Source: a virus. Taken from it: DNA of 64,000 nt. The position numbers and the translations under genes were made by a program. Below, in pieces: positions 1 to 64,000 of the stretch (positions within the stretch are counted from its first letter, which is position 1; each line of letters begins with the position of its first letter). The DNA is taken from IMG/VR virus record IMGVR_UViG_3300029319_007985, positions 64,001 through 128,000 of that record; one strand, given 5' to 3'. Below the pieces are notes generated by a model. The model saw only the letters and a program-made list of their open reading frames with translations, did no database searches and had not been told where the DNA came from.

Positions 1-1
1 A

Positions 2-208
2 ATATTCATTATGGGACTTTTGACCATAACCATTATAAGTGTTGGTTCACTGCAGGTGATGGCTGGTAATCTAGACATAGGATTATTGATTGGTTCTAAC
101 ATATTGGCGGCACGAGCAGTGCAAGGCACAAGCAAGTATGCTAAAGGAGTTGATGCTTTACGACAGAGAGAAAAAGCAGTAAGGGAGATTAATGAAGTCA
201 TCAAGTAA
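2..208 (+). CDS. 3' end of T1SS ABC-transporter-like membrane domain protein (starts before window; no ATPase domain follows)
   Basis: GLLIGSNILAARAV resembles the last TM helix of PrtD/LapB-type exporters; frame open to window edge; next gene is HlyD-like. Confidence 0.55.
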   Translation: MFIMGLLTITIISVGSLQVMAGNLDIGLLIGSNILAARAVQGTSKYAKGVDALRQREKAVREINEVIK

Positions 209-890
209 ATTTTTTCTATTATTAAGTAGTTTAATTATTGGCCTGTTTGTATGGTGTTATTTGGCCAAAGTTGACATAACTTTCCAAGCACCAGGACATA
301 TCGAAACACAGAGCAATTCAACCACTATCGACACAATGGTGGATGGTCAGATAGAAAATGTATTAATAAGAGAAGGTGATATTGTTAAAGAAGGAGACAT
401 AGTGGTTGTGATTAATCCAGGAGTTGGCTACGAAAAATATAATGTTGTTGCAAATATAAATGGAAGGGTGCAGAGTCTTAACTATAAAAATCCAGGTGCA
501 GTTGTAGAAAAGGGCGAATCAATATTGACCATAGTGCCGGAAGATCAAAAAATGGTTGTTATGGGCAAACTGTCTGTATCTAATAGAGGTTACGTCAAAA
601 TAGGAAACATAGCCAAAGTAAAATTGGCAAACCAGGATCAAATAAGATTTGGACCGATCACAGGAATAATTTCAAACATATCACCAGATGTGGTGTACAC
701 CGACGCAGGAACCTATTACGCGATTGAAATTTTATTGGAATCACAACAATTTAGTAATGGTAAAGATAATTATTTGTTAGTACCAGGCATAATGGTGGAA
801 GTTTACATTTTAACCGGAGAGAGAACAGTAATGAGTTACATCACAAGTCCTTTCCATAATAGCCTTGGACAGGCATTACAGGAGAGATAA
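192..890 (+). CDS. Short HlyD-family membrane fusion protein
   Basis: N-terminal TM, lipoyl-like halves (VLIREGDIVKEGD, GAVVEKGESILTIVP), C-terminal PGIMVEVYILTGERTVMSYITSP. Confidence 0.8.
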   Translation: MKSSSKFFLLLSSLIIGLFVWCYLAKVDITFQAPGHIETQSNSTTIDTMVDGQIENVLIREGDIVKEGDIVVVINPGVGYEKYNVVANINGRVQSLNYKNPGAVVEKGESILTIVPEDQKMVVMGKLSVSNRGYVKIGNIAKVKLANQDQIRFGPITGIISNISPDVVYTDAGTYYAIEILLESQQFSNGKDNYLLVPGIMVEVYILTGERTVMSYITSPFHNSLGQALQER

Positions 891-1018
891 TGCTGACTTG
901 GTTTTTAGCAGGAATTTTTATTGGATTGTGTATAAGATGTATATGCACTCCACATAAGAATGAAGAAGAAAAATTTAAAGATCCATGGAACTGGACTTCA
1001 TTTGGCGGAGGAGGCTAA
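890..1018 (+). CDS. Small membrane protein, 42 aa (MLTWFLAGIFIGLC...)
   Basis: Read manually; TAATG overlaps with both neighbours. Confidence 0.6.
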   Translation: MLTWFLAGIFIGLCIRCICTPHKNEEEKFKDPWNWTSFGGGG

Positions 1019-1239
1019 TGGATAAGAAACTATCCTATAAACAAAGATTTAAAAAGGCTTGTAACACAGATAACGTGATAGATTTCAGTGTTGACGTTGG
1101 TTTAATTGCCTTTGACGTACTAGCCTCACCAATACTAATCGTAGTGAGAATAGCAAGATTCTATATTAGGAAATTTGTTAACAATTATCTCAAACGTTTT
1201 TTAAAATGGTTTGTGCATAAAGTTTTAAGAATAAAATGA
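1018..1239 (+). CDS. Hypothetical protein (start moved to 1018)
   Basis: GGAGG upstream and TAATG coupling; hydrophobic centre, basic C-terminus. Confidence 0.6.
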   Translation: MDKKLSYKQRFKKACNTDNVIDFSVDVGLIAFDVLASPILIVVRIARFYIRKFVNNYLKRFLKWFVHKVLRIK

Positions 1240-3074
1240 GTAAAAAATTAACAAGTGTCTGGATGGTGGTAGCACTATCCTTGATCTTATTTTCTGCTAG
1301 ATTATTTGATACAAGTCCTGTTGAAACTTTAAGGTTAAAAACATTTGACTACTATCAAAAGATATCACCCAGAGACGTAACTACAAACTCTGTAGTCATA
1401 GTCGAGATTACGGAGCAAGATCTTAAAAAATACGGCCAATGGCCATGGCCAAGAAATTTAATTGGAAACTTACACAACAGGATATATCAGCACGGGGCAA
1501 AAGTAATCCAATACAATATAATATTCGCTGAAAAAGATAGGGCCGGCAAGGATGAACTTTTTGCACAAAAATTAGCCGGCACTAACACCGTGATGATGTA
1601 TAGTATAAAAGATTCTGCCACAGACGGACAGGTGGCAAAGGTTCCTATTGTAAAACAAGGTGAGCCTGACAAATTTTTGTATAGTTTCAAAGGAGTGGTA
1701 ACAAACATATCGGAACTATTAAGATTCGCTAACGGTGCCGGAGTTAATATTATGGTGCCTAATATAGATGGTACCATTAGGCAGATCCCTTTATTTGTAA
1801 ACACAGACATAGGCACAATACCAAATCAAGTTCTAGACACAATAAGAGTTTACAATAAAAATAACAAATATAAAATTGTTGCAGATAACAACGGTGTTAC
1901 TGAAATACTTCTAAGTAGAAACAAAAAGATCTACACTGATTCTAACGCAATGTTCAATATAAATTTTGCAGAAGCAATAACCATCACAAAATACAGTGTA
2001 ACCGATATTATCAAAAACAAAATTAACCTAGAAAACAAAATTGTTGTAGTTGGGTTGAATGCCGCGGGATTGAGTTATTTAAAAGATACTCCTCTAGGAC
2101 TCATGACCGACACACAAATTAGTGCCCAGGCTATAGAAACTGATCTTACAGACAGCCAACTTATAAGAAATGGTAATACCAATCTAATAGAAATAATAGC
2201 AGTTTTTGTCATTGGATTTTTACTGATAGCCTTAGTGCCCAGGTTTAATATTACCAGCACTGTGCTCGCTTATTTGACGCTTTTAACCGGCATAATTTCG
2301 TCGAGTTTGGTCGCCTATAACGGTTACAATTATATGCTAGACGCATCTTTTCCGGTCTTGTTTATTACCATCATTTGGGGCCATTTGGTATTCAATAGTT
2401 TTGCCAAGCAGTATAGATTAAGGCAACAAATAAAGAAACAGTTTGAACATTATCTTGATCCACGCATGGTCAAAAAATTACAGAAGGATCCTGGGTTATT
2501 GAAGTTGGGTGGAGAGACAAAAACCATGACATTTATGTTTTCAGACATCCGAGGGTTCACTCCTATATCAGAAAAATACAAGGGCAATCCACAAGGACTC
2601 ACACGTTTGATCAATAGGTTTTTGACACGTATGACCAACATTATAATCAAAAACGGTGGCACAGTTGACAAGTACATGGGCGATTGCATAATGGCATTTT
2701 GGAATGCTCCGTTGGATACGCCCAGACATGAAACTTTAGCCATCAAAACTGCATTGCAAATGCAGAAAGAACTTAAAAAATTAAACAGAGAACTTAAAAA
2801 GGAAAAACTTCCTCAAATCAATATTGGCATAGGAATAAACACAGGAGAAGCATTAGTTGGCAACATGGGCAGTGATCAGCGTTTTGATTATTCTGTTATA
2901 GGTGATGATGTCAACTTAGCAAGTAGATTAGAAAGCAGTTCAAAGGAACTACAGACAACTTTGGTAATTGGTGAGAAAACACGTATAAAATGTAAAAAAA
3001 TTAAGTTTACTTCGCTGGGTTCAATCAAAGTAAAAGGAAAAACTGAAGACATCAAAGTGTACACGGTTAAATAA
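1236..3074 (+). CDS. CHASE2-domain class III adenylate/guanylate cyclase
   Basis: CHASE2 GQWPWPR, three TM helices, cyclase motifs FSDIRGFT, DKYMGDCIMAFW, YSVIGDDVNLASRLE. Confidence 0.92.
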   Translation: MSKKLTSVWMVVALSLILFSARLFDTSPVETLRLKTFDYYQKISPRDVTTNSVVIVEITEQDLKKYGQWPWPRNLIGNLHNRIYQHGAKVIQYNIIFAEKDRAGKDELFAQKLAGTNTVMMYSIKDSATDGQVAKVPIVKQGEPDKFLYSFKGVVTNISELLRFANGAGVNIMVPNIDGTIRQIPLFVNTDIGTIPNQVLDTIRVYNKNNKYKIVADNNGVTEILLSRNKKIYTDSNAMFNINFAEAITITKYSVTDIIKNKINLENKIVVVGLNAAGLSYLKDTPLGLMTDTQISAQAIETDLTDSQLIRNGNTNLIEIIAVFVIGFLLIALVPRFNITSTVLAYLTLLTGIISSSLVAYNGYNYMLDASFPVLFITIIWGHLVFNSFAKQYRLRQQIKKQFEHYLDPRMVKKLQKDPGLLKLGGETKTMTFMFSDIRGFTPISEKYKGNPQGLTRLINRFLTRMTNIIIKNGGTVDKYMGDCIMAFWNAPLDTPRHETLAIKTALQMQKELKKLNRELKKEKLPQINIGIGINTGEALVGNMGSDQRFDYSVIGDDVNLASRLESSSKELQTTLVIGEKTRIKCKKIKFTSLGSIKVKGKTEDIKVYTVK

Positions 3075-3081
3075 TATTACA

Positions 3082-3255
3082 ATGACAGGTTTAGAAGTAA
3101 TGACAATAGTATCAAAGGCATGGCCAATCTTCCTTGGCTTCATTCTTTTAATTGTAACTTTGGCGCAGGCCCACTACAGAATAAAGGTGCTTGAAGAAAA
3201 AGTTAAAGTTGCCTTTGACCTAATCAACAAATTGACAGACAAGTTTAGCAAATAA
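3082..3255 (+). CDS. Small membrane/coiled-coil protein, 57 aa
   Basis: Read manually (MTGLEVMTIVSKAWPIFLGFILL...); TAAATA 8 nt upstream. Confidence 0.65.
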   Translation: MTGLEVMTIVSKAWPIFLGFILLIVTLAQAHYRIKVLEEKVKVAFDLINKLTDKFSK

Positions 3256-3316
3256 ATTTTACTTTAATCAAGAAGTAGTCGCTTAACTTAGCCTCCTAAC
3301 AGGTTAAGTATTTTAG

Positions 3317-3583
3317 ATGAATTATTTTTTGGTAGTAATAATGTGTATAGGATTGGATTGCACAACAGCATGGAACCCAACTCCCTACGACTCGAAGTTC
3401 GAATGTGAAATAAGTGCCAAAGAAACAGTGCAATCACTTTCAACAACTTTTCCAGACAGTGACGGAGAAGTCTACTGTCTTACCAAAGAAGAATACAGCA
3501 CTTGGAAAAAGGCCATAGATGCTGGAGTTATACCAAGACTAAACAAACATAGACTCAACCAACCACTAGAACAATCTATCTAG
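3317..3583 (+). CDS. Hypothetical Cys-containing exported protein
   Basis: Hydrophobic N-terminus, 4 Cys; TAAGTA 6 nt upstream. Confidence 0.6.
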   Translation: MNYFLVVIMCIGLDCTTAWNPTPYDSKFECEISAKETVQSLSTTFPDSDGEVYCLTKEEYSTWKKAIDAGVIPRLNKHRLNQPLEQSI

Positions 3584-3586
3584 TAA

Positions 3587-3614
3587 TTGACAATTCTTTA
3601 AGATCTGTTATAAT
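3587..3614 (+). promoter_or_regulatory. Sigma70-type promoter, leaderless
   Basis: TTGACA-N16-TATAAT with TG extension; ATG follows after 6 nt. Confidence 0.8.
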
Positions 3615-3620
3615 TTAAGC

Positions 3621-3932
3621 ATGTCTTCAAAGCGTTCTAGAACTGCGGTTAAAACACTCACTTGGCGTGTATTAGCAACAACTGACACGTTTCTTATCAG
3701 TTATTTTATTACTGGTAGATTCGATTTTGCCGGAGCCATTGCTGGTATTGAGGTGGCAACAAAAATGATTTTGTACTACCTGCATGAAAGAGCATGGAGC
3801 AGAATTAAATGGGGCAAACTAATAATAGATTTGCCTACTTCACCGTATCCTTTCGAAGACTGGAAAATAAAAAGGTTACGTAATTTTTTAGATAAAAAAG
3901 GAAACAAAAGATTGGCAAGGTTATTACAATGA
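3621..3932 (+). CDS. DUF2061-like membrane protein
   Basis: KTLTWRVLATTDTFLISYFITG...KMILYYLHERAW. Confidence 0.8.
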   Translation: MSSKRSRTAVKTLTWRVLATTDTFLISYFITGRFDFAGAIAGIEVATKMILYYLHERAWSRIKWGKLIIDLPTSPYPFEDWKIKRLRNFLDKKGNKRLARLLQ

Positions 3933-4099
3933 CAAAATGTTGGGAATTTGATTTAGATCTTAAGACAAGAAAAATAAAAACATTCGTGTACAGTGACACA
4001 GGAACTGACATACAGGAAAGATTTACAAAAGGATATGAAGTGAGCAACATCAAAGAAATTGATGATCCGTTGTTAGAGAATAAAAAGGTCAAAAAATGA
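3929..4099 (+). CDS. Hypothetical protein, 56 aa
   Basis: Read manually (MTKCWEFDLDLK...); ATGA overlaps at both ends. Confidence 0.65.
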   Translation: MTKCWEFDLDLKTRKIKTFVYSDTGTDIQERFTKGYEVSNIKEIDDPLLENKKVKK

Positions 4100-4620
4100 T
4101 CCACGCAATGATTGACTTGGAAACCTTGAGCACTAATCCAAATGCTGTGGTTTTGACCATTGGGGGTGTAAAGTTTGATCCAAAGTCTCAGATGAAACCT
4201 TATGATGAAATGTATTTTCGAGTGGACGTGGACTCACAAACTAAAATTGGCAGGGACGTCATGCAAGAAACACTAGATTGGTGGGCACAACAACCAAAAG
4301 AAATATCGGAAGAAGCGTTATCTGATAGTGACAGGATTGACGTCAATAAAATGCTTGACGCTATCAATAAATTCTCAGTAGGAGTAGACGTATTTTGGTG
4401 CCAAGGCCCTTTATTTGACTACGCGATTTTACAAGATTTATACAGGCAAATGGGCAGACCTGTGCCATGGCAATACTGGCAAATCAGAGATAGTAGAACA
4501 CTTTTCAGTTTGGTGCCTAAACAAAATGATAAAAGAACTGGACTACACAATGCATTGGAGGATTGTAAGTATCAAGCACAGAAAGTTCAGAAAGTCTATA
4601 GGCAACTAGGAATAAAATGA
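4096..4620 (+). CDS. DEDDh 3'-5' exonuclease (phage DexA-like)
   Basis: MIDLETL, FDYAIL, RDSRT, HNALEDC. Confidence 0.85.
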   Translation: MIHAMIDLETLSTNPNAVVLTIGGVKFDPKSQMKPYDEMYFRVDVDSQTKIGRDVMQETLDWWAQQPKEISEEALSDSDRIDVNKMLDAINKFSVGVDVFWCQGPLFDYAILQDLYRQMGRPVPWQYWQIRDSRTLFSLVPKQNDKRTGLHNALEDCKYQAQKVQKVYRQLGIK

Positions 4621-5258
4621 AGATCTGTATAATATTTGGACATCACAATACCAAGGACAGTTTCAACGCCGCGATAAGAGATACTTTTATAGAAGAAGCA
4701 GAAAAGTGCGGACATCAAATAGACTTAATAAATTTGTTTGAAGAAAAAGAACAATTACCCTTTTACAATTCAAATATAAATCCACCACCCGAACTTGTAT
4801 TGGATTATAGAAAAAGATTAGAAAACAGTGACGTGATGTTCCTAATTGGTTCGTGCCACAATTTAAGGATGCCAACCATACTAGAAAATTGGATCGACTG
4901 GGTATTACACCCGAAATGGTTTTTCAGTTATAGGGCATTAGTGCCTGGCAGTAAATATTTTAAGAACTATGGTTACCCTGTGCCAGGAGCAATGAACGGC
5001 AAACTGGGATTGATATCTATGACATATGGTGGACCTATGGTGACCTATTTTAATTTTAGTTTATTTGACAATATTCCTTACAGAAGAATAAAGAAAGCCG
5101 TGTTTAACTTGGGAGGCATGGTCACGAAGTACATAAGGTTTTATTCTGTTTTACCTGGCATGGATAAGAAAGAATTTGATAGTCATATGAATAGAGTAAG
5201 AAAACTTGCCAGAAGTTTAAATCCAAACAAGAAGAAAAAAATAAGTTGGTGGGCATGA
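4617..5258 (+). CDS. Flavodoxin-fold NAD(P)H:quinone oxidoreductase-like protein
   Basis: IIFGHH...SFNAAI, MPTILENWIDWV, TYGGP. Confidence 0.75.
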   Translation: MKICIIFGHHNTKDSFNAAIRDTFIEEAEKCGHQIDLINLFEEKEQLPFYNSNINPPPELVLDYRKRLENSDVMFLIGSCHNLRMPTILENWIDWVLHPKWFFSYRALVPGSKYFKNYGYPVPGAMNGKLGLISMTYGGPMVTYFNFSLFDNIPYRRIKKAVFNLGGMVTKYIRFYSVLPGMDKKEFDSHMNRVRKLARSLNPNKKKKISWWA

Positions 5259-5617
5259 TGAGTGACATCAAATATTATAGCATCGAAGATTTATATACCA
5301 TTAAAGATTATAAAATTAGGCATCGAAAGGATCCTGTCATCAAGTGGATAAAGTTACCTTGCGTCTACAAAATAACAATAGCAAACAAGGTGGTGCACGT
5401 TGGAAGATCAGACACTTGTAAAAAACATGGCGGTGCAGAGAAGGTGAGGAAAGCAATTGTTAATCTCTTAGACGTTAATCAACATAACCCTAGTGTGCCC
5501 AAAACCAAATATTGGACAGCAATTAGGTTGAAATTTCGTCCAAATTCAAATAATATTAAAATAGGAATAATAAAAACAAATGCAATCAATAAAACCTACT
5601 TACAAGAAGCCATTTGA
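5255..5617 (+). CDS. GIY-YIG-like protein
   Basis: CVYKI...VVHVGRS. Confidence 0.4.
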   Translation: MMSDIKYYSIEDLYTIKDYKIRHRKDPVIKWIKLPCVYKITIANKVVHVGRSDTCKKHGGAEKVRKAIVNLLDVNQHNPSVPKTKYWTAIRLKFRPNSNNIKIGIIKTNAINKTYLQEAI

Positions 5618-5987
5618 AGAGATTAAATCTTACGATGAATGCACGTGGTTAGGAAATGACAAACCGATTTATGAAAATAAATTTTGTGCTATTTTCAAGG
5701 ATAGGTACCCTGTAACGAAAGGACATCTACTATTTGTACCAAAAAAAAATGACGTACATGAAATTGGCGAAACCTATAAACTGGCGTACATATATGGCCA
5801 AAGGGGTATAGAAGACGGAACATGGACAGGATATAATTTAGGGCAGAATCTCGGAAGATCTGCAGGACAAAGCATATTTTGGCCACACATACATCTTATA
5901 CCTAGATTAGATGGCGACAGTGATCCAAATAAACACAATGGTGTAAGACTAGCACATCCGTCAGGTGATCACACTAACTATTACTGA
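5580..5987 (+). CDS. HIT family hydrolase
   Basis: YPVTKGHLLFVP, AGQSIFWPHIHLIPR. Confidence 0.88.
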   Translation: MQSIKPTYKKPFEEIKSYDECTWLGNDKPIYENKFCAIFKDRYPVTKGHLLFVPKKNDVHEIGETYKLAYIYGQRGIEDGTWTGYNLGQNLGRSAGQSIFWPHIHLIPRLDGDSDPNKHNGVRLAHPSGDHTNYY

Positions 5988-6265
5988 TGCCAAAGAAAAA
6001 AAGAAAGTTAAAGAAACCTCGCCTGTATTCAGAAGGCAAAATTTATGTTAGTCCCGATGGCGGAGAAACTGTCTATGAACAAAAAAGAGATGGTTCAAGA
6101 GGACCTTTGATAGAAAAAAGTGAATTGGCAAAAGATGTTGAGACTGCTCAGTCGGAGATGGAGATGCATGGTGTTTATGCAATTCAACTTAGAAAGAAAG
6201 TCCCTGCATTAAAAAAAGCCTGGGACAAGTATAAATTAATTTGGAATATGGTGCACAATGACTAA
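5987..6265 (+). CDS. Hypothetical phage protein
   Basis: Coupled ORF; IYVSPDGGETVY. Confidence 0.6.
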   Translation: MPKKKRKLKKPRLYSEGKIYVSPDGGETVYEQKRDGSRGPLIEKSELAKDVETAQSEMEMHGVYAIQLRKKVPALKKAWDKYKLIWNMVHND

Positions 6266-6899
6266 GTTTGTTTCTATTATAGGAAACGGTGAAAGTAGAT
6301 TGGGTTTCGATCTTACTCCACTTAAAAGTTTTTCGACAGTTGTCGGCTGTAATGCACAGTTTAGAGATTACAATTTTGATTATTTTGTTTGTGCGGATAG
6401 GCATATGTGTCAGGAGGCAGTCAACGCGGTTGGAAAGAACACCACAATATACACTAGAGATAAATGGCACAAGCAGTTTGCGATGTGGCCAAATGTGAAG
6501 CCTTTACCAACTTTGCCTTACGAAGGTGATAAAAGACAAGATGAACCATTCCACTGGGGTACCGGACCATATGCTGGTGTTGTGGCGGCTTCTTTCAAAC
6601 CAAAAGCAGTATTCATGCTAGGTTTTGATCTGTATCCTTTGCCTGGAGCGGATAAAAACAAAGATAATAACATTTATAGGAACTCTAAAGGATACACATA
6701 TATTAAAAGGCCAGTTGATCCAAGATATTGGATACACCAATTTGGAAAATTATTTGAACATGTTAGTTGTAGATGGGTCATCGTCAATCAAAAAGATTGG
6801 AAAATGCCCGATGAATGGAGTAAGCATAAAAATGTTTTTCAAGAAAGTTATGAAGGAATGGCAAAATTTATACAAAAACAGTTGACAAAATCTAAATAA
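6258..6899 (+). CDS. IGNGESR-motif Rossmann-like protein (glycosyltransferase-related)
   Basis: IIGNGESR, GCNA, LGFD; paralog of 13537..14376. Confidence 0.55.
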   Translation: MTKFVSIIGNGESRLGFDLTPLKSFSTVVGCNAQFRDYNFDYFVCADRHMCQEAVNAVGKNTTIYTRDKWHKQFAMWPNVKPLPTLPYEGDKRQDEPFHWGTGPYAGVVAASFKPKAVFMLGFDLYPLPGADKNKDNNIYRNSKGYTYIKRPVDPRYWIHQFGKLFEHVSCRWVIVNQKDWKMPDEWSKHKNVFQESYEGMAKFIQKQLTKSK

Positions 6900-6909
6900 C
6901 TGCTATAGT
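6882..6909 (+). promoter_or_regulatory. Sigma70-type promoter, leaderless
   Basis: TTGACA-N16-TATAGT with TG extension; ATG follows after 5 nt. Confidence 0.75.
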
Positions 6910-6914
6910 AACTT

Positions 6915-7220
6915 ATGTTTGAAAATATAAAAGAAAATGAAATAATTGCACTAAAATTTTCCACAGGAGAAGAAGTGTTGGCCACGTTTAAAAGAGAAGA
7001 CAACATGACGATTTCAATCGTGAAAGGCCTTGTTTTGATGCAAGGTCCACAGGGTATAGCACTTGGAACCTTTTTTAGTACAGCAGATCCCGAAAAAGAA
7101 ATAGCATTGAACAGAAATTTAATACTCAGTGCCGCGGAACTTAATCCTAAACTTAAAGACCAATACAATAATGTTTTTAGTAAAATAAAAACACAACCTA
7201 AACCATCAATTATTACATGA
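6915..7220 (+). CDS. Small beta-barrel (Sm-like) phage protein
   Basis: LKFSTGEEVLA pattern. Confidence 0.45.
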   Translation: MFENIKENEIIALKFSTGEEVLATFKREDNMTISIVKGLVLMQGPQGIALGTFFSTADPEKEIALNRNLILSAAELNPKLKDQYNNVFSKIKTQPKPSIIT

Positions 7221-7453
7221 AGTCAAAACACAAAAAAGCAATAATGTGTTTGGTAGACACAACAGAAGCAATACTAAATGTTTTCCAAAAACATAAGATT
7301 AATCCTGATAAAGTTGCTGAACATTATGAATTCAAGGTTTTGGTTCATTTACTGAAAACAATAATTGATGGACAGTCTGGTATACCAAATTCATTACACG
7401 AAAAATTGAAAGATTTAGATCTTGACAAAACACCTAGTCATACAGTACACTAA
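7217..7453 (+). CDS. Hypothetical protein
   Basis: ATGA-coupled ORF. Confidence 0.6.
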   Translation: MKSKHKKAIMCLVDTTEAILNVFQKHKINPDKVAEHYEFKVLVHLLKTIIDGQSGIPNSLHEKLKDLDLDKTPSHTVH

Positions 7454-7457
7454 CACT

Positions 7458-7518
7458 AGAGGACTTTAAGACAATCATCCCTCTTTAAACATTCTGCTTG
7501 TCATCAAAGGAGAAAAAG
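7458..7518 (+). ncRNA. Candidate pseudoknotted riboswitch-like 5' leader of queD
   Basis: AGAGG(7458-62)/CCTCT(7480-84); GACAA(7470-74)/TTGTC(7498-7502); CTTT(7464-67)/AAAG(7506-09, in the SD); promoter TTGACA 7422 / TACACT 7446 directly upstream. Confidence 0.5.
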
Positions 7519-7962
7519 ATGGCATACTATTCAAGTAAAACATATGATCACAATGAAGGACTAAGTTGCGCTTTCAGGCAGTGGAAAGCAACACACAGTC
7601 ATTGCCGTTGGATTCATGGATACGCACTTGCAGTAAAGTTGACTTTCGGTTCCCACAAACTTGACGATAGAAATTGGGTGCAGGATTTTGGAGGCTTAAA
7701 AGACATCAAGTTATGGTTGAAACAAATGTTTGATCATACTTTATGTATTGCTGAAGATGATCCGGAACTGGACAAATTCAAAGAATTACATGCAAAAGAT
7801 TTATGTGACTTAAGAATTGTTCCTGCTGTAGGTTGCGAAAAATTTGCTGAACTGATCTACAATCACGTAAGTAAGATTGTAAACAACGACAGAATATGGT
7901 TAGAATCTGTCGAAGTCAAAGAGCACAGCGGCAATGGAGCAGTATTTAAAAGACAAAATTAA
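7519..7962 (+). CDS. queD: 6-carboxytetrahydropterin synthase
   Basis: HCRWIHGY, DFGGLK, FDHT, GCEKFAE, VKEH; AAGGAG SD places the start at 7519. Confidence 0.88.
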   Translation: MAYYSSKTYDHNEGLSCAFRQWKATHSHCRWIHGYALAVKLTFGSHKLDDRNWVQDFGGLKDIKLWLKQMFDHTLCIAEDDPELDKFKELHAKDLCDLRIVPAVGCEKFAELIYNHVSKIVNNDRIWLESVEVKEHSGNGAVFKRQN

Positions 7963-9082
7963 AGTTACTTTATCTGGAGATAAGGATTTAACCTATACAA
8001 TAAAATTGTATGATAATGATTTTGTTGTTAGATGGTTGAAACATTTCAAAGAAATACTGAGAAATAATTTAATACTTGAAAAAAATTATTGCTTTTTAGG
8101 ATTTGCAGACTCAAAAAGAGATTTGAAATATCTTTGTAACGAGTTAAATTCTGCCGTCAAACAAATAAATGATTTCAATCAAACTAAACAATGGCAAAAT
8201 GCAGGATTGGCATCATATCATATAAAAAATGTTTTCAGTCCCGAGGACTTTATGCATGATGAAAACCTTCCTGTAGGCAATGCACGTGATGGTGTGACCA
8301 AAGAACAAACACTTGGCTGTAGACTTAAACATGAAGCCTGTAACATTCTGCATAGATATTTTGAAGATCTCCAAGGACAGGCATGGAGCCTTTCTGAATA
8401 TTATTTTAAGGCAGATAATGAAACAAAATATGCAATAAGACAGTTGAACAACCTGTGCCATGAAATAGAAAACTGGGTAAGTGCCTTTAGAAAATCCAAG
8501 TATGAGCCTGAATGGATGCGGCCATCTCAGATAACAACATTTTTACATGCTCCAAGATCTCCTTTAAAAGAAAAAGATTATGTTTTATTTAAAAAAAATA
8601 GATACGATCGAGAACTTGGTGGTGTTTACTTACATTGGTCGCAGGTCGGAAAAACTCTATATGAAGTTTGGCGTGATAACGATGAGGCAGTTGGAGAAGG
8701 TGGAATCAATCACCAGCAGTTGTTTTCAGGTGAATTTGATATTGATTGGGGCCAAACAATAACTGAAAAACTTGATTTCAAAAAAGAAGAAACAAGAGAA
8801 TTTAAAAGTTGGCTTGAGAAAAATGGATTTGATTGGGAAGATGATAAACTAGCCTTGGGTTACATCAAATTAGGACAAGTGGATCTTGAATCATCCTTTG
8901 GTACCACAAATTTTTTAGAGGTGCATAGCAAAATGATAGACTGCTTAAATATTAGTAAAATAGAATTGATTGGATCGGAAAATGTTACTGCAAAATACAA
9001 TTACAGTTTGTCTGACCCAGATTGGAAAAAATTACAGATAGGTGAACTTAAAAAAGGATATGAATCACATAGTTTGCGTTAA
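7934..9082 (+). CDS. Hypothetical phage protein
   Basis: 382-aa ORF, no family recognised. Confidence 0.65.
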   Translation: MEQYLKDKIKVTLSGDKDLTYTIKLYDNDFVVRWLKHFKEILRNNLILEKNYCFLGFADSKRDLKYLCNELNSAVKQINDFNQTKQWQNAGLASYHIKNVFSPEDFMHDENLPVGNARDGVTKEQTLGCRLKHEACNILHRYFEDLQGQAWSLSEYYFKADNETKYAIRQLNNLCHEIENWVSAFRKSKYEPEWMRPSQITTFLHAPRSPLKEKDYVLFKKNRYDRELGGVYLHWSQVGKTLYEVWRDNDEAVGEGGINHQQLFSGEFDIDWGQTITEKLDFKKEETREFKSWLEKNGFDWEDDKLALGYIKLGQVDLESSFGTTNFLEVHSKMIDCLNISKIELIGSENVTAKYNYSLSDPDWKKLQIGELKKGYESHSLR

Positions 9083-9755
9083 ATGGGGCAACAAGTACAT
9101 TAGTCAGTATGTCAATGTTCTTAAGAGTATGATCACTAGGCACACTACAGTGCCTTTCCAATTTCATTGTTTTACAGAAGATAAGAAGGGACTAGATGCT
9201 GACATCAACATCATTCCTTTTCCAAATGGTACACACATTAAAAGTTGGTGGAGCAAACTTGCCATGTTCCAGAACGACATTGGCATAAAAGGAACGATAT
9301 TATACTTGGACCTTGATGTTATTGTTTTTAGAAATATTGATGAATTGTTTTCTTATAATCCAGGAAAATTCATGATCATTAGAGATTTCAACAGATGTAG
9401 AGTGGCGGACTGGCGGCAAAGCAATTCAAGTATCATGCGTTGGGAAACAGGCACAATGAATTATCTATGGAATAATTTTAATGCTAACCCTAATAAAGCA
9501 ATAGGAAGAATGCATGGAGATCAAGACTGGATAATGAAAGAGGCAACCAAGGATATTAACCATTGGCCTGATGAATGGATACGTTCATACAAATGGGAAA
9601 TGATGGGTCGCAAAGACACAAAGTTAAGAAGAGGAACCAAATACATTTTCGAACATCCACCAAAAATTGAAGATAATACCAAAATAGCGGTGTTTCATGG
9701 CGAACCAAAACCATTCAACTGCGGTGATCAATTTGTAATTGACAATTGGAAGTAA
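9060..9755 (+). CDS. GT-A fold glycosyltransferase
   Basis: CVKWGNKY, WWSKL, YLDLDV (DxD), GDQDWI, FHGEPKP. Confidence 0.8.
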   Translation: MNHIVCVKWGNKYISQYVNVLKSMITRHTTVPFQFHCFTEDKKGLDADINIIPFPNGTHIKSWWSKLAMFQNDIGIKGTILYLDLDVIVFRNIDELFSYNPGKFMIIRDFNRCRVADWRQSNSSIMRWETGTMNYLWNNFNANPNKAIGRMHGDQDWIMKEATKDINHWPDEWIRSYKWEMMGRKDTKLRRGTKYIFEHPPKIEDNTKIAVFHGEPKPFNCGDQFVIDNWK

Positions 9756-9766
9756 TCTGTTAAAAT
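9739..9766 (+). promoter_or_regulatory. Sigma70-type promoter, leaderless
   Basis: TTGACA-N16-TAAAAT with TG extension; ATG follows after 6 nt. Confidence 0.75.
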
Positions 9767-9772
9767 AACAAC

Positions 9773-10819
9773 ATGCGTATAGGTTTTTGCTGTAAATGGC
9801 TTAATGATAGATCTGAGTTTGGTGGAATGAAAGTCAATGCCAAGGATCGCGAATTAAATGGTAGGTCCACCACAATGCGTTGGCTGAGAGAACATCCAAA
9901 TGACGCAGAGCAAAGACAATGGGACATTATGAATCACAATGCGGCCGCGGCCAAAAGAATGGTCGAGCGTGTTGGTAGTCTACCACCTGAACGTAGAATG
10001 GTACGACTAGGATCTGAAATGTTACAAGGCTACACAGAAAAAAATTGGAAGTCCTGGTGGCAACAAAAAGAAATACAAGATCATTGTGCCAAGATATTTG
10101 CGCCAGTTGGTGAGACTGCAAGACGTCTGGACGTCAAAGTAAGTTTTCATCCCGGACAATTTTGTTGTCTGTCTAGTGTAAATCCTGACATAGTAGAAAG
10201 ATCGATAGAAGAATTTGAATACCATGTTGACATGGCCCGTTGGATGGGATATGGAAAGACATGGCATGATGGTTGCAAGGTGAATGTACATATCTCTGGC
10301 AAACATGGGCCGGAAGGACTACTAAAAGTATTTCCAAGGCTATCCAAAGAAGCAAGGAACTTGATCACAATAGAAAATGACGAGATGGGGCATGGACTGG
10401 AAGATACATTACAAGTTGCACATAAGATTGCCTTAGTTTTAGATATTCATCATCACTGGATACGAGCAGAAGAATATATCGATCCAAATGACGACAGAGT
10501 CAAGAAAGTGATAGATAGTTGGCGAGGTGTAAGGCCCACTCTACATTATTCATACAGCAGAGATGAACACCTCAAACCAGCAGGACTAGGTGACAAAATG
10601 CATACAGAAATGCATGATATCAAAATGTTATTAGAAAGAGGATGTAAAAAACAAAAATTACGGGCACACTCTGACCTACTTCCAAATGCAAAAGTAAATG
10701 ACTGGGCATTGAGTTTTGGTGAAAATTTTGATATACAAACAGAGGCCAAAGGTAAGAACATGGCCGCTGAGCAACTGTACGACCAGTGGCTAAATATCAA
10801 TAATGGAGCCAATATCTAA
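9773..10819 (+). CDS. uvsE: UV DNA damage endonuclease
   Basis: RIGFCC, SFHPGQF, IENDE, LDIHHH, AHSD, EAKGK. Confidence 0.9.
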   Translation: MRIGFCCKWLNDRSEFGGMKVNAKDRELNGRSTTMRWLREHPNDAEQRQWDIMNHNAAAAKRMVERVGSLPPERRMVRLGSEMLQGYTEKNWKSWWQQKEIQDHCAKIFAPVGETARRLDVKVSFHPGQFCCLSSVNPDIVERSIEEFEYHVDMARWMGYGKTWHDGCKVNVHISGKHGPEGLLKVFPRLSKEARNLITIENDEMGHGLEDTLQVAHKIALVLDIHHHWIRAEEYIDPNDDRVKKVIDSWRGVRPTLHYSYSRDEHLKPAGLGDKMHTEMHDIKMLLERGCKKQKLRAHSDLLPNAKVNDWALSFGENFDIQTEAKGKNMAAEQLYDQWLNINNGANI

Positions 10820-11102
10820 CTCAAAACACGTCGACGGTCTGTACAAAGCAGATGCCAAAAAAAAATTAACCATCTGCGAAGTCCATAGGAAATTATACAA
10901 TAAATTAAAAGGCACAGATCTTATGACCGACGAGGTGAGATATCTATTAGAACAGGGTTTCGTGATAGGAAAGAAAATGCATTATAGGTTGGCCAAGTAC
11001 AAACACAATTGGACGGAAGATGTGTATAAAGAAAACTTAAATGGTGACCATCAAAAAATCACACAAAACCAACCTATCGAATGGAAATGGCTGTCTAAAT
11101 AA
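10803..11102 (+). CDS. Hypothetical protein
   Basis: ORF with TAAATA 6 nt upstream. Confidence 0.6.
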   Translation: MEPISNSKHVDGLYKADAKKKLTICEVHRKLYNKLKGTDLMTDEVRYLLEQGFVIGKKMHYRLAKYKHNWTEDVYKENLNGDHQKITQNQPIEWKWLSK

Positions 11103-11110
11103 ATATAGAT

Positions 11111-11659
11111 ATGCATTACAGAGAATTTATTGATAAAAGTTGTCCAAGAACAAAAGCAGAAAGTTGTTCTTGTGAAAGCATTAAGACATTGTCTGAACAG
11201 GCGTCTGATATAAAAGCATTTGTAGAACTTCAACACAGCGACAAAGTAAAAGGCACAATACTATTGATGCAGAAGCCTGGAACTCCAACTATGATCAAAG
11301 GAAGGATAGAAGGACTAACACCTGGCGAACATGGATTTCACATACATGAATTTGGCGACATGAGTGATGGATGTAAGTCAATGGGAGGACATTATAATCC
11401 AGACGGAGTTGACCATGGCGATCTAGAACAGGGACACGTTGGTGATCTTGGAAATGTATCCGCTGATGATTCCGGCATAGCAGACTTTACGATTGTGGCC
11501 AAGAGAGTTGACCTTGTTGGCGACAGATCGGTTGTTGGACGGGGTATGGTAATACACAAGGATGAAGACGATCTTGGTCGAGGTGGAGACGCAGAGTCCA
11601 AAAAAACTGGTAACGCTGGTGATCGACTGGCCTGCGGTGTGATTGTAATTAAAGAATAA
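11111..11659 (+). CDS. sodC: Cu/Zn superoxide dismutase with N-terminal extension, no signal peptide
   Basis: HGFHIHEFGD, GGHYNP, HVGDLGN, GNAGDRLACGVI. Confidence 0.93.
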   Translation: MHYREFIDKSCPRTKAESCSCESIKTLSEQASDIKAFVELQHSDKVKGTILLMQKPGTPTMIKGRIEGLTPGEHGFHIHEFGDMSDGCKSMGGHYNPDGVDHGDLEQGHVGDLGNVSADDSGIADFTIVAKRVDLVGDRSVVGRGMVIHKDEDDLGRGGDAESKKTGNAGDRLACGVIVIKE

Positions 11660-11677
11660 ATCAGTTATAATAATTAA

Positions 11678-12517
11678 ATGGAAAACAATTCTTTATTGAG
11701 TTTTGGTTGTAGCCATATGTATGGCTGGGAACACAAAAGCACTGAAAACAATACCAAACCTAGCAAAGATGTCTATACCAATTTACTCGCTGAACATTAT
11801 AAGTTGAAACACTTTAATTTTGCCGAGGGAGGCGCCAGCAATCAAAGTATCGCAAGACAAGTTATATTTGGACTAGATTTCGAAAAAGAAAATAATTTAC
11901 AAAGCACCTATTGGATACAGTGGAGCAACTACGAGAGATTGGAGATTCCTTTTTTAAATTCAAAAAATTTAAGTAAAAATTGGCCTTACGTCCAAGTTTA
12001 TGCAGAACTTCTAAACACAACCAAGCAAAAACCACTGCTGAATTGGGCAGAAGCAATCTATAGAAACGTAGATAAGTTTGCCTGTTTACATTTGAGTCTG
12101 GCCTCAATCATACAAGTCAATAGTCTGCTAAGGCAAAAAAATAAAAAAGTAATAAACACCTTTGCACACACATGGGACCTTGACTGTAAAAAGTCAACAT
12201 ATTACATTAAAGACAACAACCTTAAGAACATGGACACCATGTACACAGATATGATATCAAAAGATAATAGTGATAAAGAGATGGTAGGTTCGTTGCTGTT
12301 AGGAAAAACTGGATCGGACTTTAAGGAATACGATCCTTATACGAAAAAACTTTGGAGTCTAGTTGATTCCTACGATTGGTTTGAATGGGGTGATAATAAC
12401 ATGGGATTCAAGCCATGGAGTGTGCAAAACGGGTACGGAGTCCATCCAGAAGGCCATCCTACTGAGAAAGCACACACTGAAGCATTCAATCTTATAAAAG
12501 AAAGAAAAATTATATAA
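11678..12517 (+). CDS. SGNH-hydrolase-like protein
   Basis: FGCSHMYG, NFAEGGASN, GHP...H. Confidence 0.55.
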   Translation: MENNSLLSFGCSHMYGWEHKSTENNTKPSKDVYTNLLAEHYKLKHFNFAEGGASNQSIARQVIFGLDFEKENNLQSTYWIQWSNYERLEIPFLNSKNLSKNWPYVQVYAELLNTTKQKPLLNWAEAIYRNVDKFACLHLSLASIIQVNSLLRQKNKKVINTFAHTWDLDCKKSTYYIKDNNLKNMDTMYTDMISKDNSDKEMVGSLLLGKTGSDFKEYDPYTKKLWSLVDSYDWFEWGDNNMGFKPWSVQNGYGVHPEGHPTEKAHTEAFNLIKERKII

Positions 12518-12518
12518 T

Positions 12519-12806
12519 ATGAAACCCAAAACTTTTAAATCATCTGACCTAAGCGGATACGATAAAAAATTCAAGCACAGCATTTATTTGAACAGTGATG
12601 GAGTTGTGGAAGATTACATCGACTGGTGCAGGAAAAATTGTAAAGGCCGTTGGGGATGGTGGTACGAGACCACTAGAGATTGGGACCTGCATTGGGACTC
12701 CAGTGGTAACAAGGCCTTTATGAGTTTCTCGAGAAGAAAAGAGGCCCTAAGTTTTTGGTTCCACAATTGCAAATTAATATATGACACAGATTACGGAAAA
12801 GATTGA
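12519..12806 (+). CDS. Hypothetical Trp-rich phage protein
   Basis: WCRKNCKGRWGW. Confidence 0.6.
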   Translation: MKPKTFKSSDLSGYDKKFKHSIYLNSDGVVEDYIDWCRKNCKGRWGWWYETTRDWDLHWDSSGNKAFMSFSRRKEALSFWFHNCKLIYDTDYGKD

Positions 12807-13191
12807 GTATTGGGGATCTAATCTAAAGTTGTTAGAAGGCTTGGATAGATTCCAGTATATTATTGAACAGGCGAGGATGGCCAAACCAATGAACGAAAAA
12901 TTTAGAATACCTGAATTTCAGATACATGGTTGTGCAAGTAAACTTTGGGTGGTGCCAGAATTGAGGCAAGATCGATTGTTCCTTACTGTTGACAGTGACG
13001 CCTTCATAACTAAAGGGACCGCGGCAATAATTGCTGACATCTTTGATGGACAATCTCGAAGAGAAATAAGTCTTATAACAAAGGAAGACATCAGCAAATT
13101 AGGTATCATTGAAATATTGACTCCACAGAGGCAAAACGGCCTTTCAAACATGATAGGAACAATTCAGCGGTACGCAAAACAGGATAATTAA
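12781..13191 (+). CDS. sufE: SufE-family sulfur acceptor
   Basis: IHGCASKLW, DSDAFITKG, LTPQRQNGL. Confidence 0.88.
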   Translation: MTQITEKIEYWGSNLKLLEGLDRFQYIIEQARMAKPMNEKFRIPEFQIHGCASKLWVVPELRQDRLFLTVDSDAFITKGTAAIIADIFDGQSRREISLITKEDISKLGIIEILTPQRQNGLSNMIGTIQRYAKQDN

Positions 13192-13195
13192 TAAT

Positions 13196-13531
13196 ATGCA
13201 ATGGTTTAAAATCACAGAATCAGCAAAGAGTCAAATTGAAAATTTGCTGTCTAAAAACCCCGAAAAATATGCAGTTAGCCTTTCGGTACTTGGCGGCGGC
13301 TGTGCCGGTTTTAAGTATGACTGGGGATTTGTTGATAAAAAAGATGACATACATAAAGATGATCATTTAGAAGATTGGGGCACAGGAAAATTTGTGGTGG
13401 ACTCACAATCAATGTTGTACGTTGCAGGAACACAGATTGACTGGAAAGAAGAAGTTTTTGGGTCTCAGTTTGAAATATCTAATCCAAACGCCACTTCAGG
13501 TTGTGGGTGCGGAGAAAGTTTTGGAGTTTAG
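13196..13531 (+). CDS. A-type Fe-S carrier (IscA/SufA/ErpA family)
   Basis: GGCAGF, NPNATSGCGCGESF. Confidence 0.92.
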   Translation: MQWFKITESAKSQIENLLSKNPEKYAVSLSVLGGGCAGFKYDWGFVDKKDDIHKDDHLEDWGTGKFVVDSQSMLYVAGTQIDWKEEVFGSQFEISNPNATSGCGCGESFGV

Positions 13532-13536
13532 TAAAA

Positions 13537-14376
13537 ATGGTCAAACCCGGCAAGCCTAAACCTGATCCAGCAGAAATACAAAGAATTAATAGAGAGACAA
13601 TAAAAGATACTTGTTTCGTGATAGGCAACGGAGAAAGTAGGAACATATTCAAAAATTTAGAAACGTTGAAACACAAGGGTACAATATATGGTTGCAACGC
13701 CATATACCGTGATTGGCCGGACCTGTGTGATAAAATATTTGCGGTCAATCCTCCCATGTATGAAGAAGTCCTAGAAGCCAAAAAAGCAAACAACTACAGT
13801 TTTGAATTGATAGGCAAAGATCAAACAAGCAAGTGGAATTATCTACTTGAAGAGGATAAAGTTAAAAAACAAAAGATGCCAAAAGGTCTACAACTTTATA
13901 GATACTGGATAGGTGGCAACAATAAAACTGGTGTTATGCGAACTTTGGATCTTTCGGAGGCAAAGGGAAGTGGTTGCTCCGCTGTGTTACATGCGGCCGA
14001 ACAAGGATATAAACACATTTTTTGTATAGCATTTGACATGTTAGGCGCTGAACAATATAGAAAGCCTTACACTTTGCAATCAAGAGAACAAAACAATATC
14101 TATAAAAATACTCCTAATTACCCTACAAGAATGAACATGAAGGCCTATCTCAAGTATGAATGGATGTTTCAACTTACCCAGATAGCAAGAAAATTTACTA
14201 ATTCAAACATTTACATGATTAATCGAAAAGAATATTTGAAAGGCAATAATTTACTTCCACACTATATGAAACATAGTAAAAATAATTTTTATGGCGCCCA
14301 TTATGCCGAACTTAAAAAATTTATAGAAGATCCAAGAGACCCAAGAGGATTTTTTAAATTTTCACTAAGACCTTAG
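13537..14376 (+). CDS. IGNGESR-motif protein, second paralog
   Basis: VIGNGESR, YGCNAIYRD, AFD, NNIYKN. Confidence 0.55.
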   Translation: MVKPGKPKPDPAEIQRINRETIKDTCFVIGNGESRNIFKNLETLKHKGTIYGCNAIYRDWPDLCDKIFAVNPPMYEEVLEAKKANNYSFELIGKDQTSKWNYLLEEDKVKKQKMPKGLQLYRYWIGGNNKTGVMRTLDLSEAKGSGCSAVLHAAEQGYKHIFCIAFDMLGAEQYRKPYTLQSREQNNIYKNTPNYPTRMNMKAYLKYEWMFQLTQIARKFTNSNIYMINRKEYLKGNNLLPHYMKHSKNNFYGAHYAELKKFIEDPRDPRGFFKFSLRP

Positions 14377-14655
14377 TTAGATAAACTTTGTAGAACTGGC
14401 ATCTAGTTTATAGATGTTGCGCATTTTTACGCCAACTTTTTGTGCAAACTTTTTAGAATCACAGTTAGGGCATACATGCTTGTAGTCGTTAGTGGCCCTT
14501 TGAGGATCAATCTTTGATCTTGCTCGTAAAAATATTACACCACAGCAGTCGCATTTGAAAACAAATATGGTACTTTTTCGTTTGAAGGAATGGTATATGC
14601 CAAGTTTGCTTTGGCGCTCATAGAGTCGGAGTGTTTTTAGTGTTTCAACGAACAT
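14377..14655 (-). CDS. Zinc-ribbon protein
   Basis: CDCC and CPNC; minus-strand TAAATA at 14671-14676. Confidence 0.65.
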   Translation of the reverse strand: MFVETLKTLRLYERQSKLGIYHSFKRKSTIFVFKCDCCGVIFLRARSKIDPQRATNDYKHVCPNCDSKKFAQKVGVKMRNIYKLDASSTKFI

Positions 14656-14670
14656 AATTGCTCCACAAAT

Positions 14671-14683
14671 TATTTAATAAATA
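14671..14683. promoter_or_regulatory. Back-to-back late promoters
   Basis: TATTTA-A-TAAATA between divergent genes. Confidence 0.65.
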
Positions 14684-14717
14684 GTGTAAAGGATTATACG
14701 AGTAGATATAATAAAAC

Positions 14718-16271
14718 ATGACAAGATTAACAATTGACACCGGCGTTCTAGGCAATCCAGCCACTGGAGATACTCTTAGAACCGCAATGGGCAAAATCAA
14801 CAGCAATTTTATTGAATTATATGATGACGTTGCCGCGAGTGGACTAGGTGGACAACTGACAAACCCAGAAACCAATGGAGATGTTAAAATCCAACCCAAC
14901 GGCACAGGTATTGTTGAAGTTGACCAATTACAGATCACAGATGACGCAATAACTTCATTAGTAACAAACGGCAATGTATCACTATCTGGCAACGGAACAG
15001 GTGGTGTAACCATTGAAGCAATACAAGTCAATGGAACCAGTATTTCGAGTGCAGACTCAACCACAATCAATATAAATGATGCTTTGATCGTTGACGGCAG
15101 TTTTACAGTTACTGGCAATTTGACTGTAACCGGATCATCAGGCATTTCCATAGATGATAACACCATCACATCATCGGCATCAAACGCAAATCTTGAACTG
15201 TCAGCGGCAGGGTCAGGTGAAGTAACAGCAGACACTGATTTTAGGATAAAGTCTGCTACACCTTTCCTTAAGATCCAAAGAACAGATAACGCTAATGTCC
15301 CTGGCATAGATTTCATAGGCCAGGCCGATACATCAGGAGCAAAAATATTATTCGACGGCACAAGCGGAACAGCGAACGAATTGATCTTCCAGACGTTCAC
15401 AGTACCGGCGGGACTTGCTGAAGCATTTAGAGTGCAGGGAGGTGGCGCAAAAGTCACAGGAACTTTGGACATAGACGGTGGCATCAGCATAACGGACAAC
15501 ACAATAACAACATCGGCATCAAACGCCAATCTAGAACTTACAGCATCGGGCACAGGTGCAGTAAAAGTTGAAGCAATTTTATCACTACCCGATGGCAGTG
15601 TTAGTGACAACTATGTAGGAGTTGGTGATGATGATGACCTAAAAATATACCACGATACTAGTTTTGACAACGGTGTAATTGATAATTTAACCGGTCATTT
15701 AGTAATTCGTAACAACACTTCTAATACTACTAAGAATGTTTACATACAATCAGACAATGACGTTTTGATAACGAGTATTGGCGATGAAGAAACTTTTGCA
15801 AAATTTTCTGATGATGCTGGAGTAGAACTTTACTTTGACAATGTCAAAAAGTTTGAAACAACATCTACTGGAGCAACAGTCACAGGCATTTTTAATATAG
15901 GTGATGGCAGTGTTAGTGACAACTATATTGGACTTGGTGCCGCTAATGACTTAAAAATATTCCACAACGGAAGCCATTCAATAATAAGAGAAACAGGAAC
16001 AGGAAGCCTTTACATTCAGAGTGATACCAATGTTATAATCGGTAAGGATAGCAGTTCAGAAACAATGATAAAGGGTGTTGCCGACGGTGCAGTTGAACTT
16101 TATCACGACAATACCAAAAAGTTTGAAACAACATCAGGCGGTGTTTCAGTCACAGGAAACCTTGCGGCAGATGGCTCACAGATAGATTTTACAAGCCTCC
16201 CAACCTCGGACCCAGGAGTGGCAGGCAGACTGTTTAGATCAGGAAACGACGTAAAAATAAGCACAGGTTAG
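14718..16271 (+). CDS. Tail fibre/baseplate-attached protein 1
   Basis: N-terminal GDTLRTAMGKINSNFIELY (T4 gp9/gp10-like anchor); G/T/S/N-rich repeats. Confidence 0.75.
   Translation: MTRLTIDTGVLGNPATGDTLRTAMGKINSNFIELYDDVAASGLGGQLTNPETNGDVKIQPNGTGIVEVDQLQITDDAITSLVTNGNVSLSGNGTGGVTIEAIQVNGTSISSADSTTININDALIVDGSFTVTGNLTVTGSSGISIDDNTITSSASNANLELSAAGSGEVTADTDFRIKSATPFLKIQRTDNANVPGIDFIGQADTSGAKILFDGTSGTANELIFQTFTVPAGLAEAFRVQGGGAKVTGTLDIDGGISITDNTITTSASNANLELTASGTGAVKVEAILSLPDGSVSDNYVGVGDDDDLKIYHDTSFDNGVIDNLTGHLVIRNNTSNTTKNVYIQSDNDVLITSIGDEETFAKFSDDAGVELYFDNVKKFETTSTGATVTGIFNIGDGSVSDNYIGLGAANDLKIFHNGSHSIIRETGTGSLYIQSDTNVIIGKDSSSETMIKGVADGAVELYHDNTKKFETTSGGVSVTGNLAADGSQIDFTSLPTSDPGVAGRLFRSGNDVKISTG
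15591..16135 (+). repeat. Intragenic direct repeats
   Basis: 24-bp GATGGCAGTGTTAGTGACAACTAT at 15591 and 15903; 21-bp CAAAAAGTTTGAAACAACATC at 15845 and 16115. Confidence 0.85.
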
Positions 16272-16311
16272 TGCTTCTTAAACACAATAAAAATCCAATA
16301 AATACCCGTGC

Positions 16312-19300
16312 ATGACACAGCAACAAATCATAAATGTAGGTGTGACCGAAAACGATGGAACTGGTGACAGTATCCAGGCGGCGGGTAGCAAGATAAACCA
16401 CAATTTTAGCCAACTCTACACTGATAACAACATTGACGGAAACATACTATGGCAGGGTAACAAAATCACTAGTAACCTGTCTAATTCAGATATTGTGCTG
16501 ACAGCATCTGGTACAGGAAAAATTCAATTGGCCGGCATTAAGATAGGCGGCACATCAATGAGCAGTGATGACAGCACCACTATCAACATAAACGAAAATT
16601 TACAGGTTGATGGCTCTGTTACTGCGACCACATTGGTTGGTGGTGGCTCTGGATTGACAGGAGCATCAATTACTAACGTTGGAGATCTTAGTGCAACTGG
16701 GTCAACACTTATATCTCCATCCAATGCAGACTTAACTTTTTCAACTGCTGGCACAGGAAGGATGATACTTGGTGATTTTATTATATTGGATGATAATAAC
16801 TTTACAGGCTCAAGAACCAATGATGACATCAACATCACTCCAAATGGTACAGGCTGTATAAATTTTCCAGCAATACAAATAAAGGCCAATAATATCAACG
16901 GCTTGCGATCAAACGATGACATAGTTATTACGCCAGCAGGCACAGGATCAATTGTGTTGCCTGCAATCACCATCAATGACAACAACATAGAAGGCAAAAG
17001 AAGTAACGATGACATAAATCTATTTGCCAGCATCAGTGGTGCTGTAAATGTCACAGATATAACAATAGATTCAAGTTTACGTCTAGCAGACAATAATATC
17101 ACAGCATTGAATACAAATTCAGATATCAACATAAATCCATCAGGCACAGGACTGATACAAATCAGCAAGATTGATGTCGATGATGGTACCATAGATGGAA
17201 CAACAGTTGGGGCGACTATTCCTGCCGCCGGAACATTTTCTACCCTTAGTGCCACAACGTTTCAAACAACGGGTCTAACAATAACCGACAACAAAATAGT
17301 AGCGAACACGTCAAACTCTGATTTAGTTTTGACTGGCAGTGGTTCTGGTGGTGTGCTATTAAATGGATTTTCTTTACCTGCTAGTGATGGCAGTTCAGGA
17401 CAAATACTACGAACGGATGGCAGTAAGACATTGAGTTTTGCCACTTCTCCTTTGATACTTGGTGTGACAACTTTTGCGGACACAACTCAAGACATAAGTT
17501 TTAGATCGACCTCAACTATAGATGTTAACACTGCCATTATTGCACATGAAATTGTGCCTAATTCTTCTACGCCATTAGATAAATTTACTTCCACACAGTT
17601 TGACAGTGTGTGGTATCATGCAGTCACCAAAGATCAAACAAATAACAGGTTTGGAGTTGCAAAATACTCATTAGCCAGAGGAACAATCAATGACGGAAGC
17701 ACAATCGATTCGGTGGTATCACAATCAAACCTAGTAAGAACTACAACGCACAATCATATCACAGTTGACACACAAATAAATGGTACATTTACTCAGTTGG
17801 ATGGCACTGGACCATCGGCAGAAAACGCATTTAAGGCCTACAGAATTGGCTTGGGTGACAGTGACTCCAGCACCAGTTCAGGTAACGTGGCCACAATTGT
17901 TAATGCTGATGTTGACAGTGCAAGTGAATCTCTGGACTCATGGGCGTATGCCAGTTACCGTGGCGCCAAATATTACATCAGTGCAGAAAACAGCGACACT
18001 GGAGAAGTCAGCAACATTGAGGCATTGGTGGTTCACAATGGAAGTGATGCTTTCATAAACTCTTACAATGTTGTAAACACAGGCAACAACGATCTACTGT
18101 CTTTGACAGCGGCCATAAGCGGAAGCAATGTGGTTTTGAGCGGAGCGGCTTTGACTCCAAACACAAAAGTACGTATGTATAGAATACTTTTGTCTGACAA
18201 CGAGACTTCCAGCACAGGAGACAATGTGAGTCTAATTGGAAATAAAACAGTAGCGGCCAGCACTGAGACAGTAATAGATCATGTGACCAGTACCGGCACA
18301 TCTGTTGGAAATGCGGCGGCCACAAAAACCGTAAACAGTTTTACAGTTGGAGAATATGATAGTGCTCTTTATTTTGTTGTAACCAAAGACAACGTAAACT
18401 CAGGCTTTGAAACAGGTAAAATAAGTTTGATGCACAATTTAAATGATGCTTTTCTAACACATTCTAGCATAGTAAGAACAGATCCTACAGATGTTCATCC
18501 TACTTTTGATGCAGACATTGTCAGTGCAGGGGACAGCACCAGCACTGTGAGATTAAGAATGACAGATGGTGATGGATCAACTGTTACGCCTGCAAACAGC
18601 ATGGCATTTTACAGAATAGGTTTGGGTGACAGTGATTCCACAGGGTACGTCGGTGAAATAACTTTGGTCAATGATATCACGGTTACAAACATCATAGATA
18701 GTTCAACCGCTACACTGGACGCATTTACGCACGGCTCACACGTTGGAGCAAAATATTTTATCTCGGTTAATAATCAATCCACAGGCGAAGTTGGAAACAT
18801 TGAAGCATTGGTCACTCATGACGGAACCAACGCATACATCACTACATACAACGAATCTTTTTCAGGCAACAACAGCCTTATCAGTCTGTCGGCGGTCATT
18901 AGTGGTACTTCTGTTATATTAAGAGGTTCTGCCACTGCAGGTGGTAGCACCAAAGTAATAGTCAACAGAGTAGTAGCATTTGGTGATTCAGAATCAAATG
19001 AAGCAAACTCAGATAGCACAAGAAAGATAATAGGTAATGTAATTGTTTCTAGCAGTGCAACGACCTTTGATAGTTTTTCGAGCGATGATGTTGATGCGGC
19101 CCATTACGTGATTACTGGTCAAAAAGGTTCCGATGAAAATTTCATTTGTGAGGCGATGGTTGTGACAGATGGGTCCAATGTGTTTGTGTCACAAGGTCCA
19201 AATGTCAGTACCAAGGAAAATGACATGTTGGAAATCACTGCAACAATTTCAGGCGGAACTGTAAGTGTTAAAGCAAGTTCTACTTCTGGTGCATCAACTG

Positions 19301-19926
19301 TACAGGCCTTTGCAATTAAATTAAAGGCACCTGTCGCAAACGAAAGTATAGTAGACTCTTGGGCAGAATCAACATTCACCGGAGCACACTATATTGTTGT
19401 GGCTAAGAAAGATGGAAGCGATGACAGTTCAATTACAGAACTACAAATGGTCACTGATGGCAGTGACTCATACGTGAATGCATCTCCACAGGTATCTACC
19501 ACCAGTGCAAATTTAATTGATTTCAGTGCAGACTACTCTGACAGCACTGCTAGATTAAAGGCATTGCCAACAGATGGCAGTTCAAGTTTCACTTTAAATG
19601 CATACAGAATAAATCTATTGAGAGAGGATGGTAGTTCCACTTCATTGACCACTCTCGATACATTTGATAAAACAGAACAGAGGTCGGTAAAGTATTTGGT
19701 CCAGACCCATAGAACAGATGACGACAAATTTGAATTTTGTGATATTAATGTCACCCATAATGGATCTGACGCTTTTTTAAGTATTTTTGGAAAAGTAGGC
19801 ACCCAGACCACAGATCTTGTCACATTTACAGCAGACGTAAGTGGAGACAATGTAAGACTGAGAGGCGAGGTTGCAGGAACACAAGATCACACAGTAAAAA
19901 TAGTTAAAAGAAACGTAAATATATAA
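16312..19926 (+). CDS. Tail fibre/baseplate-attached protein 2
   Basis: Same anchor; about 29-aa repeats, then tandem AKY...E..V.H.G..A domains. Confidence 0.75.
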   Translation: MTQQQIINVGVTENDGTGDSIQAAGSKINHNFSQLYTDNNIDGNILWQGNKITSNLSNSDIVLTASGTGKIQLAGIKIGGTSMSSDDSTTININENLQVDGSVTATTLVGGGSGLTGASITNVGDLSATGSTLISPSNADLTFSTAGTGRMILGDFIILDDNNFTGSRTNDDINITPNGTGCINFPAIQIKANNINGLRSNDDIVITPAGTGSIVLPAITINDNNIEGKRSNDDINLFASISGAVNVTDITIDSSLRLADNNITALNTNSDININPSGTGLIQISKIDVDDGTIDGTTVGATIPAAGTFSTLSATTFQTTGLTITDNKIVANTSNSDLVLTGSGSGGVLLNGFSLPASDGSSGQILRTDGSKTLSFATSPLILGVTTFADTTQDISFRSTSTIDVNTAIIAHEIVPNSSTPLDKFTSTQFDSVWYHAVTKDQTNNRFGVAKYSLARGTINDGSTIDSVVSQSNLVRTTTHNHITVDTQINGTFTQLDGTGPSAENAFKAYRIGLGDSDSSTSSGNVATIVNADVDSASESLDSWAYASYRGAKYYISAENSDTGEVSNIEALVVHNGSDAFINSYNVVNTGNNDLLSLTAAISGSNVVLSGAALTPNTKVRMYRILLSDNETSSTGDNVSLIGNKTVAASTETVIDHVTSTGTSVGNAAATKTVNSFTVGEYDSALYFVVTKDNVNSGFETGKISLMHNLNDAFLTHSSIVRTDPTDVHPTFDADIVSAGDSTSTVRLRMTDGDGSTVTPANSMAFYRIGLGDSDSTGYVGEITLVNDITVTNIIDSSTATLDAFTHGSHVGAKYFISVNNQSTGEVGNIEALVTHDGTNAYITTYNESFSGNNSLISLSAVISGTSVILRGSATAGGSTKVIVNRVVAFGDSESNEANSDSTRKIIGNVIVSSSATTFDSFSSDDVDAAHYVITGQKGSDENFICEAMVVTDGSNVFVSQGPNVSTKENDMLEITATISGGTVSVKASSTSGASTVQAFAIKLKAPVANESIVDSWAESTFTGAHYIVVAKKDGSDDSSITELQMVTDGSDSYVNASPQVSTTSANLIDFSADYSDSTARLKALPTDGSSSFTLNAYRINLLREDGSSTSLTTLDTFDKTEQRSVKYLVQTHRTDDDKFEFCDINVTHNGSDAFLSIFGKVGTQTTDLVTFTADVSGDNVRLRGEVAGTQDHTVKIVKRNVNI

Positions 19927-19927
19927 A

Positions 19928-21403
19928 ATGGCACAACAAATTTTAAATGTAGGTACAACAGCAAACGACGGAACAGGTGATACATTGCGTGAAGCAATGA
20001 TCAAAACCAACGAAAATTTCAACGAACTTTATGCATCACCACTGTTGGCTAGTGGTATTTCTGTAAGTGGCAATGAAATTATTGCATCAAGATCAAATGA
20101 TGATTTAATTTTACAAGCCGCCGGTACGGGAAGTATTGTGGCAGGTGCATTGAGTTTCAAAGGCACTAGTATCAGTTCAACTGACTCAACCATAGTAAAT
20201 GTTAATGAAGGATTAGTGGTGGACGGCACGTTAACTGCTACCAGTTTTACAGGTGATGGAAGTGCAATCACAGGCTTGAGTGCTACTGCACTTGGAGATT
20301 TATCTGTGGTTGGATCCACTATAATTGCACCTTCTAATGCTGATATAACATTCGCTCCGGCTGGAACAGGAGCCATTGTGTTTCCTGCTATCACAATCAA
20401 TGATAACAATATAACTGCAACAAGGTCAAACGATAATATCAATTTCACTCCGTCCGGAACAGGATCAATTGTGTTTCCGGCCATTACAATCAATGACAAC
20501 AACATAAGTGCAACAAGAACCAATGATGACATAGTAATTACTCCCGCTGGCACAGGAAGTATTGTGCTACCTGCGATAACAATAAATGATAACAACATCA
20601 CAGGCACAAGATCGAATGAAGACATCAATATAACACCTTCTGGAACAGGACAAGTTGTAGTTAATAAATTGAAAATAGATGGCAACATAGTAATAGAAGA
20701 CAATGAAATCACGTCAACTGTCACTAACAGTAATATAGTATTCACTCCTGCGGGCACAGGATCAGTTGTCATGTCAAAAGCGGACATTAATGGTGGTTCA
20801 ATTGATGGTACCACAATTGGTGCATCTTCGGAAACAACTGGAGTGTTTACAACTGTTACGGCAAACACCAGTGCAACTATTGACGGAATATCATTGGCTG
20901 ACAATGAAATCTCAGCAACTAGAACAAATGATCCATTGGTGCTATCAGGTAGTGGTTCAGGTGGTGTCACAATCAGTGGATTTACTTTTCCAACGTCAGA
21001 TGGATCCAGCGGACAGTTTTTAAAAACTAACGGTGCAGGTGTTTTGAGTTTTGCCACTGCTGGTGTAACATTAAGTCACAGTGCCATTGCAGATGGAACT
21101 ACAACAGTATCTTCATCCACTGTTTCCAATATTGACACATTTTCAGCGTCTAGTTTTCGAAGTGCAAAATATGTTATTTCTGCCGCCAACACAGAAGATT
21201 CTAGATTTGAAATTTTTGAAGCAAATATAACACACGATGGAACAAATGCTTATGTATCGACTTTTGGGTCAACAACAAGCGGTACAGAACCTTTGGGTAC
21301 TTTCAGTGCAGACATTGATAGTGGAAGTGTAAGGTTAAGAGTAACTTCAATCACAGACGATGATGTTGTATATAAATTCCAAAGAATAGCATTAAACGTA
21401 TAA
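19928..21403 (+). CDS. Tail fibre/baseplate-attached protein 3
   Basis: NDGTGDTLREAMIKTNENFNELY; tandem P.GTG.IV.PAITINDNNI..TR.ND repeats. Confidence 0.75.
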   Translation: MAQQILNVGTTANDGTGDTLREAMIKTNENFNELYASPLLASGISVSGNEIIASRSNDDLILQAAGTGSIVAGALSFKGTSISSTDSTIVNVNEGLVVDGTLTATSFTGDGSAITGLSATALGDLSVVGSTIIAPSNADITFAPAGTGAIVFPAITINDNNITATRSNDNINFTPSGTGSIVFPAITINDNNISATRTNDDIVITPAGTGSIVLPAITINDNNITGTRSNEDINITPSGTGQVVVNKLKIDGNIVIEDNEITSTVTNSNIVFTPAGTGSVVMSKADINGGSIDGTTIGASSETTGVFTTVTANTSATIDGISLADNEISATRTNDPLVLSGSGSGGVTISGFTFPTSDGSSGQFLKTNGAGVLSFATAGVTLSHSAIADGTTTVSSSTVSNIDTFSASSFRSAKYVISAANTEDSRFEIFEANITHDGTNAYVSTFGSTTSGTEPLGTFSADIDSGSVRLRVTSITDDDVVYKFQRIALNV

Positions 21404-21447
21404 TATTTTTACATTAGGTTTATAAAATTTTCAATAAATAACTGCAA

Positions 21448-23253
21448 ATGGCAAGACAAACGATCAATATAGGTACTAATGCAAACGACGGAACAGGTGA
21501 TCCGTTAAGAACAGCATTTGACAAGATTAACGATAATTTTTCTGAATTGTATGCTGATAGTGATGCTTCTACTATTTTAGAACACGACACAGCACCAAAG
21601 TTATCAGCAAATTTAGATGTCAACAATAATCAAATTACGACAGATGTTACTAACGGAAATGTTAGTATTCAACCAAACGGTACAGGAAACGTCACCATAG
21701 CCGCAATACAAGTTCAGGGTACTTCTCTTTCTTCAAGTGATTCAACAGTAATTAACGTAAATGATGGCCTAATTGTTGACGGTACAGCGACAGTGTCAGG
21801 AGCACTTAGTTCAGCAACAAGTTTAGCATTGGCGTCAGGAGCCACTGTCACAGGTATAGCGGACGAAGACGACATGACATCAAATAGTGCAACTCTTCTT
21901 GCAACACAGCAGTCTATCAAGGCATATGTTGACACACAGATCACGGCGGAAGATTTAGATTTCAGTGCAGATGACTCAACTGTGTTATCAATTGATTTGG
22001 ATTCTGAAGTATTACACTTTGCAGGTGGAACAGGTATTAGCACTTCTGTCAGCAACAACACAGTCACACATGCGATCGACACAGGCACGGTAGTAACACT
22101 AACAGATTCACAAACACTCACAAACAAAGTTTTAACATCACCTACAATCAGTTCGCCTACAATAACAGGTGTAACCATTACGACGTCTTTGACAACTAAT
22201 GACATTACAACAAATGGTTCAAATGCCAACCTAACATTAGATCCACAAGGCACAGGAACAATAGAATTAGGTGCGGCAACAAACATTACCGGCAACGTGG
22301 ATGTTACTGGTACGCTGACAACTGATGATATCACAACCGCAGGTAACCATACTTTAACAGGAAACAGCACTATATCAGGAACATTGACAGTACAAGGCAC
22401 TGTAAATGCAGATACATTTATCAGCAACTCAAACGGTGACATAACCATAGATCCTGCAGGTACAGGCGCAATTGTTTTAACAGGTCCAATCACACACGCA
22501 GGTACACAAACCACAACAGGACAAATGAATGTTGACAATATTAGAATTGACGGCAATGCGATCACAGCCACAAATTCAAATGGCGGAATAAACATCACTC
22601 CTGATGGCACTGGTAATATTACACTAGGCGGAAACTATGTGGCAGTGACAAATGAATTAGCGGCGGCTGATGTTGCCGTATCCAGCGAATTACTTTTGGC
22701 CTCAGGTGCACAAATTGTACAAGTTGCAACAAACCAAGATTTAGTGTTAGCAACAAATGGCACAGGAGCAGTTACAACATCCGCACAATTAACTTTGACT
22801 GGATCTTTCAAAAGAGCCATACACACATTTACAGCAACTGACAGTGTCACAGAAACAGAACACGCAGGAAGAACACTTTTACTTGGTGAAGTTGGTGGAA
22901 ATGCCAACGTTGTTTTGACAATGCCTGACGCAACAGGTTCGGGTAACGTGTATGAATTCATAGTCAGTGTTGCAATGGGCGGATCAACAACATACAAAAT
23001 TCAAGCCGCGGACGCCGACAACACGTTCTCAGGCATGATACAATATTTAGATGAAGATGGTACAGCAGTAACGGCATTCCCAACTGTAGCCGCTTCTGAT
23101 ACAATCACACTAAACAGTGGCACACAAGGCGGACTAGTAGGTGACACAGTTACACTTATCGATATTGCCGCTAACAAATACGCAGTAAAAGGCCAAATGC
23201 GAGTATCTGCTGGAGCCAACCCTGCTACTCCATTCTCAGCCGCAGTATCTTAA
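21448..23253 (+). CDS. Tail fibre/baseplate-attached protein 4
   Basis: NDGTGDPLRTAFDKINDNFSELY; distinct C-terminal domain. Confidence 0.75.
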   Translation: MARQTINIGTNANDGTGDPLRTAFDKINDNFSELYADSDASTILEHDTAPKLSANLDVNNNQITTDVTNGNVSIQPNGTGNVTIAAIQVQGTSLSSSDSTVINVNDGLIVDGTATVSGALSSATSLALASGATVTGIADEDDMTSNSATLLATQQSIKAYVDTQITAEDLDFSADDSTVLSIDLDSEVLHFAGGTGISTSVSNNTVTHAIDTGTVVTLTDSQTLTNKVLTSPTISSPTITGVTITTSLTTNDITTNGSNANLTLDPQGTGTIELGAATNITGNVDVTGTLTTDDITTAGNHTLTGNSTISGTLTVQGTVNADTFISNSNGDITIDPAGTGAIVLTGPITHAGTQTTTGQMNVDNIRIDGNAITATNSNGGINITPDGTGNITLGGNYVAVTNELAAADVAVSSELLLASGAQIVQVATNQDLVLATNGTGAVTTSAQLTLTGSFKRAIHTFTATDSVTETEHAGRTLLLGEVGGNANVVLTMPDATGSGNVYEFIVSVAMGGSTTYKIQAADADNTFSGMIQYLDEDGTAVTAFPTVAASDTITLNSGTQGGLVGDTVTLIDIAANKYAVKGQMRVSAGANPATPFSAAVS

Positions 23254-23298
23254 TACTTAAATTCACGATAAATATCATCGTAAAGGAGTAAGTTCAAT

Positions 23299-25851
23299 AT
23301 GGCCTCACCAGTGTGGCAAACCACAGCAGGCTTGTTAGGTGTAATCAACGAGCGTGATTTTTATTCGGTAACACTATCAGCGACTGATAGTGATGGGGAT
23401 TCTTTAACTTATTCCAAAATAGCAGGCACTCTACCAACAGGAATTGAACTTACTTCTGCAGGTGTACTGCAAGGCGTACCAACGGAGGTCTCTACAAGAT
23501 CCCTTTACACTTTTGTTATACGAGTCTCCGATGGTACAAATGTTGCTGACAGAACATTTAGCCTGCAGGTACAAGGTGCTGATGCTCCAGTTTTCGCTAC
23601 CGCGGCCGGAGAACTAAATTTAGCAGACTCCACTCAAGGCAGAGTCAATAGATGGGTGTTGGATGGAAGTTTAGTAAATTTCAGAGTGCAGGCCACAGAC
23701 ACCGACACTGCGGCAGGACAAACACTATTCTATTTTATTCAGGAAGGTGAACTACCACCCGGACTTAAACTTACCAGCGATGGACTTATAACCGGCACTG
23801 TGCTTTTGACAGATGATGAACGATATGGGCCTATTGGTGGATATGACAATTTCTACAAGTACGACGATGTGGGATATGACCCAACAAAATTTTCTACAAG
23901 TATCAGTAAAAACTTTGAGTTTACTATTGGAGTAAGTGACGGAAGCAATGTAACCACGCAAGTAAATTCTATCTTTGTTTTCAGTGCCGACTATTGGTTA
24001 GTCAGCAACAGTCAAATCACTATCGATTCTGACACACTGGCTGGTGATGCCTTGACCATGTCTTCTGCTCCTAACAGGCGTCCTGTTTTTGAAACAGATA
24101 GTAGTTTAGGATCCTTTAGACATGATAACAATGTTGTAATTAAAATTGACGTGGTTGACTTTGATCCATTACAAGGAGACTTGAACTATTCTATACAATC
24201 AGGAAGTTTACCCACAGGCTTATCTATTGACGTCAACACTGGCGAAATATCAGGACAACTGCCAACGCAAAGTGCAGTCTCAGTAGATCACACTTTTACA
24301 GTCAGGGCGAGTAGAATTGACGCGGTATCCGGCGTAACAATTTTTGGTGACAAAGAATTCACTATGACTGTGATCGGAGAGATCGACACAGGTATAAGTT
24401 TTGTGAGTCCAACGAACTTAGGCACAGTTACCGCTGGTATTCCTAGTTTGATTAATATAGAAGCAAGTGCGGTTGCAACCAACAGAGTTTTAGAATACAC
24501 GGTTACGACAGGATCACTTCCGACAGGTTTAACTCTTTCTCGTTCAGGAAATATCATTGGAAAAGTTGATAAAACAGAATTTACTACTGTTGATGATAAT
24601 GAAATTACTTTTGATACTAATAGTCTAAGTTTCGATAGAAAGTACACTTTTACGGTTACTGTTGGTGATCAGTATCAATCACTGGCAACTTCAAAAGAAT
24701 TTACTTTAACTGTTAGTCTACCATATGGGGTTGAGTATGGAAACATGTCTGCTCAAGGTCTCATACCAACTGGTGATAGAGATCTGTTCTACCAAATTGC
24801 ACAAGATCCTAACATTAACAGTAACGAAAATATATTCAGACCAGAAGACAATTTTTTTGGTATCCAAACAAATCCTGAGATGTTATTAATATCTGGACTA
24901 GAGCACAAGACCTTAACAGAATTACAGCAACAAATGGAGCAAAATCATACACCTAAGTCACTATATTTTGGTGAAATAAAAACAGCGGTTGCCAAAGAAA
25001 ATGGCAAGGTCAAATACGAAGTTGTGTATGTTGAAATGAAAGACAATTTAGTAAACAACTCAGGCGAAGCAGTTGCATCGTCTGTGACTTTGAGAACTGA
25101 TATCGTTAGACCATTAATAGGTGGATTGGCGGATGGAAACAGAATAACTGCGGATTATGATGTTTATGATGTTACCACCGATGGTGGCCTCAGTTTTTCT
25201 ATTGCTGGATCTAAAATAAGATATGCAAACCAATTGACAGCGGATACCGGAACTTTTGAAAAATTATTTCCAAACGCTGTGGCAAACATGAGAACCAGAA
25301 TGAAATCGTTAGGCCAAAGAGAATATGTACATCTACCTCTTTGGATGAGGACTAGTCAAGATAATTCTGGCGTTCCACTAGGTTATAAAATGGCAATGGT
25401 ACTTGCCTATTGTAAACCAAACAAGTCAGGTCTAGTAAAAAAACGTATACAAGATAAAACGATTGACTTCAAAAAATTAAATTTTGTAATTGACAGATAT
25501 AAAACTACCATAAACAAAGTTGATACAGGAACATTGACGGCCGATGGATCAACAACACAATTCACTTTGAATGAGATAGTAAATGAAGAAGAAATAAAAG
25601 TCAGAGAGAACGCCGTTGTGTATTCTCATGGCCAGCAGGTCAGGGCAGATAATAATCTATCGCCGAGTTATCTTTCAGCGGATTCGTTACTACGTTCTGC
25701 TGACTATGAACCACAATTTAGCCTGTCACATGACACAACAAACAAAAAGACAACCATTAATTTTACCAACGCTCCGACTGCCACTTCTAAAATAAGAGTG
25801 GAGCGACTTGGAGATAAATATCTAGCGTTTAAAAAGAAACTAAAAGAATAA
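23299..25851 (+). CDS. Baseplate/virion protein with Ig/cadherin-like repeats
   Basis: Repeated G.LP.GL.L...G.I.G motifs; AAGGAG SD; TAAATA at 23269. Confidence 0.75.
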   Translation: MASPVWQTTAGLLGVINERDFYSVTLSATDSDGDSLTYSKIAGTLPTGIELTSAGVLQGVPTEVSTRSLYTFVIRVSDGTNVADRTFSLQVQGADAPVFATAAGELNLADSTQGRVNRWVLDGSLVNFRVQATDTDTAAGQTLFYFIQEGELPPGLKLTSDGLITGTVLLTDDERYGPIGGYDNFYKYDDVGYDPTKFSTSISKNFEFTIGVSDGSNVTTQVNSIFVFSADYWLVSNSQITIDSDTLAGDALTMSSAPNRRPVFETDSSLGSFRHDNNVVIKIDVVDFDPLQGDLNYSIQSGSLPTGLSIDVNTGEISGQLPTQSAVSVDHTFTVRASRIDAVSGVTIFGDKEFTMTVIGEIDTGISFVSPTNLGTVTAGIPSLINIEASAVATNRVLEYTVTTGSLPTGLTLSRSGNIIGKVDKTEFTTVDDNEITFDTNSLSFDRKYTFTVTVGDQYQSLATSKEFTLTVSLPYGVEYGNMSAQGLIPTGDRDLFYQIAQDPNINSNENIFRPEDNFFGIQTNPEMLLISGLEHKTLTELQQQMEQNHTPKSLYFGEIKTAVAKENGKVKYEVVYVEMKDNLVNNSGEAVASSVTLRTDIVRPLIGGLADGNRITADYDVYDVTTDGGLSFSIAGSKIRYANQLTADTGTFEKLFPNAVANMRTRMKSLGQREYVHLPLWMRTSQDNSGVPLGYKMAMVLAYCKPNKSGLVKKRIQDKTIDFKKLNFVIDRYKTTINKVDTGTLTADGSTTQFTLNEIVNEEEIKVRENAVVYSHGQQVRADNNLSPSYLSADSLLRSADYEPQFSLSHDTTNKKTTINFTNAPTATSKIRVERLGDKYLAFKKKLKE

Positions 25852-25852
25852 A

Positions 25853-26416
25853 ATGGCAAGTAATATAGTACCAGGTAATATAGACGGAACTTTCCCAATA
25901 GCAGGACAGGATAACTCATCTCAAGGCTTTAGAGATAATTTCACAGCAACTAAAAATAATTTTACAACTGCTTCGACAGAAATAACTGACTTGCAGGCAA
26001 ATAAGGCATCAACAAACGCGGCGTCAGACTTTGCGGATAATATAGTTTCAAGGATGGCACTAAAAGACACTGCCGAGATGGTTTATGATCATGGCACAGT
26101 ATCAACTGGCACACTGACTCTAAATCACGAAAATGCAAATTTCCAAGTTGCCAATATAACAGGAAACATTACTTTGGCTTTTAGTAATTTTCCAATATCG
26201 GGAAGATTAGGCCGGGTGATTATACTAGCAACTGTTGGTGCAAGTGTATCGGCAATAACAGTGCCTAGTGCAGTAAGAAAAGCAACAAATGTCACTGGAT
26301 CGGATGGCTCTTCAACTACAGTCAATCCTGGTGTTGGCAGATATATGTGGGAGTTCATGACTACCGACGCTGGAACCACTGTGTACATGCATCAATTGGG
26401 TGATTATCACTCATAA
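25853..26416 (+). CDS. Virion structural protein
   Basis: FPIAGQDNSSQGFRDNF; position in structural block. Confidence 0.6.
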   Translation: MASNIVPGNIDGTFPIAGQDNSSQGFRDNFTATKNNFTTASTEITDLQANKASTNAASDFADNIVSRMALKDTAEMVYDHGTVSTGTLTLNHENANFQVANITGNITLAFSNFPISGRLGRVIILATVGASVSAITVPSAVRKATNVTGSDGSSTTVNPGVGRYMWEFMTTDAGTTVYMHQLGDYHS

Positions 26417-26432
26417 CAAATAGGAGGTACCT

Positions 26433-26687
26433 ATGTACTTTCATCCCTTACAAGAAGAATTAGATAACATGTCCGAGGAACAACTCGGAGAAAGAATAAG
26501 AGAACTTACCAAAAAATATACTAGTGCAAGAAGGTTTGGACGTAATCCTGAACTTCAAGGACAACTCCAAAAGGCACTTGCATCATATCAACAAACACTT
26601 CGACAGAAAAGACTCAAAGGTTGGGTCGACAAAAATAAAAAAAATCGAGGTGAACCAGATCTAGGTGAATTGATAAACGTAGAATAA
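26433..26687 (+). CDS. Hypothetical coiled-coil protein
   Basis: AGGAGG SD. Confidence 0.65.
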   Translation: MYFHPLQEELDNMSEEQLGERIRELTKKYTSARRFGRNPELQGQLQKALASYQQTLRQKRLKGWVDKNKKNRGEPDLGELINVE

Positions 26688-26697
26688 TAATTACGTT

Positions 26698-27345
26698 GTG
26701 TCAAAAAAATATTTCAGTTGGAGCACAGGATTTAAAAGTATAATCATCGTAGATGGTGAACTTTTCAATAACGATTATACAATTAAGTTACACATAACTC
26801 CAATAACCACAAACCTACAGGAGCAAGGAGATTATTTTGAAAGATTGAAAATGCTTTTTGAAAATGTTTTAAACAACACTGTAGTCGCTTCAAAAGATGA
26901 AAAACTTTATCAACTCTTAGAAAAAGAAAGCAATAATAGATTTATACAATTACCAAAGCAACCTTATGATCAGTTGATGGCGGCAGTATGCTTTACCAAA
27001 TCAAATGCGGTCATGCAAGGAAAAATCCTTATAAATGAATTAGAACTTAGCAGTTACCAAGGTGATGGTATCACCTACAGAATAGTCAAAGAAGGACCCG
27101 AGATCGAATTGCTAGACGTTGACAATTGGTTTCCAACCAAGTATAATAAATTTGATCCATGGTGGTTAAGATCAGATACAGCAACATATGATAAAATTTT
27201 GGACAAAGGTATCTATACAGGACACTATCGTTGGCACAATCAAGAGACAATTATTGATACGGTTGACAAAGATAGTGCCAATCATGCTAAAATATTTGAG
27301 TTCAATCCAAAGGTTTTAGATGGCGACAAAGGTAAAGATAAATGA
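26698..27345 (+). CDS. Hypothetical phage protein
   Basis: GTG start, 215 aa. Confidence 0.6.
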   Translation: MSKKYFSWSTGFKSIIIVDGELFNNDYTIKLHITPITTNLQEQGDYFERLKMLFENVLNNTVVASKDEKLYQLLEKESNNRFIQLPKQPYDQLMAAVCFTKSNAVMQGKILINELELSSYQGDGITYRIVKEGPEIELLDVDNWFPTKYNKFDPWWLRSDTATYDKILDKGIYTGHYRWHNQETIIDTVDKDSANHAKIFEFNPKVLDGDKGKDK

Positions 27346-27841
27346 TTACGGTGACTGCGAATATAGTGAAGAGGCTATAATCGAACAGATCTATCAAAAT
27401 CCAAAACTAGACATATCTAATTTAAATATAGAATCTAAACTGTACGAACAGGCTCTAGCAAAATTACAAATCGATCTTCCAAAACTACTATCAAAAGTTA
27501 CCCACACTGAAACAATCAGCCAGTTTGACAAAGCACATTACAACGATTGGCACATGCCAGAGTCATACACAAAAATAGATGTAAAAAATTATCTCTTGGA
27601 AAAATGTAAAAATGAGCAAGAGCGTGAAAGGGTAGAAGCAGAATATAAATTATTTGAAACTAAAGGATTCATAAAAGTTTTACAATTTTTGATATATTTT
27701 GTAGACACACTAAGGCACAATAATGTGGTATGGGGTGTTGGCAGAGGCTCCTCAGTAAGCAGTTTTTGTTTGTTCTTAATTGGTGTTCATAAAATCAATC
27801 CATTGATATACGATTTAGATTACACTGAATTTTTGAGATGA
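27320..27841 (+). CDS. Stand-alone DNA polymerase III alpha (DnaE) fragment
   Basis: RVEAE, WGVGRGSSVSS, IGVHKINP, FLR then stop before the DID motif. Confidence 0.8.
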   Translation: MATKVKINDYGDCEYSEEAIIEQIYQNPKLDISNLNIESKLYEQALAKLQIDLPKLLSKVTHTETISQFDKAHYNDWHMPESYTKIDVKNYLLEKCKNEQERERVEAEYKLFETKGFIKVLQFLIYFVDTLRHNNVVWGVGRGSSVSSFCLFLIGVHKINPLIYDLDYTEFLR

Positions 27842-27864
27842 TAAGTAAAATTAAAGGAGACAGT

Positions 27865-28248
27865 ATGCCAATATCTAGAGCACCAAGAAGAAAAATGTAT
27901 AGAACCATGCAGGGCCGTATGGTTGATATAGAAAAATTAAGAGGAGCCAACGAAAACGTTAGAGCAGTTGGTAATATGAAAGTAAATGCTCGTGGTGATG
28001 TGCTTGGTCCTGGTGGTACGGTTGCAAAACAAAAGGAGCAAGTAATGAAAGAATATTATGAAACTCCAAAAGGTAGAGCGATTGATACTCCAAAACTAAA
28101 AACTCCACCAAAACCTAGAATAGAATCTCAACCAGTAAAACCAGTGGCACCTAAGGCCGCACCTAAAATTACAAAAACAGTTGAGTCAAAAAAAACAACT
28201 ACTAAACCAAAGACTGGAATCGACGCCGCACTTGACGGATTGGAATAG
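27865..28248 (+). CDS. Hypothetical basic/Pro-rich protein
   Basis: AAGGAG SD; AVGNMKVNARGD. Confidence 0.65.
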   Translation: MPISRAPRRKMYRTMQGRMVDIEKLRGANENVRAVGNMKVNARGDVLGPGGTVAKQKEQVMKEYYETPKGRAIDTPKLKTPPKPRIESQPVKPVAPKAAPKITKTVESKKTTTKPKTGIDAALDGLE

Positions 28249-28256
28249 TAGGCCCA

Positions 28257-29024
28257 ATGAAATTATTAAATTGTGGATGTAGTTTTGCACATGGCTACAA
28301 TTCAATTCCACTTGATAATTATAACATTTTAAATCAACCTGGACTAATGAGTCCAGGCACCAAAAGAACTACCGCCACCGCTTACAAAAGTGCTGGTTGG
28401 CATCTAGCACAATCAAAAGATATGGAGTATATTGACATTGCACGTAATGGCAACAGCAATGAAGGGATATTAAGAACATTAAGAACTTACATCCATCTTA
28501 ATGACACAAAAGACTTATTCGTTTTGATCGGTTGGACACATGCATTTAGGAGAGAATACATGAGTGTGGTGACAGATAAAAACAAAAATGAATTTACTCA
28601 GTACAGAGAAATTCCAAGTTCTGGATCATTTTTAAATTCATTTGCCCAGGGAAAATCACCAATGATGGTTGAATTTAATGAAAGGAACTTCCGCCCTTTG
28701 GCATATGATGACCATATAGAATATAGACAATACAACATTATGTTGCAGGCACAACAGTTGTTACAACTAAAAAACATACCTTACCTCATGTACAATGCCT
28801 GTGGTAACGAGCATCAAAGCAATGACAGAGAAGTATTACAACTAAAAGATCAAATCGATAAGAAAAATTTTTTTAGATTTACAGGGCCAAGTTTTGATGA
28901 ATATGTTTTAGCCAACAGAATGTATCTTTCCAAAGATGGAGGACATCCTGGTCCAAAAGGACATCAACATCTTGCTGATTTATTAAGACCTAAGTTTGAT
29001 ACAATATTGACAAAAACCAACTAA
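28257..29024 (+). CDS. SGNH-hydrolase-like protein
   Basis: GCSFAHG, ARNGNSN, DGGHP. Confidence 0.55.
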   Translation: MKLLNCGCSFAHGYNSIPLDNYNILNQPGLMSPGTKRTTATAYKSAGWHLAQSKDMEYIDIARNGNSNEGILRTLRTYIHLNDTKDLFVLIGWTHAFRREYMSVVTDKNKNEFTQYREIPSSGSFLNSFAQGKSPMMVEFNERNFRPLAYDDHIEYRQYNIMLQAQQLLQLKNIPYLMYNACGNEHQSNDREVLQLKDQIDKKNFFRFTGPSFDEYVLANRMYLSKDGGHPGPKGHQHLADLLRPKFDTILTKTN

Positions 29025-29035
29025 AATACTATAAT
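29007..29035 (+). promoter_or_regulatory. Sigma70-type promoter for groES-petB
   Basis: TTGACA-N17-TATAAT; ATG follows after 7 nt. Confidence 0.82.
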
Positions 29036-29042
29036 TATAGAC

Positions 29043-29489
29043 ATGGGACAAATAGAAGATTTACAAAATAAAGGTTTTGGCAGTCACGGTGGAAGACAGT
29101 ACACCGTTGAATATGATATTACTCCATTAAAGAAACGTGTTTTGGTAACAAACATGAAATTTGGAGAGATCAAAACTGCCGGGGGAATAATTATACCTGA
29201 CGATGACGGTACCGAATCTGGCATACACCCGCGTTGGGCAGAAGTGTACGCAGTAGGTAGCAAACAGGAAGACGTCAAAGTAGGGCAATGGATATTGGTG
29301 GCTCACGGCAGATGGAGTAGATCTTTCAAAGTTAAAAAGAATGGAAAAGAATTTGAAGTGAGAATGATTGATGAAAATGACATTTTATTAGTTTCTGACG
29401 AAAGACCCGCTGACGAAACATCTAAAAAAGCAGGTTACGTAAACACTGGCGGTATGCAACAAATGACAAGTTTACCGGGAAATGATTAA
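29043..29489 (+). CDS. groES: Co-chaperonin GroES-like
   Basis: [30 protein letters not shown]. Confidence 0.82.
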
Positions 29490-30748
29490 TGGAAGAAGAA
29501 AAAAAATATAAACCAGTAAACACAAACAAAGTGGCGGAGAACACTTCGCCGTTCAAAGGTGTGTTAGGTTGGCTAGATAACAGACTGCCAGTATTCAGGA
29601 TGTTCAAGCACGAATACTTGGACTTCCAAGTACCAAAAACTTTGACATACTTTTGGAGTTTTGGAGCAATATTGACATTTTGTTTATTAGGTCTAATTAT
29701 AACAGGCCTAATATTAGGAATGCATTATAAACCATCTACGGCAGAAGCATTTGACAGTGTTGAAAAAATTATGCGTGATGTCAACTACGGTTGGCTGATA
29801 AGGTACATGCATATGAACCTGGCGTCCTTTTTCTTTATTGCAGTCTATATACACATGTTCCGCGGATTATATTTTGGTTCTTACAAATCACCTCGAGAAC
29901 TTATGTGGATCTTAGGATTAATAATTTATTTCTTAATGGTGGCAACTGCATTTTTAGGATACACTTTGCCATGGGGGCAAATGAGTTTTTGGGGAGCAAC
30001 TGTTATAACAAGTTTATTTGGAGCAATACCTTATATTGGTGAAACTATAACACATTGGTTATGGGGCGCCTACGCAGTTGACGATCCAACATTAAACAGG
30101 TTTTATGTATTGCACTGGCTTATAGCATTTCTAATTGTGGGTGTTGTGTTGTTTCATGTTATTGCACTACACATGACCGGATCAAACAATCCAACAGGAG
30201 TTGAACCAAAAGACACTAGAGATACTGTAAGTTTTCATCCTTATGTCACAACAAAGGATTTATTTGCATTTTTAGTTTTTATTGTAATATTCGCGGCATT
30301 TTTATTTTTCATGCCTAACTATCTTGGACACCCTGACAACTATATAAAAGCCAATCCGTTAGTGACACCTGCACATATTGTACCTGAGTGGTATTTTTTA
30401 CCTTGGTACGCAGTGCTAAGAGCGATACCTGACAAACTAGGCGGAGTAATTGCAATGGTGTCAGCGATCGGCGTAATAGGTTTACTGCCATGGCTAGACA
30501 CTAGTAAGATAAGAAGTTCTATATATAGACCAGTCTGGAAACAGTTTGTTTGGATTTTGGTTGCGGACTTCTTCCTTCTAATGTACTGCGGTGCTATGCC
30601 GGCGGAACAACCATTTGTTCTTTTGAGTCAAATAGGTACAGCATATTGGTTCTTATTTTTCTTAGTAATTGCACCGGTTGTGGGTTGGACCGAGAAACCT
30701 ACACCTCCCCCTGCGGCTATTCACTTATACAAAAAATCTAAAAAATGA
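29489..30748 (+). CDS. petB: Cytochrome b of the bc1 complex, full length
   Basis: Two His pairs 14 residues apart (YMHMN/YIHMF, LHWL/LFHV), [18 protein letters not shown]. Confidence 0.96.
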
Positions 30749-30984
30749 CCGAATTTACTTGTGGTAAATGTGGAACCAATTTTAAGGATTGCGTTTATTG
30801 GTTTGATAGTTTATACTATGCTAAATTCGACCATAGAAAAATTATTCCTTTCTGTGGTCCTAAATGCGTAGACGAATGGCACAAAGAAAACAACGTAAAA
30901 GAATGGGAACTAAGAAAAGCACCTTATCCAAAAGGTCCAGAATGGCAAATGATTACAAACCTATACCCTGCCATGTTCCAATAG
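30745..30984 (+). CDS. Zinc-finger protein
   Basis: CGKC and FCGPKC. Confidence 0.6.
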
Positions 30985-31334
30985 AAAAACTAGTCACTCT
31001 GGCAGAACTAGGACTTGGAGTAGAAAGGCCACTTAATTCAGAAAAAAGAAAGTGGATAGCCAAACTAGCAAAGGAAGGCAGTGACCAACCTATTCTTGTC
31101 ACTCCAATAAAAGACTCCGGATACTTTGTGTTGGCAGATGGTTGGCATAGGGTACAAGCCGCAAAAAAGAAAAACAAGAAAAAAATCTACGCACTACAAG
31201 TTCCTGTGAGGGTAGGACTTACAATGGCAAAAGTAAACAAAATATTACGGGACATCGATAAAGAATTTGATTACAAACTTGACACTAGTGGTGTTGTGGC
31301 TCACTGGGCAGTTATGCAATCAATGTTATACTAA
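30942..31334 (+). CDS. ParB/Srx N-terminal-like domain protein
   Basis: PILV...LADGWHRVQAA. Confidence 0.7.
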   Translation: MANDYKPIPCHVPIEKLVTLAELGLGVERPLNSEKRKWIAKLAKEGSDQPILVTPIKDSGYFVLADGWHRVQAAKKKNKKKIYALQVPVRVGLTMAKVNKILRDIDKEFDYKLDTSGVVAHWAVMQSMLY

Positions 31335-31342
31335 GGAGGAAA

Positions 31343-31462
31343 ATGAAGATAACCAAGAAAGCAAAAACAATAGCACAAACTAAAAGGACTTTAGCAGGAC
31401 TAATATCGATAGGCTTTGTCCTTTTGATGGTCGCAGTTTTACTAAACCAACTACAAAGATAG
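31343..31462 (+). CDS. Single-TM micro-protein, 39 aa
   Basis: AAGGAGG SD; read manually. Confidence 0.6.
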   Translation: MKITKKAKTIAQTKRTLAGLISIGFVLLMVAVLLNQLQR

Positions 31463-31463
31463 T

Positions 31464-31547
31464 ATGAATCAAATATTACCTTTTGCATTAGCAGTGATAA
31501 TCACGGTGGCTGTTATTTTGGCCATTGTGTATTATGTGCCAATGTAG
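31464..31547 (+). CDS. Single-TM micro-protein, 27 aa
   Basis: MNQILPFALAVIITVAVILAIVYYVPM fills the gap. Confidence 0.5.
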   Translation: MNQILPFALAVIITVAVILAIVYYVPM

Positions 31548-31558
31548 TATAATGAATT

Positions 31559-32485
31559 ATGAAAGAACTTTGGGTAGAAAAATATAGACCGGACACACTG
31601 AAAGACTACGTCGTCAGAGACGAAGCACAAAGACTACAGATCGGCGCATGGATAAAAGAAGGAGCGATCCCGCACTTACTATTATCAGGTGCTCCTGGTG
31701 TGGGTAAGACAACACTTGCAAAAATACTTTTTAACGAACTAAAAGTAGATGGCTATGACATACTTGAAATAAACGCTTCGAGAGAAAACAGTGTAGACAC
31801 GGTGAGAGATAAAATTATCAACTTTGTGCAAATTATGCCATTTGGTTCGTTCAAGTATGTTTTGTTGGATGAAGCAGACTATATTACTCCAAACGGTCAG
31901 GCGGCACTGCGTGGCGTGATGGAGACATATCACACGTCAGCAAGATTCATATTGACATGCAACTATCCCAACAGAATCATTCCTGCACTGCATTCAAGAT
32001 GTCAAGGCTTCCATATCGAGACCATTGACAAGAATGAATTTACCGCAAGAGTGGCTACGATATTGATTGAAGAGAAGGTTGAGCAGGACATCGATACATT
32101 AGACACTTATGTAAAAGCAACTTATCCAGATCTTAGAAAATGTATAAACATGGTGCAGATGAACACACGTGATGGCAAACTAGTCCCGCCAGCAAAAGGT
32201 GACTCTCATCAGCAAGACTACAGATTAAAAATGGTCGAACTCTTCAAAGCAGGAAAAATTAATGAAGCAAGAAAACTGGTATGTGCCCAGGCAAGACCAG
32301 AAGAGTGCGAAGAGATATACAGATGGTTGTATGATAATCTTGATATAATTTCAACGGACGAAGACTCTCAAGACAAAGCAATACTAATAATCAAACAAGG
32401 ACTAGTTGATCATTCATTTGTTGCAGATCCAGAAATAAATCTAGCAAGTGTTATGATTAAACTGGCCAGACTGCAAAGTGCATGA
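31559..32485 (+). CDS. Clamp loader ATPase (RFC/gp44-like)
   Basis: WVEKYRP, GAPGVGKTT, LDEAD, SRC. Confidence 0.93.
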   Translation: MKELWVEKYRPDTLKDYVVRDEAQRLQIGAWIKEGAIPHLLLSGAPGVGKTTLAKILFNELKVDGYDILEINASRENSVDTVRDKIINFVQIMPFGSFKYVLLDEADYITPNGQAALRGVMETYHTSARFILTCNYPNRIIPALHSRCQGFHIETIDKNEFTARVATILIEEKVEQDIDTLDTYVKATYPDLRKCINMVQMNTRDGKLVPPAKGDSHQQDYRLKMVELFKAGKINEARKLVCAQARPEECEEIYRWLYDNLDIISTDEDSQDKAILIIKQGLVDHSFVADPEINLASVMIKLARLQSA

Positions 32486-32592
32486 TAAAAAAATTAATTA
32501 GATTCCTGGACAATTTACCTTTAATAAAAGCACCGGCATACTTTTTAGCCGCGGTTGGCGTTGTACTTGTAATCTTGACAATGGTGTTATGA
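32482..32592 (+). CDS. Single-TM micro-protein, 36 aa
   Basis: ATGA overlaps at both ends. Confidence 0.55.
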   Translation: MIKKLIRFLDNLPLIKAPAYFLAAVGVVLVILTMVL

Positions 32593-32843
32593 AGATACGA
32601 TACTACAAAAACATAGATGGATGGAGATGGCTGGGTTTCCTTTTGGCCATGATCGGTGCATTCATATTATCAAACGCCAATGTTGATACACAATGGATGG
32701 GTTGGGCCATAGCAACATGCAGTTGTTCAATTTGGATATACATGGGGATCAAAGATAAAGACACGCCGAGGGCGTTGATGGAACTAATGTATCTGTTATT
32801 GGCAGTGCGGGCAATTTGGAATTGGTTGGGCAATGGGTACTAA
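32589..32843 (+). CDS. Three-TM membrane protein
   Basis: Three hydrophobic segments; similar layout to 56656..56937. Confidence 0.6.
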   Translation: MKIRYYKNIDGWRWLGFLLAMIGAFILSNANVDTQWMGWAIATCSCSIWIYMGIKDKDTPRALMELMYLLLAVRAIWNWLGNGY

Positions 32844-33099
32844 ACACAATAAAAAAAGATATCTAGTTGTAAAATATAAGGCTAAACCGGATAAAAAATT
32901 TGACGAATTAGTTGAGATGTCTAAGAAAAAAATTGGCGCAGGAAAAATGGCCGAAGCCGCAATAGTTTTAGATTTACAAAATCAAAAAGTGTTAAAGTGC
33001 AACCTACCTGGGGTAGATGAAAATATAGAATACGGAAAAGTTTATGCGCATTTCCAAAAATATTATGGAGATGCTATTTCTGAATTCATGAAGAGTTAG
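32833..33099 (+). CDS. Hypothetical phage protein
   Basis: Coupled ORF. Confidence 0.6.
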   Translation: MGTKHNKKRYLVVKYKAKPDKKFDELVEMSKKKIGAGKMAEAAIVLDLQNQKVLKCNLPGVDENIEYGKVYAHFQKYYGDAISEFMKS

Positions 33100-33101
33100 A
33101 T

Positions 33102-33329
33102 CTAAAAATAATTACTATACCTATATTTCAACATTGCCAATCTTTTTGCCTTCCATATTTTTGTCAACACTCTCCTTCTACGCCTATCTTTTTGTTTTCT
33201 TATTCTTAACCAATTTTCGTTCAACATATATAATCGGATCCTTTTGTCGTAGACCCTTTTTTTCTTCATCATTCTCCAAAGTTTCCTCTGAAACAATGGC
33301 CGCATTTGTAGGCTGTTATAAAATAGCAT
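33102..33329 (-). CDS. Arg/Lys-rich small protein
   Basis: AAGGA SD; minus-strand TAAATA at 33392-33397. Confidence 0.5.
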   Translation of the reverse strand: MLFYNSLQMRPLFQRKLWRMMKKKRVYDKRIRLYMLNENWLRIRKQKDRRRRRVLTKIWKAKRLAMLKYRYSNYF

Positions 33330-33461
33330 AAGATTTCCTTTGATTTTTTTGGTGATAATTTTTGTCTTTATTTCGAGACATTTGATAAAAGTATTTACAG
33401 GGCAACATGCGGAGTAATAATAGCATAATTGCCGCTAGGCATTTTTGAACTAAATATAATC

Positions 33462-33914
33462 ATGCATGATGTTTTAGACATAATCCGTAATGTACAGTCG
33501 TTATACGCAATATCGCCTAGTCTAGGAATATTAAAAGATTTCGAAAGAGTCATAGATGAACTGGACGTGTATGTTTTTAAAAATTGGGAAAATGGAGAAT
33601 TATTAGAAGGCCCTATAGATAGTAGACATTTTGTCACCTGTAGTTTCATGTGGCCTGAAGATCAAATGCCAGACCCTAGCGGTGGAAAAAGATTACTTGA
33701 TAGGGGTTGTAAAGTAACCTATAAAAAAGACATCCTATTCAAACCAAGACCTATAAAGAAGCCTGACGATTATAGACCAGGAACCGTAAAAGGTAAAATT
33801 GACGGACATGACATATGGGTAGTAGAAATACGTATGCCAAAAGAACTTATTGCCAATTTCAAGTACAGCACAAAAGGCCAAGAAGCCACCCAAGAAGAAA
33901 GTGAAGAAATCTAG
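33462..33914 (+). CDS. Hypothetical phage protein (start moved to 33462)
   Basis: TAAATA at 33451, ATG after 5 nt. Confidence 0.7.
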   Translation: MHDVLDIIRNVQSLYAISPSLGILKDFERVIDELDVYVFKNWENGELLEGPIDSRHFVTCSFMWPEDQMPDPSGGKRLLDRGCKVTYKKDILFKPRPIKKPDDYRPGTVKGKIDGHDIWVVEIRMPKELIANFKYSTKGQEATQEESEEI

Positions 33915-34652
33915 ATGAATATACAAGAAGGATTGAAAGCAGGTGATCTAGAAGGGATAGTTGAAAAACAATTTACAGTAGATCAATTTAAAAGCAAAAT
34001 GGGAGAAGACAAAGATGTTTGTGTTTTATCTTTTACTTGCAACAGTCAAAATGGAGCAAAAGATTTAGAGTCGTTTGCGGAAAAAGGATACAAAACAATA
34101 CTAGATGCTGACGCTACTCCAGGCACAATGGAGGACGGAAAATATAAAGTTTTTATAGAATTTCCTAGAGATGAAAAATTGGCCCCTGCTATAACAGAAT
34201 TTTTGAATGATCTCAAAAAATTAACAAACATAGAAAATTTTACGTATACCTATCATAAAGGATCTGTGCCAGTCGATGCTATAGGAGAAAATTTAATGGC
34301 ATTGCCTAATTCTGCTGATTCTTATACACAAAAAATACAGGGTCTAAGAATGGGCGAAACAAGAAAATTTTTTGATAAATTTGACATGATGGAAATGAAA
34401 CTGGAAGAAAACATCATGAGCATCAAAAAAAATGGGCAACATGAAACTTTGAAATTTGAAATACACAATTTTGGGTCAACAGATTCAATAATAAAAGAGA
34501 CCAAGTCATTCATGATTGATTCCAATTCAATGGCCGAAGTCATGCATCTTACCAAATACTTTGGACCTTACGATATTACCAAGACAAATGAAAACAAATT
34601 CATTTTCAGCAACGCTGGGGAGTCTGCGGTATTAAGTAAGTACAAATGGTAA
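33915..34652 (+). CDS. Hypothetical phage protein, possibly processed (MNIQE|G)
   Basis: 245-aa ORF. Confidence 0.65.
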   Translation: MNIQEGLKAGDLEGIVEKQFTVDQFKSKMGEDKDVCVLSFTCNSQNGAKDLESFAEKGYKTILDADATPGTMEDGKYKVFIEFPRDEKLAPAITEFLNDLKKLTNIENFTYTYHKGSVPVDAIGENLMALPNSADSYTQKIQGLRMGETRKFFDKFDMMEMKLEENIMSIKKNGQHETLKFEIHNFGSTDSIIKETKSFMIDSNSMAEVMHLTKYFGPYDITKTNENKFIFSNAGESAVLSKYKW

Positions 34653-35110
34653 GATTATCAAAGAACTTTACTTTACAAGAATTTACAAAAAGCCAAACAG
34701 CAATCAGGCAAGGCATAGACAATACTCCCGGTGATGTACATCTAAACAATGCAAAAGTGCTCTTTGAGAAAGTTGTGCAACCTGTAAGAAATAATTTTGG
34801 AGTCACTGTTATCAATTCAGGCTATAGAGGCCCTGCCTTGAATGAGGCGGTAGGTGGTTCAAGCAATTCACAACACTGCAAAGGTGAAGCAGTAGATATA
34901 GAATGTCCAGGAACTAGCAACTATGATGTGGCAAGTTGGATAGCAGAAAATTTAGATTTCGACCAACTGATATTAGAATTTTACACTCCAGGCATACCCG
35001 ATTCTGGCTGGGTACACGTTTCATACAAGGCAGAAGGAAATAGAAAATCTATACTTACAGCAATGAAAGAAAACGGAAAGACAGTATACAAGCCTGGTCT
35101 TATAGAATAA
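34646..35110 (+). CDS. Peptidase M15A, probable endolysin
   Basis: LSKNFTLQEF, SGYR, SQHCKGEAVD, WVHVS. Confidence 0.88.
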   Translation: MVRLSKNFTLQEFTKSQTAIRQGIDNTPGDVHLNNAKVLFEKVVQPVRNNFGVTVINSGYRGPALNEAVGGSSNSQHCKGEAVDIECPGTSNYDVASWIAENLDFDQLILEFYTPGIPDSGWVHVSYKAEGNRKSILTAMKENGKTVYKPGLIE

Positions 35111-35978
35111 TTCTTTTATCCCATTTTCTAGCAAAACATAAACGATTAACTTTTGTGCCTCTTTCGTATTCAGGATATCTATTATTCTTATCAAGTCCAA
35201 ATATCACGCAAGACGACGTATCCAAGCCTAATTTTTTGCACTCATCCGATTGCATTTTTTTATATTTGTCATAAAGCCAATTATTTTTGAATTTCTTAAT
35301 GAGTTCGTGCCCAATGTGAATACTTTGTAAATTTATGTAATTGTTTTCATTGTATGCAAACAAAGTATCATCGTAAAAATTTTGTCTAAAACGAATGCCT
35401 ATTCTGTTATGTTCTACAGGAAACACCTTGCTTAACGATGTGCATATTACCTCAATACACTTATATTCCAAATTAAGTTCTTGTATATTTGATATGTTTA
35501 TGTAAGCCATATCCAGCATTACCGGAACCTGCAATGCCTCGCATCTGTCGAGTATTGAATAAAAATTTTCAGGTATATTGCCTGTGTTTGAGAATGGACA
35601 ACTCATTACTACAACATCTCCCTTGGCTATGTCATTATGATCAAGAACTAAAACATTGTTGAAATAATTGCGGGCCACAAGCCAATGAAAAAAATATTCA
35701 CCTTTCAATAATCTTAATCTTTTGTCTAAGTGGCCTAAATAAAAATGCATGAAAGTTTCTGTGGTACCAGCACTGAAATCAACGTGCTTATAATTTTCGA
35801 GGCCCGAAAATTTTTTTCCTTCTTGGATCCAGTCCTTATACTCTGTTAAAAACTTTCTACGATCCCCTTGCTTAGTGTGTATATTCTTTATAAAATTTAC
35901 AGATTCAATGTCATGAATACTCCATGCTCCACCGTACTTTTTATCACGTAATGGGGATAAAACTTTTTGTTGTTCCAT
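35100..35978 (-). CDS. PLP-dependent aminotransferase-like protein
   Basis: PFSNTG, LDMAY, SLSK, RIG; minus-strand TAAATA at 35985-35990. Confidence 0.65.
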   Translation of the reverse strand: MEQQKVLSPLRDKKYGGAWSIHDIESVNFIKNIHTKQGDRRKFLTEYKDWIQEGKKFSGLENYKHVDFSAGTTETFMHFYLGHLDKRLRLLKGEYFFHWLVARNYFNNVLVLDHNDIAKGDVVVMSCPFSNTGNIPENFYSILDRCEALQVPVMLDMAYINISNIQELNLEYKCIEVICTSLSKVFPVEHNRIGIRFRQNFYDDTLFAYNENNYINLQSIHIGHELIKKFKNNWLYDKYKKMQSDECKKLGLDTSSCVIFGLDKNNRYPEYERGTKVNRLCFARKWDKRIIL

Positions 35979-36019
35979 GAACAATATTTAATTCATAATA
36001 TACGCCGATAAATATTATC

Positions 36020-36496
36020 ATGATATTTGGAAAAATTAAGATGCTAATAACAGTCCTTATGATTACTGGACTGGCAGGAGCAGGCATGTATGTGATGAAA
36101 CTAAGATCCGACAATGCTGTTTTGAAAGCAAATCAAGTAAAACTGGAAACTGCAATCTCAGAACAAACAAAAGTCCTTGAACAACAGAAAAAAGATTTTC
36201 AAGCAATAATGGAGAGCAATAAAAAACTTAATTTGCTAGTAGGCACATTCAAAAAAGACCTAGATGATCTTGATAAAAGATTTACTAAAAAGAATAGAGA
36301 CATAGGAAAACTTTCAATCAAAAGGACAGAGTCAATGGAAAGAATCATTAACAAAGGTGGCAAGAACGCGGCTAGATGTATTGAGTTGGCATCAGGTGCA
36401 GAACACACCGAAGAAGAATTGAAGGCCACCCTGAAGTCACAAATTAATCCTGAGTGCCCTGCACTTGCAAATCCAAACTTTGTACACTATGAATAA
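36020..36496 (+). CDS. Inner-membrane spanin (Rz-like)
   Basis: N-terminal TM, long coiled coil, C-terminal Cys; overlaps lipoprotein gene. Confidence 0.65.
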   Translation: MIFGKIKMLITVLMITGLAGAGMYVMKLRSDNAVLKANQVKLETAISEQTKVLEQQKKDFQAIMESNKKLNLLVGTFKKDLDDLDKRFTKKNRDIGKLSIKRTESMERIINKGGKNAARCIELASGAEHTEEELKATLKSQINPECPALANPNFVHYE

Positions 36497-36851
36497 AATT
36501 TTAGCAATATTATCTATACTTTTACTGACCGGTTGTAGCATCGGTGGGGAGAAAAAGATTAAGATATTCTCAGTTGAAAAGCCGAGAGAAAAATTAGACT
36601 ACCCTATGCCTACTCCTCTGCAGATGGAACAGATAAAATGGATCATAATAACAAGTGAAAATGCCGAAGAAGTATTCAAGAAACTTGAAGAGGCCGGAAT
36701 AGATCCTGTGCTGTTTGGCATCACTGACAAAGACTTCCAAGTGTTAGCAAGAAATTTCGCTCAGATTAGACAAAAATTACAAGAGACGAATAATCTATTG
36801 CAGGAATATAAAAAATACTATGAAGGAGAAAATGGCAACAAGAGTAATTGA
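36489..36851 (+). CDS. Outer-membrane spanin lipoprotein (Rz1-like)
   Basis: MNKILAILSILLLTG-C lipobox; Pro-rich segment. Confidence 0.7.
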   Translation: MNKILAILSILLLTGCSIGGEKKIKIFSVEKPREKLDYPMPTPLQMEQIKWIIITSENAEEVFKKLEEAGIDPVLFGITDKDFQVLARNFAQIRQKLQETNNLLQEYKKYYEGENGNKSN

Positions 36852-37578
36852 TGATGTCATTTCTTCAAGCCAAAGACAACAAATCTGCAACTGGCTAGAC
36901 CAAAAAGACCAATATCTTGACGTTAGACCAGATGTCACCTCAAAGACGCCAAAGTTTGATGACAAAGACTGGCCACGGGCCACTATCAAAAATGCATTGG
37001 ACCATGTGCTAGACAAAGCATATAAAGTCGAAGAAGTAATATTTTTTAAGGCAAAGGGTGCGTTTAGATTACACGTGGACAGTGCCAACGGTGAAGACAA
37101 CCTTTACAAGGTCATAATATTTCCCTTAAAAATTTCAGGCCCATCATCTACTGTTATTTTTGACAACCACTGGTATGGTCCCAGCGGTAAGTTTAGCAAG
37201 AAAGAAATTCCACAATATGAGTATACATTGAACCTTGGAACAGAAAAAATATATATTCCCGATATGAGAGAATACAAAACCAATGATTCAAAAATTAGGG
37301 CATTGCTGGACGAACTTATAGAAAAAAGAAAAAAGGTAGACGGAAGACACTACGATTACAGTAAGATAAAAAACCTTAATAATAAACCATTCGATAAAAA
37401 TATACACAAAAAATACATGGATCACATTCCATATGAAAACCTTCACGGTCTCACTGTTGAAAAAATAGTGGATTGGCAGGAAGGTTCTGCCTTTACTTTT
37501 GACCGAACACAGATACACTGCGGCACCAACACCCATAATGAAAAGGTGTTTTGTACCGTGTTTACTTTTTTAGCATAG
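36832..37578 (+). CDS. 2OG-Fe(II) oxygenase-like protein
   Basis: LHVDS and FDRTQIHC (HxD...H). Confidence 0.55.
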   Translation: MATRVIDDVISSSQRQQICNWLDQKDQYLDVRPDVTSKTPKFDDKDWPRATIKNALDHVLDKAYKVEEVIFFKAKGAFRLHVDSANGEDNLYKVIIFPLKISGPSSTVIFDNHWYGPSGKFSKKEIPQYEYTLNLGTEKIYIPDMREYKTNDSKIRALLDELIEKRKKVDGRHYDYSKIKNLNNKPFDKNIHKKYMDHIPYENLHGLTVEKIVDWQEGSAFTFDRTQIHCGTNTHNEKVFCTVFTFLA

Positions 37579-37614
37579 TATATTTGCTAAATACTCCTAT
37601 ATAATAAGGAACTT

Positions 37615-38205
37615 ATGGAATTTATAGTAGCACTAGCAACAAAATTTTGGCAATGGACCGTACTGATAGCAGTTGTAATAATTGGCGCAATTATCAACTT
37701 CACAGACAAAAGAAAGAAAACAAAACTTAAATTTTCTTACACAGAACTGCCACATTTGAAACCAATAAAAATTGCTACCAAGGGCAAAGGTTTTTGGAAA
37801 GGTATAGTGATGTGGTTGCTATCAACACGTAATTGGCAAATTACAAAAGACTGGCACTACACAATAGACGGGATAGATTATGTGATTCCAGCAGGATTTA
37901 CTTTTGATGGTGCAAGTATTCCTAAATTTTTAAGAACATTCTTTTCTCCGGTTGGTGTTTTACTTGTCGGCGGACTTGTGCATGATTATGCATACAAGTA
38001 TCAAACACTTTTATGTAAAAACAAAAAATCTACAATGGGTATTATAAGCCAAGCAAGAGCAGATCAAATATTCAGAGATATAAACATTAATGTAAATGGA
38101 TTTTATGTTATGAATTATCTATCATACTATTCACTAAGGATAGGTGGCTTTGTGGCATGGAATGGTCACAGAAAAAGAAATAGCAAGATAGAAGGCGTAG
38201 AATAA
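37615..38205 (+). CDS. DUF1353-family protein
   Basis: IPAGFTFDGASIP, VHDYAY, ADQIF. Confidence 0.82.
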   Translation: MEFIVALATKFWQWTVLIAVVIIGAIINFTDKRKKTKLKFSYTELPHLKPIKIATKGKGFWKGIVMWLLSTRNWQITKDWHYTIDGIDYVIPAGFTFDGASIPKFLRTFFSPVGVLLVGGLVHDYAYKYQTLLCKNKKSTMGIISQARADQIFRDININVNGFYVMNYLSYYSLRIGGFVAWNGHRKRNSKIEGVE

Positions 38206-38540
38206 TGGCCGAGTTGAAAGAAGATAAATTAGTAGTTCCAGCAGACAAAAACCAAGCAAGTAAAAAAGTAAAACTTGAACTAGAAGTAGACTCAAGTGCA
38301 AAAGATCTTGGTCCTAATCCATATGCAAAACTTATACATCTGGCAAGAGCCGTTGATGCTTGGAGAATATTTCCAAGATTATTCTTAACAGTTTACATAG
38401 TTCTACTATACAAGTGTGTCATTTGGTACATGAACTTACCAAGTCCTACAATGGAACAATCAGGATTAATTAGTATTGTGGTAGGTGCCGGGGCGGCATG
38501 GTTCGGATTGTACACTGGATCTAGCAAAAAAATCAAATAA
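38205..38540 (+). CDS. Two-TM holin-like protein
   Basis: DAWRIFPR, two TMs, basic tail, near spanins. Confidence 0.45.
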   Translation: MAELKEDKLVVPADKNQASKKVKLELEVDSSAKDLGPNPYAKLIHLARAVDAWRIFPRLFLTVYIVLLYKCVIWYMNLPSPTMEQSGLISIVVGAGAAWFGLYTGSSKKIK

Positions 38541-38542
38541 CA

Positions 38543-38570
38543 TTGACAGATTTCCAATCTGTAGTAAAAT
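38543..38570 (+). promoter_or_regulatory. Sigma70-type promoter for dnaJ-aox
   Basis: TTGACA-N16-TAAAAT; ATG follows after 6 nt. Confidence 0.75.
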
Positions 38571-38576
38571 AAATTA

Positions 38577-39428
38577 ATGAAAGACTATTATAAAATTCTT
38601 GGGGTATCCGAGGATGCATCTGCGGATGAAATAAAAAAAGCATTTAGGAAACTGGCCGTAAAGCATCACCCTGACCGAGGTGGAAATGAATTAAAATTTA
38701 AAGAGGCCAACGAAGCATACGATACCCTTAAAAACAAAAGTAAAAGACAAGAATACGATACACTGAGAAAGTATGGTAGTAACTTTGGCGGACAAGGTTC
38801 TGGTTTCCGATTCACATCAGGAAACTTTGATGAATTTTTTGGAGGTGATTTCTTTGAAGAATTTATGAGTGGCATGGGTGGAATGGGACGTAGACCTAAT
38901 TACAGGGCAAGGCCAAGAAACAATAAAGATGTTTCAATAAGGATTAATCTTAGTATTAAAGAAGTGATGCAAAGTGTTAAAAGAACAATAAGTGTAAAAC
39001 TGCCTAGTGGTCGAGATGAGATAGTAGATGTGAAGATAGGAGCAGGAGTGCAAAGTGGAGTTGTGTTCAAATATGCTGGACTGGGTGATGACACTGATAA
39101 AAATTTGCCAAGAGGAAATTTATTGATCCGAGTAACAGTGTTAGATTCTGATGGCTTTACACGAAAAGGAAATGATTTATGGACGGACAAAAGGATAGAT
39201 GCTTTTCAGGCCATGAGAGGTTGTGAATTTACTATACGTGATTTACAGGACAATGTTGTAAAGGTACATGTGCCTGCTGGTACTCAACCAGGAAGTGTTT
39301 TACAATTAAAAAGCAAAGGAATGCCGGTCCATGAGACTTTGTCGATACGTGGTAACATGTATATCAAAATACATGTCACTATACCTAAACTTAATGAATC
39401 AGAATTAAATAAAATAAAAGACTTATGA
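38577..39428 (+). CDS. dnaJ: Class B DnaJ (CbpA-like, no zinc finger)
   Basis: [13 protein letters not shown] region, C-terminal domain. Confidence 0.9.
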
Positions 39429-40039
39429 AAACTCCAGTAAACTTTTCAGATAAAGTGGCATATAGAATTACAATGTTCTTAAGGTGGACAGCAGACACCT
39501 TTTTCAAGAAGAGGTATGGACACAGAGCAGTTGTATTAGAGACCATTGCTGGTGTGCCTGGTATGGTCGCAGGTATGTGGAATCATTTAAGAAGTTTACG
39601 TAAAATGAAGCCAGATGACCGAGGGTGGATCAAAACTTTATTAGCAGAAGCAGAAAATGAACGTATGCATCTAATGATTTTTATTAGAATTGCAAAACCT
39701 AATTGGTTTGAACGTTGGATGATTATCACAGCGCAATTTATTTTCTGGCACTTCTATATGTTCTTATACATATTTTTTCCGCAATGCGCCCATAGGATGG
39801 TAGGTTATTTTGAAGAACAAGCCTGTATAAGTTACACAGAATATCTTAAAGAAATAGATGAAGGTAGGACAGAAAATATAAAGGCACCCAAAATTGCTAT
39901 TGATTATTACAACCTAAGTCAAGATGCAACATTACGTGATGTTGTCATAGCAGTACGAAAGGATGAAGAAGGACACAGAGATGTAAATCACGACATGGCA
40001 GATCAAATAAGAAGGAATAGGCACGGACTTATACATTAA
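39425..40039 (+). CDS. aox: Alternative oxidase (ubiquinol oxidase)
   Basis: [35 protein letters not shown] di-iron ligands. Confidence 0.93.
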
Positions 40040-40053
40040 TGTTTAAATAGATT

Positions 40054-40557
40054 ATGATGCAAATTTTTATAAATCCATATCACACTCTTAACACTGTCAG
40101 CACTGATGTGGATCTTGAACAAGGTATTCAAGGTTATAGCGACATAGAAAGATTTGAAAAAGATATGATCAATCTTATGGTTGCATCCAAAGGTATTGGA
40201 TTGGCCGCAAACCAACTAGGCATTACCAAGCGATTTTTCTGTATTGGCTATGAATCATTTGACGTTTTTAAAAAACCTGTTATACTATGGAATCCATTGA
40301 TAGTTAGAAGTTCTGAAGAAACTGTCGAGGATGTTGAAGGTTGTTTAAGTTTTCCAGGCGTATGGTTAAAAGTTAGACGACCAAAAAAAGTCACTGTAAG
40401 ATGGCAGAATGTTAAAGGAGAAATTTGTATGCAACATTTAGATAATTTGGAAAGTAAATGTTTTCAGCATGAACTAGACCATATAGATGGCATAACATTT
40501 GACAAACGGGTCTCAAAATTAAAATGGGACATGGCTAAGAAGAAAGCAAAAAAATGA
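40054..40557 (+). CDS. def: Peptide deformylase
   Basis: GIGLAANQ, EGCLS, QHELDH. Confidence 0.93.
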   Translation: MMQIFINPYHTLNTVSTDVDLEQGIQGYSDIERFEKDMINLMVASKGIGLAANQLGITKRFFCIGYESFDVFKKPVILWNPLIVRSSEETVEDVEGCLSFPGVWLKVRRPKKVTVRWQNVKGEICMQHLDNLESKCFQHELDHIDGITFDKRVSKLKWDMAKKKAKK

Positions 40558-42860
40558 TTGAATCAACAGACGACCTAGAACACATATTCGAACAAGCAGT
40601 AAAAGAGGCCGAGTCAAGAAGGCACGAATACGTTACTATAGAACATTTGTTACTTGCTTTAGTAAAAGATAAAAACATAGGTACAATTTTAGTAGACTTT
40701 AAAGTAAATGTTGGAGCATTGATAAAGGATCTAGAAAACTATCTTGATGACGAAGTTAAAGACATCATTGTAAAAGATAAATCAAAACCCGTTAATCCAA
40801 GAAAAACTGCTTCATTAGAAAGACTTATGAATAGAGCCTTTACTCAAGCACTATTTCAAGGAAGACAAGATCTTAAGCCAATTGATATACTGTTGAGTAT
40901 TTTTGCAGAAAAAAGAAGTTACAGTGCATTTTTATTGAAAAAGTTTAATGTTAACAAAGATGATATTACAGATATGGTCTCAGCAGAAAACATTATTGAT
41001 GAATCTGCTTTTGGTGGCTCTGGTCCTGAACAAAAATTAAGACCAGATCAAGCCGATAAGATATTAAGAAATTATACGGAGAATTTGAATCAAAAGTATT
41101 TTGATAAAAAAATTGATCCTGTTATCGGTAGAGAAGAAGAACTTCTTACTATTAAACAAACTCTTGCAAGAAGAAATAAAAATAATGTTTTATTAGTTGG
41201 TGACCCAGGAGTGGGTAAGACTGCCGTGGTCGAAGGATTGGCAAGACGCATAGCAAAAAACAAAGAGGATGTGCCGGAATACTTGAAGGATCATATAGTT
41301 TATAGTCTTGATGTATCTGGAATGATTGCTGGATCAAAGTTTAGAGGAGATTTTGAAGAAAGGTTAAAACTAATTTTGAATGCGCTTGAGAAGAAAGGCA
41401 AAACTATACTTTTCGTTGACGAGGCCCATATGATGGTTGGTGCAGGTTCAACAGGACAAGGAGGAGTGGATCTAGCACAGATGATCAAGCCGGTATTGAC
41501 CAAAGGGTCAATAAAAGTAATCGCTTCAACAACATGGGAAGAATTTAGGAAATTTTTTGACAAAGATCGTGCTCTGATGAGAAGATTTCAAAGGGTACAA
41601 ATAGGAGAGCCGACAAACGAAACTTGTAACAAGATCATCAAAGGTGTAAAACAATATTATGAAAAGTTCCATGGTTGCACTATCACGGACGAAGCATGTG
41701 AAGACGCTGTAGAATATTCAAGTAAATTTATCGCTGATAAAAAATTACCAGACAAGGCAATAGACCTAATGGACTCTGCATGTGCCAGACTAAGATTAAA
41801 AGGCATCAAAAATGGAAAAATTGATCATGACGAAATCATACATGAGGTAAGCAAAGTCACAGGTATTTCAATTGAACAACTATCACAAAAACAAGCAACT
41901 AATTTAAAAACATTAGAAGAAAAAATGAAACTGCAGGTATTTGGACAGGACGAGGCAATCAACACTATCACTGATAAAATTTTAGTTGCTAGGGCAGGCC
42001 TTAAAAGTTTAAACAAACCTGTTGGTAGTTTCTTGTTTTTAGGTCCTACAGGGTGCGGAAAAACTGAGACTGCAAGGCAACTTGCTAAAACACTAGGAGT
42101 TGAATTGCTAAGGTTCGACATGTCTGAGTATCAAGAAAAGCATTCAATTGCCAAATTAATTGGATCACCGCCAGGATACGTTGGCTACGAGGATAGTAAC
42201 ATGGGTGGTGGTATGTTTATCAATGAAGTAGAAAAGAATCCACACGCAGTTGTGCTGTTTGACGAAGTTGAAAAAGCACACAGAGATGTTTCGAACATGC
42301 TTTTACAAGTAATGGACTACGGTACAGTTACTGGCTCTAATGGTAAAAAGGCAGACTGCAGAAATATAACCTTGATCCTGACCTCAAACTTGGGTGCCGA
42401 GGAAATGGAAAAAGCAACATTAGGATTTGGTGACACACAGAGAACTGAAGATGATGATGCAATGAAAAGATTCTTCCCTCCAGAATTTAGAAATAGACTG
42501 GATGCTGTGATCAAGTTCAGTAAATTAGGCAAGGATACAATGAAGAAGATTGTTGGTAAGTTTTTACAAGAACTTAACACAATGACTATTGAAAAAGGTG
42601 TAGAAGTAAATGCCTCGGATGATGCAGTGGACTATCTGATTGACAAAGGTTTTGATGCAAAACTAGGAGCAAGGCCATTAAGCAGAATTATCGATGACGA
42701 GATTAAGAATCCGTTATCAAAAATGATACTGTTTGGTGAACTACAAGAAGGTGGCAGAGTAGAAGTAGCAATCAAAGATGATAAAATAAAAATTGACTAT
42801 AAAAAACCTGTGTCAAAAGACAAACCTAAGACAGTAAAGGCCAATGCGAAAACATCATAA
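40554..42860 (+). CDS. clpA: ClpA AAA+ unfoldase
   Basis: N-domain, two Walker A motifs (GDPGVGKT, GPTGCGKT), no ClpB M-domain, LGF loop. Confidence 0.9.
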   Translation: MIESTDDLEHIFEQAVKEAESRRHEYVTIEHLLLALVKDKNIGTILVDFKVNVGALIKDLENYLDDEVKDIIVKDKSKPVNPRKTASLERLMNRAFTQALFQGRQDLKPIDILLSIFAEKRSYSAFLLKKFNVNKDDITDMVSAENIIDESAFGGSGPEQKLRPDQADKILRNYTENLNQKYFDKKIDPVIGREEELLTIKQTLARRNKNNVLLVGDPGVGKTAVVEGLARRIAKNKEDVPEYLKDHIVYSLDVSGMIAGSKFRGDFEERLKLILNALEKKGKTILFVDEAHMMVGAGSTGQGGVDLAQMIKPVLTKGSIKVIASTTWEEFRKFFDKDRALMRRFQRVQIGEPTNETCNKIIKGVKQYYEKFHGCTITDEACEDAVEYSSKFIADKKLPDKAIDLMDSACARLRLKGIKNGKIDHDEIIHEVSKVTGISIEQLSQKQATNLKTLEEKMKLQVFGQDEAINTITDKILVARAGLKSLNKPVGSFLFLGPTGCGKTETARQLAKTLGVELLRFDMSEYQEKHSIAKLIGSPPGYVGYEDSNMGGGMFINEVEKNPHAVVLFDEVEKAHRDVSNMLLQVMDYGTVTGSNGKKADCRNITLILTSNLGAEEMEKATLGFGDTQRTEDDDAMKRFFPPEFRNRLDAVIKFSKLGKDTMKKIVGKFLQELNTMTIEKGVEVNASDDAVDYLIDKGFDAKLGARPLSRIIDDEIKNPLSKMILFGELQEGGRVEVAIKDDKIKIDYKKPVSKDKPKTVKANAKTS

Positions 42861-43461
42861 TAGATTGTATTTTGGCAAGTATTCACACAAAGCAACTTTT
42901 AGATTACCAGGACTTAACATTTTGTACCCAACAAGCGACTATTATATTTCTAGAGCAATAAGATATAAGGATCAAAGTTCAGATATTGTAAGATTTGCAA
43001 AATATTTAATGGAACACAGATCACAGATGAAATTCAGACTACAAAACAGAAGTTGTATTTTTTATAGCAGTAAAAAAATAATTTTAGAATCCATCAGCAA
43101 ATTTTGGGACTTTTGGGTGGACATAACATCAACTGATCCAAAACTTTCAATTTCTACAAATGATGTGGTGGTCTGTAAAAGATTGCCGTTAGGCAAATAC
43201 AATTATCAAGTCCATACAAAAAGAAAAATGTATACAAGGTTAAGTGACGCACAAAGGAGACTGCTAAGGTCATATCTGACACAAAATGACGATAACGCCA
43301 CTGTAACAAATAAAAATCTGAAGGCATATCTTAGTCTTAATGGCTTTTGGAGTGCTGACGTTAATTCTTATTTTTATGTAAAAGATGAAAAGGCCCTTAC
43401 GCCAATCTACATGATATCTAAAGATATTGTCGACAGAGTAATTAAATTTGTGAAAGTATAA
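42844..43461 (+). CDS. Hypothetical phage protein
   Basis: 205-aa ORF. Confidence 0.6.
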   Translation: MRKHHNRLYFGKYSHKATFRLPGLNILYPTSDYYISRAIRYKDQSSDIVRFAKYLMEHRSQMKFRLQNRSCIFYSSKKIILESISKFWDFWVDITSTDPKLSISTNDVVVCKRLPLGKYNYQVHTKRKMYTRLSDAQRRLLRSYLTQNDDNATVTNKNLKAYLSLNGFWSADVNSYFYVKDEKALTPIYMISKDIVDRVIKFVKV

Positions 43462-43767
43462 ATGATAGACATAATAACTAAATTAAAAGATAAAAAAATT
43501 TTTAAAGTGGACAGTCTAATAGAAGCAGAAGTAACAAAGACGTTTATGGGATCACCGGTTAATAAAAAAATTACCCTAAGGGTAAAACATTTATTTGACA
43601 ACTATTGTTTGGCGGACGAGGAAAAGTCTTTAGACTACAAAGTGCCCATGAGAAAAATCAAATATGAAAAAATAAAATTAATTGATGGTATGTTACCCGT
43701 AGAGTTAGCGGCTGTGTATGGACTTGCTCCTAAAACCGAAAGATTCAAGACCCGCAAAGAACAATAA
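43462..43767 (+). CDS. Hypothetical phage protein
   Basis: IDGM.P..LA.VYG. Confidence 0.6.
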   Translation: MIDIITKLKDKKIFKVDSLIEAEVTKTFMGSPVNKKITLRVKHLFDNYCLADEEKSLDYKVPMRKIKYEKIKLIDGMLPVELAAVYGLAPKTERFKTRKEQ

Positions 43768-43777
43768 ATAACAGCAT

Positions 43778-44359
43778 ATGGCACAAACAAGTTTAACGAT
43801 ATCTGGACAAAAAACTTTCAAGTCAGCAATAACAGTGACTGAAGGTTGCACATTTACAAGCACCAGTGGCACAAACAAGATTGCGGCCGCTTCAACTAGC
43901 CTAGCCGCTCTTTCAGTTAGGGATTTAATCACAATCACAGGCACCACAAGTAACAATGCCACGTTTACTGTGAAAAGTGTAGATAGCAATGGTACATTTA
44001 TTACAGTTGAAGAAACTGTGACAGCAGAAACATCAGATGGATCCACAGACACAGTTTTAACTTATTCAGGATTTGTCACTGACAAATTCAAAGGAGATGG
44101 TTACTACTCCCAGACAGATGGAAACCATACCGTTGCTTATCATGTCACCACCAGTTGCACCGGTTCAATCAAAATGCAAGGTTCACTGGCAACAACTCCT
44201 ACAGAAGATGACTACTTTGATATTGACGGCACGACATTTACAACGGATCAAAGCACCACAATAAGTTCTGTAAACTTTACAGGAAACTTTGTTTGGGTAA
44301 GAGCAAAATGCACCGATAATACTGCCGGCGCAGTAAGTAAAATCCTATATAATAATTAA
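43778..44359 (+). CDS. Thr/Ser-rich putative virion protein
   Basis: TAAATA at 43765; GNFVWVRA. Confidence 0.6.
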   Translation: MAQTSLTISGQKTFKSAITVTEGCTFTSTSGTNKIAAASTSLAALSVRDLITITGTTSNNATFTVKSVDSNGTFITVEETVTAETSDGSTDTVLTYSGFVTDKFKGDGYYSQTDGNHTVAYHVTTSCTGSIKMQGSLATTPTEDDYFDIDGTTFTTDQSTTISSVNFTGNFVWVRAKCTDNTAGAVSKILYNN

Positions 44360-44363
44360 TCAA

Positions 44364-44391
44364 TTGACAATCTGCCATTATAGTATACAAT
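44364..44391 (+). promoter_or_regulatory. Sigma70-type promoter
   Basis: TTGACA-N16-TACAAT. Confidence 0.65.
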
Positions 44392-44401
44392 TATACTAAG
44401 C

Positions 44402-44590
44402 ATGGAACAGATAACAATAACTTGCACAGACAACGGAAAAACTAAAACTGCTGATGTTTTATCCAAATCGGACAAGTATCTAAAGGTAGTTGTGGAAGGA
44501 ACCACGATGACAATAGAACTGTCAAGATCGGATGTAAATAAACCGTATATCGGTACTAAAGCAGGTTTAGAATTTACGTATGGCGTCTGA
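44402..44590 (+). CDS. Small hypothetical protein
   Basis: 62 aa, directly behind a promoter. Confidence 0.65.
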   Translation: MEQITITCTDNGKTKTADVLSKSDKYLKVVVEGTTMTIELSRSDVNKPYIGTKAGLEFTYGV

Positions 44591-45062
44591 AAAACTAAAA
44601 TTTAAAATAGAATTATATAGCACACATTGGGATAAGGCTCCAGGTGCTGAGATATTCGTAAACAATAAATCATTTTACAAAGATAAAATTACAGGCACAG
44701 AAAAAAATCCTACCTTAATTGAATTTGAAGAACAATTAGAAGAAGGACAAAAATACAATTTCACTATCAAACGTACAGGAAAAGATCCCACCCAAACAAT
44801 TCTAGATAATGATAACAAAATTATAAAAGATCAATTGTTACACATTAAAAGCATAGAAATTGACGAAATCAATATAGGTTCATTAGTTTATGAAGGAGTT
44901 TATGCTCCAGAATATCCCGAACCATGGTACTCACAACAGGTCCAAAAAGGACAAACTCCAGACAAATCAATAAAAAATGTCACTGCTATGGGGCATAACG
45001 GCACCTGGACATTGGTTTTTGAATCACCTTTTTACATGTGGTTGCTAGAGAACCTGTATTAA
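44580..45062 (+). CDS. Hypothetical beta-rich protein
   Basis: Shares TGK and NGTWTL with the N-domain of 47429. Confidence 0.6.
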   Translation: MASEKLKFKIELYSTHWDKAPGAEIFVNNKSFYKDKITGTEKNPTLIEFEEQLEEGQKYNFTIKRTGKDPTQTILDNDNKIIKDQLLHIKSIEIDEINIGSLVYEGVYAPEYPEPWYSQQVQKGQTPDKSIKNVTAMGHNGTWTLVFESPFYMWLLENLY

Positions 45063-45074
45063 TAAATACTGCAT

Positions 45075-45512
45075 ATGAACACCTACGAAGACATTAAAAC
45101 ACTTATATCACGTTTAGACAGCATAGCCAAAGCACCGGAGTATCAACCATTCCCAGAAGCAGATGAATTCAATATCGAAGAAGATGAAGATTTTGAAGAA
45201 GTGTTAGGAGTGTTAGGTTTTCCAGAGGATGAAATATGGGAAGCGGAATATAGAGGTAGAAAAGTCAAACTAAACAAGCCTATGAGAGGCGATGTAAAAA
45301 AATTCAAAGTATTTGTAAAAGATCCAAAATCAGGCAACGTAAAAAAAGTTAACTTTGGTCACGGTGGAACTTCTGCCAAAAAATTAGGACAAAAAACAAT
45401 GCGTATCAGAAAGTCCGATCCAGCAAGACGTAGAAGTTTCAGAGCAAGACACAACTGTGCTAATCCAGGTCCAAAAACAAAGGCAAGATACTGGAGTTGC
45501 AGAAAATGGTAA
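45075..45512 (+). CDS. Putative internal head protein (acidic leader plus basic module)
   Basis: Acidic N-half, IWE|AEYRGRKVKLNKP, basic Cys/His C-half. Confidence 0.6.
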   Translation: MNTYEDIKTLISRLDSIAKAPEYQPFPEADEFNIEEDEDFEEVLGVLGFPEDEIWEAEYRGRKVKLNKPMRGDVKKFKVFVKDPKSGNVKKVNFGHGGTSAKKLGQKTMRIRKSDPARRRSFRARHNCANPGPKTKARYWSCRKW

Positions 45513-45865
45513 GGGCAGTCCAATTTATTAAAGAAGCCGTAGACTCTGATGCAATGAACGAGTTGAAGTTGTTCATCAACAATGATGAAGATCTATACAG
45601 AAAAAAGTTCATGCCAATTATAGCAAATATTAAAAGAAAAATAAAAAGAGGAGTTTACAATCATGAGATGGCTCCTAAATTATGGATGTATCTCGTTGAC
45701 GAAGCGGCAAGAAAATATGTAAAAGAATTTGGTTCTCCTGATCAAGACGTTGCTGATATGTTTCCAAAAGAATTACGCCAACAAATTGCAAAAGACATGG
45801 CTGACGAAGAACAAGAAAAAATAGAGGCAGGAGAATACGATGTTGTTAAAGGAACTATTTCTTAA
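45506..45865 (+). CDS. Putative internal head protein
   Basis: MVRAVQFIKE|A. Confidence 0.55.
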   Translation: MVRAVQFIKEAVDSDAMNELKLFINNDEDLYRKKFMPIIANIKRKIKRGVYNHEMAPKLWMYLVDEAARKYVKEFGSPDQDVADMFPKELRQQIAKDMADEEQEKIEAGEYDVVKGTIS

Positions 45866-47015
45866 CGAAGACGAAGGCAACATAGCCGTATTTGCTTTTG
45901 GAAGATTTAACCCACCCACAGTTGCACACCAAAAACTTATAAAACAAGTGCAGGATCTTGCCACAAAATTGAATGGCAGACCTTTTATTTTTTTAAGTCA
46001 TACACAAAACAATGCCACTGATCCTTTAAGTTTTCAAGAGAAGTTAGATTACATTGAAGGCGTGTATGGCAAAGACAAAGTTGTATTTGGAGATGCTGGC
46101 GTAAAGACAATAGTGCAAGTTCTACAAAAACTACAGGATGAAGGCAGAACAAAAGTTGTAATGGTTGCTGGCAGTGATCGGGTACAAAATTTCACAAAAC
46201 TGCTTGACCAATACAACAACAAACCTGACAAGTCAGGCAACATTCTTTACAACTTTGACAGCATAAGTGTGGTAAGTGCCGGACAGCGTGATCCTGATGC
46301 TGAAGGTATGTCGGGTGTGAGTGCCAGCAAGGCAAGAGAGTACGCCCAGGCAGATGATTTTGAAAATTTTAGTAAAATTGTAATGGGTGGTAAAGTTAGT
46401 GCCAAACTTTTCATGAAGATCAAGTCCAAGATGGGACAAAAGGTTGCAGTCAACAACGAAAAGTTGTATAATGAAGATATGGATGGTAAACCTACAGTGT
46501 ATCTTGACATGGATGGAGTACTGGCTGATTTCTTTGGCGGGGTCGAAAAACTGTATGGTGTGAGTCATTGGAAGGAACTTACATCTGATAAAACAAAAGA
46601 TCTCAAAGCAGAAGTGATCAACAGGATAACAGGTACTGATTTCTTTGCAACATTGCCTAAATTTAAATCCGCAGATGACCTAATACAACTTGTAAAGAAA
46701 TTCACTGGTGGAAAATTTTCAATAAACACATCACCACTTAGAGGTGACAATGAGAACTCCGGCAAGTATAAAAAAATATGGATCTCAAATAACATCGAAA
46801 AGCCAGACGAGATAGTGGTTACCGGTAGGAAAGAAACCTACGCCAAAGACAAGGCCTCCGGGACACCAAACATCCTCATAGATGATAGACCAGTCAACAT
46901 TGAACGTTGGGAGAATGCTGGCGGTCATGGAATTTTATATCAGGCCAATCGAGATCCGCTAACTAAAGTAGAGAAGGGATTACAAGATTATGGCAAGATA
47001 CGAGGGAATCAATAG
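45840..47015 (+). CDS. HIGH-type nucleotidyltransferase-like domain fused to HAD 5'(3')-nucleotidase
   Basis: FGRFNPPTVAH, AGSDR, SASKAR; YLDMDGVLADF, LIDD. Confidence 0.8.
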   Translation: MLLKELFLNEDEGNIAVFAFGRFNPPTVAHQKLIKQVQDLATKLNGRPFIFLSHTQNNATDPLSFQEKLDYIEGVYGKDKVVFGDAGVKTIVQVLQKLQDEGRTKVVMVAGSDRVQNFTKLLDQYNNKPDKSGNILYNFDSISVVSAGQRDPDAEGMSGVSASKAREYAQADDFENFSKIVMGGKVSAKLFMKIKSKMGQKVAVNNEKLYNEDMDGKPTVYLDMDGVLADFFGGVEKLYGVSHWKELTSDKTKDLKAEVINRITGTDFFATLPKFKSADDLIQLVKKFTGGKFSINTSPLRGDNENSGKYKKIWISNNIEKPDEIVVTGRKETYAKDKASGTPNILIDDRPVNIERWENAGGHGILYQANRDPLTKVEKGLQDYGKIRGNQ

Positions 47016-47238
47016 AAACTACGAAGCAGGTATTTGGAACAAAGAAGAAGGACCGTCTCCGGAACAAAAGAAGGCCGAAAGAGAAAGATTGATGAAAGAG
47101 TTCTTGGCCAAAGGCGGAAAGGTAGAAAAACTTGCTCCAGGCAACGCCAAAGTATATGGCTCATTGAACAAAGGTGGAAAACCTCCTTTCACTGACGCAC
47201 AGTTGAAAGCAAAATGGAGAGAGGAAAATGGATCTTGA
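46990..47238 (+). CDS. Hypothetical protein
   Basis: EFLAKGGKVEKL. Confidence 0.6.
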   Translation: MARYEGINRNYEAGIWNKEEGPSPEQKKAERERLMKEFLAKGGKVEKLAPGNAKVYGSLNKGGKPPFTDAQLKAKWREENGS

Positions 47239-47428
47239 TACCCTCAAAAGGCTGGCCGGCGTAGGGCACTCCACTAATATAAAAGAAAATCCTTCTATCA
47301 CAGGCACGGAGAAAGCAAAATATCAAAGAAAGCATAACATCGAACCTGGTTCCCAAGAATGGTTCAAACTTTGGTTCAGCCGTCCAAAAATGACTGGCGA
47401 GAACCCAATGCCAAAATCTAAAAAATAA
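47228..47428 (+). CDS. Putative internal head protein
   Basis: LKRLAGV, IKE|N, PGSQEWFKLWF. Confidence 0.55.
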   Translation: MDLDTLKRLAGVGHSTNIKENPSITGTEKAKYQRKHNIEPGSQEWFKLWFSRPKMTGENPMPKSKK

Positions 47429-47431
47429 TTG

Positions 47432-48409
47432 ATGAACTTTTTAGAAATATCGCTGAAAACAGAACACACTTCTGTTCCTGCCCACCTAAAAATATATTGC
47501 AGTGATGAATTAGTATTTGATGATCTTATCGATAAAAATTTGGTTATAAAGAAACAATTTGAAACGCCAAAAGTATTCGAACTAAAAATAATCAAAACTG
47601 GAAAAAACATAGATTTAGTAAAAAAAGATCACATACAAAAAGTACAGATAGAAAAAGTAAGTGTAAATGGTATCAATTTGAAAATAAATGAATTTGGCAA
47701 CTTTCAAGTGCATGATAATCCTTACGTTGATGATCACACTCTACAAACAGTTGATTTGAATCTTAACGGCACGTGGACACTGCAACTACAGGAACAAAAG
47801 TTGATCGGACAATTTGAACCAGCAAAAGCAAAGTTCAGAGATGCCATACAAGACTGTGATATCGCATGTTTTGGTTGTAGTCAAACGTATGGAGTTTTTT
47901 TAGACCATAACGAAACTTGGCCATATTTTTTAGGCAAAGAACTAGGACTCAACGTGAAGAATTTTGGAATACCAGGATCAAACTACAATGAGATGACTGC
48001 ATTCATGGAATACTATGTAAAAAATTACAAAGCCAAAACAATTTTGGCGCTATTCCCACATTCGTTCAGAAGACAATCTATTGATAATGGAAAGATTGAA
48101 CACATAGGTGCTGTGGATGAACGCAACAAACATTTAATTTTCCACGGAGAAGAACATTCCATTGTGAATCTGTCGATGTGTTTTCCTGCCTGGCTAGAAA
48201 GTGTTCATGATAATATTATGGTCAGTACCTATCAACGCAGTGAACACAATTTAATGATGCTTACAAATATTAAAAAGCACATGCTACCATACTTTGATTC
48301 AGATCCTTACCCTAAAGCAAGTGATGGGAAGCATTTTGGTGTAGAACATAACCTAAGTTACGCAAAAGCACTTGCAAAGCACATCAATCAGCAAACTACA
48401 TTCCAATAA
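47432..48409 (+). CDS. Beta-domain plus SGNH-like protein
   Basis: FGCSQTYG, NFGIPGSN, DGKHFG. Confidence 0.55.
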   Translation: MNFLEISLKTEHTSVPAHLKIYCSDELVFDDLIDKNLVIKKQFETPKVFELKIIKTGKNIDLVKKDHIQKVQIEKVSVNGINLKINEFGNFQVHDNPYVDDHTLQTVDLNLNGTWTLQLQEQKLIGQFEPAKAKFRDAIQDCDIACFGCSQTYGVFLDHNETWPYFLGKELGLNVKNFGIPGSNYNEMTAFMEYYVKNYKAKTILALFPHSFRRQSIDNGKIEHIGAVDERNKHLIFHGEEHSIVNLSMCFPAWLESVHDNIMVSTYQRSEHNLMMLTNIKKHMLPYFDSDPYPKASDGKHFGVEHNLSYAKALAKHINQQTTFQ

Positions 48410-48417
48410 ATACCTTT

Positions 48418-48546
48418 ATGAAAACATGGGAAATCACAGAAGGTACTAGATGCTGGAAAGGATATGAACGTAAAGGATTCAAAATACATCCTTTCTCAAA
48501 GAAACGTGTGCCCAACTGTGTGAAAAGAAAAGCCAAAAGAAAATAA
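48418..48546 (+). CDS. 42-aa basic peptide (CWKGY...VPNCV), absent from ORF track
   Basis: MKTWEITE|GTRCWKGY...; TAAATA 5 nt upstream; module recurs in 48802. Confidence 0.75.
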   Translation: MKTWEITEGTRCWKGYERKGFKIHPFSKKRVPNCVKRKAKRK

Positions 48547-48547
48547 A

Positions 48548-48805
48548 ATGAAAATTCGAGAGATCTTATACACCACAGATCGTAATTTGTTACAGCCTGA
48601 CATCAATAAAATAATAGACAAATATAGTAGCAGAGCAAAAAAGAGAAAATCAAACCTAGGATACCACAGCATGATGGCCTATCCGTTTAGAGTAGGAGAA
48701 GGTAAAAGTTGGAGTAAAAAATATAAGAAGTCTATCAACTGCAACAATCCAAAAGGCTTCTCACAGAAGGCCCACTGCGCAGGAAGAAAGAAAAAGAAAA
48801 AATGA
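48548..48805 (+). CDS. Putative internal head protein
   Basis: MKIREIL; VGE|GKSWSKKYKKSINCNNPKGFSQKAHC. Confidence 0.6.
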   Translation: MKIREILYTTDRNLLQPDINKIIDKYSSRAKKRKSNLGYHSMMAYPFRVGEGKSWSKKYKKSINCNNPKGFSQKAHCAGRKKKKK

Positions 48806-49497
48806 AAATTAAAGAGTTCATAATCATGCCATCTAGCATAGACACACTTGGCCTTGTCCACAAGCCAGGCCGTGGTCCAAACAACAGATTCGATTTCAAA
48901 AACAAAGCAAATAATAGAGCAAACGAAGTAGGTGAAACCAAGGAAGCACCACCAGGCACATATTTTACTAAAACAGGCAACTTAGTTAAAGGAAGATTGA
49001 CCAAGGCCGCGAAAGAAAGAGGAGCAAGAGAAACTGATCCAAAAGATGATCAAAGATCTAAAGTGCCGCCAGTCACACAAAGGAATGAAGCGAGAGGTAC
49101 CTGCTGGCATGGATATCAACAAAAAGGTTATAAGAAAAAAGGCAACAAAATGGTTCCTAATTGTGTTAAGGAAGAGGCCGCTGGTGTTGGCATAGTAACA
49201 AAACAAAACGCCACAAAAGACGTGCCTGTAGGTGGCGAATACATGAACGTAAAAAAATTAGGCCTAGGTAAAGGCAAGCCAAAAACAATAGGCGAAGAAT
49301 GGAAACAGTTCCAAGAAAATTTTGCCGACAAAAAAGTCAAAGGTAAAAGTAGGCCTGGGCGGGTCAAAAGGGCAGGAGCAAGTTGTAAAGGCTCAGTTAC
49401 AAGTTTAAGAGCAAAGGCAAAAAAATCAAGTGGTGAAAGAAGAAAGATGTATCACTGGTGTGCCAACATGAAATCCGGTAGGAAAAAATCCAGATAA
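48802..49497 (+). CDS. Putative polyprotein of basic modules
   Basis: MKIKEFI; modules separated by TKE|A, RNE|A, VKE|E, FQE|N. Confidence 0.6.
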   Translation: MKIKEFIIMPSSIDTLGLVHKPGRGPNNRFDFKNKANNRANEVGETKEAPPGTYFTKTGNLVKGRLTKAAKERGARETDPKDDQRSKVPPVTQRNEARGTCWHGYQQKGYKKKGNKMVPNCVKEEAAGVGIVTKQNATKDVPVGGEYMNVKKLGLGKGKPKTIGEEWKQFQENFADKKVKGKSRPGRVKRAGASCKGSVTSLRAKAKKSSGERRKMYHWCANMKSGRKKSR

Positions 49498-49506
49498 CTA
49501 CTGGAT

Positions 49507-50256
49507 ATGGACGTAATTTTAAGTTTAGGTTTTCTTTGTAACATTTTTAAAAAAGCACCAACAGTAAGGCTCTTTGCTGATGAATATTTTCTAGATGAAT
49601 TTACCTTAAAAAATACTGTTGATAAATCCACACTAAAAAGTTTATTATCAAACAAAGACAACTTTGATTTTATTTTTCCAAAAAAAGTCAGCAATTTACT
49701 AGACCCAAATGTGCAAATGGTTGACCCACAAATAGATGCTAATGTTGAATATAAATTCTATCGCATAAAAAAGTTTAATCTAAAGAAAAAAGATAAAGTC
49801 AAAGTAAAAATCGAATTTTATAATAGGGACTCTAATCATACAAACGGATTCATCACAAAAAGCACAATGGTGTGTGTTCCATACGTTTTAATTACTCCAA
49901 CCAAGATTATGAAAGACATAACAACATTTCATAAGAAGTGGTATCAAAAAGTTAAATTTGAACAGCAAAAACAAAACAAATTTAAATTTATAAAGAAATT
50001 TTACAAACACAGATCACGTCTTTTCAACTGCATAGAACATCGCAATTATTGGTTTAAGGATAGGCAGACTAAAAATTTATTATACACGTACTTCGCAGGT
50101 GGTGATGTAACGCTAGAAAGGACCTTTTATAAAAAACATAACTTGTACATCGGTGATCCAAATACCATTGGCTATGTGTTGTTTGGACACTACCAAAGGT
50201 TTAAAAAACTATCAGATAAATACCTTCAATATGAGAATCTGCGAAATAATCATTAG
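49507..50256 (+). CDS. Hypothetical protein
   Basis: Lys/Phe-rich 249-aa ORF. Confidence 0.55.
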   Translation: MDVILSLGFLCNIFKKAPTVRLFADEYFLDEFTLKNTVDKSTLKSLLSNKDNFDFIFPKKVSNLLDPNVQMVDPQIDANVEYKFYRIKKFNLKKKDKVKVKIEFYNRDSNHTNGFITKSTMVCVPYVLITPTKIMKDITTFHKKWYQKVKFEQQKQNKFKFIKKFYKHRSRLFNCIEHRNYWFKDRQTKNLLYTYFAGGDVTLERTFYKKHNLYIGDPNTIGYVLFGHYQRFKKLSDKYLQYENLRNNH

Positions 50257-50497
50257 AGAACAGGCCACTGCCGGCGCCACTTCTGCTGGCAATATTGCAT
50301 CTGTAGTCAGTCCACATATCGCAATAGGACCTGATAGGTTCAAGAAATCATATACAGGCACGCCTGGAAAATCAGGCACTAAGGCACCAAAGTTGCCTAA
50401 GATTGTTCAACCAAAAAAGAAAGATGGCACGGCAAAAGGCGCACATAATTTACCAGGAGTAAGTTTGTTTGGCGGGCCAGGATTTGTGAGAAGATGA
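50231..50497 (+). CDS. Putative internal head protein (start moved to 50231)
   Basis: MRICEIIIRE|QATAGATSAGNIA; TAAATA at 50217. Confidence 0.6.
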   Translation: MRICEIIIREQATAGATSAGNIASVVSPHIAIGPDRFKKSYTGTPGKSGTKAPKLPKIVQPKKKDGTAKGAHNLPGVSLFGGPGFVRR

Positions 50498-50652
50498 GTT
50501 ACTGTTTAAATTGTGGCAACGAGTGCCACGAAGGAAAAGTGTTAACAAGAACTGAAAAAACTTATGCAGTAGAAGGTGCGAAGGAATACGAAATAGAAGT
50601 CTGTAAATATTGCAGATGTGAAGACGAATTAATGGATGCTTTAGAAGAATGA
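50494..50652 (+). CDS. Small Cys-rich protein, 52 aa
   Basis: CLNCGNECH...CKYCRC; ATGA overlaps at both ends. Confidence 0.65.
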   Translation: MSYCLNCGNECHEGKVLTRTEKTYAVEGAKEYEIEVCKYCRCEDELMDALEE

Positions 50653-51551
50653 AATTTTTAATATTCAATGGTAGTTTAAAGGCAGATGCAGAATCAAATA
50701 CTTTTGCTGTTTGCAAAATGTTACAACTGGCCTTTGATAAACTTGGACATGAATGTGAGATAGTCACATTGAGAGATCTTGACTACGAAGGATCAACTGA
50801 TGATGTAAATGATGAACTTAAACCTTATATCATGAAGATGTTCGACATGGACGGAATAATTTTTGCTACTCCAATTTGGTGGGGCACACATAGTTGTCAT
50901 ATCCAGGCCATGTTGGAAAGACTTGACTTTATATACAGTTGGGCCAAAGACAACAAGTATCAACCATTTTATAACAAAGTATTTGGCACATTAGTGTCAG
51001 GTGGTGGAGATGGATTCCAACACATTCACGGAGTACTATATTCAGCGGCATCTAATTTTGGATTTACTATTCCGCCGCAGTGTAACATCGAATCCAAGGC
51101 ACAGGGCATAGAAGAAATCAAAAAAGACGAAGACACTTACAACCAAGTTAAAAACTGTGCGACTAACATGACAGTCTGGGGAGAACTGATGAGAGCCGGA
51201 AATCCTACACTGGCGGCAAGGCACGGTAGTGTCGACGTAAACGAAGCACTGGCTGAAGGAAAAAGAATACCACGTAAAAAAGGACAAAAGAGGAAAAGCA
51301 AAAAACATAGTGACCTTTACACAGATGAAGATCCAAAAGGCACTATCCACGGACTAGGATTCAAAGACGAGGCCACAGCAAGAGCCAGTGTAACAAAAAT
51401 CCGAAAGAGCGGTAGATCACACGCACACAAGATACAGGCCGCAGTGGCAATGGAACAGAGAGCGAGAGCGGCAGGCAAATCAGGACCAGCGGCGATCTAT
51501 AGAAAATATATCAACAGCATGAAGAAAAAAACAAAGGCTAAGAAAAAATAA
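50649..51551 (+). CDS. Flavodoxin/FMN reductase fused to a basic C-terminal module
   Basis: FNGSLK...SNT, FATPIWWG; VNE|ALAE|GKRIPRKK. Confidence 0.8.
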   Translation: MKFLIFNGSLKADAESNTFAVCKMLQLAFDKLGHECEIVTLRDLDYEGSTDDVNDELKPYIMKMFDMDGIIFATPIWWGTHSCHIQAMLERLDFIYSWAKDNKYQPFYNKVFGTLVSGGGDGFQHIHGVLYSAASNFGFTIPPQCNIESKAQGIEEIKKDEDTYNQVKNCATNMTVWGELMRAGNPTLAARHGSVDVNEALAEGKRIPRKKGQKRKSKKHSDLYTDEDPKGTIHGLGFKDEATARASVTKIRKSGRSHAHKIQAAVAMEQRARAAGKSGPAAIYRKYINSMKKKTKAKKK

Positions 51552-51955
51552 TGAAAAGATTGGATATCAACGACAACACTAGTATCAGTATGCCAATAAG
51601 AAATATGATTGCAATTATAGGTGCAGTGGGCGTTGGCGTGTGGGCATACTTTGGAATCACAGAAAAATTGAATCAACATTCCACTTCGCTTACATTAATG
51701 AAAAAAGAGATGGAAGAAAACACAGAATTCAGGATAAAATATCCAAGAGGTGAATTGGGTCAGTCACAAAACGACCTTGAACAATTCATGCTTATTGAAG
51801 AACTTTACAAAACAGTTGACAAGATGGAAGGCGTGTTAGAAAACAACATGACCAATAAAGTTAATATTGAATTTTTAAGAAAACAAGTTGACAAAATGAT
51901 CGGCGATATTGAAGCACTGAAAGACGCTGATAGACAGATACAAAACGGACACTAA
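51551..51955 (+). CDS. Membrane-anchored coiled-coil protein
   Basis: One TM, then coiled coil. Confidence 0.6.
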   Translation: MKRLDINDNTSISMPIRNMIAIIGAVGVGVWAYFGITEKLNQHSTSLTLMKKEMEENTEFRIKYPRGELGQSQNDLEQFMLIEELYKTVDKMEGVLENNMTNKVNIEFLRKQVDKMIGDIEALKDADRQIQNGH

Positions 51956-52170
51956 TGATTGAAACAGTTGTTGCTTTATTAATGATAGTACATGGTGAAA
52001 TCAAAGAACATCGTATTCAAGACTCTATGAGTGCATGTTTACGAGGTAAAAGAACAGCAGAGAGACAGTTTTCAGCAGGGGTCAAATACCAGTGTATCAA
52101 AAGCAAGGCTGAATTAGAAGAGAATGTAGACGGTTCAAGAGCAATCAAAAAAATAATATTGGCTGAATAA
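51955..52170 (+). CDS. Small hypothetical protein
   Basis: TAATG-coupled; two Cys. Confidence 0.6.
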   Translation: MIETVVALLMIVHGEIKEHRIQDSMSACLRGKRTAERQFSAGVKYQCIKSKAELEENVDGSRAIKKIILAE

Positions 52171-52178
52171 ATACACAT

Positions 52179-53681
52179 ATGCGTTTAAAAGAAATCAATC
52201 ATCCGGTACAAGCAGACACATACGAAGCAAGTATGGCCCTGAATCAGTTGCTAAAAATAGGGCAACACGCAATCAAACTACACAACCTACTTAAAGATGA
52301 ACAGGAAATGGAGTCTTGGGTGGCCAAGAAGATTGACCTAGCAGGTGACTATGTTAAAAAAGTACACGGTTACATGATGGGTGAAAAAGCAGGTTTGTAT
52401 GATGACGCAGGCGAAGGACACATGAGCAAAAGCACATTGTATCACACTGCCAAGTATGCAATACAACTTATGCAGATGATAGACAAAGGTGATGACCTAG
52501 AAGGTTGGGTGCAAAGCAAACTGAATAAGGCCGCTGATTATCTACAGGGTGCGTACAACTATGAAGAATATCAAAAACTATCTCCATACAGAGAAGACCT
52601 AGACGGATCAACATTTTCAAAACACAAAGAAATTATCAAAAAAAACATAGACGAGATATTGGCCAAAGAAACTGATCTAGATGACACAGACACAAAACCA
52701 GGCATGATGAGGATCCTTGGCAAAAGAGTTAATGACGTGGAAAAAGAAATGTCAAAAAAAATGCGTAAAGAACCGCCTGTGTTAGACAAAGACTTTGATG
52801 ACCAACCGAGATACAAAGGACAAAGAATAGATGTTGGTGAAAAACATGGTGGCGAACACAGCACATCAGGTAGAAGCATGACCAAGGGCGAAATGAACAA
52901 AAGAGAAAAAATTGTTAAAGCAATGAAGAAAGACAAAGCAGGATTCAAGAAAAGATATGGTAAAGATGCAGACGCAGTGATGTATGCCACAGCAACCAAA
53001 CAAGCAATGGGCGAGGACAAGTACGAATTCAGAGGCAATCCTTTTCCTATATTGGGCAAAGCAGAAAGTTATCTAAACTACGGTTCGGACATGGCAAAAG
53101 CCATCATGAACAACAGTGACAATTTGAAGGCCATGGCACAAACCTACTTGGACAGAGTACCTAGTTTCGTAAACACAGAGATGAAAGAAATATTTCCTAA
53201 AAACGAAAGCGGTATCATGTACAGAGCGGGTGTTAAAAAATACGGCAAAGCAGGTATGAAAGCCATACAAAGTGCCGCAGGCAAAGGTGCTAGTCATCAA
53301 GAAATAGGTAAAATTAAAGACAAGTATTTGAAAGACGATGAAATCGACGAAGGACTTAAAGACACACTTCAAAAATTGGCGGCCGCTGGAATAATTGTTG
53401 GTACAATGGCCGGTGCTGGATCTATGATTAATGCTTTAGATAATAGTGTGCCTGCAATGAAAGCCATGAATACTGCTTACAAAATGGCAACTGATGCAGG
53501 TAATGAAGAACTAGCACAAATGATTAAAAATGATATTTCAGCAGTAAAAGTAAGACTAAGTTCAGGCAAAGATTTAAACTTTGTGAAAGCAATGCAGGAC
53601 AAATATAGTAAATTCATGCCAACAGAAGGTTTAGCGTATGAGTCAAAACTCGCTGTACTGCTTAATCAACAACTTAAATAA
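52179..53681 (+). CDS. Putative internal head polyprotein
   Basis: MRLKEI; tandem AI.L...E.WV..K...A.DY repeat; VGE|K, MGE|D, KNE|S, IDE|G junctions. Confidence 0.6.
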   Translation: MRLKEINHPVQADTYEASMALNQLLKIGQHAIKLHNLLKDEQEMESWVAKKIDLAGDYVKKVHGYMMGEKAGLYDDAGEGHMSKSTLYHTAKYAIQLMQMIDKGDDLEGWVQSKLNKAADYLQGAYNYEEYQKLSPYREDLDGSTFSKHKEIIKKNIDEILAKETDLDDTDTKPGMMRILGKRVNDVEKEMSKKMRKEPPVLDKDFDDQPRYKGQRIDVGEKHGGEHSTSGRSMTKGEMNKREKIVKAMKKDKAGFKKRYGKDADAVMYATATKQAMGEDKYEFRGNPFPILGKAESYLNYGSDMAKAIMNNSDNLKAMAQTYLDRVPSFVNTEMKEIFPKNESGIMYRAGVKKYGKAGMKAIQSAAGKGASHQEIGKIKDKYLKDDEIDEGLKDTLQKLAAAGIIVGTMAGAGSMINALDNSVPAMKAMNTAYKMATDAGNEELAQMIKNDISAVKVRLSSGKDLNFVKAMQDKYSKFMPTEGLAYESKLAVLLNQQLK

Positions 53682-53707
53682 AACAGCAACACTACTAAAT
53701 AAATCAA

Positions 53708-54832
53708 ATGGCAAGTAAAAAACCCAAAAAAGAAAACAGTTTCGCAGACCTAGTCGCTCGTTTGAACGCAATGAGCAACATGACTAAGGAAGAAGAACGT
53801 GCATCTCTTATGGAAGCGGCTAGACAAGAGCCAAGAATATTAGATGACAAAGAAGTTTCACTGGCTGACATCGCAAAACTAGCCGGAATAAAAGAGTACC
53901 AAGAGGAACCAAAAGTTTCTGCTAAAGCAGAGAAGTTGGTTGAGTCGATCACAAAAGAATCAAGCGCAGAGTCTATAATAACAAAAGCCATAAAAGAATC
54001 AGATGCAGATGAATCAATTTCAACACAAATTAAAAAAGAGGTTACAGAAGAATCTAAAAGATTAGACAAAATTGCAGAATTGGAAGCGCAATTGGCAGAA
54101 TTAAAAGCACAGGAAAAAGAAGAAGCAACACTGGATTCAGATGCTTTCAAAGAAACATTTGTAAATGAAATAACAGAATACGTAAAAGAAGCAGAAGCAG
54201 ACAAACTTGCAGAACTATATAATGCTTTTTCAAATAACACAGTTGAAGTTAAGGAAGATTCATTTTTAATTAAAACACCAGAAACGCAAGAAGTTATAGC
54301 AGACGCAGAAAAGGCAGAAGCACCAGCAGAAGAAGAAGTTGTACAGGAAAAGGAACCAGAAGTAGACACTGAACAAGCAACTGACGAGGCTTCAGGATAC
54401 CAGGGTTCAGCAGAAGCAAGAAAACACGAAGTGACTTTAGCGGGTGATTTTACTCCAGAAGAGCCGGTGACAGAAAAAGATGCCGAATCAATTGAAAAAA
54501 TGTTACAGGACGCAGGTATTCCTGCAGAAGTAAGTCCTACCGATGAAAAATTTGATAGAGTTCAAGTACAAACAATGGCTGACAAAGATGCTATTTTAAA
54601 AGTTTTAGGTGACATGGTCGAAGAGAACATGGAAGTAGAATACACCGATGACTTATCAGAAGCAAAAAAGAAGCCTGTACCAACTTCTCCCGAAAAATGG
54701 TCCAGAGCAAAGGCCAAAGCAAGATCCAAATTTGATGTTTATCCATCTGCATATGCAAACGCATACGCCGCCAAAGAGTACAAAAAAATGGGTGGTGGTT
54801 GGAGAATGGGTAAGCCTAAGAAGAAAAAGTAA
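53708..54832 (+). CDS. Acidic scaffold-like protein with basic C-terminal module
   Basis: Glu-rich, KLAGIKE, many xxE|S/A sites; LSE|AKKKP...YPSAYAN. Confidence 0.6.
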   Translation: MASKKPKKENSFADLVARLNAMSNMTKEEERASLMEAARQEPRILDDKEVSLADIAKLAGIKEYQEEPKVSAKAEKLVESITKESSAESIITKAIKESDADESISTQIKKEVTEESKRLDKIAELEAQLAELKAQEKEEATLDSDAFKETFVNEITEYVKEAEADKLAELYNAFSNNTVEVKEDSFLIKTPETQEVIADAEKAEAPAEEEVVQEKEPEVDTEQATDEASGYQGSAEARKHEVTLAGDFTPEEPVTEKDAESIEKMLQDAGIPAEVSPTDEKFDRVQVQTMADKDAILKVLGDMVEENMEVEYTDDLSEAKKKPVPTSPEKWSRAKAKARSKFDVYPSAYANAYAAKEYKKMGGGWRMGKPKKKK

Positions 54833-54844
54833 TAAGTACGTGTG

Positions 54845-55495
54845 ATGAAAATCACATTAACCCAAAATAAATTTAATCCAAATCCATATTACGATCAACG
54901 AATAAAAGCAATTCTTTCTGACAACTTTGTTAAAAACTTACCAGGAACAATAGATACCTTTGACCAGAATGGTTTCGATCTTACTAATCTTGAAAGATTA
55001 TATGCCAAAAAAATGGACTACAAAATTAAAAAGGTTAGAACAAGCCACTGGGTGTTGAAAGAAGATTGGTTCACTTCCGAGCCAACAGACAGAGGTTGCC
55101 ATATAAATCACGCAGTGATTTTTGAAAGAAAAGGATTTACAGGTGCGGCAAAAGAACAAATGGAAGAATTTGCTGAGAAATGTCCTTTGGTTCATAAAGT
55201 CTTGCAAATAAGACCTAAATGGGGATTGGACTTTTCAATAGACTATGCAGATGCCGAGGGTAACGTGTTTGAAGTGTTACATTGGGAGTGGGACAGTTTT
55301 AATTTTGAAGAAATACAGGAAAAGAAAAAATACATGGATGATTTTTTACAGGCACAAGATTTTGATGAAATGGCTCTACGACTATTGGACAAAAAGTCAG
55401 AGTGGCACCATTTAGGCTTTTTTGAACAAAGTGATTACAAAACTAATTTTTTTGGTATAGAAAAAGAACGATTTAAGATGGTTCTCTGGAAATAA
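54845..55495 (+). CDS. Hypothetical phage protein
   Basis: TAAGTA 6 nt upstream. Confidence 0.6.
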   Translation: MKITLTQNKFNPNPYYDQRIKAILSDNFVKNLPGTIDTFDQNGFDLTNLERLYAKKMDYKIKKVRTSHWVLKEDWFTSEPTDRGCHINHAVIFERKGFTGAAKEQMEEFAEKCPLVHKVLQIRPKWGLDFSIDYADAEGNVFEVLHWEWDSFNFEEIQEKKKYMDDFLQAQDFDEMALRLLDKKSEWHHLGFFEQSDYKTNFFGIEKERFKMVLWK

Positions 55496-55503
55496 ATATT
55501 GAT

Positions 55504-56358
55504 ATGACTATACCTTGGAATTTTAAACAATACTATCAGAACCTAGCGCATCTAAAACAAAGAGGACACGTAAGTTCGGGAGAACAGATTCAGTCTCCAG
55601 TATCAGCAGGTAGCCGAGGACTTGCCAACGTTGAACATTTTGCTGACAAGTCAGTGCAAATGATGGGATCACAAATAGATGAATCTGCTGATAGAGAATA
55701 CCAAAATTTAGACAAAGATACTATTGAAAAACTTAGAGAGAAATACCTACCTGATTGGGAATACAAAGATAACAGTTTACAAAAAAGATATAAGTTTGAA
55801 GATTACTTCCAGGTAGTGAAGTTTTTGATTGACACAATAAAGCCACAAGAAGAACTAGACCATCATGCAGACTTAGGAGTCTTCTACGATGAAGTTTTGG
55901 TAAAAATTTACACACACAGAACAAAAGATGTCACTGACTATGATTTTAAGGTCGCACTGCAAATGGATATGATTGCAAAAAAGAAACATGGTGCAATAAA
56001 ACCTGATTATGACTTATCAGCCTTAGTTGATGATTTTGATTTTTGTATAAACTGTGGCGACTTGATACTAAATGAAAGAAAGTACCAAGGTGGATTGCGT
56101 AAATGGTTCAAACAAAAATGGGTGAACATAGCCAAGAAAAAGAAAGGTGGAGGCCATCCTGAGTGTGGTACTTCAGGTTCTAAAAGAGGTTATGCAAAAT
56201 GTGTGCCGGCATCAAAGGCACGTTCAATGTCAAAAAAGCAGAAAAAGTCAGCAGTATCAAGAAAAAGAGCCGCACAGCGAAAAGCAGGTAGAGGTGGTAA
56301 AGATACAGGTGGCACTGGTAAAAAGCCAATTAGAGTTTCTACAAAGCCTAAAAAATAA
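55504..56358 (+). CDS. Pterin-4a-carbinolamine dehydratase domain flanked by a leader and a basic module
   Basis: DHHADL, IYTH, VTDYD; IDE|S before, LNE|RKYQGGLRKWF after. Confidence 0.75.
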   Translation: MTIPWNFKQYYQNLAHLKQRGHVSSGEQIQSPVSAGSRGLANVEHFADKSVQMMGSQIDESADREYQNLDKDTIEKLREKYLPDWEYKDNSLQKRYKFEDYFQVVKFLIDTIKPQEELDHHADLGVFYDEVLVKIYTHRTKDVTDYDFKVALQMDMIAKKKHGAIKPDYDLSALVDDFDFCINCGDLILNERKYQGGLRKWFKQKWVNIAKKKKGGGHPECGTSGSKRGYAKCVPASKARSMSKKQKKSAVSRKRAAQRKAGRGGKDTGGTGKKPIRVSTKPKK

Positions 56359-56387
56359 TTGCTTTTACTCCAATCATAAAGTATAAT
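56359..56387 (+). promoter_or_regulatory. Sigma70-type promoter of replication block
   Basis: TTGCTT-N17-TATAAT, then AGGAG SD. Confidence 0.7.
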
Positions 56388-56404
56388 AGTAAAAAGGAGA
56401 AAAA

Positions 56405-56656
56405 ATGCGAAATTTCAACGAAGCAGAAAAACAAAAACTAATACAAATTATAAACCAAGGTTCACAAGTTCTCGGAGAAGTCGACGATCTTAAATCAGGA
56501 TTGAAGGACACTGTAAGGGCACTTGCAGAAGAACTAGAACTTAAACCAGCACTCATCAACAAAGCCATATCGGTTGCACACAAAGACAACTACAAGGGTG
56601 TGTCAGACGACATGGATCAAGTAGAAGCGATACTAACAGCCGCGGGTAAAATTTAG
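56405..56656 (+). CDS. DsbA/GapR-like dsDNA-binding protein
   Basis: 83-aa helical protein, LKDTVRALAEELELKPALINKAI. Confidence 0.6.
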   Translation: MRNFNEAEKQKLIQIINQGSQVLGEVDDLKSGLKDTVRALAEELELKPALINKAISVAHKDNYKGVSDDMDQVEAILTAAGKI

Positions 56657-56937
56657 TGTATAATTTACTCAAAGAATTTTGGGTAAACAGTTATAACACA
56701 GATAAGACAGCATTTTATCTTGAGATTATATCTGTGGCATTTACCATTGCAGGATCAGTGATATTGACTTTCACTTCTCCTTATCCTATAATGGAGTATG
56801 TGTTTCCTGTCTATCTGGTAGGATCTTGCACACTGGCCATTGCATGTTGGAGAAGAAGAATAATTTGGACACTGGTTTTGGCAAGTTGGTTTACTATAAT
56901 GAATGTGATTGGAAACATTAAAGTATTTTTATTATGA
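56656..56937 (+). CDS. Three-TM membrane protein
   Basis: Hydrophobic, coupled ORF. Confidence 0.6.
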   Translation: MYNLLKEFWVNSYNTDKTAFYLEIISVAFTIAGSVILTFTSPYPIMEYVFPVYLVGSCTLAIACWRRRIIWTLVLASWFTIMNVIGNIKVFLL

Positions 56938-59594
56938 GTTATATAGATGCATTCTATAAAAGAGATGAGGACAAAGTCCGTGTAGTTGAAAGAGACTCCA
57001 AAGGACAAAGAAAGTTTGTAGACTACGACGCAAGATATACATTTTACTATCCTGACAGCAGAGGAAAACACAGAAGTATATTTGGAGAACAACTGCAAAA
57101 AGTACAATGCTCCACTTTCAAGCAATTTATAAAAGAACAAAAAATAAGATCAAATAAAAAATTATACGAACAAGATATAAATCCAGTCTTTAGGTGCCTG
57201 GAAGAAAATTATCTCGGTAAGGAAACTCCAAAATTAAATGTTGTATTTTTCGATATTGAAGTTGACTTCGACCCACAGCGTGGATATTCTACTACAGATG
57301 ATCCATTTATGCCAATAACAGCAATAACTTGTTATCTAAGTTGGAGCGATCAATTAGTAACACTTGCGGTTCCGCCAAAGACACTAAACATGTCAGGAGC
57401 AAAAATGGCGACAGAACGTTTTGAAAACGTCATGTTGTTTGAAAAAGAAGCGGACATGTTAGACGCATTTTTAACACTGATAGATGATGCGGACATTTTG
57501 AGTGGATGGAACTCGGAAGGTTATGATATTCCATACACTGTTGGTAGGATACAAAAAACATTGAGTAGCGACGACACAAGAAGACTATGCTTCTGGGGTG
57601 AAAAGCCAAAGCGTAGGACATTTGAGAAATATGGCAGAGAGCAACTAAGTTATGACCTGATAGGAAGAGTGCATTTGGATCTGCTAGAACTTTACAGAAA
57701 ATACACATATGAAGAAAGACATTCGTACAGACTAGATGCAATAGGTGAACACGAACTTGGCGAAAAAAAGACAGTGTATGAAGGATCTTTGGACAACCTA
57801 TATAATAATGACTTTGGTTTGTTTATAGAATACAATAGACAAGACTGTGCTCTACTTGCCAAACTGGAAAAAAAATTAAAATTTATTGAACTTGCAAACG
57901 AAATAGCACACCAAAATACCGTGTTATTACAGACTACGATGGGGGCAGTCGCAGTGACTGAACAAGCAATCGTGAATGAAGCACACAGAAGAGGCATGAT
58001 TGTGCCTGGAAGAGTCAAACGTGCCGAAGGAGAATCTGTCACGGCGGCTGGTGCATACGTGGCCACGCCCAAGAAAGGTTTACATAATTGGATAGGTAGT
58101 TGCGATATCAACAGTCTATATCCAAGTGTAATTAGAGCATTGAACATGGGACCAGAATCAATTGTTGGACAGATACGCCCTGTTATCACGTCTGCGGAAA
58201 TAAATCGTGCAAGGCACCAGAAAAAGTCATTTGCGGCGGCTTGGGATAATCAATTTGGCACTTGGGAATATCAAGCAGTAATGAAACAAGATAAAGGCAC
58301 TGAAATAATAGTTGACTGGGAAGATGGCACAAGTGTGAAAATGAGTGCAGGGCAACTACACGAACTTGTGTTTGAGAGTAATAATCAATGGATGTTGAGT
58401 GCAAACGGAACTATTTTCACGTATGAATTTGAAGCAATCATCCCTGGACTACTTAAAAGATGGTATGCTGAAAGAAAAGAAATGCAACGTAAGATGCATG
58501 AGTGCGGTGATAATGAAATAGAAAAAGAGTTTTGGGACAAAAGGCAACTAGTCAAAAAAATTAATTTAAACAGTTTGTATGGAGCAATCTTAAATCCAGG
58601 TTGCAGATTCTTCGACATAAGGATTGGACAGTCAGTAACACTAACTGGTAGATGTATCACAAAACACATGGGCGCAAAAGTAAATGAAGTAATAACTGGC
58701 GACTATGATCATAAAGGTGATTCAGTAATTTACGGCGACACAGATTCAGTTTACTTTAGTGCTTACAAACCGCTACAGAATGAAATAACGTCTGGAAAAG
58801 TGCCATGGCAAAAAGAAAACATAATAAATTTATATGATAAAATTGCTGACGAAGTCAATAACTCCTTTACACAATACATGACCAAAGCATTTCACTGTCC
58901 AAAAACTAGAGGCGAGGTAATAAAAGCAGGACGTGAATTAGTTGCTAGTAAAGGATTGTTTATTACAAAGAAAAGATATGCAGTGTTGTACTTCGACAAG
59001 GAGGGAGAACGTCAAGATATAGCCGGCTCGCCAGGAAAAATGAAGGCAATGGGACTTGATCTTAAAAGATCTGACACTCCTGTTTTTGTACAAAACTTTC
59101 TAAGTGAGTTGTTGATGATGGTTTTGACTAACAAAACTGAAGAAGAAGTCCTAAAAAGAATATCTGAATTTAGGTCAGAGTTCAAAGCAAGGCCAGGTTG
59201 GGAAAAAGGATCACCAAAAAGAGCAAACAACGTTACAGAATATCTTGCAAAAGAAACTAAACAAGGGAGAGCCAACATGCCAGGGCACGTAAGAGCAAGT
59301 ATAAACTGGAATAGATGTAGAGAAATGTACAGCGACAAATATTCTCTTCCTATAACGGATGGAGCAAAAGTGATTGTGTGTAAATTGAAAAACAATCCAT
59401 TAGGCTACACTTCAATAGCCTATCCAGTTGACGAGATGAGAATACCCGACTGGTTCAAAGAAATGCCATTTGATGCTGAAGCAATGGAATCTACAATACT
59501 AGATCAAAAAATAGACAATCTTATCGGGGTGCTTAATTGGGACGTACAAAGCACAGAGACCACAAACACATTCAACAAACTATTCCAATTTTAA
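56934..59594 (+). CDS. Family B DNA polymerase
   Basis: FDIEV, YNRQD, DINSLYPS, KINLNSLYG, YGDTDS, KKRY; no intein. Confidence 0.96.
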   Translation: MSYIDAFYKRDEDKVRVVERDSKGQRKFVDYDARYTFYYPDSRGKHRSIFGEQLQKVQCSTFKQFIKEQKIRSNKKLYEQDINPVFRCLEENYLGKETPKLNVVFFDIEVDFDPQRGYSTTDDPFMPITAITCYLSWSDQLVTLAVPPKTLNMSGAKMATERFENVMLFEKEADMLDAFLTLIDDADILSGWNSEGYDIPYTVGRIQKTLSSDDTRRLCFWGEKPKRRTFEKYGREQLSYDLIGRVHLDLLELYRKYTYEERHSYRLDAIGEHELGEKKTVYEGSLDNLYNNDFGLFIEYNRQDCALLAKLEKKLKFIELANEIAHQNTVLLQTTMGAVAVTEQAIVNEAHRRGMIVPGRVKRAEGESVTAAGAYVATPKKGLHNWIGSCDINSLYPSVIRALNMGPESIVGQIRPVITSAEINRARHQKKSFAAAWDNQFGTWEYQAVMKQDKGTEIIVDWEDGTSVKMSAGQLHELVFESNNQWMLSANGTIFTYEFEAIIPGLLKRWYAERKEMQRKMHECGDNEIEKEFWDKRQLVKKINLNSLYGAILNPGCRFFDIRIGQSVTLTGRCITKHMGAKVNEVITGDYDHKGDSVIYGDTDSVYFSAYKPLQNEITSGKVPWQKENIINLYDKIADEVNNSFTQYMTKAFHCPKTRGEVIKAGRELVASKGLFITKKRYAVLYFDKEGERQDIAGSPGKMKAMGLDLKRSDTPVFVQNFLSELLMMVLTNKTEEEVLKRISEFRSEFKARPGWEKGSPKRANNVTEYLAKETKQGRANMPGHVRASINWNRCREMYSDKYSLPITDGAKVIVCKLKNNPLGYTSIAYPVDEMRIPDWFKEMPFDAEAMESTILDQKIDNLIGVLNWDVQSTETTNTFNKLFQF

Positions 59595-59601
59595 ATACAA
59601 G

Positions 59602-60429
59602 ATGCTTAGTATAGAAGAGATAAAACTAACAATATCTGCTCTCAAAAAATTACGAGATACAAAAAATTGGGAAGATTGCATTGACAGTTACTTAAAAAAA
59701 TTAGAAGAACTGGCCAGACGTGTTGACGCATACAACGACGATCAAATCCAACAATTGGATAAGACAAAAGATTGGTATCAGCAAGAGTTAGATTGGACAC
59801 ATAATAGAAAAAAACACTTGTACGACGAGTTGCTTGACAAGATGATCGAATCAAAAATATTTCAGTTTGCGAAAGCAGGCAAAACAGCCAACATGCAAAA
59901 CTCTTTGGAAATAGGACCAGGGTATGGTAGGTACAGTAAAATGTTTTTGTCTTGGAGGCTGAACTATTTTCTAGACTTATTGCCAACATGTGAAACTAAA
60001 ATTAAGAAAAAATTTCACCCACCTCATCACAAATATATTAAATTTTATACGACACTACGTTGTGACTGTTCTCCAATACCAACCAACAGTTGTAATTTTG
60101 TTTTTTCCTGGAACACCTTTACTTTCTTTACACAAAAACACATCAATGAATACCTAGGAGACATGAAAAGGGTAATGTTACCAGGCGGATATGCTCTTAT
60201 ACATTATGCCAACTGTGAATATGATAAAGACTTGCACGAGGCAAAGCGTGGTTATTGGAACTTCAATACTAAAACAGACATGCACAAAATGATCCAATCA
60301 CATGGTTATGACATCATAGAAAGCGATCAATTTAAACAAGGCGCCAATTATGTTATCTTCAAAAAACTTGGTAATCTAAATCCTGTGCTTTATCAAGTTT
60401 TAGAAATGCCGCTAGATAAAGAAAAATAA
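59602..60429 (+). CDS. Class I SAM-dependent methyltransferase
   Basis: LEIGPGYG, MLPGG. Confidence 0.75.
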   Translation: MLSIEEIKLTISALKKLRDTKNWEDCIDSYLKKLEELARRVDAYNDDQIQQLDKTKDWYQQELDWTHNRKKHLYDELLDKMIESKIFQFAKAGKTANMQNSLEIGPGYGRYSKMFLSWRLNYFLDLLPTCETKIKKKFHPPHHKYIKFYTTLRCDCSPIPTNSCNFVFSWNTFTFFTQKHINEYLGDMKRVMLPGGYALIHYANCEYDKDLHEAKRGYWNFNTKTDMHKMIQSHGYDIIESDQFKQGANYVIFKKLGNLNPVLYQVLEMPLDKEK

Positions 60430-60475
60430 TTTAACAGTTGATTCTGATCTAAATATTTTATATAATAATTGTATT

Positions 60476-61213
60476 ATGATAGATATCTTGAAAGACATTG
60501 TCAAGCACACGCATGGACTTGGATTCCTCGATCTTGTTAAAATTACTGGTACCAGTGATTCAACTGCTATTGATTCAATGGCAGAGGACAGATCAGTTAT
60601 CCTGCAAGGATCTTTTCACAAACCACAATCAGGTATGATAGGAACTTTTGGTATGCCTCAGTTGAATAAACTAGATATACATTTAAAATGTCCGGAATAC
60701 AAAGATAAGGCAAACATATCCGTAATGACTGGAACCAGAAATGGTGCAGAAACACCAACAGGTATACACTTTGAAAATGAAAAAGGTGATTTCAAGAATG
60801 ATTATAGATTTATGAATGCCGAGATTATTAACGAAAAACTTAAAACTGTAAAATTTAAAGGTGTTAAGTGGGACGTTGAGATCGAGCCTACAGTGGCAAG
60901 TGTACAAAGATTCAACTTTCAATCAGTAGCAAACACAGAACACAATTCTTTTGTTGTAAGAACAGAGGATGGTAACCTGATATTCACTTTTGGTGATCAA
61001 TCATCACATGGTGGTGAATTTGTATTTGCAAAAGACGTGAAAGGAACTCTTAATAAAGGATGGAGTTGGCCGGTAGCACAGGTATTACAGATATTGAAAC
61101 TTTCTGATTCTGCAAAAGTAACACTACATTTTTCCAATGAAGGAGCAATGCAGGTTACAGTAGACTCAGGACTAGGCAAATATCAGTATATTATTCCAGC
61201 GCAGGCGCAGTAA
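60476..61213 (+). CDS. Sliding clamp-like protein
   Basis: 245 aa, next to polB, C-terminal GAMQVTVDSGLGKYQYIIPA; promoter TTGATT-N17-TATAAT. Confidence 0.6.
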   Translation: MIDILKDIVKHTHGLGFLDLVKITGTSDSTAIDSMAEDRSVILQGSFHKPQSGMIGTFGMPQLNKLDIHLKCPEYKDKANISVMTGTRNGAETPTGIHFENEKGDFKNDYRFMNAEIINEKLKTVKFKGVKWDVEIEPTVASVQRFNFQSVANTEHNSFVVRTEDGNLIFTFGDQSSHGGEFVFAKDVKGTLNKGWSWPVAQVLQILKLSDSAKVTLHFSNEGAMQVTVDSGLGKYQYIIPAQAQ

Positions 61214-62655
61214 TGACAGATAAAAGGCAAGAACATTTAGGAGAGTACAGCAGAGACTTTGCGGTGTTCTTGCCTGCTATTTCAAACTTTTACAATACTT
61301 TCATTAGCAAACAAAGGGTTACTGAGGGCACCCACATACCAGCAGAAAGAATACCAAAAGGATTGGACAGAGGAGTCGAAGGATTAAACTTTATCAATCC
61401 TGAACAAGGATATTTCACATATCCAACAGCATTATATTCGGCAGGACACGCCTGTTTAGATATGGATAAAACAGCAGACAGAGATTCAATGTGTGTCAAT
61501 CGAGACAGAAAGTTTTCAACGATTATTGGTGACTCAGGTGGATATCAGATAGGAAAAGGTGTTATTAAATTTGATTGGAAAGATTTTGAAGGAAATAAAG
61601 CAAACAAAGTAAGGTCAGATATTTTAAATTGGTTGGAACTTACAAGCGATTGGGCAATGACCTTAGACGTGCCAACTTGGGCGGCAGACGATTTGAATTC
61701 ACCAAAAACAGGACTAAAAAGTTTTCAAGATACATTGGACGGCACAATTTACAATAATAAGTTTTTCCAAAAAAATAGACTAGGACAGACCAAGTTATTA
61801 AACGTGTTACAAGGTGATGATTGGGAAACAGCACAAATTTGGTATGACAAAGTAAAAGATTTTGAATTTGAAGGTTGGGCAATGGGCGGAATCAACATGT
61901 GTGACATGGAGGTTATGTTAAAAAGGCTAATCATAATGAGAGATGAAAAGAAACTGGATGGTAAAGACTGGATGCACGTACTAGGCACGTCACAACTTGA
62001 TTGGGCATGTTTCTTAACACAGGTACAAAGACAGGTTCGAAAGAATATCAATGACAAATTTACTATTAGTTTTGATAGTGCGTCAGCATTTTTATCAACC
62101 GCAAATGGACTTGTGTACACGCACAACTTGTTTACTCCAAAAAGATGGAGTTACATAATGGAGAAGGCACCAGATGACAAGAGACTAAAAGGATCAACTA
62201 TTCCGTTTCCTTTCAAGTCAGCAATAGGAGAAAGACTAATACTTGGAGATGTTTGTGCTTATGGTGAAGGGGATCTAAACAAAAACAATAAAGAGGGCAA
62301 AACAAGTTGGGATAGTTTTAGTTACTGCTTGATGATGGCCCATAATGTTTACAACCATATAAGAGCGGTGCAAATTGCAAATGACTTGAATGACATTGAG
62401 ATGATCAAACATAAACCACAGGTAAAACACTGGAGAAAGACTAAGGATTCGGACAACACAGATGAACCAAGTGACTTTGTTCCACGAAATATTTTATATT
62501 TCAACACACTTGTGGAAGAAGTGTTCACAAGTGAAAAGCCAATGGATGTAATAAACAATGCCAGTAGTTTCCTTGCTGACATACGTGGCACTAGATGGGC
62601 AAGGGCCACAGGCGGTGGAAAAGGCAAAAACAACTTTAGCAGTCTATTCGAATAG
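61213..62655 (+). CDS. TGT-fold transglycosylase (DpdA-like)
   Basis: DSGGYQ, LDVP, VLQG, AMGG, HVLG, SFDS, HN. Confidence 0.8.
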   Translation: MTDKRQEHLGEYSRDFAVFLPAISNFYNTFISKQRVTEGTHIPAERIPKGLDRGVEGLNFINPEQGYFTYPTALYSAGHACLDMDKTADRDSMCVNRDRKFSTIIGDSGGYQIGKGVIKFDWKDFEGNKANKVRSDILNWLELTSDWAMTLDVPTWAADDLNSPKTGLKSFQDTLDGTIYNNKFFQKNRLGQTKLLNVLQGDDWETAQIWYDKVKDFEFEGWAMGGINMCDMEVMLKRLIIMRDEKKLDGKDWMHVLGTSQLDWACFLTQVQRQVRKNINDKFTISFDSASAFLSTANGLVYTHNLFTPKRWSYIMEKAPDDKRLKGSTIPFPFKSAIGERLILGDVCAYGEGDLNKNNKEGKTSWDSFSYCLMMAHNVYNHIRAVQIANDLNDIEMIKHKPQVKHWRKTKDSDNTDEPSDFVPRNILYFNTLVEEVFTSEKPMDVINNASSFLADIRGTRWARATGGGKGKNNFSSLFE

Positions 62656-62664
62656 GAGGATAAA

Positions 62665-62877
62665 ATGGTAAAAGTTAAAAACAAGAAACTAAAAAAATTA
62701 TTGTATGAAAAGAATTGGTTAGATAAAAAAGTTGCCGAACTAACCAAAGATCGGAAAAAAGATAGAAGTTGGGACGCCAAAGCAACTTTGGTAAGATTAA
62801 AAAAACAAAAACTGAGATTGAAGGAAGAAATAACAAGACTAGCAAACAAATTGGGCAGTTTAACAAAACTAAAGTAA
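62665..62877 (+). CDS. Basic coiled-coil protein (DUF465-like)
   Basis: LKKQKLRLKEEI; GGAGG SD. Confidence 0.55.
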   Translation: MVKVKNKKLKKLLYEKNWLDKKVAELTKDRKKDRSWDAKATLVRLKKQKLRLKEEITRLANKLGSLTKLK

Positions 62878-62878
62878 A

Positions 62879-62906
62879 TTGACAAAATGTTTTTCTATGT
62901 TATAAT
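62879..62906 (+). promoter_or_regulatory. Sigma70-type promoter, leaderless
   Basis: TTGACA-N16-TATAAT with TG extension; ATG follows after 6 nt. Confidence 0.82.
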
Positions 62907-62912
62907 AGGCTT

Positions 62913-63458
62913 ATGTTAAGAGATTATTCTACAGGCTTCAAAGAAGATGTGAATGTTTTTTCAGGTATTGAAATAGAACACACTCCGGCATATGGTAAAC
63001 AAACACTTTTCCTTGCACGTAACGATCTTACTTTTGATCAAATACAAAGTTTGGCCGTGGCCGCTGATGCAGAAGCAATATACTATGGAGCAAATAGGTC
63101 CTATATGCACAGTCACGCGATGCAGTTGGCTCAAATACATCAATTGTTAGACAGAGGATACTGGGTAACTGTTGATTACCCATTTGAATTACATCAATTG
63201 GTTGCCAAGAAGTTTAGCACGTGCTGGAGAAAGGAAAGATTTATTCCATTCTGCTCTATCATATTTCCACACACAGAAGAAGATGACAATTTGTGTTTCA
63301 AAGTAGACGATGTAGATTTTAACAAAACAAATCCTGGTGTTTGGAGCATGACTATGAAAGATTTCAAAGACAAAGCAGGATTTACTAAATGGGAAGAATA
63401 CAAACAAGATGAACCAATAACAGAGGACAAAATATGGCCAGCACCACAGAAAGCGTAA
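62913..63458 (+). CDS. Hypothetical phage protein
   Basis: EIEHTPAYGKQTLF, KVDDVDFNKTNPGVW. Confidence 0.65.
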   Translation: MLRDYSTGFKEDVNVFSGIEIEHTPAYGKQTLFLARNDLTFDQIQSLAVAADAEAIYYGANRSYMHSHAMQLAQIHQLLDRGYWVTVDYPFELHQLVAKKFSTCWRKERFIPFCSIIFPHTEEDDNLCFKVDDVDFNKTNPGVWSMTMKDFKDKAGFTKWEEYKQDEPITEDKIWPAPQKA

Positions 63459-63898
63459 TTGATCAGATGTATAACATACCTGAGCAACAACAAGAACAAG
63501 CATTGAAAGAAAAAGCCGGAAAGGCGGCAAAAATGATATGGGTGACCTTTCAAAAAGAAGGTATGCACAAATACCCTGCGGCACTAGATGATCCAAAATT
63601 AAAGACAGGAGATGAGTACGATGTTAGTTTCTTAGGATATCCACACAGACACATATTTCATTTCAAAGTGGCAATAGAAGTATTCCACGATGACAGAGAC
63701 ATTGAATTTATACAGTTTAAAAGATGGCTCCTTAATTTGTACAAGGACGGCACTATACAAAGCGACTTTAAAAGTTGTGAAATGATGAGTGATGACCTAT
63801 ACATTGCAATCACAAAAAAATATCCAGGTAGACGCATAGAAATAGATGTATCAGAAGATGGTGAAAACGGATCACACGCAGTATATGAAAGAACTTAA
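63434..63898 (+). CDS. QueD-like T-fold protein (second type)
   Basis: EGMH, HRHIFH, DIEF, SCEM, VSEDGENG. Confidence 0.6.
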   Translation: MASTTESVIDQMYNIPEQQQEQALKEKAGKAAKMIWVTFQKEGMHKYPAALDDPKLKTGDEYDVSFLGYPHRHIFHFKVAIEVFHDDRDIEFIQFKRWLLNLYKDGTIQSDFKSCEMMSDDLYIAITKKYPGRRIEIDVSEDGENGSHAVYERT

Positions 63899-64000
63899 GA
63901 TAAAAGAAAAGAGAGCAACTACTAGGAAAGGATATCTACCGATAGGTGGTGGTGGACTAAATGCCAGTTACACATTTGTAGATGCAGTAGCCAACGTATG
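63885..64000 (+). CDS. Partial CDS running off the window
   Basis: MKELKIKEKRATTRKGYLPIGGGG... Confidence 0.5.
   Translation, partial: MKELKIKEKRATTRKGYLPIGGGGLNASYTFVDAVANV

Follow-up and report, generated by a model that had tools for sequence, protein, structure and literature searches.

Does a large marine phage carry a true alternative oxidase (AOX) and, if so, what would a virus gain from it? The photosynthesis genes of cyanophages (psbA, PTOX) are the standard example of how viruses redirect the energy metabolism of their hosts, and comparable steering by the phages of heterotrophic ocean bacteria, which are far more numerous as hosts, has barely been studied. The question is raised here by one open reading frame in a stretch of 64,000 nucleotides (the window, positions 64,001 to 128,000 of the IMG/VR record IMGVR_UViG_3300029319_007985, below called the carrier, or G000):

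39425-40039, + strand: aox, predicted AOX-clade di-iron ubiquinol oxidase, 204 aa (Pfam, alignment to PDB entry 3vv9, ligand set, fold)

The frame runs from ATG to TAA with exactly these bounds. Its product matches the Pfam AOX profile (PF01786) over profile positions 14-216 of 216, with 274.6 bits and an E-value of 7.5e-82, and the trypanosome AOX of PDB entry 3vv9 with an E-value of 3.9e-50 and approximately 46-50% identity across the whole catalytic core; no NCBIfam model matched it. The first-pass annotation had reported AOX-type motifs with all di-iron ligands, and this description holds, as both quoted motifs (one of 11 residues, the other AENERMHL) are found in the product and the six ligands align to those of the trypanosome enzyme. 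Namely, E39, E79, H82, E130, E181 and H184, placed by script and including two ExxH motifs, correspond to trypanosome E123, E162, H165, E213, E266 and H269, as matched by hand from the alignment, and Y137 is the counterpart of the catalytic tyrosine Y220; ligands and tyrosine are kept in 152-153 of 153 viral homologues. In the quinol pocket, R34, L38 and A133 are present (trypanosome R118, L122 and A216), and trypanosome T219 is replaced by Ser136, with serine likewise found in all bacterial sequences sampled. The AlphaFold2 model, with a pLDDT of 91.4, consists of six long helices and is matched by Foldseek to 3vv9 with a TM-score of 0.90, an rmsd of 2.0 Å and 46% identity; no other fold appeared below an E-value of 0.1, ferritins coming next at 0.15.

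In the passage of the PASV preprint that quotes Nobre et al. 2016, ERMHLMT and LEEEA are given as diagnostic AOX motifs, in place of which the phage protein has ERMHLMI and FEEQA. These motifs were derived from plant sequences, and a protein that departs from them in single letters may still be an AOX; phenylalanine for the leucine of LEEEA is also the majority state among the bacterial AOX sampled. Two further changes are more characteristic of viruses: glutamine at the position of trypanosome E215 is seen in the phage protein and 72 of the 153 viral copies but in no cellular sequence sampled, while tyrosine replaces trypanosome W247 in 152 of the 153 viral copies and is rare among the sampled cellular sequences. 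Such changes could mean altered kinetics or an altered substrate. Taken together, sequence and model identify the frame as a full-length AOX-clade di-iron quinol oxidase with an intact active site.

AOX and PTOX share one Pfam family, and the product does give a marginal match to PHROG 4235 (PTOX; E 0.00099, 20 bits, part of the protein only), both of which speak for PTOX function, in which case the enzyme would oxidise plastoquinol for a cyanobacterial host, like the enzymes of known cyanophages. Against this, the PTOX proteins of cyanophages P-SSM4 and S-SCSM2R score only 40-42.4 bits on the Pfam AOX profile, versus 275 for the phage AOX, and tblastn with the latter at E 1e-3 recovered no cyanophage PTOX. 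Of the PTOX motifs GWxRR and HHLLxME, direct reading of the phage protein found no GWxRR and no HHLL, the region concerned being a different stretch of ten residues. The first-pass annotation had called the gene a true AOX, with AOX/PTOX phylogeny as a check, and the tree bears it out: PTOX forms a very long outgroup branch of 5.9 substitutions, the phage gene clusters with AOX, nesting among the bacterial sequences, and eukaryotic AOX form a separate group. What did not survive is the cyanophage framing. Namely, the DNA polymerase of the carrier is Atu_ph07/Phosso-like, its nearest relatives being those of jumbo myoviruses of Alphaproteobacteria and enterobacteria, the phage cytochrome b described below is of the bc1 type and not b6, and searches for photosystem genes found neither psbA nor psbD in the carrier. 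PTOX identity, already contradicted by phylogeny and scores, is in our estimation extremely improbable. A heterotrophic host for AOX phages is what we infer from five AOX phages in which no psbA was found, and from Table S5 of Zaragoza-Solas et al. 2020 (mSystems, PMC7029224), where AOX is confined to the pelagimyophages and PtoX to the cyanomyophages.

Is the gene truly part of a phage? The carrier is a linear record of 172 kb, 47% complete by CheckV and with one AOX copy, a fragment of a marine myovirus of approximately 360 kb. Its linearity and incompleteness, as well as close homologues on three "cellular" MAG/SAG contigs, would be expected if the contig were chimeric and aox a gene of the host, or if aox were a hitch-hiker in decay that does nothing for the phage. 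That said, two of the three contigs are themselves phage: RS350, of 335 kb, has a gp23-type capsid gene, and TMED56 shows 70-87% identity to the radical-SAM array of the carrier. At least 0.8 of the words sampled from the 5-kb stretch running from dnaJ to clp recur in each of 12 runs of marine metagenomes (six studies), beyond the possible source sample. Phage hallmark genes flank aox on both sides and on one strand: upstream of it lie genes for baseplate and tail fibres, and downstream one for a T4-type polymerase. Its GC content is 36.4%, against 37.2% for the window. Compared with the 23 closest viral copies, dN/dS is 0.009-0.054 (about 0.03) at dS of approximately 1 or more, indicating strong purifying selection, and the catalytic residues are, as noted, kept across the 153 viral copies. 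Recurrence, hallmark flanks, dN/dS and kept residues already contradict a passenger or an artefact, which we regard as very improbable. Lying inside a viral genome between viral flanks, recurring in viruses and evolving under purifying selection, the gene has the attributes by which auxiliary metabolic genes are recognized. A Rhodobacteraceae SAG contig carries a frameshifted AOX with 76-84% identity to viral copies, which could be a hint of the host or a chimera, GC not being decisive.

The gene belongs to a sizeable viral family, with approximately 160 loci and 114 distinct proteins in IMG/VR. In the tree, 73 of 74 non-redundant viral AOX, together with that of phage C48C1, form one clade (SH-aLRT 87) that stands apart from the bacterial and eukaryotic AOX sampled and consists of two subclades (SH-aLRT 95 and 99); the sequence of one viral contig, L177, groups with Polynucleobacter AOX instead. 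Among deposited phages, tblastn found only C48C1, at 55% identity and annotated as hypothetical, and megablast with the 20 kb around aox found nothing. An AOX-OYE fusion was not recovered as such in IMG/VR, where the AOX part alone was matched. Between aox of the carrier and that of another myovirus, G405, identity amounts to 93.6% at the protein level and 84.9% at the DNA level, the DNA similarity being confined to the ORF. The two phages share 19 ORFs at a median identity of 28.6%, and it is this gap, approximately 94% for aox against approximately 29% for the genome, that indicates that aox has moved between unrelated phages.

The neighbours of aox vary by lineage and include radical-SAM arrays, nrdB, hsp20 and dnaJ, which points to no single pathway. 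One of these neighbourhoods does, nevertheless, suggest a different role, in which AOX would mainly lower oxygen and reactive oxygen species inside the cell so as to shield the oxygen-labile Fe-S enzymes of phage radical-SAM/SPASM arrays, rather than balance the quinone pool. In particular, a radical-SAM homologue lies within 3 kb of aox at 34 of 79 viral loci in the subclade of the window, and in four relatives (G406, L090, L091 and L003) aox sits inside such an array, with a homologue of an array gene on either side. The aox of G405 overlaps the genes before and after it, in a run that includes two radical-SAM genes, and the carrier itself has a radical-SAM/SPASM array with a carbamoyltransferase. 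However, in the carrier aox is approximately 50 kb away from that array, in a chaperone unit; the gene directly after aox in G405 is Asp/Arg-hydroxylase-like, of an oxygen-dependent oxygenase family; and in the other subclade a radical-SAM neighbour is found at 1 of 79 loci, the usual neighbour being nrdB (31 of 79), itself an oxygen-requiring di-iron protein. We also doubt, on general grounds, that AOX could draw down oxygen to any real extent inside a tiny cell surrounded by air-saturated seawater. Shielding of this kind thus seems to us unlikely as the main role.

What, then, does the setting of aox in the carrier suggest? The gene lies in a same-strand run with the following features:

38543-38570, + strand: sigma-70-type promoter-like site, TTGACA-16-TAAAAT, agreeing with the consensus at 11 of 12 positions; its end lies 6 nt upstream of the dnaJ start codon
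38577-39428, + strand: dnaJ-like co-chaperone, 283 aa (Pfam DnaJ 4.2e-22, DnaJ_C 2.6e-31)
40054-40557, + strand: peptide deformylase (def), 167 aa (Pfam Pep_deformylase 2.4e-39)
40554-42860, + strand: ClpA/ClpB-family AAA+ unfoldase with two ATPase domains, 768 aa (Pfam Clp_N, AAA, AAA_lid_9, AAA_2, ClpB_D2-small)
42844-44359, + strand: three ORFs of 205, 101 and 193 aa without a Pfam match, ending the run
44364-44391: next strong promoter-like site, after these three ORFs

The TGA stop of dnaJ overlaps the ATG of aox as ATGA, and the stop of def overlaps the start of the ClpA/ClpB-family gene. With so little room between the promoter-like site and the start codon of dnaJ, a leaderless transcript is probable. 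Sites of the form TTGACA-N16-17-TAWAAT occur six times in the window, all on the + strand, where 0.24 would be expected, and none of 100 shuffles reaches six. A metatranscriptome contig from run X15, covering 39035-39521 at approximately 96% identity, spans the dnaJ/aox junction, although it may stem from contaminating DNA, and contigs do not reveal where a transcript starts. RNA-library contigs cover the stretch patchily, three of four runs giving only short or diverged pieces over aox, and their gaps and depths do not lend themselves to interpretation. On this evidence, aox is probably the second gene of an early, leaderless unit dnaJ-aox-def-clpA/B. This setting is shared by none of the 160 IMG/VR loci fetched.

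With a probability of roughly 0.6, we propose that the phage AOX is a working ubiquinol:oxygen oxidoreductase, encoded by an auxiliary metabolic gene in an early leaderless unit and acting as a safety valve for the quinone pool of a heterotroph. Host RNA polymerase would read dnaJ-aox-def-clpA/B from the near-consensus sigma-70 promoter, presumably early and into a leaderless transcript, with aox coupled to dnaJ through the ATGA overlap. The enzyme would then be located at the inner membrane of a heterotroph that respires with ubiquinone, on the cytoplasmic side, and pass electrons from ubiquinol to oxygen to give water, pumping no protons and bypassing bc1 and cytochrome c oxidase. In this way, the quinone pool would be kept in an oxidised state at a time when host gene expression and the control of respiration are upset. 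NADH dehydrogenase and further dehydrogenases linked to quinone could then go on working, which would sustain carbon flux and nucleotide supply, and less superoxide might arise. A phage DHODH or NDH-2 would tie AOX directly to nucleotide synthesis; neither was found in the 172-kb record, which does not show absence, as the genome is only about half complete.

Elsewhere in the window, the carrier encodes further redox genes:

29007-30748, + strand: unit with the same layout as dnaJ/aox, consisting of a promoter-like site, a groES-like gene and cytochrome b
29007-29035, + strand: promoter-like site, TTGACA-17-TATAAT
29043-29489, + strand: groES-like gene (Pfam Cpn10 3.8e-10)
29489-30748, + strand: full-length bc1-type cytochrome b, 419 aa (Cytochrome_B 3e-69, Cytochrom_B_C 3.2e-40), overlapping the groES-like gene as TAATG
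11111-11659, + strand: Cu/Zn superoxide dismutase SodC (Pfam Sod_Cu 6.5e-45)
4617-5258, + strand: first FMN_red-family flavodoxin-fold reductase (PF03358, 37.4 bits, at G000 68617-68907, i.e., window 4617-4907)
50649-51551, + strand: second FMN_red-family reductase, with a basic C-terminal extension (Pfam FMN_red 3.7e-16, confirmed with a PF03358 search)

The first-pass annotation had placed aox in one phage with PetB, SodC and two flavodoxin-fold reductases, and suggested control over both exits of the quinol pool. By Pfam, all of these partners are present, including two FMN reductases, although "PetB" needs correcting: a cytochrome b gene is there, but its product, with 419 aa and both N and C domains, is of the bc1 type. 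Moreover, cytochrome b is absent from five other AOX-carrying phage records, one of which is a complete genome and another 91% complete. It follows that the pairing of AOX with cytochrome b is not a conserved module and that control of both exits would be specific to the lineage of the carrier.

This second unit also bears on the trigger. AOX resists cyanide, NO and sulfide. In the part of PMC12801897 that cites Dunn 2018, the AOX of Vibrio fischeri is credited with relieving NO stress. One could accordingly imagine that the phage enzyme sustains respiration when the haem-copper branch is blocked. The block could come from NO, sulfide or cyanide, from the phage itself as it shuts off the synthesis of host bc1 and oxidase, or from an antiviral defence of the host directed at respiration. 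It fits continued quinol oxidation after shut-off that cytochrome b, the core subunit of bc1, would be re-supplied by the phage from an early unit of like construction. However, no inhibitor is indicated by the sequence, the five other AOX phages just named are without cytochrome b, and such a bypass largely overlaps with the safety valve, only the trigger being different; we consider it rather improbable as a separate explanation.

As a tentative extension of the safety-valve proposal, and one that we would not expect to hold in full, marine phages of heterotrophs may keep their own exchangeable AOX lineage, marked by W247Y and partly by E215Q, which in this jumbo phage would form half of an early programme for rebuilding host quinol oxidation, with two near-identical leaderless units, groES-like/cytochrome b and dnaJ/aox, setting the balance between the pumping and the non-pumping exit of ubiquinol. 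Such a programme would mirror, in respiration, the psbA/PTOX/deformylase set of cyanophages. In another version of the idea, AOX would mainly be an oxygen sink for phage radical-SAM chemistry.

Together with its approximately 160 viral relatives, aox indicates that a conserved and mobile terminal oxidase of the kind that pumps no protons is carried by many phages of the sea. Should the enzyme be active, an infected cell would consume its reducing power at a lower energy yield, and the activity would bear on estimates of respiration and carbon-use efficiency for virus-infected plankton. Some of what is counted as "prokaryotic AOX" in metagenomes of the ocean is, furthermore, of viral origin; two MAG contigs assigned to bacterial phyla are in fact phage. 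The enzyme is small and easily assayed in E. coli, and the question is therefore directly testable.

How does the phage enzyme compare with known systems? The novelty implied by the first-pass annotation is lower than was assumed, since phage AOX genes were already tabulated in 2020: Table S5 of PMC7029224 gives AOX as an auxiliary gene of T4-like SAR11 phages. There, AOX is one table line, without sequence analysis, phylogeny or discussion; the main texts of two pelagiphage papers do not mention AOX, and a full-text literature search found no study of a phage AOX-clade enzyme. Table S5 also lists hsp20, peptide deformylase, carbamoyltransferase, PstS and a B12 receptor, and of these the carrier, as confirmed here, also encodes Hsp20, peptide deformylase, carbamoyltransferase and a PstS-like protein. 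It is, however, of a different myovirus lineage, with its Atu_ph07/Phosso-like polymerase, genome of approximately 360 kb and aox in a dnaJ-def-clp unit.

Compared with trypanosome AOX (TAO; PDB 3vv9, 9kun), which serves as structural reference for the mitochondrial and bacterial enzymes, the phage enzyme is alike in its helical bundle, six Fe ligands and counterparts of Tyr220, Arg118, Leu122 and Ala216. It differs in length (204 versus 329 aa), in having, as bacterial AOX do, neither the N-terminal dimerisation arm nor a targeting peptide, and in the residues at E215 (Gln), W247 (Tyr) and L212 (Phe). Among bacteria, characterised AOX include those of Novosphingobium aromaticivorans and Vibrio fischeri. 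The AOX of Polynucleobacter and of small-genome Alphaproteobacteria, of approximately 200-230 aa, are 57-70% identical to the phage protein and have the same ligands, although cellular bacterial sequences fall outside the viral clade. Finally, cyanophage PTOX is likewise a virus-borne di-iron quinol oxidase of the same Pfam family and a presumed valve for electron overflow; to it belong, besides the P-SSM4 protein, the "AOX" of S-SCSM2R (PMC12801897), which is PTOX-type by its Pfam AOX score, and the prasinovirus "alternative oxidases" (bioRxiv 10.1101/2024.10.02.616384), which are PTOX-type in the authors' own tree. PTOX, however, uses plastoquinol in the thylakoids of phototrophs and, at 40-42 bits on the Pfam AOX profile, lies beyond the reach of tblastn; the phage AOX would be its respiratory counterpart.

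The open reading frame studied here encodes an alternative oxidase (AOX), an identity that we regard as secure:

39425-40039, + strand: aox, ATG start, TAA stop, 204 amino acids

In a profile search, its product matches the Pfam AOX family (PF01786) nearly end to end (E 7.5e-82, 274.6 bits), and it also matches the crystal structures of the trypanosome alternative oxidase, 3vv9 and 9kun, at E values of about 4e-50. Residues E39, E79, H82, E130, E181, H184 and Y137, confirmed by a script check, correspond in the printed alignment to trypanosome E123, E162, H165, E213, E266, H269 and Y220, respectively. What is more, an AlphaFold2 model built from 35 homologues (pLDDT 91.4) superposes on 3vv9 with a TM score of 0.90 and an rmsd of 2.0 Å, with all other folds at E of 0.15 or above. 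The profile and structure matches, the ligand check and the model together establish that the first-pass annotation, which had described AOX motifs with a full set of di-iron ligands, was correct in every detail.

That annotation had also held the enzyme to be a true AOX and not PTOX, the related plastoquinol oxidase of cyanophages. Since the two share one Pfam family, we ran the PTOX genes known from viruses against that profile as well: PTOX of Prochlorococcus phage P-SSM4 obtained 40 bits, as against 275 for our ORF. The PHROG PTOX family matches the aox product at E 1e-3, with nothing stronger, and tblastn against 50,697 deposited phages gave no cyanophage match. In the AOX/PTOX phylogeny, proposed earlier as a check and run here with 236 rows, PTOX falls outside as an outgroup, on a branch 5.9 substitutions per site long, in line with a true AOX. 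Published reports look different in this light. Namely, the gene of the Synechococcus cyanomyovirus S-SCSM2R reported as 'alternative oxidase (AOX), ORF180' (PMC12801897; PQ898602.1, 155271-155627) scores 42.4 bits, near P-SSM4 PTOX, and is therefore of the PTOX type; what that paper discusses about bacterial AOX is not applicable to this gene. The 'alternative oxidases' of prasinoviruses are PTOX in the authors' own tree (bioRxiv 10.1101/2024.10.02.616384). In other words, the published viral 'AOX' genes that could be checked turn out to be PTOX, which is new.

The most economical reading is that the phage AOX would give the ubiquinol pool an overflow exit that pumps no protons, which would keep quinone-linked dehydrogenases running during infection and limit superoxide formation in the infected cell. 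The genes of the window, nearly all on one strand, that bear on this reading and on the carrier are the following:

4617-5258: FMN_red-family reductase, first
11111-11659: SodC
14.7-25.9 kb: baseplate and tail-fibre genes
29489-30748: cytochrome b, 419 amino acids, N and C domains
50649-51551: FMN_red-family reductase, second
56.9-59.6 kb: T4-type DNA polymerase

SodC and the two flavodoxin-fold reductases named by the first-pass annotation are real. Its PetB is indeed a cytochrome b gene, but, having both N and C domains, of the bc1 type and not b6. It is possible that in this lineage the phage controls 'both exits' of the quinol pool; the idea is not general to AOX phages, and cytochrome b is absent from five further AOX phage records, among them the complete genome of C48C1 and a 340-kb record with a rated completeness of 91%. 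Neither DHODH nor NDH-2 was found within the 172-kb carrier record. The cytochrome b gene also keeps alive another explanation, namely that the phage keeps quinol oxidation going once the host has been shut off. The framing of the carrier as a cyanophage had to be abandoned: the closest polymerases are those of jumbo myoviruses (Sinorhizobium phage Phosso, 49%; Agrobacterium phage Atu_ph07, 44.5%; Salicola SCTP-2; the PBECO4 group), and psbA/psbD were not found in the carrier record or in four other AOX phages searched. The window spans bases 64001-128000 of the IMG/VR record, whose 172,389 bp and CheckV completeness of 47% point to a genome of roughly 360 kb.

Locally, aox belongs to a tightly packed unit. 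The stop of a dnaJ-like gene overlaps its ATG (ATGA), a peptide deformylase gene follows 14 nt downstream, and the deformylase stop overlaps the start of a ClpA/B-family unfoldase of 768 amino acids. Promoter-like sites are as follows:

38543-38570, + strand: TTGACA-16-TAAAAT, ending six bases upstream of the dnaJ ATG
3587, 9739, 27119, 29007, 38543 and 62879, + strand: TTGACA-N16-17-TAWAAT

The short distance to the dnaJ ATG suggests a leaderless transcript. All six perfect sites of the strict motif lie on the coding strand, with 0.24 expected in the window and six reached in none of 100 shuffles. Two of them end 6-7 nt upstream of a chaperone ATG, in each case that of a gene translationally coupled to a respiratory one. 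Besides the dnaJ site, this is the site at 29007, which stops seven bases short of a groES-like gene; the stop of that gene overlaps the start of cytochrome b. In both units, then, a host-type promoter and a chaperone gene come first and the respiratory gene, aox or cytochrome b, is the second cistron; the two units are probably expressed early. In one metatranscriptome run (X15), a contig about 96% identical (39035-39521) runs across the dnaJ/aox junction; it is weak evidence of transcription because DNA carry-over is possible. The arrangement itself is real and widespread, as the whole 5-kb dnaJ-to-clp stretch recurs in six studies: apart from the possible source sample, 12 of their marine metagenome runs contain at least 0.8 of its sampled words. 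The dnaJ-def-clp setting was found at none of the 160 IMG/VR loci.

These loci, from two pattern scans with zero overlap, encode 114 distinct AOX proteins. A word-indexed search matched at least 8000 proteins, the best 120 being 94-100% identical and mostly of marine origin (Tara, ENA, JGI), the largest of their contigs reaching 311 kb. Among deposited phages, C48C1 alone carries aox (55% identity, annotated 'hypothetical protein'). Across 185,579 species-representative genomes, a pattern scan returned Polynucleobacter AOX (65-70% identity) and three closer contigs, while an even sample of Alphaproteobacteria had AOX in 40 of 401 genomes (41-67% identity), the best matches lying in genomes of 1.2-1.3 Mb. 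Two of these three, MAG contigs labelled bacterial, are phage DNA binned with bacteria: 'Candidatus Neomarinimicrobiota RS350' (PBPT01000016.1, L004, 335,231 bp) has a gp23-type major capsid gene as well as aox, and its aox locus matches an IMG/VR contig at 100% identity, and 'Verrucomicrobia TMED56' (NHDJ01000025.1, L003) matches the radical-SAM array of the carrier genome at 70-87% identity.

A 130-row tree (IQ-TREE, LG+C20, short search) groups 73 of 74 non-redundant viral sequences with C48C1 and one unlabelled metagenome protein (SH-aLRT 87) in a single clade, whose joint support is moderate and whose viral rows, like those of Polynucleobacter, were chosen by similarity to the query. It comprises subclades V1 (39 rows, support 95, with our aox) and V2 (35 rows, support 99, with C48C1). 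Next to it stand Polynucleobacter and an AOX-OYE fusion, followed by a clade of Alphaproteobacteria with small genomes; eukaryotic AOX (Cyanophora, Galdieria, a nematode, a sea anemone) forms a separate group. All six ligands are conserved in 152-153 of 153 viral copies. The position of trypanosome W247 is Tyr in 152 of the 153 and Trp in most cellular enzymes, and that of E215 is Gln in 72 of the 153 and in no cellular one sampled.

The sole viral AOX outside the viral clade, on IMGVR_UViG_3300045911_000143 (L177), groups with Polynucleobacter (support 96) and may represent a freshwater phage with an AOX taken from its host, or a host fragment. The third of the closer contigs, 8.9 kb from the Rhodobacteraceae single-cell genome AG-337-I11 (CABZJG010000069.1, L041), carries at its extreme end a frameshifted AOX with 76-84% identity to V1; GC is 44% there and about 48-50% elsewhere, and the remaining ORFs match no viral locus. 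This contig is ambiguous: it could point to the host of one AOX-phage lineage, or it could be a chimera. Finally, the AOX-OYE fusion of the tree is a natural 584-residue marine metagenome protein (P0122, in a cluster of 28 members) encoded on contigs as long as 363,636 bp. Its AOX domain covers residues 2-195 and shares 65% identity with phage AOX, an Oxidored_FMN/old-yellow-enzyme domain occupies 234-559, and IMG/VR yielded no such fusion; on paper, such a protein could provide a self-contained NAD(P)H-to-O2 route via quinone.

Within 3 kb of aox, a radical-SAM homologue lies at 34 of 79 V1 loci and hsp20 at 12 of the 79, while nrdB (ribonucleotide reductase small subunit) lies at 31 of 79 V2 loci (L176-L255), with which L071 and L074 were also noted. 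The nrdB product is, like AOX, an O2-dependent di-iron protein. That radical-SAM genes adjoin aox in many relatives keeps alive the explanation that phage AOX scavenges O2; we nonetheless favour the overflow exit as the more economical. In relatives of the carrier, aox is embedded in a radical-SAM/SPASM array. The carrier's own array (152-168 kb of the record, outside the window, L158) has at least five radical-SAM/SPASM paralogues in tandem and a carbamoyltransferase, and a separate radical-SAM gene stands beside an Asp/Arg-hydroxylase-like gene at 1-3 kb of the record (L159).

Against its 23 closest viral copies, aox shows dN of 0.03-0.06, dS of at least 0.8 and dN/dS of 0.009-0.054. One comparison is with G405, a myovirus contig of 134 kb that carries genes for sheath, portal and baseplate and shares only 19 detectable ORFs with the carrier (median identity 28.6%): its AOX nonetheless reaches 93.6% protein and 84.9% DNA identity, the DNA similarity beginning at the aox ATG and stopping about 7 bp short of the stop codon. 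G406, in turn, is a true relative (63 colinear ORFs, median identity 58.7%), but its AOX is only 78% identical and lies within a radical-SAM/SPASM array, which the carrier also has, but without aox inside. The aox gene has therefore passed from one phage lineage to another in the form of a single-ORF cassette; with dS at about 1, this exchange is not very recent.

Besides this evidence for cassette exchange, we consider new the jumbo-phage carrier, the chaperone-coupled, presumably early unit with aox together with its twin with cytochrome b, and a virus-specific AOX clade with signature residues. AOX had already been listed for pelagimyophages: in Zaragoza-Solas et al. 2020 (PMC7029224), Table S5 has an entry 'Alternative oxidase AOX', confined to pelagimyophages, and an entry 'PtoX', confined to cyanomyophages. 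By analogy, we propose that phage AOX may be the respiratory counterpart of cyanophage PTOX.

Follow-up and report, generated by a model that had tools for sequence, protein, structure and literature searches.

Polyproteins with glutamate junctions as probable internal head proteins of a marine jumbo phage

What is encoded by a presumably late phage gene block in which many proteins share a short N-terminal leader and are divided by junctions ending in glutamate, and where do the products go? The block lies in a window of 64,000 nucleotides (positions 64,001 to 128,000 of IMG/VR record IMGVR_UViG_3300029319_007985), which belongs to a fragment of 172 kb from a marine jumbo myovirus of the Atu_ph07/Rak2 type. 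It probably codes for internal head proteins of a jumbo phage of the T4 superfamily. A sequence-only reading had described about a dozen genes with a common grammar in a TAAATA-rich block. The N-termini that it quoted are all found in the sequence, and leader, junction or both are present in about 11 of the 19 genes, but six genes are free of the grammar (47432, 49507, 50494, 51551, 51955 and 54845, named here by their first position) and two are uncertain members (46990 and 47228). The block is not unusually rich in TAAATA, since this box marks gene starts genome-wide and has eight copies here, six of them directly before genes at a distance of 5–8 nt. Across the genome 55 of 92 copies lie ≤30 nt before an ORF-opening ATG. 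In a separate count the hexamer is rarer than expected overall (40 seen, 80 expected). Judged from its placement, it would be a genome-wide late promoter, not specific to the block.

Table 1. Genes and elements of the block, with window coordinates
Feature	Coordinates	Strand	Description
TAAATA late-promoter-like box	45063..45068	+	6 nt upstream of ATG; feature occurs genome-wide
Further TAAATA boxes	48407, 50217, 52168, 53696, 55493	+	TAAGTA precedes 54845
145 aa	45075..45512	+	Acidic propeptide, helical N-terminus; junction IWE56; basic module A
Module A in 45075	45243-45509	+	89 aa; pI 11.6; His/Cys/Cys invariant; weak match to DUF5754
119 aa	45506..45865	+	Variant leader ending FIKE10; acidic body, no function assigned
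391 aa	45840..47015	+	Leader ending FLNE10; cytidylyltransferase-like; junction LYNE212; 5'-nucleotidase (NT5C-like)
82 aa	46990..47238	+	Basic, no clear leader, membership uncertain
66 aa	47228..47428	+	Basic, N-terminal L-x-x-LAG helix
325 aa	47432..48409	+	By eye an SGNH-like motif; neither leader nor junction; outside system
42 aa	48418..48546	+	Leader ending ITE8; 34-aa basic Cys module G
85 aa	48548..48805	+	Leader and small basic piece, then VGE51 junction and module W (34 aa, basic, Cys/His)
231 aa polyprotein	48802..49497	+	Leader and five small modules, R, T, G, V and N, with junctions close to E47, E97, E124/125 and E172
249 aa	49507..50256	+	No grammar, no homologues in the loci; outside system
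88 aa	50231..50497	+	Leader ending IIRE10; major-capsid-like peptide; basic tail; start set here, replacing 50153
300 aa	50649..51551	+	FMN reductase/flavodoxin; junctions VNE199, LAE203; basic module B
Module B in 50649	51258-51548	+	
Two genes, 134 and 71 aa	51551..52170	+	Hydrophobic segments, no grammar; outside system
500 aa polyprotein	52179..53681	+	Leader; helical modules in repeats; modules H (basic) and S; domain at C-terminus
374 aa	53708..54832	+	Acidic core/scaffold-like body, 9 sites; junction LSE318; 56-aa basic module
216 aa	54845..55495	+	Conserved stand-alone protein, no grammar; outside system
284 aa	55504..56358	+	N-terminal module; IDE60; pterin-4a-carbinolamine dehydratase; LNE191; 92-aa basic Cys module

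The gene pair at 51551..52170 is also present in small pelagiphages.

The exact leader, M[KR]xx[EQ][IFL], opens five of the 19 block genes (48418, 48548, 48802, 50231 and 52179) but only one of the 213 genes elsewhere in the genome (p=1e-5). Two further genes begin with variants of it, 45840 and 45506 (homologues of the latter retain the form MRASQFIxE), so that seven of the 11 members have a leader, and its general form is M-[KR]-hydrophobic-x-[EDQ]-hydrophobic-x(1-3)-E. Four members have a junction and no leader (45075, 50649, 53708 and 55504), and the leader is likewise absent in 15 homologues of the FMN reductase of 50649. In a relative, G006, whose DNA polymerase is 84% identical to that of the window phage, the syntenic block played no part in defining the motif and carries it in 6 of 13 genes, compared with 2 of 135 elsewhere (p=3e-6). 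A loose motif, in which a hydrophobic-x-Glu triplet (phi-x-E) ends at positions 7–13, is a weak predictor (odds 2).

The junctions were claimed to follow the pattern [ILVFM]xE before one of the residues AGSDEN. The triplet is indeed enriched relative to controls, but the P1' set was too narrow, as Q, R, K, T and L occur there too. At breakpoints found by motif-blind BLAST, phi-x-E is present in 42% of cases, compared with 19% at random positions (sd 1.2%), and at hand-chosen module anchors in 93 of 132 independent contexts against a background of 14.6%. In both comparisons the borders exceed the background, while the controls are flat: phi-x-D reaches 19 vs 15% at the BLAST breakpoints and 13/132 vs 12.7% at the anchors, and breakpoints of other proteins are not enriched in phi-x-E (9 vs 10%). 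Among 66 unrelated contexts upstream of module A, phi-x-E forms the end of 59; P2 is free there, and this stretch lies outside the search profile.

What lies between the junctions agrees with the earlier description: small basic pieces (4–11 kDa, pI 10–11.6, several with two Cys and a His) or enzymes. The basic modules are well conserved (83–89% column identity, predicted fold with pLDDT 84) and, as had been anticipated, are shuffled in relatives, with at least 63 architectures. The FMN reductase is joined to three different modules past one same site, and its solo form terminates at, or ≤4 residues from, this fusion site. Small viruses carry modules as solo genes, and in four solo homologues Met1 occupies the position of the Glu. 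The module A profile matched 4,103 clusters at 50% identity. Fold searches gave no PDB match with Z >= 2 for module A, the matches being uncharacterised viral proteins only, and for module B generic helices with no PDB fold match; tblastn of 48802 against cultured phages gave no match.

The HMM searches of the phage's own fragment, which is 47% complete, found no gp23, gp21 or gp20, and it holds no protease, scaffold or capsid gene. The gp21 homologue of G006 matches PDB 5JBL (E=4e-15) with catalytic His and Ser kept, its scaffold is rich in phi-x-E (8.5 per 100 aa, compared with 1.8), and its gp23 homologue has LAE41 followed by the same peptide that 50231 has after its leader; 50231 thus copies the segment that, in the major capsid protein, follows the predicted cut. 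The predicted capsid sites of G006 (LAE41) and Atu_ph07 (LME58) directly precede the gp23* homology and fall ∼12 residues further downstream than the site in T4, and the RaK2 capsid migrates below its predicted mass (PMC3622015). By eye, the L-x-x-LAG helix of 47228 resembles the C-terminus of the G006 scaffold and the N-termini of the Atu_ph07 virion proteins gp111 and gp257, and it is possibly a second address for the head.

Evidence from virions comes from the cultured phage Atu_ph07 (capsid 61% and protease 50% identical to those of G006). Its virion proteome was taken from PMC6102473 and derives from a stock purified by PEG only; the 667 undetected ORFs are our own calls, slightly above the annotated number, and five table rows with ambiguous mapping were left out. 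All 14 carriers of the leader motif were detected in virions, and none of the 667 undetected ORFs carries it (p=8e-12). The difference holds when counted by family (4 vs 0, p=7e-4) and with a broader motif (11 vs 3 families, p=4e-7). As all leader proteins of this relative are in virions, it is probable that the block proteins, too, are packaged in the capsid and separated by cutting. Gel positions point the same way for several proteins, with band masses calibrated from predicted masses (band 10 could not be calibrated): gp53 (87 kDa) peaks at ∼22 kDa with predicted pieces of 14–27 kDa, gp482 and gp483 (32–34 kDa) at ∼15 kDa each with predicted pieces of 15–16 and 17 kDa, and gp594 (24 kDa) at ∼12 kDa or less with a predicted piece of 7 kDa. 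Over all leader proteins of Atu_ph07, low migration is not specific (3/18 vs 10/51, not significant). Taken together, the motif statistics, the G006 protease and capsid site and the Atu_ph07 proteome lend good support, by comparison, to the proposed head targeting and processing by a prohead protease. The basic modules have no direct homologue in Atu_ph07, where only the 50231 peptide gives a weak match, to gp53 and gp215 (E 0.04). Since the cytidylyltransferase and nucleotidase of Atu_ph07 are leaderless and undetected in its virions, the enzyme cargo appears to depend on the lineage; cytidylyltransferases have repeatedly been detected in cyanophage virions (PMC10665884, PMC9602691). A cyanophage polyprotein with a basic module was not clearly detected in the virion of S-SCSM2R, where ORF175/176 are not named among 23 virion proteins found by a shallow, filter-based method (one is an unnamed unknown).

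In the mechanism that we propose, late promoters would drive the block genes, and the leader, as the local counterpart of the T4 capsid-targeting sequence, would bring the proteins into the prohead, as the Atu_ph07 correlation suggests; being joined to a core-associated partner may be another way in. A gp21-type prohead protease would then cut after hydrophobic-x-Glu, as motif placement and the relative's gel positions indicate, removing leaders and acidic propeptides and freeing enzymes and 4–11 kDa basic proteins from the polyproteins. Going by their charge, the basic pieces would most likely attach to the packaged DNA and neutralise its charge; charge is also what suggests the DNA-condensing role proposed earlier. 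By analogy with T4, some cargo may leave the head with the DNA and be delivered at infection. As every piece starts and ends at a cut site, fusion, splitting and swapping would leave the mature products unchanged, which explains the shuffling. We hold this reading as a whole, with targeting, cutting after Glu, and basic pieces and enzymes as internal proteins, to be likely.

The closest competitor, in our view rather unlikely, is that the proteins serve as core or scaffold-like components of the prohead, which they enter and in which they are cut, with the pieces mostly leaving or staying as filler and none delivered to the host. The acidic 53708 with its sites resembles the G006 core proteins and Atu_ph07 gp200 and gp213, 50231 mimics the N-arm of the capsid protein and 47228 the scaffold tail, and T4 core proteins get cut to fragments (PMC9026906). 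This alternative differs from the head-cargo reading in the fate of the pieces only, and it probably holds for the acidic parts; intact enzymes and conserved, folded basic modules free of internal sites are, however, unlikely as disposable scaffold. It is improbable that the junctions are fossils of stop-codon loss, each internal phi-x-E being an old downstream leader in a fused protein that acts uncut (the leaders themselves may still get trimmed), even though junctions often read K-K-K-M-x-E-E, like former starts, Met occupies P3 in 19%, and linkers are acidic in general. In one sublineage, moreover, the P1 residue ahead of module A is Asp (18% of representatives, 6/66 contexts), which prevents processing in T4 (PMC9026906). 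Against fossils stand the conservation of P3 and P1 while P2 and everything further upstream vary, the flat Asp control, the depletion of phi-x-E inside the four enzyme domains, where 4.8 sites were expected and none is seen (p=0.009), and the migration of multi-module Atu_ph07 proteins at fragment size where one-module proteins run at full length. A fusion origin of the junctions is compatible with cutting.

Should the basic modules instead act late in the cytoplasm, in nucleic-acid or ribosome binding or in lysis timing, they would be non-virion proteins and their leader-like starts a feature of late translation. Leaderless solo homologues in podoviruses, a siphovirus and an archaeal spindle virus, all outside the T4 group, fit this idea, as does the S-SCSM2R virion result, but we regard it as decidedly improbable: the leader predicts virion presence in Atu_ph07 even within TAAATA genes (8/45 virion vs 0/38 undetected, p=0.007), junctions are conserved at the protein level, and other phages fuse module A to proteins named ChaB and XkdF, which we take to be head-linked. 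Chance is hardly credible for the whole set. Glu and hydrophobic residues are common, the motif has only three letters and occurs at 1.8 per 100 residues in general, and 52179 and 53708 have many sites away from evident borders, so individual sites are less certain; the controlled tests nevertheless reject it overall.

The head-cargo reading is best understood as an expanded T4-type system in which the polyproteins are new; a search of the literature outside subscription journals found no paper on such an arrangement. T4 IPI, IPII, IPIII and Alt likewise have a leader of ∼10 residues with two hydrophobic anchors and a hydrophobic-x-Glu end (PMC9026906, PMC3012670). Shared features also include gp21, gp22 and gp23 homologues in the clade, small Lys-rich products and a constant tag on variable cargo, and cyanophage homologues of the window modules have the T4-like leader MKTFxQFxE. 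The anchors are, however, at positions 3 and 6 in the window phage and 4 and 7 in T4, and P3 accepts M, V and F, unlike in T4. T4 internal proteins are single small proteins, whereas genes of the block would yield up to five or more pieces each, include enzymes and shuffle their modules. Pfam and PHROG searches linked none of the mature parts to T4 internal proteins, so the likeness to IPI, IPII and IPIII is one of working, not of family. Inner-body and ejection proteins of phiKZ and SPN3US, with the proteases gp175 and gp245 (PMC5694885, PMC9026906), are similar in that many proteins of jumbo heads are cut after Glu, but the motif is S/A-x-E, propeptides are long, the phage group is another, and no strings of interchangeable mini-proteins are described. 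Polyvalent proteins (Iyer et al. 2017, PMC5512222), likened to polyproteins by their authors, also combine unrelated domains in one chain, and packaging and delivery are predicted for them. Their definition involves MuF, ArdC-N and embedded peptidases and explicitly excludes the T4-like Alt family (PMC5512222); none of these three domains is among the Pfam/PHROG matches of the block proteins, which the head protease would cut in trans.

If the reading holds, it offers a location and a processing rule for 'hypothetical' proteins that make up a large class in abundant aquatic phages. A pattern of 8–10 residues would predict virion cargo from sequence, as in Atu_ph07, and would separate auxiliary enzymes that arrive as protein in the first minute from those expressed later. 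This bears on the old question of how DNA charge is neutralised and what large heads eject. A wider reading is possible, though doubtful: phages of the T4 superfamily would process polyproteins in general with their head protease, and the basic modules would form a family of small virion nucleoproteins, very common yet undescribed, that coat the genome and enter the host with it, extending to the solo genes of podoviruses, siphoviruses and archaeal spindle viruses and to DUF5872 and DUF5754 in giant eukaryotic viruses. Viral DNA-condensing proteins (DVNP, PMC11953307; NCLDV DUF5872, DUF5754 and DUF5771) are likewise small with pI above 10; the three DUFs are families without an assigned function. 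Membership among DVNP or histone-like nucleoproteins was not indicated by any Pfam match at E up to 1, nor by the PDB fold searches with modules A and B. Three window modules match the DUF5872/DUF5754 profiles weakly and below cut-off (E 6e-4 to 1e-2); the 56-aa module of 53708 corresponds to the N-half of DUF5872 and the 92-aa module of 55504 to its C-half. At the level of features, a lead also runs from the window modules to DUF5771.

The block is quite probably an expanded internal-protein system of the T4 type with polyprotein cargo, whose members would be targeted and cut; DNA binding by the basic pieces is plausible, and ejection of the cargo has perhaps an even chance. Its working would be similar to that of the T4 system, but the block proteins are not homologous to IPI-III. 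Identities as polyvalent proteins or as DVNP were also tried and rejected, and a literature search found no published account of such a polyprotein-cargo arrangement. The window covers bases 64001-128000 of a linear viral record 172 kb long, whose DNA polymerase is nearest to those of Sinorhizobium phage Phosso (49%), Agrobacterium phage Atu_ph07 (45%) and Rak2-like phages; gp20, gp21 and gp23 were searched for and not found in this fragment, estimated to be 47% complete. The grammar that the sequence-only reading saw in about a dozen genes of the block is found in about 11 of the 19; six within the range do not belong.

Coordinates of the block and of other features (window positions unless a locus is named)
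Feature	Coordinates	Observation
Block	45063-56358	19 genes, all plus strand
Gene 50231	50231-50497	post-leader peptide copies capsid N-arm behind predicted cleavage site
Capsid N-arm counterpart	L102:13638-14810	
Module of 53708	54662-54829	weak match to one half of giant-virus family DUF5872
Module of 55504	56080-56355	weak match to the other half
Cu/Zn superoxide dismutase (SOD)	11111-11659	phrog_1975; leader-like start, LSE junction
Leader-like genes outside window	L001 (genome coordinates): 9446-10663, 11705-12547, 16999-17355	one matches phrog_455, conserved cytidylyltransferase partner in T4-like marine phages
Cytochrome b-like gene	29489-30748	full-length, surrounded by phage genes
Small T4 DsbA-like protein	56405-56656	directly before DNA polymerase

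Across 240 related loci, homology to window proteins begins and ends at fixed points, and 22 labelled modules form 63 architectures, which bears out the expected module shuffling in related phages. The proposed hydrophobic-x-Glu junction (phi-x-E) is indeed commoner at boundaries than in the background: in a motif-blind test it was present at 42% of 1011 breakpoints vs 19% of random positions, compared with 19% vs 15% for the Asp control (phi-x-D), and other proteins gave no phi-x-E signal at breakpoints. Using anchors picked by hand inside modules that had already been inspected, phi-x-E was found in 93/132 independent upstream contexts (background 14.6%). As an example, the profile of module A, a piece of gene 45075, begins downstream of the junction site and matched 4,103 clusters; in the best 145 of these, P3 is L/M/I/V in 90%, P2 is free, and P1 is either Glu (82%) or Asp (18%). 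Unrelated contexts upstream of module A have phi-x-E in 59 of 66 cases. In one sublineage (L008, L011, L019, L023, L025) Asp replaces Glu, and by the T4 rule cutting would be blocked there. The four enzyme domains lack the full motif (0 vs 4.8 expected), and FMN reductase has three different modules attached at one site, where its solo form ends.

Module A is a separate gene of 79-90 amino acids in HTVC026P, Aegir, CRP-901 and one archaeal spindle virus, and in all four Met1 aligns with the junction Glu. In HTVC203P, 027P and 106P, neighbouring solo genes correspond to the modules of 53708 and 55504. Since modules occur as solo genes, the pieces are autonomous proteins, and cutting would regenerate their solo forms. 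Structure prediction has module A folding by itself (pLDDT 84), and a fold search found no solved structure resembling it; in other phages it is joined to proteins with the names ChaB and XkdF. Small pelagiphages (L278, L279, L280, L095) have clusters of 3-6 tiny Lys-rich genes, solo versions of modules, that adjoin homologues of 51551 and 51955.

The leader M[KR]xx[EQ][IFL], said to be shared in the block, is present in 5/19 block genes vs 1/213 others, and this was reproduced (6/13 vs 2/135) in G006, a relative that played no part in defining it. The few matches outside the block are plausible head proteins, one of them adjoining the portal gene. Genes 45506 and 45840 carry conserved variants; four members have no leader, and their targeting would need another explanation such as a helical N-terminus or a fused module. 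In T4 the targeting sequence has 10 residues, of which 4 and 7 serve targeting and 8 and 10 serve cutting; cleavage by gp21 follows L/I-x-E (PMC9026906). In cyanophage proteins, a T4-like form of the leader precedes modules that are also found in the window. Relatives of the window SOD, a likely head cargo outside the block, occur as leader plus SOD and as SOD joined to module H. An L-x-x-LAG helix, noticed by eye in 47228, the interior of 53708, the scaffold C-terminus of L102 and Atu_ph07 virion proteins gp111 and gp257, is a possible second head address.

In G006 (polymerase 84% identical, block syntenic) the genes for acidic core, protease, scaffold and capsid are consecutive. The capsid is a gp23 match (E=5e-42), and the protease matches T4 gp21 (E=4e-15), with His and Ser retained at the place of the Ala in the crystal form. 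Comparison with the major-capsid site, run on this relative, showed that LAE41, a predicted cleavage site upstream of the gp23* homology, fits phi-x-E. The 13 residues after it are nearly identical to those after the leader of 50231, a peptide that might attach to the inside of the capsid wall; it also forms the end of Atu_ph07 gp53, where ITE precedes it.

The virion table of Atu_ph07 (PMC6102473) was placed on its genome via mass and order. All 14 carriers of the leader motif were detected in virions, and 0/667 undetected ORFs have it; 11 of the 14 are one family, which leaves 4 families vs 0 (p=7e-4). With a broader motif the family count is 11 vs 3 (p=4e-7), TAAATA genes give 8/45 vs 0/38, and control motifs gave no signal in this test. 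The tandem family gp54-64 and gp408 (L267, L268) has eleven paralogues, whose leaders are almost identical and which were all detected in virions. Leader proteins with one module migrate at full size, and for gp53, gp482, gp483 and gp594 the peak is well below full size and close to the masses predicted from internal sites, in a PEG-purified stock and with our own gel-band calibration; leader and other proteins show no overall difference in low migration. Head loading with protease processing is favoured by comparison (motif statistics, G006 protease, Atu_ph07 virions). On the other side, Atu_ph07 lacks the basic modules. Its cytidylyltransferase and nucleotidase are leaderless and were not detected in virions; several cyanophage virions contain cytidylyltransferases (PMC10665884, PMC9602691). 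The named ones of the 23 virion proteins of S-SCSM2R do not include ORF176, a carrier of module W.

The description of the block as TAAATA-rich does not hold, as the motif is genome-wide and depleted (40 seen vs 80 expected). Of the 92 copies in the genome, 55 are ≤30 nt from an ORF-opening ATG, many at tail- or baseplate-type genes, and in six genes of the block it lies 5-8 nt ahead of the start. The T4 late promoter sequence is TATAAATA, and TAAATA may act like a late promoter of this type. It is worth noting that many ATGs genome-wide have TAAATA just 4-8 nt upstream, which would imply leaderless or very short late transcripts.
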